From: Pavona decussata
Taxonomy: Eukaryota
DNA: 64,000 nucleotides
Direction of reading: 5' to 3'
Assembly (NCBI GenBank): GCA_977016875.1
Contig: CDRNST010000273.1
Coordinates: 1,426,001 to 1,490,000, forward strand
Shown here: piece by piece, positions 1-64,000 of the stretch
Numbering within the stretch: the first letter of the stretch is position 1
Layout: the number at the start of each line of letters is the position of its first letter
Position numbers and translations under genes: made by a program
Notes under the pieces: generated by a model
What the model was told of the DNA's origin: nothing
What the model saw: only the letters and a program-made list of their open reading frames with translations
Database searches by the model: none

Positions 1-13542: not shown

Positions 13543-15141
13543 AACATACAGAAGAGTGACAATATTTTATTTATTGTTTTGTATGCAAAAAAAGGTCAAT
13601 TGTAAACAGTAGATTCAAGCTCATCTAACAAGTGAATAATTAAACTCCCTAAAACTTCATATTTGATTGAAGGAAATAACTTCACCTGCATTTGTAATAA
13701 TGTCAAAAACAGAAGAAATTGTCCCCAAGTGTAACTTTAACAAGCATCTCAAATATATGTAATAAGTGTCTCTTAAAATGGATGAACAGGAGATGACGCT
13801 CTATTCCCAGTTCAGCTTTTACAAACTTGTAATTCCTGTTTAGTTCAACCTTTCTACTTCATTTTTGCATTAAGTAAGAAGTTATGTTGAGGACAGATAT
13901 TGCTAAAATAAATTTCACAAATTCGAAAAAAACCTATAAATAATAGAAGTGTCGTTAGGAATTCATGTAACAAGGTTAATTATATAATACTCTCTAAGTT
14001 GAAAGATCAATAAAACATCTGGAACAAACATTTGCAGCCTCTGAATCTAAAGCAATGGGAATGACCAGTATGTAAAGCCACCCCCCTCCCCCCGGAGGCC
14101 CATCCCAAAAAAGGAAAAAAAACAACAACAACAAACAAACAAACTTTATGAGATTACAAATACTGGCCAGGACCAAAAATTAACCCCCAAAAAATCTTGT
14201 GCCACACTTCATAACCTTAAACATTTCAGGTTAAGGTATTCCATGCCACCCTCCACCTAGCAAAGAGTAGATTTTTTTGTGTTTGTTACAAAACACAACA
14301 AAACAGGCAAGGCAAGACATTATAGTGCACATGCAAAGAAATATGCTTAACAACACGGTTTGGTTTTGAGATTTCCATCACACGCGGTACAACCACAACT
14401 ACCTGAGTTTGTCTTCTACTTCTGACCTTGACCTTTTTTTAATCTTCAAATAGATTCAAATAGAAAATATAACGAGTAGCCATGATTAAAATACAGCAAA
14501 CTCTCTGTGACACTGTCCCTTGAAAATGCATTTTTTGGAAAGTTTTAAAATATTCTTGAATTTTAAAACCAATAAAATTAATGTGGTACAAGGTTGAGTT
14601 AAAATGCTTTTTCAGGAGTAAGAGAACTTAAACAACTGAACGTGATTCAAAACATTAGAGACAAGAACGAAAGCTGTAGTATGCAACTATTCAGGAACAA
14701 CCTTTATTGATTGTTATTATTGCTTATCCATATTTCAAGTGAATATATACATTAAAATTATGACTGTGTAAATCAAAACAGAACTGGTGTTTTTTCTACA
14801 TGTACAACTACGGTAAAAATTTATTCAAATATATACATGGTTAGTTAACAATAATATAATAATTATGCAAGCCCTTTTATGCTAACATTATTTTGTGATA
14901 TTAGTGACATGATCCTTGCAGGAAAAATTGACTATATACCCATACTGTGATGGGATTCCAAACTAGTCTTGTTCCCCCAACTGATTTATCATTCTATTTT
15001 CTGTGGCTCCTCGTTAAGAGAACCCATAATCAGTAACTAAGATGTGCACTGAAATACTTCTGCCGACCAACACAGTAAACAAAAACTAGTTAATCCGATT
15101 CATTGAGTGCCTGGGAAGAGAAAAGCCCATTAGTTACCCTG

Positions 15142-15860
15142 TTTATTACACCCATTTTGAAATCACTGGTGATCCTTGCAATCTGATTGGTTCTCAACAG
15201 TGTGATTTATCCATGACTCGCACCATTTTTCCCTCTAAATTGCATCCTATTTGTAGCCCTTGGCATGGCTTACCTGCTATAGCTAATCAGATTGCAGAAA
15301 ATTAAAGGGCCAAACAAGTCATTTTGGGGGAAATTTTGCAATTTCTGTTTCCCAAATTTCCAAAAATTTATTAATATTGACCAAAAAAAAAGGTATGATT
15401 TCAAAATGGGTGTAACAACGTGGTAATTGAACTTCGTGTCGTGCAATTTTAGTCTGAAATCATACTTGTGATTATAAATTGCACTCCACTCAGTTCAATT
15501 ACCATTATTATTTATTACACCCATTTTGAAATCACTGGTGATCCCTGCAATCTGATTGGCTCTCAACAGTGCGATTTATTCCCAAATTGCACCATTTTTT
15601 GCTCTATATCACATCCTTTCTTTAGCCCATCGAAATGGCAATGAAGTAACAAAAATAGAATATTAATATTGACAATGATACTCTGTGATTTCAAAATAGG
15701 TGTTATAAAGTGGTAATTGAACTTTGTGTCGTGCAATTTTGGTCTGAAATCATACTTGTGATTTTACATTAAATTTGCGCTGCACGCTCATTTGATTTTG
15801 AAATCACGCGTATGATTTCTGACCAAATTGCACTCCACTCAGTTTGATTACCATTATTAA
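15142..15860 (+). repeat. Two tandem copies (~360 bp) of an interspersed repeat; third shorter copy at ~24880-25062
   Basis: Units run from ttattacacccattttgaaatcactggtgatcc to tgcactccactcagtt..attaccattat. Confidence 0.85.
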
Positions 15861-16166
15861 TTCATTTGAAAGCTTTAAAATTAGGAAAAATGAGTTGGTC
15901 GAGCAAACACGCAAAGTGATTCATTAGTTCAAAATATAATAAATGGGACCTTGTCTTTCACAGAAAACCATTGAATTAACTTGATCTTTCTCTCATACTA
16001 TACTGCATTTTGTACACCACAATAATAGTTTGTGAATAATATTAGAAGCTTCAGTCCATTTGCTCAACTGGACAATCAGTATTTAACGCTTTAAAAAATT
16101 CAATTATACATGACTGTGTACAGCACAAGAAAAAAGCTTTTGAAAACTATATATGCTTACCATAGT

Positions 16167-19100
16167 TCAATTAATGGTAAATCTTAGATACTTGTCCCTT
16201 TCTAATTTCTGTCCCTCTTTTAAGGAAGATGTCAAACTGTTCTTCTGTTTTTCAACAATGTTCTCATTGTGGTAAAAATCCATTAAGAAATTGTACAGAT
16301 AGTGCACTGGAAAAGACTGCATAGTTGCACTCCGTAGTCGTTTAAGATTTTTGCTGTTGTTCTGTGATTCTTGGTAACTTGTCTTTATGACATCCCTCTG
16401 GATGCACAAATCAATATTGTGAAATTCACACAAAGTTGACTTGTGTGGATTTGTGGAAGTATGAAATCTGTCACCAACTATGTACCTCCTGCTTGATTGT
16501 GTCAGTGGATGACGATGATCAGCACCCGAATTTTCTGTCTCTTGTACATGTAGCTTGTGTGCGCTAAATTCCGGAATCACAATTTCAGGAACACTGACCT
16601 ACAATGAGAGTAATACATTAAAATTAAAAGATAATTGAATGAGCCGAAGAAGTTGTGAATTAGTTACTTACAAAATACAAGAATAATGACGAGTGATGAA
16701 CATCAGTGGTAGGAATTGAACAAGTTTATTATGGCGTGCAAACCATTGTGGGAGCACTCAAAGGGTTGCTTAGTGCATTCTTAATTCGTCCCATCAAAAA
16801 CTAACGCAACCAGTCACAAGTATACCAAAAACAATCACACTGCAGGCTCGGTACTGATACTTGTTTCCCTTAATGAACATGATCAGTGCAATAGTCAACC
16901 TTTCTTGTCTCAGTTCTCACCTAGACAAATACAAAGGGTAGAGGAGAGGGGCTCTTATTTTTACCCAACAAGAGGGGTGTTTACTTGTAGGGGGCATCTA
17001 TTCAAGGGGAGGGTGCATATTTGAGGATTTACAGTAATATTAATATAAAAGCGCCATCCTGGCACCAAAAGACAAGTGAAGTGAAGTGAAATATATGACA
17101 TAGCAACTAAACTACATTTATTTGAATTAGAAAATGTAACAGATCCAAAATCTCCCTATAAAATTCTACAATCTTACTGCATGTTATAAATGAAAGGTAG
17201 TCCTGTAAAGTCTGAAAGAAAAATGACACAAAATCTAGTGAAATTCATTTATTACCTCCTTTGTTGGTTCCTTATCCAAAACTGGTTTTTCAAAGCAACC
17301 CAAGCAATCACCCCACAACTGTGATGCCACCTCTGGAACTCTTAAGTCAAGATGCCGAGAAAATCCACAAGGAGTGTCATTGACCAGGAGCACTGGTGGG
17401 TACTTTAAAGAAAGGTATAAATCAGCCGCATCTCTTACTGACTCTTGTAGGAGAAGGAACTTGGATGCAACGGTTGTCTAGATTGAAATAGAATTATACA
17501 TTGTAAATGAATGAAGTTACATCTCGATAATGATCCAAGCAAGTTAAAGGAAACAGAAAAAATGGGGCAGGACACAAATTGAGCATCACATAATCTCAAC
17601 ATTCAATCATGTTTTACGTACAAATATGTGAAAGTTCAGTCACGAAATAATTTGAACCTTACCCCATGTCGACAAACCATGTGATAAAAGCCACCTGTGT
17701 GACCACAAACTTGTGTAAACCCATGGCAAGGTGAAGAGCCAGTCAGCAATGAGGAGTAAAGGGCCTGTAATGCCCCAACCAGCAGTGCCTAAAATAACAA
17801 ATATTTACCCATTTAACAAGCACTCGACAGTAACTTTTGAATGAAATGAAACTTTAAAGGTACACTATCATCTTGAACACAAATTGATAAATACCTTAGA
17901 GAGCTTGGCAAACTTCTCTATCTTACAATCCCCGCAAATAGCCCGCAATTCCTGTAATGTCATATTTTCCAATGATGCCATATTAATACGTTTGTTCTTA
18001 ATGAGTTGATGCAAAAGCATTGGATCTCCTAGGGAACAATGAAAAATACTAGAATTAAATCATGTTTACCCTTTAAAGTGCCTATATGTGCTTTTAAAAG
18101 CAACTTTAGACATGTTTCACTTTATTGTCACTGTGCCAAGATATAGAGCACATATTATATAACTACTGTAGAGGAGAAATACAGTAATAAATCCGCCAAA
18201 TGGAACTGTTTAAACAGTGACCATGTGCGCTTAATAGAGGGGATCAACCATTTATAGAGGTCGAGCTGACATTTAAAACAATATGTTACCCCTTTGATGA
18301 GCAACGGCTGATGATCAAAGTGCTTGTTTTAATTACAAGCTAATACTTTGATTCACTAATACTTAAATACCAGTTAATACTCCAAGTATAGAAATGCAAA
18401 TTGCAATCTCATTTGTCAAGCCCACATTAAATTGTCAACAAAATCCATATGGAAGATGAATTAAACTATAAAACATGTACTAACATGCATTAAGTAACAC
18501 ATTTAGTTCACTCAATTAAATTACGCTGTAGGTAAAATTTTATGATGTTTAAATATTAAATAATAATGAAAACTAGTAGAATTACATGTACTTACCATTA
18601 ATTTTGTCTTTTTCAAAGAATTTGCCTCCAAGATACACACTTTTCTTTTTCATCTCAGTGTTGAAAATCTGCTCTGCCCTCATACTAGGAGCAATAATAG
18701 GGGGAACCCTGGCAGCCTTTATAGTGTTGTCTTGTTGTGAAGTTGTATAGCTCACTCTCTCTACAAAGATTGACTTCAGATGTCCAAGAAATTCTTCCAA
18801 AGATGGGAGCTGTTCAGCCTCACCTGAAACTTCATCCTGCTGTTGATAATCAACCTGGAATTGAGATCAGTTAAATAGAGTTAATANNNNNNNNNNNNNN
18901 NNNNNNNNNNNNNNNNNNNNNNNNNNNNNNNNNNNNNNNNNNNNNNNNNNNNNNNNNNNNNNNNNNNNNNNNNNNNNNNNNNNNNNNNNNNNNNNNNNNN
19001 NNNNNNNNNNNNNNNNNNNNNNNNNNNNNNNNNNNNNNNNNNNNNNNNNNNNNNNNNNNNNNNNNNNNNNNNNNNNNNNNNNNNTATTGTACATGATGTA

Positions 19101-22100
19101 ACTTAGCTGTCATGGTAAATTCAAGAAGCTGATACAGAAGTTTTGAGCATATTGGCTCAGTTCATGGGAGTTCTTTCAAGTTACTACCAAGAAGGGCTAA
19201 TGCTCAAGAAGTAATATTTAGCGTAACTTAAACTTAGAGCAGCCTTGCAAGCACTAGCAGATGTGACAAAAAGTTTCACTTACCGCATCTATGCTACAGC
19301 AATTTTTTTCATTGCCATCACCAAAATAAACATGGCCGACCACACCACATATGCCACAAATTACATTATCTAAGCAACGATTAGAAAGTAATTCAAAGGC
19401 ATAGAATCCATTGTATAGAAGTCCAGCAATGTACTTGCACTCATTATCAGTAACCTGCAACTGTAAATTACACAAATACACTTGTTACAAGTTTGTTGGA
19501 AAATACATAATTTATATTTATCAACACAGTTTATTAACAAATTGATTTGAGCAAGGATGACATCTTGTATATACAATTAGTAAAAATAAAGCTCCAATTA
19601 TGTGCTGACCTATAAATAGATCAGTTCACTCAAGGAAAAAGAAAAGATACTAAAAACAAGGCATACCTGGCCACACTTGCACCATCCAGCAAGGCTGCTT
19701 TCAATAGCAACGGTCAATGGCACTCCACGCTTGAACAGCTCTCTCCACTGCACAAGAAGTTCCAGGGCAACAAGAAGTTTGTCCGATATGTTAAATAGCC
19801 CTTTAATAAAAACACAAAAATTTATTATTTCAGTATGGAATTTTTAGGATAAATGGGATAATTAAAATTTTGTTCAAAAAATAAATTTTAAGTCACAGTG
19901 TATATTTTTTTCTGGGGGGGGGGGGGAGTGGGGTTGGTTGTTGAATGGCATTACATGCTCAAATCAATCACAGTATCAAAAATTGCTGACCTTTATTATC
20001 CAATTAGACTTGTTAAAATATCATGATTAGGTATAGTCGCTGCAAAAAAATACCCAGGTACAAGAATATTTCTACTTGTCTCTATGGAATGCACACATTA
20101 TACAATATCTGTCATGGGTTGAGTGTATTTTTCACACCCCAACAGGGTTGGATAATAAATAACTTACAAGACATTTTAACTCTTTTATACTAAACAGACC
20201 ACACAGAAGTTCATACTAAACGAAACTGTGCAATCATGTATGTGAACTTAATATTAGAAATACTTTATATTTTTATTGAATAATCTAGTATGATTTCTGT
20301 TTTCTATGGCACATTCATTTCATTACTGTTTTTCTGCATTTTTTCTGTTATCTAAATGAAATCAATATGTTACTGTACCTTGCTCTACAGGCCATACTTG
20401 ATGCATGGCCTTGCAATTCCTGTTTGTGCAGATCTTGACTTTTACATCAACAGTTTGGAAACTGCAAGGTGTCACAATGTACGACCGATCATTGTGCCCC
20501 TGACCTGGATGTCTTTGTGCTGACGTCAAGGCACTTCCACACAGTTCGCATTGGATTGACTCCGGAACAAAATGATCTGGCCAGTTGTTCCCATGCTCAC
20601 CGTGGGCTCTAAAATACTCCTGTGGCACAGGATATGGAATAGACCTCTTGAGATTCATCTGCAAGGTAGACATCCTTCCTACAGACGTGCTTGTAGAACT
20701 TGATGACTGTGCTGTTATGGCTACCTCACTGGAACTAGCGCTTGGTGGAAAAGGAACAGCCTTAGCGAAATCTGGTGATGACAACTTGAGGCTGCAAAAC
20801 AGGACATGCAAATGGATGCATATTTTCTTGCTCTTTAGGAGGGGAGAGGAACGGTTTAGGGAGGAGGGAGAGACGGCCAAAAAAGATAGGGAGGAGGGAG
20901 AAAGGAAGCAAAAAAAATAGGGAGACGGGAGAACCAGCATAAAAAGGGAGGACGGAGGATCCTCTTTAAATAAATGTGGCATGAATGTTTAAGGCCTTAG
21001 TAGCTCATTTCCCTGTATTTTTCCCGCGAACTTTTTTTAGTAGCAGCTCACGGCTGGTTCGCTATACAGACAAATGTATGGAAAGTTCAAAACACGACTG
21101 AACGCTTTCTGTCACAGCTACATCCCTCCAACATTTTTCTTAAAATCCTTTTCCTAGTGCCAAAAGTTTCCAATTCATGAATTTTTCAGAAGCGATGTTT
21201 TATGAAAATTATTTGACATCGGATTTCCATACAAACACTGTTACTTCAAGCCTGTTTGCCTACTCGTCAAAATGGTCCAAAATGGCGTCGAAAACCGTGA
21301 TAAGGCCTATTTCAAACATCCAATTCACTTTCCTTTACACATGTGTAACAAGGGCGAAAGATTTTTAAAAAAAAAATCAATTTTTTACGTGCGCACGCAC
21401 TTCAAACCGACGGAAACTTTCCAGTTCAGGCTTTGTCAAAGGCGAAGCCTTAACACTTCTCAGAAAAAACTCTTCAAAAAGAACATTTGAAGAAAATATT
21501 ACTCTATTCAACCAGAGATTACGCTACAGAAGTTACCCCTATAACCTTAAAGATAAAACTCTCTCAGAAGTCAATTTCATCGAAAGAATGTTGGCCCCGG
21601 AGTAAAAAAACAAACAAAAAAGGCGCAGAAACATTCTGCCGTTTGTTACAGGATATCGCCCTTGTGTGCTAACCTAAAAGCCATTCAGATGAGTAAATAG
21701 CACTTGATAGAAAATCAGCCTCTTCTAAGAGAGATCTTCAAAGACCCTTCCCTACTTTCGTACAGAAAAGGGAGATCTTTGAAAGAGGTACTCGTAAGAG
21801 CAAATTAGCTTTGAAGGTCATATTCTTCCTATCTCGACCAATAGGAGCCTTGTTTGGCCTGTAATCATTATTTTACCATCTTTACACGGTTAAATGTTGT
21901 AAACATGAAAGCTTCAAGCTTACGTGACAAAACCGAAAGGTAGTATGGGAAGAACGGGATATAACGACATGACAAACGTGTTTGGTATGTCAAGATGTGG
22001 AAACGAGGCACTGCGGTGAAGTAGCAAATAAAATAAGCCTCTTAAAAGACTTATCAGGGAGAAAGGTGAAAAATCAGGGAGGAGGGAGAAACGGCCAAAA

Positions 22101-23780
22101 AAATTAGGGAGGAGGGAGAAAAATAGGGAAAAAAATAAGGAGAAAAGAAATTTAACTGCCCGTTCCTCTCCCCTCCTTTAGCTGCTTGCTGTTGCCAGTT
22201 TTCCTGTTACAGGAACTGTTCGAACATGACCAATGCCCATCTTCCTGCCTCTGGACATGGCAATACCCAGTCGGGTTAACTGTGCATGGAGCAGTGAAAA
22301 CCACAAAACAATGCTCAGAAATTTGCACAATGTGACGGAAGTCTTGTGGTGGCTTTATGTTGCGCAAAAGATCCTTTGTTGAGCTGTCACAATGATACAT
22401 TTTGATGTCTTCCTCCGTCAAGTTCCTGGCCGATGAAGGATCACAGAATGACTTGGTTGACTCTGTATGTGCACACGAAAAGCTGGTTTTACTTGCTACA
22501 TGAACAGCTCTTTTCTTTTTACACTTCTGGTGATGGCAAACGACATCAGTTTTTGACTTTACAACAACCGTCCTGTTGTCGCGATAACTTAACTTGACGG
22601 AAAATACTTCAATTTCACTGCCTTCTACTATCCTTACACAGCCATCTGGTGAACCCAGGCGAGGCTTCTTTGACTTTGGCACATATGAGCCACCAATTTC
22701 GAAACCACATTCTTTGCAATTCTTCGGTTTCCAGGCATTGGAATAAATGAAAGAACAACTGGGGCATTGTCCTCTACCTCTAGATGTCCAATTTGGAGCT
22801 TTACCCTAGACGAAAGCAATTAAAAAAAAAAGGAATGCTTAACAGGAAAAAAAGAGCATCAGATGACATATAAGGACGGTAAAAACTAAATTAAATACAG
22901 AAGTATTTTTGCGCGGTTTATGACTATGCGGGAAACGGCATCGTCGGCGATTTCCGCGCGATATAACAGGATAATTGTTGAATAGTTGCAACGAAGTGCA
23001 AAATATAAAGTGGCCGCGTGTTCTGTTAAAGTTATCTTAACTTATCATATACGTCAAATATATGTCAAAAAGGCATTTCATTCTCATTTCAATTTGAAAT
23101 AGACTTTGAGAATTGCTGTCTTTAAAATCGCTGCTTTGACATCGCTCATCTCATCTTCGAACATCGATCATCGCATCTTCGATCGGAAATACCATACAAA
23201 GTCTCACATCTAGCAAAGCATGAGTGACAGTTTGACATGACTTAAACACAGAAAAACTAACATTGAACGAAAGAGATAAATCCACAAAAAAGACTTAAAA
23301 TAGATCATGACATATAAGGACGGTACCTACTAGTACAGAAGTATTTTTGCGCGGTTTATGACTATGCGGGAAACGGCATCGTCGGCGATTTCGCGCGATA
23401 TAACAGGATAATTGTTGAATAGTTGCAACGAAGTGCAAAATTATAAAGTGGCCGCGTGTTCTGCTAAAGTTATCTAAACTTATCATATACGTCAAATATA
23501 TGTCAAAAAGGCATTTCATTCTCATTATCGATTTGAAATAGACTTTGAGAATTGCAGTTTTTAAAATCGCCGCCTTGACATCACTCATCTCATCTTCGAA
23601 CATCGCAGCTTCGATTTCTTCGAAAATACCCATACTCAAATCTAGCAAAGCATGACTGACAGTTTGATATGAGTAACTTATACACAGAAAAACTAACATT
23701 GAACGAAAGAGTTGAATCCACAAAAAAGACTTTTGTTGATACTAAATACAACACTACTAACTCACCGCATTCGTCGCCAT
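16167..23780 (-). CDS. HMGXB3-like KDZ-class transposase (no HMG box), 9 exons, ~858 aa once the 20838-22176 insertion is removed
   Basis: Exons 23780-23766, 22805-22177 plus 20833-20379, 19800-19667, 19454-19284, 18854-18596, 18028-17895, 17788-17663, 17477-17256 and 16598-16167 total 2577 nt in phase. Motifs recalled from the HMGXB3 C-terminal half: SRGRGQCPSC..KPKNCKECGFEIGG, GLFNISDKLLVALELL, GFYAFE...ICGICGV, FNTE, TGGFYHMVCRHG..SKFLLLQESVRD, HYLYNFLMDF. KDZ-type catalytic motifs: DGN, NDTPC, DRFH, QESQN. Confidence 0.8.
18887..19084. other. Assembly gap (N run) within an intron
   Basis: Run of N; the flanking exons join in phase across it. Confidence 0.99.
20838..22176. mobile_element. 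1339-bp non-autonomous DNA transposon inserted in a coding exon
   Basis: Perfect 17-bp TIRs GGAGGGGAGAGGAACGG / CCGTTCCTCTCCCCTCC and TTTA duplicated on both sides. Removal restores ...SKQLK|SKKIC... in frame. Confidence 0.92.
21340..21880 (+). mobile_element. Penelope-like retroelement fragment (RT C-terminal region), nested in the TIR element
   Basis: Frameshifted KGERF...VRTHFKPTETFQ...GFVKGEAL..L..NSSKRTFEENI...NQPLLREIFKDP....YRKGRSLKEVLVRA. Confidence 0.8.
22863..23732. repeat. ~440-bp tandem duplication in intron 1 of the KDZ transposase gene
   Basis: Units 22863-23296 and 23307-23732 (atgacatataaggacggta ... tccacaaaaaagactt) are highly similar with small indels. Confidence 0.92.
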
Positions 23781-23997
23781 TTGTCTGGTACACGGGTATT
23801 GTGTCACGTAAACCACTACATATCGAGTGATTCCCACTACATATCGAGTGATTTCATTGGTTTATTGGAAACAAATAAATATATATCGAACGATCCCATT
23901 GGTCTATTATGCCGCTACAAGTCGGTACAGGAAGTGCCGTGAAAACCAATGAGGAGGCCGGTTTGGAATAGTGCCGGATTACGGGTTTTGTTGTATG
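23781..23997 (-). promoter_or_regulatory. Putative promoter/subterminal region of the KDZ transposase gene
   Basis: Several CCAAT/ATTGG boxes and a 21-bp direct repeat (ccactacatatcgagtgatt x2) directly upstream of aaATGGCG. Confidence 0.4.
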
Positions 23998-24154
23998 CCT
24001 CGTCCCCAGAGCCGCCTGGTCCTCTTAGCCGCTGGAGGCTGGGCACGAGGACCAAGTGGCTCTGGGGACACAGAATTGCGGAAGTCCTAGATTCTAGGAC
24101 TTCCGGTATTCATGTATGAAGTCTTGAAATGTCATTAAATTTAGTGAGAATAAC

Positions 24155-24635
24155 ATGGCGGCTGCTAGAGGCGATAGGTTTATTGAGATACTGGCGAATG
24201 TTCTGCGTCTCCTTATTTTGAAATCGATTTCTCTTCGTGAGCAGCTTCCAGGAACGCAATTAGAATTATCGTCGAAAAAAGGAGGGATGTGTCAGGTGTC
24301 TCTGCCTTCGACAAATCCTTGATATTCCAGCTTTTGCCCTTTGTTTTGACCCATGGCTTGAGGTCAGTGACTGCATTATTTTGGTCGCATCGCCGTTGAA
24401 TGTGCTGATATGGGATCAGATATCAAACTTGACAGCATGAAACTACCATCTGCAATGATTCTTTGAGGCGAATCGCTAGACTTCTCTGTATCCCAAATGG
24501 AAGGAATATTAAGTATATTTAAGTTTATTGAAAAAAAAAAAAAAAAAAAAGCAGGTTTTGGACAGTGGTGATCGAGATTAAGGAAAAGATCAAAGCAGCT
24601 GTAGTTGATGACGCACATCTCATTAAAGAATGGTA
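24155..24635 (+). pseudogene. RecQ-family (DEAH-box) helicase remnant
   Basis: Degenerate motif I (FDKSLIFQLLPF), Ia (VASPLNVLIWDQIS) and II (AAVVDDAHLIKEW) in the correct order, with frameshifts. Confidence 0.7.
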
Positions 24636-25069
24636 ACAAGTTTTATTCTTCTTCTTTTCACAATAAACATATAGGTACTCTAGAACTATATACTTTGTGA
24701 TCAGCCTAAATCACACTATACAAACCTGTGAGGGTTAATCTTGTACAATGTTATGCAAATCATTAATGGGAAAATGACTACAGTATGTTGGCATTTTTAG
24801 GATGGACCTGGCGTTTCGAGGGCTCAATTTATAATAAAGATGGACCATCTGATGGATCATTCAATTATATGTTTCTATGTTTATTACACCTATTTTAAAA
24901 TCACTGGTGATCCTTATATATAAATAACCACTTGAAAAACGGGTTTCTTGAAGCAAATCAATAAATATTAACATTGACAAAAAGAAATGTGATCTCAAAA
25001 TGGGTGTAATAAATTACTAAATATTGAACTTTGCACTCCACTCAGTTCTATTAACAATTATTAAAAACT

Positions 25070-25301
25070 GAATCATGGTATAATGCAATTTGAGGGATTT
25101 GATTGGCTTAGCGGCTATGGTATATGAGCCATAATACCATGGCCGAGAAGTGGCGACCATTAAATTGTCTGCTGGTTATTCTTGCACTGCGAAATCAGCA
25201 AGATCTAGCAATATTTCTTCATTGTTTTTAATAAAACAATTATTCCACTTGCGCTTGTTGGATACGAGATTATTATAGCCAACTCGGCGCTACGCGCCTC
25301 A

Positions 25302-25332
<31 letters not shown>

Positions 25333-25352
25333 GCTCGTGGAATAATTGTTAA
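25070..25352. repeat. Interspersed repeat with terminal hairpin (Crypton-type non-autonomous element)
   Basis: Inverted repeat aacaattattccacttgcgcttgttggatacgagat ... atctcatatccaacgcgcgctcgtggaataattgtt. Family label is from memory. Confidence 0.55.
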
Positions 25353-26089
25353 TTATACTTTTAATAATTTTAATACATGAATGTCAGTAGAAGGATAATC
25401 TGTGCCCATACTGTTTTACACAGATGACTGATTATCAGGCAAACTAGTAGCACTCCATCTCTAGCATGTATGCCTGCAAATTAACTACCATACAGATTCA
25501 TCGGGTTGGATTATCCATCTCTGTTATAAATTCACCCATTTTGACTTCAGCACACATTAACTCATTCACTTCTTATATTACACATTGACATTTGTGTGTT
25601 TAATGTGTCTGTAGCCTTCAAGAGACTTATTTCGAGTTCATTGGGTTCAATGAGTGTTCCAAATATTAGGAAAATTAAAAAGAGGAAAAGTTGTTCTAAA
25701 AAAGACAAAATGTTGAATGCAATTTCTATTATGACATAAAATGCAATGAATTTTCATATTTTTAGTGACCCTCTTTTTATGTCTCAAAGATAATTCTAAC
25801 AGTATTAGATTGGAAGGGATGGCAGTTCACATGTAAATTATTTGTGTTGCCCTCTTCCACTTTCAAGTAGCTAATTTCCCAAATTCCGCCACCAACCCCT
25901 CCCCCCCCCCCCCGAAAGAAAAAAACAATCAAAAAATGGATGTTGCAAAACTTAATAATATTCATAGGGAAATAATTATTTTTAGACCTGTTCCTAGGTA
26001 TGCTAAGTGTCATGTTTCCAAATGTACATATAGTTGAACTGACAGTAACAGCAACAGAGAAAACAAGAGATATAAGTTCAAATTCCTTA

Positions 26090-26384
26090 AGCCGCCGTTA
26101 CACGTTGAAACTTTTAGCTGAAACTTGTGTGCAACTGCGCTGCGAAACAAGTTTCAGCAGGCGTTGCACCGTGTAACATGGTCGGTTTCGTGAAACTTTT
26201 TCGAACTTCCGTTGCGAGACAAGTTTCACGAAAAGTAGAACCGCTTTCTACTTCTGCAACGGCTCGCAACGGTCGCAGTGGTGAAAAAACAAGAGTTTCA
26301 CCGTGTAACACCACTTCGTGAAACTGGTCTCGCTCGCCGTTGCACACAAGTTTCAGCTAAAAGTTTCAATGTGTAACGGCGGCT
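26090..26384. mobile_element. PIF/Harbinger-type MITE
   Basis: ~45-bp TIRs agccgccgttacacgttgaaacttttagctgaaacttgtgtgcaac; TTA duplicated on both sides. Confidence 0.85.
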
Positions 26385-28877
26385 TTAGAGATGGTGGATC
26401 CTGTCATCATATCATTGAAGTGAACTCAAACAGAAAGAACATATTTTACAATGTTGCTGGATACCAACATAAATGAAATAGAGGCCTTCTTGCTGCCTTA
26501 CATCACAAAGCTAAAGGACTGTAAAGGAGCTGAGAGAGATGCCCCTTACTACGCTTCATTCCAAGTTAGAAATTTGTGGGGAATGCTCCAGCCATTTGTG
26601 ATCGTCACTTGGGCGAGAAGCAGTTTGCACCGATAGGCTCGGGAAATTTAGCCATTCAATTGCGTAGAACTGCGAGCTCTTTCACTTTTGTCTCGATCTC
26701 AGCCAATGAAAGCTCCTGCGAAGATAGACTCTTTTTCTTTAAAGACTACAATTCGTAAATGTTTTTTATCTTGTGAAAACAAGGTTGACAGAGTTTTTTT
26801 AGGAAAATTATCATCGAGCGAAACTTCCCTTCCCGAATAAAAACTCTAAAGACTTTTGCCAACTCCACACCGTGTTTCATTCACGAAACTATTGACAGAG
26901 TGGTTTCTAATTAAAACCCGTTTGATTATAACACCTACAGATGTTTAAAAAATTGTGCCAACGGCTTTTTCGGAGAATCTTTAGCGATCTTTTAGCGTCC
27001 GCCATCGTGCTGCATTTCTTTTTTACGCTACTTTTATTTTTCGCGCCAGGCTGCCAGTCGCCCATCCCACGCTCTGCCGTTAACATTTTCACTTCCGTTT
27101 TAGATTTCTTTTGTCAGGAACTAGCCAAGCCCCGCCGGCTATCGAGATACCGGGTCGACGTCACAACTCACTAGTGCCAGTCCTCTAATGGCGCGGTTTT
27201 AACTTCGGAAATTGCGATTTCGATCGCGTTTTAAAAATCGAGAATAACTTCAAATCTCATTATTTTGCTTGTTTTGGCTTCCTTTCTAAGTCTACTTTTG
27301 AGAATGAAAGGAATTAGGTAGGGGTCATAAGCACTTTAATTGTTACATCTTTTTTTTATTTTTATTTTTTTTTTGTTTACATTGTATTTGTGGTGTGGCA
27401 AAATAAATAAATAAAAAATAAATAAATAAATAAATAAAAGTATTAACTATAACAAACTGTTCTGCTATATTTCTTACTGTAAAATTGTAACAAGAATTGC
27501 TATGAAAAGAATTATTTAACTAATGATTTCAAGATGACATTGTCATGCAACGATGTTTTAAAATCATCAAATTTGGTCGATGTCTTATCTCCATAGGGAT
27601 CTTGTTTCATAAGACAGTTGGTTGATGACGTCACATAGCTTGTTTTTGAAAAATGGGGAACATTTATAGTCCAAAATTTTGAAAACGTTTCTCAATAAAA
27701 TGTTTAGTACAACTGTGCTTACCTAATTCCGCCCTTTAACATTTGTCATGTCACGTGACCTATTTTCCTTAATTGACCGTTACTGTTAACATGTGGACTT
27801 TCATTAAAAGGCGGGATGATAAAGCCCTTGGAAGGGGTCATCGAATAAGCAACAAACAAGATTGATATAATGTAGCTTTCTGTATCCTATTTTTGAGTAA
27901 AGATTATAACCGTTATAAGTCGTTTCAAGTCACGTGACTAAGATGTGATACAATATATTTTTCCAAGTTTCATGGAGATTAGACAAATGCTTCTCCTTTT
28001 AATAAAAATACACACAATTATTAGGTGTGAACTTGGGATTCCGAGAAGAATGGGGCGGCTATCAGATTAAAGGCCGCCACGATTATGTGAAGTATTATTA
28101 CCTCGTTCATGTGTTTTTGTTTTTTGTTTTCTTATTGGTTTGTTGTCGTTGTTTGTTTTTTGTGTCTTTTGCTGGCCAAAATTCTTCAGCACGTTGTTTT
28201 CTTTTTTTTTTCATTATTATTATTATTATTTTTTTTTTATTATTTGCGTTTCTAGTTCATGGCGAAATGTCGCACTGTCTCAACTTGCACCTTGCCGGTA
28301 CTCATTAGCGTTAATCTCATTTTAAGTTTTCATGAACGTTTTTTTTTTTTAGGAGCAAGGAATCACGCCGGAATAAAGGAAACTGAGCCGATAATTTTTT
28401 TCTCTTCTTCCTCTTATTATTATTTTTTATTTTTTTTATGTTTTGGCGTACAACACACATTACAAAATACAATACAGAATAGAGGTTTTCTATTCTAAGG
28501 TAACCTATTAAATGAACCCGCAAGGCAAACAATTTTACCGCTACGGAAATTTTGCTCATATAACTTGATTTAAAACTGATTCCGTATAGCACTTAGGAAA
28601 GTGAGAAAATTCTCGTTTGCTGGCAAAACTTCTAATTGGCTGACAATAGCACAATGAATAATTTATCATTTTCACTTTCTCGTTCTTCCAACCAAATTAA
28701 TAACGAGGGCATAAAATGACGATTTTCACGTTCATTGTCTTCGTTTCTTCTGCCAAACAGTAGCGGCAACTCATTTTTACTGCATTGATTCTCACATGCA
28801 ATTATTATATTCTTTCTAAAAGTTGCAACGTAGTCTCAAAATACTGCATGTAAAAACGCTTAAAACACACAGCTGAT

Positions 28878-31023
28878 ATGGCAACTTTACCTGTCATTTT
28901 CTTGCTGGTTCTCTTTCGCCATTCATCCGCTGGTAAATCCTGCCAAGATCATCACTCAGAACATGGTTTCGCCCTTTTGTATCAAGCGTACAAATCATTC
29001 ACTGCAGATCATTTGGTTACTTGCTACAGCGCCTGTACTACCCAACCAGCTTGCCAAAGCATGAACTACAATCTCGCTGACAAGACTTGTGAGTTTAACA
29101 ACGACACCAAGTATTTTCGTCCAAAGAATTTTGTGGAGAAACCAACCTCGGTGTACGCTGATAACCCCGATTCTGGTAAGTTGTTTTGTTATTCCTAACA
29201 GAAATGACAAGTTATCTTCGAGTTCCTTTAACGTTTGTAGCCTGCGTTTTATTTTTGTATATTCTTTCGTTTTTAAATCACCTTCCTTACGGTTACTATA
29301 CATGAAATTTCGTAAAGGCTAAAGTTATTCCAGAATATGAAGTGTATTCAGAAGTGCTGGAAATTGGTTTTCATTCCATCAACAAAAACTCTTTCATTAC
29401 TAAACCTATAGGTACTCCCCGCTTCAAAAATTAAAAATCCGGGATACCATATATTGTAATACTTTTTCTTGTCACGTTATCTTTTTCCTTGTAAATCTGG
29501 TCAGTACTATACTTTTCAGAGAAAGTTTTTGCGAGTGGAGAATCACTTTCCTACGGTGACCCGTAAGATCGAAGAAGCTAAAGCGAGTAAAGTTTTACAT
29601 CTCTTTTATCTATTGCGTCTATAATTATAACACTCGACTATACTGCAAGATAAATATTTTCACACGGTTCAAATCCTATCCTCTCAAAAATAACTAGAGA
29701 GGCCGGATACACTGAAACGAGCTTAGCCAAACCTAACCTAAAGGCCTCAAAGGGCATAAGAATGACAGCCTGTAAACAGAAACAACAAGAGGTCAAATGA
29801 AACAGGCGATAAATGTAGAACTCATAACCCAGATATGACCTTTGAGATCAAAATACGTAACATGTGACAGTTAAGCACATGGCTTTAATTTGTTCAGTCA
29901 CTTTTTTGCAAATTCTCCAAATTATCCTGTTAACCGGCTGCAAACATACAGGAAGCTAAATTGGTCAAAAGCGCGATATCGAAGCGGCAAATAACCACCT
30001 TATTTAACGTGACAATACCGACACTTTTACTGAAAAGCTTTCTACAAAATGTAGGTTTCCACCTGTCTCAGAATGGAACGGTGATCAACGAAGTGTTAAC
30101 TTTCTTTGTTGTTAGTTCTCGTCCTTGCTCCGAGAGGTTTTTATCCGGGTGCTCCGGTTTTCACCTCTTCTCCGAGAGGTTTTCTCCGAGAGGCTCCGAG
30201 AGGTTTTTATCCGGGTGCTCCGGTTTTCACCTCTTCTCAAAAAACCAACACTTCTAAATTCCAATTCCGATCTGGAAAATGTCTCCAATTAGTGCTCTGT
30301 ACTAAATACATTGGCACTTAAATAAAGTGATTTATTATTTATACCTTTCTTTTTGTTATTATTGCCTCCCGACATGACACTCATTCAATCGTTGCTACAG
30401 ATAAGAATTGTTTCTCAAGTAAGACAGGCCATATTCACTGTGCCATTTTGTACCTTACCAGAGTCATGTTTGCTATTTCTGCTGTAGCTGTTCCGTGTTA
30501 AATCCAATCAATTAAATTTAATCCTTTCACAAAAAAATCCTTTATTTATGAAACTGATACTAATCGCAAAATTTTCTTCTTTATCTTTTTGGTCACAGAA
30601 CACCCATGGCGAAAGCTGAACACCGCTCCAGTGTGTTTTGGCGCCAAAAATGACCAGTTTGGCAGGTTTCAGGTTGAGGTCGGTGGCTCTATAGAAGCAG
30701 TAAAACTGGTTCATGTGAATGGATCGGTAAGCTGCAGGCCTGGTGATTTTTCAAATTGGGGCTGTAGAGTGGATAAGATGATTTACACCATTTTAACGAC
30801 CTCAAGCAAAGTTATCCTCCTCCCGGAGAGTCGACAGCGCTTTTATACGATACCCGGATACACTTCAAACTCCAAGCAGATTATCTTCACTGGTTTGACA
30901 AATCCTCTGCTTCTTTCCTCTGGCCAGGAGTTACGAATCTGGTATGGCGAGGATTTCGAAAATAGACGGGAAAGTGGCAATAAAGGAATGACCTGTGCTG
31001 ATGTGTACGCCAAGTACATATAA
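28878..31023 (+). CDS. Secreted PAN/apple-domain protein with a C-terminal uncharacterised (cnidarian-type) domain, 2 exons, 240 aa
   Basis: Exons 28878-29175 and 30599-31023 join in phase 1 (723 nt). Signal peptide MATLPVIFLLVLFRHSSAG; PAN pattern CYSAC...CQSMNY....KTCEFN; second domain VCFGAKNDQFG...WGC...LRIWYGED...CADVY. Confidence 0.88.
30105..30340 (+). mobile_element. SINE 3' fragment with an internal ~45-bp duplication
   Basis: ctccgagaggtttttatccgggtgctccggttttcacctcttctc occurs twice, followed by aaaaaccaacacttctaaattccaattc...aaataaag. Confidence 0.6.
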
Positions 31024-31134
31024 GCAGCCATATATGCACGCTTGAAGCTTGTTTCATTTTTAACAATGTCTTGTCCTAGTTTAGTAAATACTAAGGTATC
31101 TTTAAAAATTGACGAGTAACTAGGGTAAGACATA

Positions 31135-31297
31135 ATAATTTAAAGCGTTCTCTGCTCAAAAAGTAAAAAGGTTGAAACGAGCTTTCAATTGCCAGTCTGC
31201 AATCTTTAACATCACTTGTCAAAGATTGCAGACTGTCAATCGAAAACTCGTTTTAACCTTTTTTAACTTTTAACCAGAGAACGCTTTAAATTATTAT
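31135..31297. repeat. ~160-bp imperfect palindrome (MITE-like) just 3' of the PAN gene
   Basis: ataatttaaagcgttctctg...gtctgcaatcttt / aaagattgcagac...cagagaacgctttaaattat. Confidence 0.85.
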
Positions 31298-31484
31298 AGC
31301 TAAGGTATTGTCAATTAATGTCACTGTAATGGTGCGGGATCAACTCATTTAAAACATCACATTCAGCGACTTGCGATGCTATGCTATTGTATCAAGGTTT
31401 CTTTGATTGGTCCATACCAACAGAGTCCAGAGGAATTCTATTTGATCACACAAACGGGCATGTTTACTTTATTTGTACATTTAA

Positions 31485-31893
31485 GGCCCAGTTCAGACGC
31501 CGAACTTTTCATGAGCCGAACTTAATTCAAATTAAGGTCGGCCCAAATCACGAAAATCCCGCCTTTTGATTCAGACGCCGAACTTAATTAGCCGAACTTA
31601 ATTTACTTGAAGCAAAACCAATCGAAATGTTAGCTTTTTTTTTTTATTTTTTAATTTTTTTATTTGAAATACGTTATAATAATTTATGCATTAGGTTCGG
31701 CTCATGAAAAGTTCGACGTCTGAATCAAAGGCGTTCGAAAGCCGAAATTCCCAGCTGAGCCAGGCGGGAAGAACGGCTGAGCCGTTCCAAATTGAAACAG
31801 CCGTTCTCAACTGATTCAGACGCCGAACTTTTCGTGTACTTAATTCGAGGTATTAGGTTCGGCTCATGAAAAGTTCGGCGTCTGAACCGGGCC
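31485..31893. mobile_element. PIF/Harbinger-type MITE
   Basis: TIRs ggcccagttcagacgccgaacttttcatgagccgaac / gttcggctcatgaaaagttcggcgtctgaaccgggcc; TAA TSD. Confidence 0.88.
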
Positions 31894-32054
31894 TAAGATT
31901 CCCAAAATGAAAGCGTTCTAAATTGTGGCATTCTGCCCTTCTATACTTCTATATTCGTCGATCTCATCTCGTTCATGGCACGGTTTCTTGTTTACATCCA
32001 TATACTGCGGACCAAAGTAGTATGGGCTCGCAAGGCCTCGTGCCTACTGTTCGG

Positions 32055-32355
32055 CAATCTCGTACCCAGAGTCTTCAGGCTCTTTGGCCAACGGTTGGTT
32101 GCCACGAGAGACCCTTGGGAAATGGAATTTTATAACCGCAGGTTTTCTGCGGTAAAACGATGCAAGCCGTTTACAGGGCAGCCAATCAAAAAAATTAAAT
32201 AGAATTCCAGTTTCTCAGAGTCTCTCCTGGCGACCAACTGCTGACCAAAGAGCCCGAGGACTCTGAGTACGAGGTTGAATGTTCGGAAAGCAATCTCCTA
32301 CCCAGAGTCCTCAGTCTCTTTGGCCAGCAGTTGGTCGCCAAGAGAGACTCTGGAG
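32055..32355. mobile_element. Palindromic non-autonomous element plus a partial second copy; termini resemble 23998
   Basis: caatctcgtacccagagtc...gactctgagtacgaggttg, then caatctcctacccagagtcc again. Confidence 0.7.
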
Positions 32356-34299
32356 GAACAATTAAAACTCTGAAGGATTTCATTTCGGCAACAACCCTCA
32401 CTGTACAAATTTAAGATGTTTTAGAATTAAGAAGATGAGATCTATGAACAAGAGCAATTTTATTAGACCGAGTCAGGTCTTAACAACATGTCCAAAGTAA
32501 CCAAACATGTCCAGGTAACCAAAACGTAACGTAGGAGTCGTATGGAGCTGAAATTTTATCGAAAGCTAATCAACAATTCTACACCGAAAACTTGTAAACA
32601 GTAGTGATAATTAAACGTTAGCTTGGAGTGTTTCTTGTCTTTTTATGTTTTTTCTGGGTTCTCGAAAACGGTGTTAAGGAATTTAACTCTCACCGATATT
32701 ACAAGCAACTGCATGGAAATTCTACACGCCAAGCCAGAAAGTCAGTTAGAAAAGTTCGCTTAAAATCGCCTTTTACTCAAGCACTCACTTTCCTACCTCA
32801 ACACATTCCAAGAAAGATAGATGAAGAACCTTTCTTTTTGTTTAGTCTCCAAGACGTTACTTTTTCAAGGCACAATCCCCCCTTGTAAACAAAGATAAAT
32901 TCAACTTGGCCGCCATTTTAGCCGTCAACTTGAAATGTTGTAACAAACTCACCGTCAAACCTAAGCACGAGTAGTTAAAGTCGCCCTACTGGGGACTCTT
33001 TGGTGCACCTTTGGTTTGAACACCTTCCAAACACATCCCCCTCCCTCCCGGGTAAGTGAAGTTTTTTACCTGCCTGTCCCTATTTCGCGCCAAAGAGGGG
33101 TTCCGTTGTTGGGCAATAAATGGTTCTGCAACTGTATTTTTGTTGAAAGGTGAACTTTCTGGCGACAATAACAACAATGACTTAATTTCTTTAAATAAAA
33201 CTTTAACGGAGCGCAATCTTTTTACTGACTTACCTCGTTACATGATAGCTTTAACCAAACACTTCCGGCGATTTTATTACGATCAAAATGGTAAGAAATG
33301 TTTACTAGCTTTGTGAATTCGAAGAAATGCTGAAAACGATAGTAAACTTTTACCTCATTCTTTGGTTTGTTGCTTACATTAGTTGATGACATGTTCAATT
33401 GAAATATGGCCGTGTAAGTCTAGTGTCACAACTTTTACTTCCCACTTGTGGAACAGAAACTGTTTTGCGGCGAAATATTTTAACATCGTTTTCACAGTGG
33501 ATCTGCACTGACATAAGAGAGCCTGTGAGCAGAGCTAAATCGTATATTACAATAAGTGGATTAATTTCGTGCGCCCTGATTTAGTACAATAATATAATTA
33601 AAGCTAATGATTGTTACTCATCCTATTATTAACGTGAAGGGTCATCATTTGTATTTACTGAATTAGGAGGTGTTGAATGATTTGTATTCTCCAGAACTAA
33701 CGGCTGCAAGTCTTGCAAAATTCACGATCTCGCTACTGGGTTTCGAGTCAGTGATAGCCCGAGATGTGAAAAGTTCTAATCAGAAATTCTAAGAAAGTTA
33801 AATTTCTTCGATCTTAGTTCATATTGGTTTTATACCTACTTTCCGAAGGGAACTTAATGGAAGAGTTGTCTGCGAAATCTATTTCTGAGTGAAAATTGAA
33901 TATGAGGATCTTAGAGAGATTTGCTCTTAAAGTCAAAAGGTTTGGTAACATTTCAGTTCCCATTACTGCTTCAGATGCGATTTAGCTGTGTTCCGAGACT
34001 ACAGATCACAAGTTTGAGATTTTTAGTTTGTTCTGTGTTTGAACTTTTATTTGCTGAATATCAATTTACCAGTTTACCCGTATCGTTTATCTTCCAGACG
34101 TTTTCGTTTTACTTTTTCAGTGAAAATCTTTTCATGTAGGGAGTGAATGAATATTTTTTTTAAAATCGTGAAATTAACTTCTACGATCATTTTAGGTTGG
34201 ATCACCTAGATTTAAAAGTAAAGTTGCGAGGATCTTTCTTCTATTTGATCTATCATCTGTAGTTCAAAATATATGTTTCATATGTTTACATTTATTTAT

Positions 34300-34368
34300 T
34301 CATTCCACACGGGTATATTACGAACTCACAATATGACCAGCTCCCAGTTGGCTTGATAGCTCAGTTGG

Positions 34369-34405
<37 letters not shown>

Positions 34406-34490
34406 TAATCCCGTTAGTTCAATCCTGAATTTCTTTTAGGCTTTCTTTTTGCAACTGCTTAAGCAACTGCGAGGATCTTTCTTCTATTTC
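34300..34490 (+). mobile_element. tRNA-related SINE-like repeat
   Basis: A box tagctcagttgg, B box ggttctaatccc, non-tRNA flanks; second copy on minus at 63875-64000. Confidence 0.75.
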
Positions 34491-35039
34491 ATTACCTCGA
34501 TTTGTTGACGATAATTTAGAAATAATTGGTATGCTTCAATCGCTGTCAAAACTGACAGTCTTACTCAAGTTAATGACGGTTATAACTCTTGTGTCAGTTC
34601 CTCATTTGTTAGTGGCCACGAGGGTGTAGTTCCCTTCCTCATCTAAAAAACCGCGGGCAGTGTTTGTATGATCATCACTTGAGGGCGTAGCGAAAGTTGG
34701 TGAGTGCGGAGTAAGAGAGAAAGAATCAAAGGCTCCTGTGAGCCAACTCGCTGATGCAAAAGTGAATAGTGGTAGCCGTAAAGCAGTACTTGCATCAAAC
34801 TACAACTAAGAATTTGTGGACGCCATGCGGGAATGAAGTGTGACCTGAAAGGTATAAAACATTGTTCGCATTGTGTTTGGTTGGCCAGGACTCGAAATAT
34901 AAATCGTAGATGACATGGGAATGTCCAAACATGTTTTACCAACTTAAACTTGCGTATTTTTTTTAAATTGCTGTTTCTCTGCTGTATTCCCGATTGTTTG
35001 GAAGTATTATCCACGACATAGCAGCAAAGTATGACAACA

Positions 35040-35640
35040 AAGTCAGCATCTCCTAGCTCCATAAGCTCGAGAAGGCTTCATCAAAGTATGCAAAGCTGAG
35101 TTGGATTTGAATTTTCTGAGGAACTGCCTATCCTTCAATGTATTCCCAAGTTCCTATGTTTTCCATTGCCAAATACAACAAACATGATGTATATTCTATT
35201 CGGAAACGTTTACTACGAAGTGCAATCGGTAGGCGAAGGAAGGAACTATGTAGGTTAACGACTGCAAGAGACAAGTTGACTCAACACATCAGCAGCATTG
35301 TCAGTACAATTGATCGCTACGTCCTCCGCCGTACCATGCAGAACAATGTCAAAAAGGCTGTTATCCGTGCTATCAAAACTCACTAGAAAAAGTTACGAAC
35401 CCTGACACGAAACATGGTTCTTCCATTTTCTTCAACTCAGACAGTTACCAACCTCTCCTTACACAATCTCACGAATGAACAACTTGAGATCCTTAAACTC
35501 GGTCTAACACATTCCACCTGTCCCCCCACAGAACGGATGTATTATCTTGTTTTGAAATGATTAATCGCAACATGGTCTGACAGGAATCAAAAGGGAAAAT
35601 GATAGCTCATCTCTCTCACCTTGCCCACGTTCGCCTCGTT
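35040..35640 (+). mobile_element. Penelope-like retroelement N-terminal fragment
   Basis: Frameshifted KLEK...KAELDLNFLRNCLSFNVFP...IRKRLLRSAI...VTNLS...LTNEQLEILKLGL. Confidence 0.65.
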
Positions 35641-36350
35641 CGCTTTACTGTATACTTACGGGATCTAAATTGTTAACGTACCAGTATAGCGCCCGCGCTA
35701 CAACTAGCGTAATTACATGTGTAGTCGGTTTGTTAGCTGTGATGATGGCCAAATACTGTGGAGTAATAACAATAACATTCGACTTCAAACGTCATCTTTC
35801 GTTGACAGTCCATGTGGTCAAAACTACTATAGTCGAACAGGACCCAGCAAACCCCAAAATAGATGGTGGCCTCAGCCTGCACCCCCCACCCCCCCCCCCC
35901 CCTTCCTCAACCTCTGCATAGCCATCCCTCCATCTAGCAGTAAAAAAATGACAGTGAGATTCAAACCTCACTTTCCTTGTTTATCTAGCAATGCTGACCC
36001 TTGTTAGCTGAAAATTTCTGTGTCAACTCAAATTTTAAGGCCAAAAAAATTATGTCAGTAATGTTCATGAGATAGTTGGTGTGGTCTCTTTTTTCCTTAA
36101 TTTTCACCCATAGTCGACTTTCACAATTATTACTATTAACAATTTTTTTCGTGTTTTCACAATTGAAATATTAACTTCATGAGCGATAATGTTAATTTCA
36201 TGTATTATGTTAAAATATTTCTAGGTAGCATTGATTCTTTGATGGCCTGACGTTTAATTATTTGACTGATTGTCCATGAAAAAATCTGGCGAGGTTTGTC
36301 AATTGAAACTTTGTTCAAACTTTCCGGGTATAACAGGAAGTGACATCACC

Positions 36351-36533
36351 ATAGACCTTATTCCAAAATGGCTCCCATTTTAATATTCTTTTGTTTGCAT
36401 TCAAATTAGCTTTTCTTGACTCGTTCAAGATAAAATATTATTTTGATATTTGAGCTTAAGAACGAGATAAGAAGGGCTAATTTGAATACCAACAAAAGAA
36501 TTAAAATGGAAGCCATTTTTGAATAAGGTTTAT
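36351..36533. mobile_element. Short MITE
   Basis: TIRs atagaccttattccaaaatggct / agccatttttgaataaggtttat. Confidence 0.7.
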
Positions 36534-38379
36534 TACCCGCATCATCCGGACAAGCAATCCTTTTGCGAAAAGGCGAAGTCGACCCCTCCCTCGTGCTTCG
36601 ATCGAACATCCACAATGTTTAATTTTACCGCTGAGCAACCCCATTCTTATTTCCCATTCCCTGTTTTAGTAACGTCCTGTGAACCTTTTCGTGTCTCGCT
36701 CCTCGTCGAAATTCTCCGAATCGGACCCAGATTTCGCCATCAAAGTAGATTAATTCACTAATTCACACAACACAAAAGCTTACTAGTTTCTAAACGCAAA
36801 ATGCTGTACACAACTGGAAGATGCGCAAAATGATTTGAAGTTTTGACTTAACCCAACGATACGCTGACCGCTTTCTGAGCAGACGATGCAATTCCAAGAT
36901 GACGGTTATCTATTTGCATTTTTACTTGTATTTCAGGTAAAATATCTGAGTTGAAATAAGCTGTCAGGTATAGAAAGAGCTTGTCAAAAATTGAAGCATC
37001 GATCAAAGGCCAAACAAACAAAAATTGCTCATTTTACCTCGGAGCTCCCGTTCAAGCTCTATTTCTGTCCATTCAGTTGCTTAAAAGTACTTTGGAGAAG
37101 TGTGACATCTGCCGGGCTTTTACGCATCATTATTAAATGATGTTCACAATCGTGGCTGCAGCTCGAGAGACCGACCGAGGGCAACATCCACTGTCATGGG
37201 TGTGAGTAGAAAGTTGAGCGTATTGTCGCGAGACCAGTTCAAGGAAGTAAAGAGGAGTACTTAAGTCAGTAGAAGAATTACTCCCTTACTGAAAATACAT
37301 GAAAAACAGCCGAACAGGTACCCGAAGATCTGATCACCACCTTCGAAAGCAGATATGTGGGTCCACTTCGCGCGGATAAATGCAGAGAAAGCCGGCTCGC
37401 TTTTCTGTTCGTGAAGGGTTTGAAACCTCCCCATGGTATATAACGGGACTATCACAATACAACACGATGTCCTGAGATCGCTGTTTTCTGATATGCCGTT
37501 GGACCTTCGTCGGACTCCGTACCTAACCAGTCAAAAGGACCTGATAAAAGCTGGTCTTCAAATTCTCCCAATTTCGTTTTCAAAATAGGTGGACAAGGAC
37601 ATCAATAAAACATTTGCCAAACCGCAGTTTTAAGAAAGCTAAAACTGTACAATTTGGGTTTGGCAGAAACCATCCGCTCCCCTCTTGTGTATTTTATTAC
37701 ATCAACCACGAAACATTGAACTACGATGAAGACTAGGCTTTAATCAAGTATTAAAACTAGTTTTTAACGCCAGTATTGACATTGGCTTTTAAGTTTACGC
37801 ATTTTCAAACAAAACACAACAAAACAAAAAGTAATTCAACGAAAAAAACACTCACACTCGCCACTGTCGTTCTATTAATCTTTGTAATTTAACATTAGTT
37901 GAAGAAGCCCTGCTACTGACATAACTCTCGTGGTTTCTTTGGGTTTTCTCTCGATTTTCCTTTATTTCTTTACGATTTTGTAAATAATATTTGGTGGCAA
38001 AAAAATTAAAAAGGAAAAAATACGGTTAAAAGCAAACAAACAAACAAAATAAAAGAAAAACAAAACGAATGCACGAGCAGAACCAGGAAGTAACTACATG
38101 TATTAGCAGCCTGATTTCCATGAAGCAAACTAAGGCAAAATCAATATGGTTTTTGTAAAGTTAATCTTGTTCCGTTTGTCCTTTTATGAAGCCCGAAGAT
38201 CTGGAAATGTTCTTGCTTTTATAAGTTGCCTAAAAAGACAAACACAAAGAAAACGATAATCTAAGATTTCTAACTTGTTAGGTGGCCAATTTACTTTATC
38301 AACTTTGTCCATTACCCCACGGACGCAATCAATCATTTAATCAAATTTGTTAAAGGAGATTCTGTTGCAAACTTAGTGA

Positions 38380-38976
38380 GGATGAAGGTATCTAAGATAC
38401 TCGGAATGTTCTTCAGTATAAAACCTTCACTTACGCTTCAAGCTGCAAATCGATTATTGTGATGTTGTATGGCATGAATGTGGACAAGGAAACAGTGACA
38501 AGATTGAACGACTACAGAGACGAGCAGTTAGGATCGTCTACTTCAAAGCTGCCCTTAAATTATCAACCGATCAAATTTTGACCAATCTGGGTTGGGAACC
38601 TCTCTATATGAAAAGACGGACACACATTCAAGATTTGTTAATGAATGCATTTCAAATAGAGTTCCCAGATACTTTTTAATTTTAATTATTTTAATGTGAG
38701 AAACCATGGGATTCACCAATACAAAACTAGAAATAATGATGACCTTATTTTGGAAAAATTTAGCTTCGAATGCACCAAGCGCGCTTTTTTGCACAAAAGT
38801 GCAAAATTTTTTAATAATTCTTAGAATTTATAACTGTTTGAAACTTCCTTTTAATGTTAGTATCCTAGAATATTTGTGGTCTCCTTTTATTTTACATTAT
38901 TTTGTTAGCAGGACCTGCATTGACAGCAGTTTACTTCTTAAAACTGATGCATCAATCCTGTATAAATATGTTTGAC

Positions 38977-39030
<54 letters not shown>
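38380..39030 (+). mobile_element. 5'-truncated L2/CR1-group LINE with (TTA)n tail
   Basis: YCDVVWHECGQGNSDKIERLQRRAVRIV...LGWEPL..KR...HQYKTRNN...CTKRAF, followed by a 3' UTR and a TTA microsatellite (38977-39029). Confidence 0.85.
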
Positions 39031-39344
39031 GATTCTATTTTTGCAGTTTATTTTTTATTTTTGGATTTTTCTTTGTAAATTTGGGGGTGCAACTTCAATA
39101 TGGGGATTTGGTTCTCCTTTGTTGTAACCCTTTTGAAGTTTGTTTTTTCTTCTTGTTCAAAAAAGTTGTCATAAAAATCAATCAATCAATCAATCAATCA
39201 GTTAGCCAGTGAGTGAGTCAGACAGGCTGTCAGTCAGTCATCCAGTTAATCATTTAGTCAATCAACCAATCAATCAATTAATCGACAACCTTGGAATCAA
39301 CTACACGTACAAAAAGAATGACCTAAGACGGAGAAGTCAATTAC

Positions 39345-42300
39345 CTTCTTCGGCGAAACATTCGTCCCTGGAATAGGCCCCAAAATCGTAAGTTGTTTCC
39401 CCTTTACCGCATGGTTTGCAGCTAAGCTGTCCTTCCTGGTCCTGATACATGCCTCGAGAACACGAAGTGCAGGTGGAAAATTCTTGGCTGTAGGATGTCC
39501 CTATTGAACAAGCAACTATAAAAAAAAGAAACAAGAACAGAACTTAACCGGCCGTCATTTGAAAAAATTACAAAAGGGTAACAAACGGGAGGTCACTCCA
39601 CGCACACTTTTAAAGTGCGTTCACAAGGCTTTGCCAGCCACCAACGCTCTCCAGCTCTCCAGGTTTTGTTGGATTTGACATAGCATTCGTGTTTTACCTA
39701 CAGAGTCGAAGATTGAGTCATGATAGTTACAATATGTTTGTCTCTTGAGTATGTGGGTGAAGCGTTCAGAGTGTTACTGTATCTAAGCTTTGAAAAGTCT
39801 AACGAAGCTTGTCCACACTTACTCTTATGAGGTATTGGTAAGTACAAGATGTGACTAACAATCGACAAAGACGGACATCAGCGATGGACAAAGAGATCCC
39901 ATCGTTTATTTTTTTCCCTTGGAAAGGTTTTAACACAATGCTCGGATTTAAAATCCTCTGTCAGAGATTTATCCCTCCCAAATCATCGACTGGGTAAGGA
40001 GTTAAATGAATGACATTTTGACGGCGTGCAAAAAAAAAAAAAAAAAAACGTACCACATCCCTTTCCATCAATGCTTGTCACGAACCCTGGATTGCACATG
40101 ATTTCTGATGACAGGTACTTTAACGAAGAACGATCAGCAGTACTATTTACTCCGTGTAAGATGGCTTTAAACTTTCCTGTAGATACTGCGTACTGTATCT
40201 GGAACAGAACAGCTTCACTTTTCTCTTCAATATCGTCTGTTACTTTGGAAGAATCAACTGCTTTCACTGACAATGATAGAAGCACATCCTTTCCTTCGGT
40301 GACAGCGCGCTTCTTCTTTTGACCAGGGGTCCAACCGCATCCGGGAACTTCAACTTCCCTCAGCTTACACGCATTATAGTGAAGGCATCCTGGGATCTGC
40401 GATAGAGTGTCGGTGACAGTTTGCTCGATTGCGGTGCGAAAACTACTGAAATATTGGCCAACTTGACACTGCATTCCACGAAATCCTAAACGGAAGCGAT
40501 GTCTTATTTCTTTAGGCGCTGCCTTGCCTGTGAGAACAAATATTTTCAAAATTATTAAACTACTTTACGTGATATTCTCCCGCTTTTTCTATCCCACTTT
40601 GACATATTAATCCAAGATACCGTTCAGTGTTAGAAAAAACTAGGTCACTTTGCTTGAGGGAAATAGAAATTTCCTTTATTCTACAAGAAAAACCAATACA
40701 GACTGAAATGGATCATCTGATGGGAAATCTTATTTTAGCAATTATTTAAAGCAAGATCCTCTGTGTCATTACTTAGACTTCTCTAAGGGAACCGATTCCA
40801 AGGCAGCTGCGGTCCTTTTATATCGTTGTAATGATGTCACGTCAGAACTGACATGTTTTAACACATTGTCGCTGTTAAAATCTCGGGAAGCGGTTTTAAA
40901 GGACCCAATATTTGCTAGAGTATTTACAAAGTTAATCAAATTTTCGATGTTTGATGTAACCAAAGACACTTTATATGCTACATTCGAAGTCAAACTTCGA
41001 ACGACTGAAACAACGGCATGCTTCTTTGAACGGAAATCAATATTTACTTGAACAGGCAGGAACGTTAAAATATTCCATGTGATTCCATTTCCACCCAGTG
41101 TCTGGACCGCATTCAAATGAAGTCGTTGCCTCTGAATCATATGCGTAACCTTCACTGCATGACATAGTGCAATCCACTCTGCCAGAAAAATGTTTACAAA
41201 ATTTCACTCCATTCTTAGGATCCGACAGCGGCGGGCATTCTGCAAATATAAGATAAAATAATTTAGTTTACAATCAAGTTTCAGGGTGGTGTATGCTTCT
41301 TTATACATGAAACAGTGTTAAGCTCGCGTTTTGATTGGTGAAGCGGGGTATGTTTCGAGCTACGTGCTCGCTTGTTGTTATTAAAGAGCTTACTTTTACA
41401 GCAAACGTCAGATTCACATTTATGTTCTTGAAAAAAAAAAAGATTTCATAGACGAGAATAGAGCAAAATAATTCTGACGTTTGTTGCTAACGCAGAACTA
41501 CTCAATTTTTCCGAGAACTCAAAACAGCGAGCAGAAAATGAAGGGTCATCTCTGCCACCAAAACAAACGGATTAAATTATTCCCCTTGCGGTTACGTTTC
41601 AAGTCACATGTCATTGCTTACCATTGTCTTCTCGACGCATTGCCGAATTTAACATGTTACGCAGAAAGACAACACCGTAGGTTTTTAATTTTATCAGTAA
41701 CTTGGTTCAAACACATGACGCACCACCTTTCGCAACGACTGAGATCATCCTTCACTTCCCTTTAAATTAACACCACAACTCGGAAACACTTTCTTGCATG
41801 CATATTAAAAATATTACCTGCAAGGTTAATGAATATTACTACGCACCCTTACTTACAACTAAAACTTTGTCACATTCGCGACCATCGACAGATACAGTAA
41901 CTTGCTAGATCCCGGTTGCACTTTTGACGACTACGAAGAATACCGAATTTAATACTTGGGATCCACAGGACGCCCAAGTAAAAATCATTTTACTCCGATC
42001 CCGCGCGACAAAACGTTGGATTTTTCCTCTTGAAATGTAACTTTTCGCTCACTAAACGTTGTAAAACGAACGAAAAAAAAATCAGTGATGGTGTAAATGG
42101 CTAGGTGATTTTTTTCAAAAAAAAACTTTGCTGTTTTACGAAGTATTTCTTGCAATGTTAACACGCCGCTTAACGTAATACGTGTTAACTGCCATTAAAG
42201 ACCCCGTTAGGGCAAATGCTAACGCGAGTTTCAAAGTAAAGCCCAAATCTAGAGGTCTCCATTTTCGTTCATTATTGTGAGCCCTTACTCGTGATGACCG

Positions 42301-45300
42301 CCATCCTTGTGTATCCAGTGAATAACAGAAAACGAATAACGTCACGTGGTCTTTTGATTCAGGGGCTGATTCAGCCCTTTCTAATGATGTTTTTGTCCCA
42401 ATTTGGAGAGAAATGGCGTAACAAATGATCATTTCACTCCAATCTCTGAATCATTTCAGTCTTTAAGTACATGACAGCCCTTCAGATTAGCTCTGAAAAC
42501 AGCGCTGTATTGTACTTCTCAAATCGGCCCTAATTCGGGGTTATAATTTTTGGGGTTATAATTTACAGTGTAGTTCATTAATTACCTCCTTTATTGTCAA
42601 TCTTCTTTTCGCAGTTAGTTCCCCAATAACCTTTGTCACAGACGCAGTCATATCGGTTTATTCCATCCACACACTTTCCATTGACACAAGGACTTACGCT
42701 GCACTCATCAATGTCGATGTTACAGTGCGGTCCTGTAAAACCGGCTTGGCAGTTGCAGTAGTATAGGCCATGGGTAGACCAACAGTCAAGAAAATGGGAA
42801 CAATTTCTCGTACACTGGTCGGAAACTACAAACAGGGAATACTGATCAAGACACAAGTAGATTGCAATCGCCGGTACAATACAGCTACATTGATAATAAA
42901 GAGCAAACGATATTTTAATCCAATTTGTCTGGGTTAAGTTTGCGAACCCTCCGCAGCAATGTTACGAAGGTCTTGATCGATCAAAGAATTAAAAAAATTA
43001 ACTTGATAAATGTCAGAAAGAGAATGCCCAGGTTTTAGTGAAAGCTAATGGTAACTTTAAAAACTCGTTTGATTCTATATATAGCGTACTAAGTACTCAA
43101 ACATTTATCAGACGTGTGTTCCTCCAAGGTTGACAACTGAAGACAACACCTCAGTTTCTCGCCGTTGTTAAATATATTAATTTTTCAACTGAATCTTTTC
43201 ATCACTTGATCAAACAAACTATCTCTCGTCTAAATTCGATTACCTGAAATACTAAGGAAAGGCCCATACCAGTTTTTCCTAATAGTATCAATCCGCTACG
43301 ATTACGATATTAATAATAACAAACTTCTATTAACGATGCCTACGTCACAAGAAGTGGCTTACAAAAGGTCCTCAAAACGTCATCGTCCATGATTTGTTTG
43401 TGATGTCATTACTCAAGGTTAGTGCTCATGCTTAAGCTACGTACAAACAAGTGGAGAAGGGGTAAGCTTCTTGACTACAGTACTCCGTTCGAGTACAGTT
43501 CTTGGGAACATAAGAGTTAGGTTTCTCACCGACGTGAGGAGAATCGAGAGTTATCGAAACAACCGATATTTGTCGAGAGGATCTATTTCTCAGTAACGAT
43601 AACAGCGAATACTTAGTATGGATGTCTGCCATCTGCTACCGCATACCTTTACATTGTGTTATGAATCGTTTTTCCACGTTCCCTTTGATCCCAAAAAGAA
43701 AACTTGTCCATCCTCGCGTAGTTCCGGCTACAGGCCAGGTACAGTTATGCGCCGCCATCCACATGTGGTCGGGAGTGCCTGGTACATTCCAAAAGTTCAC
43801 TTGATGCAATGTGCCAACAAAAGCTGTAGAGAGAAGCGAACTGTTCTGTCCCGCGAGGTACCGCTGACCGAGGACAATCCATCCTCCACCACTAATAGTA
43901 TCACTTGTGAGTACATTCACCTTCTTTCCAATTTCCGGTCCATCGATGTATACGGATACAGTTCCAGTGATTCCATTCCACACGACTCCCACGTAATGCC
44001 AGTGATCGTCTGCCAATTCAAAATTAACTCTAACAGTTTCATTTTTAATCTTGATCTCAACTTGTGACTCTGTATAAGAGAGTATTATTGTGTTGTTAGG
44101 CTCGTTGGGAACGCTGTAACTGAAGAGAGTTCCTGATTTGTACTTCGAGTCAGCTCGGACAAACATGACAACGGTAAAGGATCTCATAGTAGGAATGCTT
44201 TCGCCGTCTGATATTATAACCATGTCACTGGAATTCTGGCGCTTGAATATCAAGTCAAAGTTGGTGCCGAGAACTGCAACAAAAATGAAAATCATCAGTC
44301 AGATCATCTTATTTTGTTTGCTATTATTGTGTGTAAACATGTTGAGCAAAAATTTCTGTTAGTTTCTCACGGTACAACAGCAATGAATAAACACAGTATG
44401 TTTCCTCAAAAGCTGAAATTTATTATGGGGTGGTAGAGACGAATGGTTGTTATCACACGATTTGCTCTGAAGAAGGGCAGACGTTCGAAGCGTCACCTTA
44501 CCAAATCTGTTGATATAACTAAACGTTTTGACCTATTATTACAATATTTAAGGACGGTGCCTACTGTTACTGCGCATACGTTGTGCGCATCGCGAGATAC
44601 TCGGGTTTCCTATGGGTGGTGCCTACTAATACAGGAATATTTTTGGGCGGTTTAAAACTATACGGAGAAAGCAGAACTCACCAAATGCTGTTGGTATCTC
44701 AAAAAAAAATTGGGGGTAACCATGCTTTATATTTTGGCGTTTTTTAGAGATATTAATGTTTAATTATCTCTGAAAAATGCGTGGTTACCCCCGATTTTCT
44801 TTTTGGATTCCAATAGCCCTTGCAAAGATCTACTTTTCCCGCAAAGTCATAAGCCACACAAAAATACTTCGGTATTAGTAGGCACCGTCCTTAAAACAAT
44901 ATTTTTGGCCCTTGACTCTAACGCTTTCCTTAAACACATTACTACTACATTCAAGTCGTTTTCTTATGAAGGATTCAAATGAAGCTACTTACAGATGTCA
45001 CAGTGATCTCCAGTGTAAGTTGGATAACACTTACATTCATAGCCATTAACCAGATCATTGCAATAAGAGTTAGGCATACAGGGGTCTGATGCGCAATCAT
45101 CTATGTTCACATCACAGGTTTTACCTGTAAAACCTATTTTACATAAACAGGTAAAGTTTCGTGTTGTGTTGTCAGCGAGACACGTTCCTCCGTTTTCGCA
45201 AGGAGAAGGAACACAAATGTCTCTCATATTTTCGCAGTTTTCTCCTGTGTAGTGATCGAGGCAACCGCATCTGTACCCAGGTGTAAGATCTACGCAGGTC

Positions 45301-48300
45301 CCATTATTTTTGCACGGGTCTGACTCACACTCGTTGATCTCCGTTTGGCAATATGTCCCATTGTATCCGTCTGCACATAGACAGGAGTAACCAAGTGTGT
45401 GGTCAATACACGTGGCATTATTCTGACAGGAGTTGTCAACGCAGTCGTCAATGTTCAGCTCACAGGACCTCCCTGTAAACCCCGCGGTACAGGAACAAGT
45501 AAAGCTGTTGATCGCATCATGGCAAGTACCATTGTTGAAGCAAGGTTCGACGGAGCATTCATCTAATTCAAACTCGCAGTACTTTCCGAAGTAGCCACTG
45601 CTACAGCTACAACGGAAACCTTCAAGTAAGTTTTCGCAAACGCCATTCTGGCTGCATTTTACATCTTTACAGTAATCGATACGATTCTCGCAATGGACGC
45701 CAGTGTACCCGCTAGGGCACCAACAAGTGTAATCTGCAACCAGATCTGTGCATGTTCCGTTGTTTGCACATGGCTTGGATTGACAGTCGTCAATATTAAC
45801 TTCGCATCGCTGACCAGTAAACCCATTTTGACAGCCACAATAGAACCCATTAACCTGTAGAGTTAAAATCACGAATAGAAAACAATAGGTTGACACTTCT
45901 AAACGCTCACTTAATTGGTCAGCAGTCATTCTAAAACTGACAATTATGAAGGCAACTTAGTGAGTGTTAAACCGGTTAAACGTTTAAGACTATTGCATTA
46001 TCCTTTCATTAAAGGTCACTGAAATCCGCATATGAGACCTGGTACTTGTTGCAGTGCTAAAATATTAAGCCTAAAACTTTTTCCTCGAAGGAGAAACGAT
46101 ACAGGTGCATGGTTGAACTATATCAGTATTAAAGGATTATTTATTAATTCTGCCTTGAGACAAGTTAGTCTCAGTGAAGGATGAATATCACATGTACACC
46201 TATAAGATTATATGGCTAGAATGAATAAATATAGATGCATGAACATATATTTGAACTTAGGTTGACAGATGAAATAGAAGAAAGACCCAGTTTATAGAAA
46301 GACGAAATTACTTCATCATAACAGGTTCCTCCAAATAAGCACGGGAAAGATTCACAGTCATCTACTTCATCCTCGCAGTGTTTTCCTAAATACCCTGGTG
46401 GACAGATACAAGTGTAACTGTTTATTCCATCTTTGCACTTGGCACCATTAACACACGAATGCACCAAGCAGTCGTCAATGTCAAATTCACAGTGCTTCCC
46501 AATGAATCCATCAACGCAGGCGCAAGTATAACTGTTGACTTGAGCAAAACATGTGCCATTATTCTGACATGGAGAACTCGAGCATTCATTGATTTTAACG
46601 CTACAATTGCGTCCCGTATAGCCACTCTGACAAGTACAGTGGAAATCATTTGTCATATCAGTACAGGTTCCTTCGTTTAAGCAAGGATTCTGCGCACACT
46701 CATCAATATTAATTTCACAGTTGAAGCCTGTGAATCCTGGTGAACAGAGGCATGCAGATTCATCAATGCCGTCAATGCATGTGCCACCATTGGAACATCT
46801 TACATTTTTGCAGTCGTCGATGTTGTGCAGACATTGATCTCCATGGAAACCATCAGGGCACTGACAAGTAAAAGACGTCACACTGTCAAAGCAGGATGCG
46901 TTATTTAAACATGGCATCGAGGCGCAATAATCCATGTCTAAACTGCAGGTATTACCCGTGAATCCCGGAGGGCACACACATGTAAACTTGTTGACACTAT
47001 CATGACAGGAACCGTTATTCGAACAAGGACTGGAAGCGCAGTCGTCGATGTTGTTTTCGCAATGGAGGCCATCAAATCCTTCTTGGCATTCACAGGAGTA
47101 ACCATTAATTCTGTCCTTGCACCTGACAAAAAAATGTAGTAAAAGTTTTCACCTGTCAATTAAGCAGCTACTGTTATTTTAGACGTAATTGTCCGAGTAG
47201 GGTCTTGGCCCAGAGGCCAAAATCCAAGGAGGCATCTTGGAGTCCCCGTGTAATGCTACTTACAGTTGAAATATACAGTTTGTGTATTTACACTTGAAGT
47301 ATACAGTTCTTAAACCGGATGAAATCTTGATTTTGTCTAAACAAGGCGCGCACGGAATAAATAGTAATGATGACGTAGCAACGAGCAAATGTCCGAACGG
47401 AATAATTGGGTAATGATGACGTATCATCTTCACAGGGTAATGGAAAAATACACATAGGGGGTATCCGAGCTATAAGACCGCATTATTACCCGCTTGTAAA
47501 GCAGGGACCAATTTAGTGCTTGTCATTTTACGCCCCTGAAACGTCGAGAGAAAAGGCCGAATTCTGGGAATTTAAGGCGGAGAAATCATCCTTCGAGGAC
47601 GTCCAAAGGACTATTCGATGGCTTAAAATGAGAAATTCGGAGAGTTTATAAAAGCAAAGTGAAGAGGGATTATTCGAATAACAGACTTTTTATCGGAAAT
47701 GCTGACTCGAGCGCTTCTTTGAACGAATAAAGTAACTTATAAATTCTTGACTGTGAATTTGCACTGAAATATTTTTTGATTAAAATTAATTGGTTCTTTG
47801 TTTTCCTTACAGCTCTCCTAACAACTTTCCTGACAGTTTTTGTAACAGCGAGATTTTTGAGAAACTTGAGCATTCTGGTAAGTCAATGCCCCTCAAAATG
47901 ACTCCACACTGAATAGATTTGTTCACGGGCTCCGTTCGCTGGTACCGAGTTGCTTTTCTCAAGGCGAATATAGAACGCGTTTGGTTTTCAGAAGTAAACA
48001 AAGGCATATCTGAACATTTTTAGTTTTAGAACCTTTATTCTCTCTTTCTGCGTATTTTCATCCAGGAAAGTTCGTAAACAATCATTAAATTTAGAATGAA
48101 CACATTGATCTGACGCTAACAAACCCAAATCCTCTGTTAAGATTTAATTTTTAAAACTAGTGCGGTGACATGAAAAAACAGCATAAATTAAGATTTTAAA
48201 TTGTCGACTCAGTAAGCAATGGTTTGTTTTCTGAAAAGAAAATTAGGCATCATCAATATTTCTCACCAGGTAAGTGTTATTTTTTCAAGCCGATTGCTAA

Positions 48301-51300
48301 GTCGGGGAAGAAATAATTAGGAAAACATTGCTCTGAATCTTTGTCTTTTTGCGCGCTTATTACTTCCCAGATCTTATTCAGTTGATTTCAAAGATTGCCT
48401 ATTTACAGCGTGAATGACCTATCCAGTTGGGGGTAAGGGTGGGAAATTCCACCACATCATTTTAAGAAACGCGCAGGAAAGGTCGCAGATAAGTGATTTA
48501 TACCAGATTAGTCTTCAACAGCGGGGACTGTTGTATTGTAAACTATTTCTAGTTTTATCTTAATTATATTTGTTGACGTAGATATTATGTCATGCTTTTT
48601 CAGATCACCCAAGAGGGGTCTGGGATAAATCGGATCCATTTGTAGCGCACTTCAAGATCACTCAGGCTATGACAGTGAGTAGTGGAGAGTACAGAGTACA
48701 TCCCAAGATGTTTGCTGAGAGGTCCACAACATCGCCTTATGCGCGGAATAACGTCATAACTTCCAAACGATGGTCGTCTTGGATTTCTTTATTTTTAAGA
48801 AATGTTTCCAATATTAAGATCCAAAATTGATGAGATGTCTTAACTGAATAGAACAAGTAACGAGAAAGGAAAATTCAAAAGCTTTAAAATCTGCACGTCA
48901 AAATATCGTTGCCCTAGTAGATCAAATTTTTGTGAACAATAACATGTCATACCCAACTCCAACCAGAAAACGTTCTCCACTTATTCTGGAATTTTCTAAA
49001 GACTAGCTCCTTTTGGAACGATCTAATTGCGTGGCTCTCCCTTTGCAGTGCTATATAAAAAGATTTTAATATTAACCGGGCCTTGCAGCCGCACAAGGAT
49101 CAAGACCGGTTTTTCCAAATGACTCATAAATCTCTGTCTTCTAATTACAAAAAAATTTCATCTCGTAATGTAAACTCAATCAACACCTTTCAACCAGAGA
49201 GGATCTTGCTTTTAAACCAGTTATAAAAATAGGTCTCGAAAAAGTACATATTTTTGTCTGAAGTAGGCTCAGGGCTTGGAAAAATAAGCAGCACACCCTC
49301 CCAAAAAAATTCCGAGAAGTACCCCACCCCCTGCTGGGCTTTGGCTACTGATGGACAAGATGGAAAGGATTGTAACTTGAAGAAATTGTTGTCTTCTGTC
49401 TCAAGAAATTGATAAGCTGTAAAGACTGATCATGATCTGTTTTCTCTTTAAGAAAAAAACTTTGTAGCACACACTCGATGTCATAGGAGCATTTCGTGCA
49501 TGAGGAACGTTCCTTACTAAGATTTAACTTATAAAGAACGGGTTATAGTTTCCAAAGGAAACTGTGGCGCTACGTCTGTGGGATGGTTTGTGATTAGAGT
49601 ATAGACGCACGAATGACATCATCGAGTGGTGTAACCGGCGCAAGTGATCATAGTCTAGATTTCAACCAGAGTGATTGGTCAACAAAGTTTGCAAACTGTT
49701 TTGGTGAATAGCCCTAGGTCTGTACTCTAACTCACAGAGGATGACAAAACGCGGTAAGAACACCAGTCATGCTACTACCAGTTGTACTTCTTTGTTCTCA
49801 CCACATTTTGACGTCTTCTGTGCGTTATCAGAGTACAGACGTGACGCACGGCAAAATGGAATCTATTCGTTAACTTGAACACATTTTTGACCCCAAAATG
49901 TAGGGAATGGTCATAGCGCAGCCCCTTAAGCACTTTTGACGTTGGGGTAATTATCACATGATGTATAGTGTCAAGTGTTTCTCTACGGACACCGTCATAA
50001 CACGAAAACCTCTTTAGATATAGGTGCAGTCCATAATAATTGGTCCTGCTGACAAACAAAAGTAATCTCATTTGCTGCCTTTCCTATCTGAACAGGTTCA
50101 TAATACTAATTAGGGACAAGTTGATGTATCGGTATCGTAAACCGCTCATACATATTATTACAAGACTATAAACTAAATTCGATTTTTCTTAACAACAACA
50201 ACAACAACAATTTATTTATTTACAGATTCAGATTATATAAAGGGCTTGTCCCGCAAATTTTGAGACGACATTACGATTTTGAGACGACATTACGGCTTTA
50301 TAATGACGGCTAGTTGGGAAAAAATATAAATTCCGTATTGGGCGGAGTCGCGAAGCTGTAAAGACTGTAAAGACTGATCATGACCTGAACCATGAAAGAC
50401 AACGCAGTAGAGCTCTTGAAGCACTTTTTTCTAGAGATAAGAGACACCAGAAAAGGAACTTTTAGCGAAGAATATGAGCCAGCAACGTTGACAGCCTACC
50501 GAAAAGGTTTGAGAAGGTATTTTCTGGAGAGGCGCGAAGGTGAAAATTTCGACATATCAGTTGGCGATGGTACTAATTTAAACAAATTACTTTGAGCAAA
50601 GCGAAAATATCTCAATGCGACTGAAAAGGGGAGTAGTCCAAATAAATCAGATCCTTTTGTTTTGAAAATGCCATAATTAATTGAAATTTAAGCTCATTGT
50701 TATTTACCGTGGCCGTTTTCACACTCAAGAAAAAGTCTTTTACTAAATTTTTCTTCATCGAATTTATAATCACCTTTTTTTGCTTACCTTCAAGAAAAAA
50801 GTTGTTTCCGCTCTACATGGTACGTGTTCACCACAAAAAAATATTAGTAGTATTCCTTGAATAGTGTCAGAAGCTTTGTAAACTCAAATGAAAAGAAATA
50901 AACAACACCATCCAACGTCGCATGTTCATTCACAGAGGTAAAATTTTGATCTGTGCGCGCCGAACCCATTTAAGTGCCGTGCTTCCATGCTTACATGACA
51001 GTTTTTGAGCCAATCAGAAACCGTCATTTTGAGACGACATTATCGCAAAATAACGTCGTCTCAGCGCAATAAGAAGACACGGATCACGGATCAAGGTAAG
51101 GATCACGATAAATATTATTATAAAATGTTTTTTGTTTATGTATAATAAAAAAATAAGTACGTACTAGATAATCACACCGATTGGAAAATAAACAAACCTG
51201 GCCTGGTTCATACACGGATTGGAGACGCATTCATCAATGTCCATCTCACAGGCTTTTCCTGAGAATCCTTCCTGGCAAATGCAATAAAATCCGTTGACTT

Positions 51301-54300
51301 GGTCAATGCAAGTAGCATTGTGTTTGCACTCCGCATTTACACATTCATCAATATTGTGTTCGCAATTTGGCCCTGTAAAACCAGCAAGGCAGATGCAGTG
51401 ATAACCAGCAATTCCATCCATGCATTTAGCTCCATTCTGACAAGGGTTAGATGCACAGTCATCGATGTTCTCTTCACAGTCATCCCCTTGATAGCCTGCA
51501 ACGCAACATATGCTGTTATTTCGTTCCGATAGACATTTGAGTCAGATGCGTTGATACTTTAAGGTAAATTTCAACGTTTATTTGTACAGCAATCTCTTAT
51601 TTACACATTTACATAAAGGCAATTTAATATCGCGAATGATGTTGGTCATCGTGGTTTGAAATGAAAGCTCAAAATTAATCGATTTTCACACGATTGTGTT
51701 TCACGCTACGCAGCTGGTATCCTTCATGTAATGGTGTCGACTCAATGGTGTTAGGCAACTCCCCTCTACCATGCTAGTAAATCTTTTGAAACAGCCTGTG
51801 TGCAATCCACCGTACAGAAAAAGATGGCGGCTGTACATTTTAGTATAATACCTTGTAAACCTAAACACAGCCAATAGGCACATAGAAAGCCATATTTTTT
51901 TTGGCGTAATTCGACTTTGTACTAACGACATTGTGTATGCTTGGTTGAAGCATAGTTAATTGAGGGACTGGTTATGAAACTTTGCCATGAAAACAATGGT
52001 GCTGCAGTTTATGTTGGAAGGGCCGCGACCGTGCACAATCCTTTGTTTTAACGTTCACACCACAGTTGAATATCTTAGCAGGAACGTTTCTATTGGTCAG
52101 TTGTTCCAACACATTTCAAAATCTATTGTAGTTTGTGCACGGTCAAGGCCAAAAACGCTAACAAAAACATATAACAAAGGAGTTTGTCAAGCTTCATAAC
52201 CATTGCCTTTTATTAACTATGGTTGAAGCTTTTAGAACTTTTCTGTGCGTTTTTTTTTTTTTAGAGTTTTTAGTGTTTTCGTACGGTAAGAATTATGGGT
52301 AAATGTACCAGTCGCCATCTTCTTTGCACAAAATTGAAATAACTAATAACTAAATAATAATAATAATAATAAAAAATTAATAGGCAAAAGTAGAAACAAA
52401 AATAATTAATATCTTAATGTCGCTTGAGAAACGCGATTTATGGGTGCTATTGTGGTATCCCTTTTTTGTTGTGCGATTTCCACGATAGAATAATATTTTA
52501 CAGCATGATTTGCACTTCGATTCGTGCAGATAAAAATCTCGTGAATTTGCATATATTGTTGTTGGAATTCGCGAGGCGGGAAACTGGGTCAGGTCAGGTT
52601 ACAAAAATTTAAAATAACATTCAGAATTGTAATGACGGTGCATCATTCTTGTTTAAATTGCGAAGCGAACAGCTCTAAACGTCTGAGCTTTCAGGAGTTA
52701 ATGTTTCGAATCCCGCCACGTTAATGAACTGATGTAAATAATAATTTGTTTGCTAAATGTAATTTCAGTTGACTCCGATTGTACGGCTGACGCTTCCCCG
52801 ACACACCGTTGAAGGAAGAAAGCTACAAATCTAGGGCAAATAAAATATAAATTCTGCAAATCCCTGGCCGGCTAATCTTAAAAGAAGTAACGCCTTTACG
52901 CATAGGCGCGAATCACAGCAAACGTACTAACTGTTGCTAACCTGCTGCGCAACGGCATTCATAATTATTTATTCCATCTTTGCAAGTCGCTCCGTTTTGA
53001 CACGGAGATACCAAGCATTCATCAATTTCCGTATCGCACAACCTTCCAGTGTATCCTGGTTCGCATTGGCAGTTATACCCTCCTGGAACATTGTTACACA
53101 AGGCATTGCTGGAACACGGTGATGAAACACACTCGTCAACATCATCTTCACAGTTAAATCCTTGGTAACCTTGTGTGCATGTGCAGGTATAATTATTTAC
53201 CAGATCATGACATGTACCACCGCTCAAACAAGGTTGGTCCTGACAGTCATCAATGTTGATTTCGCATTGTTTACCAGTGTAGCCAGGTTGGCAAGTGCAC
53301 AAGAAGTCATCAATGAGGTCAATACAAGCAAAGTTGTCTTTACAGGGGTTAGACTCGCACTTGCTTATTTCTGAGAAAAAAAAAAAACAAGGAAGAGAAC
53401 GTTAAGTTTTACTACAACTAACGCCCTTCTTGAGATTTACTGGAAAGAATGGAACACTTGGGAATGACACTTCCTTACTGAAATCATTTTCCTCGGTGAG
53501 ATTGCGAATTTTCCATTAGAAACCGTAAATTCTTTGTCATCTGATCACAGGTTCATTCTTTACATAATTTGATAATACTACCTAAGGTTAGCTGCATGTC
53601 TGAAAGGATATGACAATCATGCAAATTGATCTCATCACTGTGTTACAACTAATTTCAGGTAGAAAAGATTAAGACTGCTTTTTACCACTGAAAAGGCTGA
53701 CTGGTGCGCGGGAAGATCCCAGGCTCATCAGGTAAATTACTCTCTACTTCTAGCCAGTGTATGCCTTCCTTAGTTACCTTTACAATCCTGTAAGCTCTTC
53801 GAGCCAGGTTGATCCGTCACGGTTGTTCCTGGGCATGAGATACAGGCGCGACTTTCGTTGTGGGGTTGAAAGGAGCATTCGCTGCACAGCGAGCATGGAG
53901 CCAATCCAGTAGGAGAAAACGAGCCAGCGGGACAGGGGACTAGGGTCAAATTCAAAAGGTTCCCGTGAGCCAACTTGTGAATGTAGAGGTGAATAGTGGT
54001 AACCGTAAAGCAGTGCTCGCATCAAACTACGCTACAAGGATTCGTGGACGCCCTGCCGCATTACGTGAATGCATTATCTATAAAATTATTTGCTTAAAGC
54101 GCAAAACAATTAAATTACACACGCACTATGACTCCTTTCGATACTCGAAGCAACGCAAAGCTGGAAGTGTACGTTCTTCAGGTCAGTGGTTTTACATGGT
54201 CACCAATCGACAAAAGAAGCTTCCAGTTTTTCTTCTAAGAACCTCCGTATCTTGTTTTGCCAGCGTCGTGTTCTTGCCGCATGGAATTTGATACATGTGA

Positions 54301-57300
54301 ACTATTTTGGTTTTTAACCTAAATCTTGCCGGTGTTTTCAGCATGGTAATTCCTTTCTACGTTTAAACGACGGCTTCTGTCAGCGTTTTATAACATCGGA
54401 AGAAGTTTTCAATCTTGCTAAAGTTGTTATGTTGGCTTCATTCAAGTAAATTATAGAAATGCGTCAAGCGTTGCGATACTCGGTAGCCCCCAACAAATTT
54501 TCAGTGTTTACGTTTGTTCTGGTGAATCGATCTTATCGCTCACACTGGACCCCGAATGAAATTTATTGCCAAGTTTTAGTTTCCTATCTACCATTAGCCT
54601 TTCACCCTCGGAATTCTCTTGGATCTTTAAAGTTAATTGAACGTTTACATTTTGTGCCTGGAGATAAAACTGCGTGAAGTGTTGTGTTCGGCTGTATGTA
54701 AATTCAGTGTTATGTTTGACCCCGAAGGGAGATTTATCGCACTGTGGAATTTCCTATTTTTTCACTCACGTCATTTCCTCGGATTTTTAGGGTAAGCTCC
54801 TTTAAAGGTTTTTATGTTTGCGTTTGATGTTTGCTGAAACGAGCAATCGAAGTCGCCTATCGAAGTCGAACTTTTGGAAAAATATCCCTCCTGAACGGGA
54901 AGGTCCCCCTTAGTTTCAGTGAATGGAAGGAGTTAGCAGACAACCCAACTTCCAGCCGTTCTCTTTTAAGAATAAGTTATTCGTTGCGTTGATTTTACGT
55001 CCTTGGTTTTGTCCCGAAAGGAGACTGATGGTAAAGTTTACGACAGATCGAGCGAGTGACAATTTCCCCACATTACGATAACTCGTTCATTGCGTATGCG
55101 CGCATTCACGAGTTAACAATGCACGTTAAGTCCGCGCTTCGCTTTAATCGTTCAAGAGCTTGCACAATCATCATTTAAAAATCTTTTTCTTCCACAGTCG
55201 AGTTATCTTTGGACTATTTTATTTAATTTCGAACTCCAAAAACGTGTATTTTAACTGAAGGAGGAGAGAGATAGCTGAGCGAGCAATCCATATTTCAGGC
55301 AAAAAGTTTACGACACATCGAGCGAGTGATATTCCGCCAACATTACGATACTGACTCTTTCATTGCGCCGTTCATCATTTCAAAATCCTCAAACTCCTTT
55401 TTTTCAGCGGTCGAGTGATCTTTGGACTATTTTATTTCATTCCGAACTCCAAACTGAAAACGTGTATTTTAACTGAAGGAGGAGAGAGAGAGAACCGTGA
55501 GAGCAATCCGTATTTGCCAAAAGTTTACGACACATCGAGCGAGTGACATTCCCACAACATTACGATAACTCGTTGATTGCGCATGTGCGCATTCACGACA
55601 ATAACAGAAACAGCTTTTGCACAATTAATCTACTTGTTATAAAGAAAGAATGCGAAATAACAGTAAATGTAAAGAAATCTCGAGGTGGCAATCGCAGTTT
55701 TTTAATCTTATGAAGACCAAGCTGGCATTTTCTGGTCAACATTTCAAAAGACATCAGTGCATTAAAAGTTCAAACTGGAGAAAATATTTCTGTCAGCTCA
55801 TACGTGGATGTATGAACTTAAGCGGCTTAATTTTCGATTATAAAATTCAAACGATAAGCTTAATTTAAAACTGAATTGTTAATTTCAGATTTTTAATTCT
55901 TTAAGATTGCCCTCCATTCCTAGGAGTTGCTGATGTTTTTTAGACCGTCAGAACGAAAACGCGACAAAAAAAAAACAACAAAACAAAACAAAAAAATTAT
56001 TCCAAAAAGAATTAGTGTGTCTTGTCAATGTCAAAGACGTAGAGAAGATAGTACAAACAAGACAAAATCTACTTTACTGATAGAAAAGTACCTCCACACT
56101 GCTTTGAGCTACTGGATCCTTCATCGGCGGTCGTTGTACCAAGGCCACATTTGAGGCAGAGACGCTGTCCTTCCATCTCTTGAAAGAAACCTTTCTCACA
56201 AGGTATACAAGGCGCCAAGCCGGTAGGTGAGTACGAACCAAGTTTACACGTAGCTTTAAAAGTTACAACAATAAAAGCATCAAAGAAGTTGTCTTGGCTG
56301 AAGGGCCAGTGATGCATTAATATGAACATTCTCTTTAAAAGCTATGGGAAATGGGGCATTTCTGTCAAACGCATTTTTGTTTCAACAACAAGACATTTAG
56401 TGAAAATACGACCTTAGTTAAATTTATGATAAATTGAGATATATTCTTTAATGACTTGTTTGTGCTGAACCAATGTCAAACCAGAACAAGACATAGTTAT
56501 TGGATAGCTAAGGTAGCGTTCGAGTGACCGTATTCCGCAATAATAATAAGCGGAATAGCTGTTAGATTTCTCTTTTAAGTAAATTTGGAAGCCATTTCTG
56601 CAAAAGTTCGCTGACACATGATAATTTAAGAGCGATCTTGCGCTCCAAAAACTCCAAAAACCTCTTATGAGGGATTTCTTGTCATTATTTACTTGTATTC
56701 CTATTCTGGAATAAAGTCTATCAAACGCACCCTAATATTAAATAAACAGTAAAGTTCACACTTAAATTTTATCCGAGTGAGATTGTTTTAAACTGAATAC
56801 TATAAGAAACATGACGATGTTCATTGGTAGGCAGACTCTATCCAATGATAGACACATCCCGATAGAACTCGTCACAAACAACTATTAAAACAAAACTTTA
56901 TTAATCAATCATTCGACGTATTTTTGACAAGCTGGTTGCTTTCACTGTGATAAATACAAAGTTTCAAACTTATTTCCAATTTTTCGAGCTGTCCCTAACA
57001 GTTCTAATTTCAGTTGGGAAGAAAATTTAAAATCAGGACGCTCCTCTCTCGAGACTATCGGTCCGATGGTTTCTCTTACGAATTGTGCCCTCTTTAAAAT
57101 AGGTTATAAGCAAATAGTTGATCTAAGAACACCAACTTTCCTAACGTTAGCTAATAGTTCTTCGACATGCTATTGTTTCAGGTTAATTCTGATTGTACCT
57201 GACAAAATGCACAAGTAGCTTTCACGTAGACTTTTTCAAGGTCCTTTGCTTCTCATTTCCCTCTCCTGAAGTTCGACTTATATGGATCAGTCATTAAAAA

Positions 57301-60300
57301 GATAGTTCAGACGGTGTTTAACAAAACCACGTTCTAAGCCGTTTTCATTTTTGCCACCAATCATATTTGAACATTGGCAACTGCTGACGAAGGCTTGCAC
57401 CCCAGACTATAAAACTATTTATCAACTTAAAATAAAACACTTATAAACATATTTGGGGGCCCACTGATTGTCTTAAGCCACGGTCTAAGTTAAACTTTGT
57501 TTAAATAATTGGCACATAGACATTAGGTCTAGTTGTTACTTACCTAAACAATCAGAGAGGTTGAACGATCTGGTCTCTTCAGTAGACGTTTTTGGTGGAC
57601 ACAACACGCACGTTTCTTGCGACTCTTGATCTTGATACGTTCCAACTGGGCAGTCCTCACACTTGCCAAGGGTCTCATTCAGGTATGTTCCAGGTGAACA
57701 GCTTACTGTGGGCCAAAAAGGAATAGGTCGTGAAATAACCTGGTGTCTTCTTATAAAATGATTCTGGGTATTTTTGAACTAATGCAGAGTTAATCTTTAT
57801 ATAGTGGGTAATTTTCACTTAACACGTAGAAAAATAGATATATTTAGACTTGTGAAATTGCTTTCACATCGGCCCGGTTGTCTACAAATCATCAGAATTC
57901 CCTTGACAGTATACGTTTTCCACGATTAAGCTGGTAATTCTGTTTAAGGGGAAGAGGTACCCAAATTCCCCGCACTGACTTTGGGAATTCATCGCTTTTT
58001 TGGAATACCAAGCAAACACCATCAAATTGAGAAAAATGTATTTATCAGGCAGTGACACAGCCATAATTGGGAAAAAATCGAGTGCCTGCAGTAGGAGTCG
58101 AGCCAAAGGAATCTAACCTATGACTTTAATCGAAGATAGTTTTTTAATTGACTCCTGATTTTTTTTTTTTTTTTTTTTTTTTTTGCGTGCTGTGTCATGC
58201 AATGACTGATAATTACATCTCCAGGCTTTTCCGTCACTCACGGAAAACGCGTAAAATGTTAAATCTGTCTAGATTGACTGGCTTTTTTCATACTCTGGGG
58301 GCCATTGGGGGTAAGTCCTCCCCAGAGACTATTAAGGCTACGAACAATGGCGATTGGAGTATGCATAGTACGTCCAAAGATGTAAGGTGATAATCCACTG
58401 TACGGAAAAAGATGGCGGCTGTACATTTCCCACAATACCTTGCAAACCTAACACAGCCAAAAGACATAGAAAGCCATATTGTTGGCGAAATTCGTCCATG
58501 TACTAACAACATTGTGTATGCTAGGTTTGAAAATTTTAGAAGTTTTATGCGCGTCTTATGGGCATTTTTTAGGGGTTTCGTACGCTAAGAATTATGGGTA
58601 AATGTACCAGTCACCATCTTTTTCAGTACGGTGGATTGAGCCATGATGGCCAAACGGATAGGTTTAGATAGGGTTAAGCTACTGGTCCGTTTTTATGTGA
58701 ACAAAGGTCACCATTTTTGCTCAGTGGTATGTTAAGGGAAAAATTCTAAATCTCTCCTATGCGATTGAAAAAAAAAAATAAATAACACGAACAAATTAAA
58801 AAGAGCAAAAAAGCATCTACATCTACATCTACATTTATTAAGTTGATAAAATCTTGTAAGACATCACAATAACTGTAAGCAAATAGACAAAAAGACCAAA
58901 CCAAAATATTCCTTTTGTTAGGGGTCTTTTCTCTATAGTAATACTCAGAAGACCAGACGCTATTCCTTCGTCTTAATTAACCAAAGAAGCAGTATTTTAA
59001 CATTCGCTGACACAATTCTGTACTTTGAGAAGCCAGACACTCAGCCAATTAAGTTTAAATAGGATTTTTTTTAAACGTCCTTTTTATTTACATGTTATTT
59101 TTTTGTAATAGATTAATTATGTAGCGAAATTAACAGCGGCAGGAAGTGCTTACAAACTTAATTTCTTGCTTTCAGCAATCTTTGAAGCACAAAGTTTTCA
59201 ACAAATTACCAAAAAGTGTAAGAACTATATATTTAACCGGCTGCTGCCAGGAAATTGTATTATTGAGGGATGTATCTGGGATTGCTTGTCTCCCTGTAGC
59301 GAACAATAAAGTTAGCGTTCACTGGTGCAAGATTATTAAACAGAAATGTTAAAGCCGCGATAAATTGGAGTAACTTACCACAATATCCGTCTCGATAGGC
59401 TTGTCCTGTCTCACACAATCTTTCAGGCTCTGAGATGTTAAGTGACTCCTTATCAGCAGCAAACTCGGTGCCATTGACATTCAAACTAAGACTGCCTTTA
59501 TCAACTGCTTTCCTGATTGCACTGCTGATGTTGTTAGCGATCTTAACTCCCATAAGCCCTGCGGTAACTTTGTCCTCTTTTGTATCATCTGTTCCAGTGC
59601 CCTCGAGGAGTACTGCAAAGGTAAATCAAGGTCCAACCTCTTTGTTACCTCGGCCATTTCCAAAATGTAATTTATTCATTTTAACAGGAAGATGAATTTG
59701 TTAATACAAGCGTAAATTGGGTGCGTTCCTTTGGGATGATCCAGATCAGGATCAATGATCCAAGATCATTCGGATCATGGTGCATCAAAGGAACCAAGAG
59801 ATCCACCCTGGGCAAGGATTCCTCGGTTCCTTTGATGCACCATGATCCGAGTAATCTTGGATCATTGATCCTGATTTTAATCATCACGAAGGAACGCACC
59901 CACTTATCTCATACCACCGAAGCCCGTTTTACCCTAAAAAAAAGCTGTTACCCCATCTTTGAGCTATAGCACTTTAGGTTTCTATTAATCCCCAGATACG
60001 CGGTTACTACAACATAAAATTGGTTTGCGTTTTTGCCGATGTGTCAGCTACCATATTAGAACATGTTTTAACATGTTTAAAAAAACAACTAGAAAAGTAA
60101 AAAAACAAAAAAACAAACTAAAGAAAACAAAATTGCCGAGTGAAGAATGCAGAACTGGAAATCAATAAGATAATTATGTTAACTGCGGTGTGCAGAATAA
60201 ACAGAAAAGAAAATAATGATGATCTAGATCTCTTAGCATACAAGGTGGTACGCTAAAGTCCATTTGTCATGGCTACGCCCCTCTAACGGAGGAAGGTCAT

Positions 60301-63300
60301 GGAATTTACAATAAATTGTGTGGGCAATTCAAGCAGCACTTCTTTGCTTTGGGCTTTCTTTGTTTCAGCAAAGCATAACTAAAATGCTCTTTCAGGAAAG
60401 TGCTTCATTAAGCGTTTATGTTAAAAGGCTGTGTACGCGACTAAAGGAACAGTTATGGGTAACTCAACCTACCAACAATATCAAGACTTATCGTTGTTTG
60501 TGGAATGAGGGATCCTTGAGTTCCGTTGTGGACTAGGTTGGCGTCATCTGCACAAAGAAAGAGTCAGATTCAGTGAGCAAATAAATAGCGTAAAAAGTAG
60601 GCAACTTAAGCGGACGAAGTTAGTTTTAGCAAACATCCGTCTTAGCGACTTTATGTTAAGTTCATCTAGGTATGTTTCAGCATGCTGTGTCAAAAAAAAA
60701 TTGTTCAGTGAACTTCGTAATCCGCGTTTGGAAAAAAATTAGCTACCAGTTATGTTGTTTGGCGACAAATTCTGCACACGCGCATGACGTTCTTTGGTTT
60801 TTTAGCCTTACGTTACTGAAAATCGGTATTTCAATTCTTGCCTTTCGCATGAAAAATATTTTTAGTCTCAATGTTAAGTTCACGACGGTGAATCGGAAAA
60901 TCGTGGTTCACGGACAGACCAGAGTAATGTTGCCCTAGTCTTAGCGACGATTGTGCAAATTTCACTTGTATTTCAGCTGAACTATGTTTATGATTTTAAA
61001 CGATTGTGCGTTGATCATTTGTTTTAAATTTTTGTAACACTGAAGCTGCAAAGAGCCCGTAATTTCCTAACAGAAACTTAAGGTAATGTATCATTGCTAA
61101 CATACCCAGTGAGCGTTTTTTTCTGCTTTTTACAGATGGTACCAAATCACACGTGACCTTGACGTTGTCAGCTTTGCACTTGTCTTTATAAACATCATCT
61201 TGGCAGATTTCGCGATAAATAGATCCGACCAGAATTTTAACAAAATTCTGTTTGATTTCTGCCTGTGCTTTCGGTGAAGTACAATCTCCATTAAAATAAT
61301 ACAAGTCCATTGCCATTCTGGCTTTGTTGGGCTGGTATACCCCTGCAAACGTTTTTAGAAATGGAAAAAAACATTAGATATACTGACTGTATGTATATGT
61401 AACACTGACGCAGCTATCTAAGCTGAGGCCTGGTTTCGCAGGTATCGCCTTACAGCAAGAACTAACATTGTTCCCTTGAATTAAACAAGGATCTATAATT
61501 TCTAAGCTAAGAAGCTTTCAGAAGTTTATTTGAGGAGATAAATAAAAAAAATATTAATGTAAGCTGTATTGATTGGTTTTGAATCAAGATACTTAACGTG
61601 AAATATTGCCTTGTCATTGTTCTATTCGATTTTTATATATTTCCCTGAAAACTCGGAAATAAAGAATAAATATTCGTCGTGTGTTTCCCGCCTAAATTTA
61701 GTAACCACCCAGTTTCCCGCCTAATTACCAAAAGGTTTCGTTTTACCGTGGTCCCTACCATACTACTAAAGATCCTGGCAGTTAGTGCGCCACTTAGGCA
61801 GTTGCGAAATATAACAACAACAACAACAACAACAACAACAGAAAAAAAACCTCTTGCCTGCGGATTGCTAAATATACCACTCGTGTTAATGGTCTATTAT
61901 GTACAATGCTTTAACAATGCTTTTAATTACATAATTTAATTCAGCTTAAATGAACTATTCTTTTTAAATGTTCATAAGCCGATTCAATAAGGTTTTAATA
62001 AGGTCGGTTAGCTCAGAAACTGCTCGTCTAAACAAGAAAAAGAGTACAATGGAGCGTCAATTCGTCTTTCTCATTGTGTATACTGGATGTTAGCCAACAA
62101 ACATGTTTATCAATTCATTTTAATACTGTATTGATTACAATATTATTTTTGTATTTTTAGGTTTTTGATTCGTGCATTTTCTCTGTAGGTAGATTCTTTT
62201 ATATATGTCACTATTACTAAGCTTCAAAAGTGCTATATTATCGACCACCTTACTTGTACAGTCAGGCCATCGCATCGGTGGAAACCATCTTCCTGATGCT
62301 CCACAGCTCCATATCATAAAAGGAGGTAATGGTTGAGTAAAATCCCACTTGTCATTACAGAACGGACTGCACATTCGCCCCAGGGCCCAGTCGTCACAAG
62401 CCTTGGCGCCATTTTTTGGAGGAGGCAGGTCTTTGCAATCTTTGGCTGAAGAAATGTAGATTTACAACAGTCAGCGGTTAACCTTAAAGTCCAATAGCCC
62501 TTCCTAAGATCTCGTTTTCTCGTATAGTCATTAGCCGCGCAAAAAAATCTTTGTGTTATAAGATATCGTCCGTAAAGGGGCAGTGTTATCTATTTTTGGT
62601 GCGAAAAGCCCAAAACACATAATTGTTTCAATGGAATCGTTAAAATATTGGTTGAAGTTTGTTAAGAATAACTCTACTAGTGCACAGAAACTGCAATTAA
62701 CTATGTTTGGCTGCGGATGGCTAGGATGGAAGTGGATTGCAACTTGAAAAAATTGGCCAATTTTTTCAAGTTCTTCCTGTATATTTTAGAGAAGTCACTA
62801 AAAATTAATTATGGTTTGTTCTTCTCACGAGAAAAACTTAATATTTTCTTCCCGATGTTGTAAGACCAATTTCATGTTACAAAACAGGCTCTTTGTCGAA
62901 TGTTTGAGCATTTTGACCAAAATACAGCAAAATCATCGTGACAGTGGCCCTTTAAGAAACCCGAGATTTTTCGACCATTCCGAGATGTGTGCATAGAGGG
63001 TATGCACAGTTTGTATTAGAGGAAGAAACCGTCCTTGAACACAAACGACCTTGTACGGCTTTAGTAAGGTTTGGAAGAACCAAATATAAAGGAGCACTAC
63101 TACTTCATAAATTTCAAACTACTTACGTTTGAGCCTGAGTGTAAAACGACAGACAGCAGGTTTGTTATTGGGATTATTATCATAAGCAGTGCAAAACACG
63201 TTCCACGTTCCCCAGTAAAACTTTGTCCCACTTTTATGACTGCATGATTCCATCAAAGGACTGTTGCTGTTGTCTTTAAACCGCGGGCTCTTCCACCTTA

Positions 63301-63372
63301 TTACTGACTTCATCTTGGTGACGGTAATGTTTTGGTCGGGAGGACAATATACAATCTCAGGACCCAAGTTGT
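39345..63372 (-). CDS. Large SVEP1/uninflatable/fibropellin-like extracellular protein, partial (17 exons, ~1858 codons): HYR, sushi, 3x ephrin-receptor-like, 21x EGF, pentraxin/LamG, 2x EGF, sushi, ephrin-receptor-like
   Basis: GT-AG exons 63372-63127, 62445-62254, 61342-61106, 60547-60473, 59612-59379, 57705-57544, 56253-56092, 53939-53778, 53370-52942, 51495-51198, 47122-46312, 45854-44993, 44273-43647, 42825-42586, 41239-41048, 40527-40054 and 39515-39345 join in phase without stops. Ca-binding EGF consensus DIDEC..PC.NGG.C.D; pentraxin motifs GTLFSYS, WHYVGVVW, GTLHQVNFWN. Confidence 0.92.
44548..44894. mobile_element. TTAA-flanked (Kolobok-type) MITE in an intron
   Basis: ttaa-ggacggtgcctact ... 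agtaggcaccgtcc-ttaa. Confidence 0.9.
50258..51065 (+). mobile_element. Crypton-type (ZMYM/KCTD1/DUF3504-related) remnant in an intron
   Basis: ELLKHFFLEIR...EEYEPATLTAYRKGLRRYF...L*AKRKYL...KGSSPNKSDP (50392-50655, internal stop), flanked by ttttgagacgacatta repeats. Confidence 0.7.
51803..52322. mobile_element. MITE (same family as 58391-58638) containing a nested element
   Basis: caatccaccgtacagaaaaagatggcggctgtac ... gtaccagtcgccatctt. Confidence 0.8.
51951..52221. mobile_element. Nested MITE with CATAG termini and 7-bp TSD (P-superfamily-like)
   Basis: gttgaag-catagttaat ... attaactatg-gttgaag; absent from the sister copy at ~58520. Confidence 0.75.
55030..55600. repeat. Degenerate tandem repeat, about 2.3 units of 215-270 bp
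   Basis: aaagtttacgacacatcgagcgagtgac...cattacgata recurs at ~55033, ~55303 and ~55520. Confidence 0.85.
58391..58638. mobile_element. MITE
   Basis: TIRs aatccactgtacggaaaaagatgg / ccatctttttcagtacggtggatt. Confidence 0.85.
59718..59902. mobile_element. Near-perfect palindromic MITE
   Basis: tgggtgcgttcctttgggatgat ... atcatcacgaaggaacgcaccca; the two arms pair over ~80 bp. Confidence 0.9.
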
Positions 63373-63874
63373 CTGTAATGAAGTAATAAGAAATCAATAA
63401 AGGTATTCTTCAATTCATATGGTTCCACAATTAGTCCACCAGTAAATTTTAACGGCTCTCATCGGAGCAAACACGACACCTGTGCAAATTCAGTAGTGAC
63501 ATAAACCCCTTTAGGCGGCTCGTATATGGAAGGATGATGGGCGAGACTGAAAGTTTGTCCGAAATATGAGCAGTTCGCTTTAATGGCAGCGGTTGAATTT
63601 TGAGCACAATCTTTCAGCCGATGGCATCATAATCTGATATACTAGCAATCTTGAAAGCTTGAAATCTTTAAAAGCCCTGAAATTAATTTCTAAAATGCGC
63701 GCTTTACTCTGGAAAGGAAAAACTGAAATGAAAAAAAATCAGTAGTGTTTACTGTCTGAGTGTTGGTAAAATGATACAAGCTGACTGGTTCATCGATTTC
63801 ATTAAACTGTAATTAGATTATTACAAGGCCTAATAATGTAACGTTTTTTCATTGCTTTTTTTTCCTCAAAAAAA

Positions 63875-64000
63875 ATCAAATAGAGGACAGATCCTCACAG
63901 TTATTATGCAACTTAAGCAGTTAAAAGGAATACGAACCCATGACCTCTGCGAAGCCGGTGTAGTGCTCTGCCAACTGAGCTAGTCATATTGTGAGTTCGT
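63875..64000 (-). mobile_element. tRNA-related SINE-like repeat (partial)
   Basis: The reverse complement contains tagctcagttggcagagcactacaccggcttcgcagaggtcatgggttcgtattcc, homologous to 34300-34490. Confidence 0.75.

Follow-up and report, generated by a model that had tools for sequence, protein, structure and literature searches.

A nine-exon, HMGXB3-related gene in Pavona decussata probably belongs to a multi-copy family of mobile elements

Cysteine clusters of the CxC4 type are typical of KDZ (Kyakuja-Dileera-Zisupton) transposases. Zisupton elements of fish and nematodes belong here. Zisupton elements are described as multi-exonic and gene-like (PMC9297572), and carry terminal inverted repeats (TIRs) and 8-bp target-site duplications (TSDs) (PMC12730594). 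HMGXB3 proteins combine a CxC4 domain (PF18717), precomputed in all HMGXB3 matches, with an HMG box (PF00505), which is present in all but one of the 120 HMGXB3 matches listed. The window analysed here, a stretch of 64,000 nucleotides of Pavona decussata DNA, contains a gene related to HMGXB3 and probably to KDZ transposases. The locus is probably one copy of a multi-copy element, with its nine-exon gene encoding a DDE-type transposase-like protein of the HMGXB3/CxC4-KDZ lineage.

Encoded on the minus strand, the gene runs from an ATG at 23780 to a stop at 16167, and its nine exons join in consistent phases. Discounting one 6-nt target duplication and an insertion of 1.34 kb in exon 2, the coding length is 2580 nt (859 codons), in close agreement with the phase-consistent frame of ~858 residues that the initial annotation had obtained by repair; the insertion explains why repair was needed. 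Coding exon 1 (23766-23780) would comprise five codons, running from the ATG to a gtgagt donor at 23765, as suggested by these two signals and by a stop codon immediately upstream of exon 2. It forms part of a segment (23766..23984) that also holds a putative 5′ UTR, CCAAT boxes, and the gene-proximal end of the repeated unit; a putative CCAAT-box promoter would here drive the gene inward, with a defined end of the element ~200 nt away. Intron 1 (22806..23765) contains a tandem duplication (22863-23296 versus 23307-23732, 90% alike).

The first part of exon 2 (22176..22805; acceptor ctag/GGT) encodes an N-terminal cysteine finger, RGRGQCPSCSF..KPKNCKECG, and a Cys/His-rich region; it aligns with the Clytia homologue P0167, with P0125, and twice with frog HMGXB3. 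The second part (20379..20838), which shares one frame with the first after removal of the insertion, encodes a cysteine cluster (C..C...C..NC) that is the counterpart of CxC4 in homologues and aligns with the CxC4 region of P0107, P0040, and HMGXB3. Exons 3 (19667..19800) and 5 (18596..18854) align with homologues, as does exon 7 (17663..17788), which carries C.H...C.H....H..C.HG. The first Asp motif, CGICG..YFGDGNEKN, lies in exon 4 (19284..19460; Asp codon 19317-19319) and the second, LLVNDTPCG, in exon 8 (17256..17477; Asp codon 17376-17378). Exon 6 (17895..18028) encodes a SAP/Rho_N-like helix-extension-helix motif, which just passes the cut-off of the Pfam Rho_N model (25.0 versus 24.9 bits). 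Exon 9 (16167..16598) contains GDRFH(x5)H(x4)C (Asp codon 16470-16472) and YQESQNN (Glu codon 16368-16370), and ends with the stop codon at 16167-16169. The motif order given initially (YFGDGNEKNCC, LVNDTPCG, GDRFH, YQESQNN) is retained here in full.

The insertion in exon 2 is an unrelated 1.34-kb TIR element (20839..22175, ±2 nt) with perfect 18-nt TIRs (20837-20854 and 22160-22177) and CTAAAG on both sides. The copies on C307, C2, C143, and C58 do not carry it at this site. Reading into the element meets a stop after 8 codons, and the window copy is knocked out unless the insertion is spliced out. An assembly gap (18887..19084) falls within intron 4. This intron is bordered by the gtaagt donor of exon 4 at 19283/19284 and by ttccag ahead of exon 5 at 18854/18855, both in phase 0; an in-frame TGA (18867-18869) keeps exon 5 out of the gap, and residue counts across the junction are equal in three of four distant full-length homologues. 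The gap is therefore intronic and conceals no exon.

A search of the 602-Mb genome with exon 9 returned at least 14 matches, and partial copies bring the total to ~25 loci that hold full, deleted, or decayed copies, in keeping with the family of copies that the initial annotation had proposed. Two copies (C252 and C67) are without exons 2-4 and C49 is without most of exons 2-7, while stops are present in C287, C49, and C38. Within subfamily B, dN/dS is 0.73-0.95, close to neutral; between subfamilies, pN is 0.26-0.39 with pS saturated at ~0.8, which indicates strong constraint. Near-neutral substitution within subfamilies together with constraint between them is the usual transposon pattern.

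The closest copy, on C307, is 99.7% identical to that in the window, has an intact exon 2, and shares at least 15 kb with the window; it may be an allele of the window locus. The description of the family as recently mobile is consequently not proven, since this twin could be an allele, and the window copy is itself disrupted. DNA 3′ of the gene (8579..16166) is common only to the C307 copy, being either allelic flank or a portion of some larger unit; when compared with the matching region of subfamily B, it exhibits no protein-level conservation. Two unrelated MITEs (15476-15882 and 14236-14466) reside within it. Copies in general share long stretches on the 3′ side, and no empty site was found in this assembly.

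The gene-proximal boundary lies at 23984±1, ~205 nt upstream of the ATG, and is common to the copies C307, C240, C2, C58, C143, C90, C175, and C80. Six subfamily-A loci end in an identical 24-mer, and four subfamily-B loci end on the same base against four different flanks. The boundaries of the two subfamilies are homologous, each lying 37-39 nt beyond a CCAATGAG box. An element-like terminus close to the ATG had been suspected at an abrupt junction at 23997, ~215 bp from the ATG (217 nt as measured). A shared boundary near the ATG is indeed real, but the position and the expected TSD were not borne out: the 23997/8 junction is where an unrelated high-copy repeat (23999-27129) starts, 13 nt from the family boundary. 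Between the two lies a unique sliver (23985..23998) that includes the letters earlier taken for the terminus, and CATACAACAAAACCCG consists largely of unique flank. No inverted partner of the terminal 23-24 nt was found in the window or the genome, nor in 8579-8900, and no TSD was found at the flanks of any copy examined. Every apparent distal boundary proved to be another transposable element (TE) inserted in one copy. Other TEs also abut the proximal boundary in C307 and C208, and therefore some flank differences could be insertions beside it. Taken together, the family behaves as transposable elements do: its dispersed copies share one sharp end but differ in their flanks, and some derivatives are deleted or decayed.

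The same observations have to be weighed against an expanded host gene family, which is unlikely but survives best among the alternatives. RAG1 and PGBD5 were domesticated with their catalytic residues kept for a cellular job, and a KDZ-derived gene domesticated in cnidarians could have done likewise and spread by segmental duplication; the C307 copy would then be the other haplotype, and the boundary a promoter end coinciding with a TE insertion hot spot. The eight introns, the putative promoter with its CCAAT boxes, and strong purifying selection over the long term would suit such a gene, as would the failure to find either TIR or TSD, whereas ~25 full, deleted, and decayed loci with near-neutral substitution within a subfamily would not. 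The difference of ~0.3% between window and C307 is allele-like, yet a third copy at ≥99% is located on C240. Long 3′-side stretches common to copies could reflect segmental duplication, but C49 and C208 have more than 15 kb in common on one side and unrelated right flanks, that of C49 being single-copy DNA. A hot spot finds some support in C307 and C208, where other TEs lie end-to-end with the boundary; against a host family, homologous end positions recur in two subfamilies whose synonymous sites are saturated. Intronless relatives in marine metagenome contigs also speak against a host family.

If the locus is instead a copy of a mobile element, as is preferred here, its manner of movement invites a bolder suggestion, which is decidedly improbable: HMGXB3-like elements could be large, each spanning at least 15-20 kb with a KDZ-related DDE enzyme at its heart and devoid of TIRs and TSDs, and could move or rearrange DNA from a fixed gene-side end while the other end varies. 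Such a mode would explain copies that keep the proximal end but break off at different inner points, as well as the long shared 3′ stretches and the rearrangement breakpoints exactly at the proximal end. A one-ended or transduction-like mode is not known to be described for this superfamily; were it true, the family would be a living model of the enzyme domesticated into HMGXB3.

The initial annotation had linked the gene to HMGXB3, and homology searches agree. Frog HMGXB3 matches exons 2, 3, 4, 5, 8, and 9 in order by tblastn (E 2e-7 to 0.65). The colinear Clytia homologue P0167 matches all window-gene exons but exon 6 by the same method, and itself matches HMGXB3 at E 8e-41; Clytia homologues are labelled 'HMG domain-containing protein 3-like' at NCBI. 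A profile of exon 9 found 180 proteins, 93 of them at E≤1e-10, and intronless relatives were found in marine metagenome contigs. The four motifs, D (GDGNEKN), D (NDTPCG), DRFH..H..C, and QESxN, are kept in the window gene and in all paralogues read, pseudogenes included, and the D, D, DRFH, and E are also retained by the marine homologues P0027, P0040, and P0134. By contrast, the first D, DRFH, and E are gone from five tetrapod HMGXB3 proteins and from Nematostella P0107. The loss of the first Asp from HMGXB3, as stated initially, is evident in those five tetrapods, in which IAQRN stands opposite FGDGN of the window gene, and extends to DRFH/H/C and the Glu.

The predicted protein would begin with the cysteine finger and cysteine cluster, followed by an RNase-H-like core. 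In this core, the first Asp would follow strand 1, a long insertion with the SAP-like DNA-binding motif would lead to the second Asp after strand 4, and DRFH..H..C would precede a Glu on the next helix. The enzyme is expected to cleave and join DNA at the element end, thereby mobilising the unit. A structural model of a homologue (P0027:400-856) is of mediocre quality (pLDDT 62, pTM 0.68); in it, D51 ends the strand 47-51, D269 follows the strand 265-267, and E397 starts the helix 396-406. The best core-spanning PDB matches are the P-element, ISCth4, and Tn5 transposases and retroviral integrases, with TM 0.3-0.59 and Z scores of 4-5.2, a range in which chance arrangements occur. SAP, LEM, and Rho-N domains are matched by the same model at Z 5.2-5.8.

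It is very improbable that the acidic motifs form no catalytic triad and that the protein is a zinc-finger and SAP DNA-binding factor devoid of a nuclease fold. Such a factor would account for a Pfam KDZ model that finds no match in the family, a Foldseek search of the PDB with the homologue model that found nothing, and a model at its poorest (pLDDT below 50) in residues 52-71 and 392-417, around the first Asp and the Glu. It would leave unexplained why the motifs are invariant in saturated paralogues and distant marine homologues and lost together in HMGXB3, why core-spanning structural neighbours are nearly all DDE transposases or integrases, and why homologues carry a CxC4 cluster, which is typical of KDZ transposases.

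Comparison with KDZ transposons themselves gives a DDE enzyme a more specific, if indirect, placement. Both have a cysteine cluster, which in the window gene is the counterpart of CxC4 in homologues, before a DDE core, putative in the window gene, with the motif order D..(C.HG..E)..D..C..H..H..C..E, and the window-gene family has KDZ clusters among its closest neighbours in structure and in features; by features and shape, its atlas neighbours are HMGXB3, KDZ (PF18758), IS5, IS6, and rve clusters. The two differ in that true KDZ copies in this genome match PF18758 and the family remains below significance: a six-frame genome search gave 21 matches elsewhere and none at the window locus, the catalytic halves of seven relatives gave none at E≤10, and hhalign to this genome's KDZ fragments was not significant. 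The C.HG...E stretch of exon 7 lines up with one KDZ fragment of this genome, though not significantly. Pfam CxC4 has no match in window exon 2 or in the intact exon 2 of C307 and is below threshold in P0125, P0134, P0040, and P0167. At the ends and flanks compared, the family showed neither TIRs nor 8-bp TSDs of the kind carried by Zisupton (PMC12730594); it also has no match to an Ulp1/C48 protease or SWIM finger and has a SAP-like insertion within the core. The family is probably a KDZ-class, HMGXB3-related family of mobile elements, a KDZ/Zisupton label that rests on indirect evidence because the Pfam KDZ model has no match.

HMGXB3 resembles the window gene in its colinear RGRG-Cys finger, cysteine cluster, CG.CG strand, C.HG..ES.RD block, and second Asp, and in the C-terminal helix YN.LMD..N..IV. 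Unlike the window gene, it has an HMG box, a duplicated finger, ~430 extra residues, and Gln at the first Asp site, and is without DRFH/H/C and QE.xN; its C-terminal half retains 72-87% identity to frog across tetrapods, as expected for a conserved host gene. The window gene, as first reported, has no HMG box (no PF00505 match in any exon, nor in the undisrupted exon 2 on C307); it retains every one of the motifs and is part of a multi-copy and decaying family. That it is the cnidarian HMGXB3 orthologue itself is scarcely credible, as the initial annotation had held: HMGXB3 is its best named relative and Clytia homologues are called HMGXB3-like, but the HMG box is absent, the family is multi-copy, residues are kept that every HMGXB3 protein has lost, and the exon-9 tree (151 columns from this single exon, flagged for long branches) places the window gene with C83 and P0001 (99/98), apart from a clade of tetrapod HMGXB3 and P0107 (95/86).

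P0107 (Nematostella vectensis EDO30873) represents the same family in another cnidarian, and its CxC4 domain scores 36.0 bits against a Pfam cut-off of 26.9. Unlike the window gene, it has the HMGXB3-type losses, carries the signatures GVAPKVEFA and YWPPVY..D, and groups with HMGXB3, and for these reasons it is a likelier candidate for the host counterpart of HMGXB3 than for a transposase. Vertebrate HMGXB3 and P0107, probably its cnidarian counterpart, would then be catalytically degenerate, domesticated members of the window-gene lineage. Since it keeps the catalytic residues, unlike HMGXB3, the window-gene family is probably the kind of mobile element from which HMGXB3 came.

The window carries a nine-exon transposase-like relative of HMGXB3 on its minus strand (16167-23780), with splice sites identified by inspection of the sequence and tested by tblastn with distant full-length relatives; all searches used single exons or natural homologues as queries. 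Exon 1 (23766-23780) is a putative upstream ATG exon, reading ATG GCG ACG AAT GCG before gtgagt. Such an exon is needed because a stop codon abuts exon 2 and because a conserved N-terminal finger precedes the first in-frame methionine of exon 2. Exon 2 follows ctag and is split by an insertion into 22176-22805 and 20379-20838. It is succeeded by exon 3 (19667-19800), exon 4 (19284-19460), which carries the first Asp motif, exon 5 (18596-18854), the SAP/Rho_N-like exon 6 (17895-18028), exon 7 (17663-17788), exon 8 (17256-17477), which carries the second Asp motif, and exon 9 (16167-16598), with the DRFH motif, the Glu, and the stop codon. Exon phases are consistent throughout, and the coding length, counting a 6-nt duplication only once, is 2580 nt or 859 residues, within one of the approximately 858 given for the repaired reading frame in the initial annotation.

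An assembly gap (18887-19084) sits within intron 4, between a donor at 19283 and an acceptor at 18855, both junctions being phase 0. Exon 5 is unable to reach into this gap because of a TGA in its frame at 18867-18869. Across the exon 4/5 junction, the homologous proteins P0027, P0040, and P0107 match the window gene in residue count, and P0014 has around 15 more. The gene and its motifs are real. Intron 1 contains a tandem duplication of around 430 bp (22863-23296 and 23307-23732, 90% identical), which is a single unit in the copy on contig C143 of the same genome.

The insertion in exon 2 is a 1.34-kb non-coding element at 20839-22175. It possesses 18-nt perfect terminal inverted repeats, beginning GGAGGGGAGAGGAACGG, and is flanked on both sides by a CTAAAG duplication. 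Reading through the element meets a stop after eight codons and, judged from its sequence, the window copy itself is inactivated by this insertion; a polypyrimidine-AG at the end of the element could serve as a splice acceptor. The copies on contigs C307, C2, C143, and C58 lack the element at this site, and exon 2 of the C307 copy translates uninterrupted.

An exon-9 profile built from seven copies of this genome matched 180 proteins, 93 of them with E<=1e-10, the majority of the matches being exon-sized fragments. Among them are two Clytia proteins, XP_066919083.1 (P0014, 464 aa) and XP_066920476.1 (P0167, 839 aa), both of which NCBI calls 'HMG domain-containing protein 3-like', the Nematostella vectensis protein EDO30873 (P0107), and intronless ORFs of 713-891 aa from environmental assemblies, including P0027 from a Tara Oceans marine metagenome. 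A search with P0167 recovered frog HMGXB3 (E 8e-41), which is colinear with exons 2, 3, 4, 5, 8, and 9 of the window gene, and the N-terminal RGRG-Cys finger of the window gene has two matching places in HMGXB3. The window gene is therefore homologous to HMGXB3. Across tetrapods, HMGXB3 keeps 72-87% identity in its C-terminal half; every HMGXB3 match listed carries the CxC4 domain (PF18717), and all but one carry PF00505 and PF09011. An intronless family member (856 aa) with all catalytic motifs kept lies on a 5901-bp Tara Oceans contig (ENA ERZ907990), and hence the family is neither restricted to cnidarians nor always multi-exonic; no clear terminal inverted repeat was found on that contig.

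The window gene and HMGXB3 differ in their catalytic motifs, which were aligned across 13 full-length proteins with the window exons entered as separate fragments. The first Asp motif reads FGDGNEKN in the window, GDGNEKN in Clytia, SDGGED and TDGEVK in environmental assemblies, and LDVDAK in P0134 (1595 aa). In the five tetrapod HMGXB3 proteins this position reads IAQRN, bearing out the statement in the initial annotation that HMGXB3 lacks the first Asp, and in P0107 it reads FAESC. The second Asp motif (NDTPCG in the window) is conserved in the other motif-retaining relatives; P0107 retains the Asp, as do the five tetrapod proteins, albeit without the Cys that follows it. The third motif, GDRFH(x5)H(x4)C in the window, is present in most motif-retaining relatives (P0125 reads GHRLQL), and the Glu lies within QESQN in the window, QE.xN in relatives, and ME.xN in P0134, with P0167 stopping short of the position. 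Both the DRFH..H..C motif and the Glu are absent from the five tetrapod HMGXB3 proteins and from P0107. Within the Pavona decussata genome, both Asp motifs and the Glu are kept in all readable paralogues wherever the exon exists, stop-bearing copies included. DRFH is kept in most of these, being replaced by DRFQ on C287 and DGFH on C38, both of which are decayed copies.

The window gene is not the HMGXB3 orthologue, as the initial annotation had argued: it has no HMG box, it is multi-copy, and it falls apart from HMGXB3 and P0107 in a maximum-likelihood tree of exon 9 (36 rows, 151 columns). In this tree the five HMGXB3 proteins cluster with P0107 with support of 95/86, the exact placement of both being uncertain because their branches are long, while the window groups with the copy on contig C83 and the homologue P0001 (99/98) inside a poorly resolved motif-retaining set. 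P0107 has HMGXB3-specific signatures together with the same losses (first Asp, DRFH, and Glu), and because of these signatures it is possibly the cnidarian counterpart of HMGXB3, and a better candidate than the window gene. If so, domestication would predate the cnidarian-bilaterian split. No close counterpart of P0107 was found in the Pavona decussata genome. Five other homologues (P0038, P0044, P0048, P0118, and P0121) form the sister group to the HMGXB3 clade in the exon-9 tree; these retain both DRFH and the Glu, and they terminate in a CCHC-type knuckle (C..C..GH....C).

In the 602-Mb assembly, exon 9 is matched at 14 places with 43-99% identity, and DNA searches added partial copies on contigs C240, C2, C143, C58, C90, C57, C175, C354, C80, C195, and C51, bringing the family to around 25 loci (the copies on C2, C58, C143, C90, C240, and C144 are known from coordinates alone). 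Exons 2-9 are complete and, in the aligned segments covering them, stop-free on C307, C83, C175, and C208. Elsewhere, C252 and C67 have a common deletion that removes exons 2-4, C49 is missing most of exons 2-7, and stops occur in C287, C38, and C49. Among the copies are a window-like subfamily A and a subfamily B (C208, C252, C67, and C49); between subfamilies, synonymous sites are saturated (pS ~0.8) and pN is 0.26-0.39, and inside subfamily B dN/dS is 0.73-0.95. Such long-term constraint on lineages, combined with neutral decay of single copies, is the usual pattern of a transposon family. Partial copies of subfamily A retain the proximal end, upstream of the ATG, and stop at varying inner points. 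At the DNA level the window gene is only around 70-77% identical to its 73% paralogue on C83, whereas a 231-bp repeat lying 3′ of the gene in both (14236-14466 and C83:475410-475636) is 96% identical.

The abrupt junction at 23997, which the initial annotation had read as the element terminus (23997/8), instead arises because an unrelated high-copy repeat begins at 23999. This repeat (23999-27129), present in at least 40 copies that are 82-98% identical, opens with a 23-nt palindrome (24002-24024 / 24047-24069). The family boundary lies 13 nt further in: the 24-mer ending at 23984 terminates the copies on C273 (the window contig), C58, C240, C2, C143, and C307 with 0-1 mismatches, and weaker matches on C90, C175, and C80 break off at most 6 nt from that boundary. 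In subfamily B, the copies on C208, C252, C67, and C49 share their end base (...ACTGTTGTGTTG) and then pass into four unrelated flanks, that of C49 being single-copy DNA. The boundaries of both subfamilies lie 37-39 nt past a CCAATGAG box upstream of the gene and, in subfamily A, around 205 nt upstream of the ATG. They occupy homologous positions in two lineages whose DNA cannot otherwise be aligned. Because of this homology, and because the B copies end at one base with four unrelated flanks, we take the proximal boundary to be a real element end; random segmental duplication would be hard to reconcile with it. No statistical support was obtained for ATTAAAC or ACCCAC as a common end motif.

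Because other transposable elements (TEs) lie immediately against the proximal end in both C307 and C208, the C307 copy may be an allele of the window locus with a TE inserted at the boundary. The window and C307 copies differ by 17 mismatches and a few indels over 8.8 kb, with four coding differences, three of them protein-changing.

No distal end, 3′ of the gene, was located, and at each of three apparent boundaries the break was traced to another TE within one copy. At window 13638 the difference from C307 is a 27-kb TE with AGTGAAT flanks (C307:43914-70790), which comprises inverted 2.4-kb arrays of satellite DNA (45454-47968 / 64195-66128) and a 937-aa LINE-like ORF (58394-61204). Position 190212 of C208 reflects a MITE and a deletion in C252 and C67, and position 185091 a 1.9-kb insertion in C208, past which similarity to C49 picks up again. 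The window and C307 have 8579-23984 in common, the window meeting a large repeat at 8579, and C208 and C49 have more than 15 kb in common. The large repeat fills window 1-8578 and matches C339 and C152 at 98-99% identity, with a separate high-copy repeat as its final 715 bp; a MITE-like repeat of around 350-400 bp with internal inverted repeats, present in at least 40 copies at 90-94%, occupies 15476-15882. The 3′ regions of the two subfamilies share no conserved coding sequence and show no protein-level conservation. A second, PHD-finger gene in the 3′ region was not confirmed, since neither 8579-16167 nor the C307 insertion contains a PHD-like Cys/His pattern. For the proximal end, no inverted partner exists in the window, nor in the genome at up to 3 mismatches in 24, and no target duplication is present at the readable flanks of the copies. 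The family is multi-copy and decaying, with a defined gene-proximal end, and the best reading is that it probably is, or recently was, mobile.

Assignment to the KDZ (Kyakuja-Dileera-Zisupton) class, proposed in the initial annotation, is likely on indirect evidence from CxC4 in relatives, from structural neighbours, and from a structural model, but direct evidence is weak and does not include a match to the Pfam KDZ model (PF18758). The latter matched 21 other places in the genome, with no match at the window locus, and none in the catalytic halves of seven relatives. CxC4 did not match the window copy, Pfam searches exon by exon yielded nothing beyond a borderline Rho_N match, and hhalign found no significant similarity between the family core and KDZ fragments from the same genome. 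CxC4, which Pfam describes as 'associated with KDZ transposases', is above cut-off in P0107 and weak in four other relatives. In the Atlas, the Clytia protein and the P0027 model have as neighbours HMGXB3 clusters, next PF18758 clusters, and then IS5, IS6, and rve transposases. In the AlphaFold model (P0027:400-856, 16-row alignment, pLDDT 62, pTM 0.68), the first Asp ends a strand, the second directly follows a strand, and the Glu begins a helix. Foldseek found nothing in the PDB; whole-core PDB matches of the model comprise P-element, ISCth4, and Tn5 transposases, IstA, TnsB, and retroviral integrases, with Z of 3.5-5.2, which is not decisive. Model residues 160-210, equivalent to window exon 6, match SAP/LEM/Rho-N motifs (Z 5.2-5.8), fitting the borderline Rho_N match. 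We conclude that the family likely has a KDZ-lineage DDE fold.

Although vertebrates in general conserve HMGXB3, little is understood of what it does or where it came from. Among the literature searched, no paper was found tying it to KDZ elements, a link that the CxC4 annotation in Pfam nevertheless implies. The family would represent a clade missed by the Pfam KDZ model, whose members genome annotation now calls 'HMGXB3-like' host genes, and the copies on C307, C83, C175, and C208 are candidate intact copies for biochemistry. With the whole HMGXB3 architecture, the catalytic residues, and the behaviour of a repeat, it is the likely source lineage of HMGXB3. Compared residue by residue, domestication would have removed the first Asp, the DRFH/H/C motif, and the Glu, and kept the fingers, the C.HG block, the second Asp, and the C-terminal helix.
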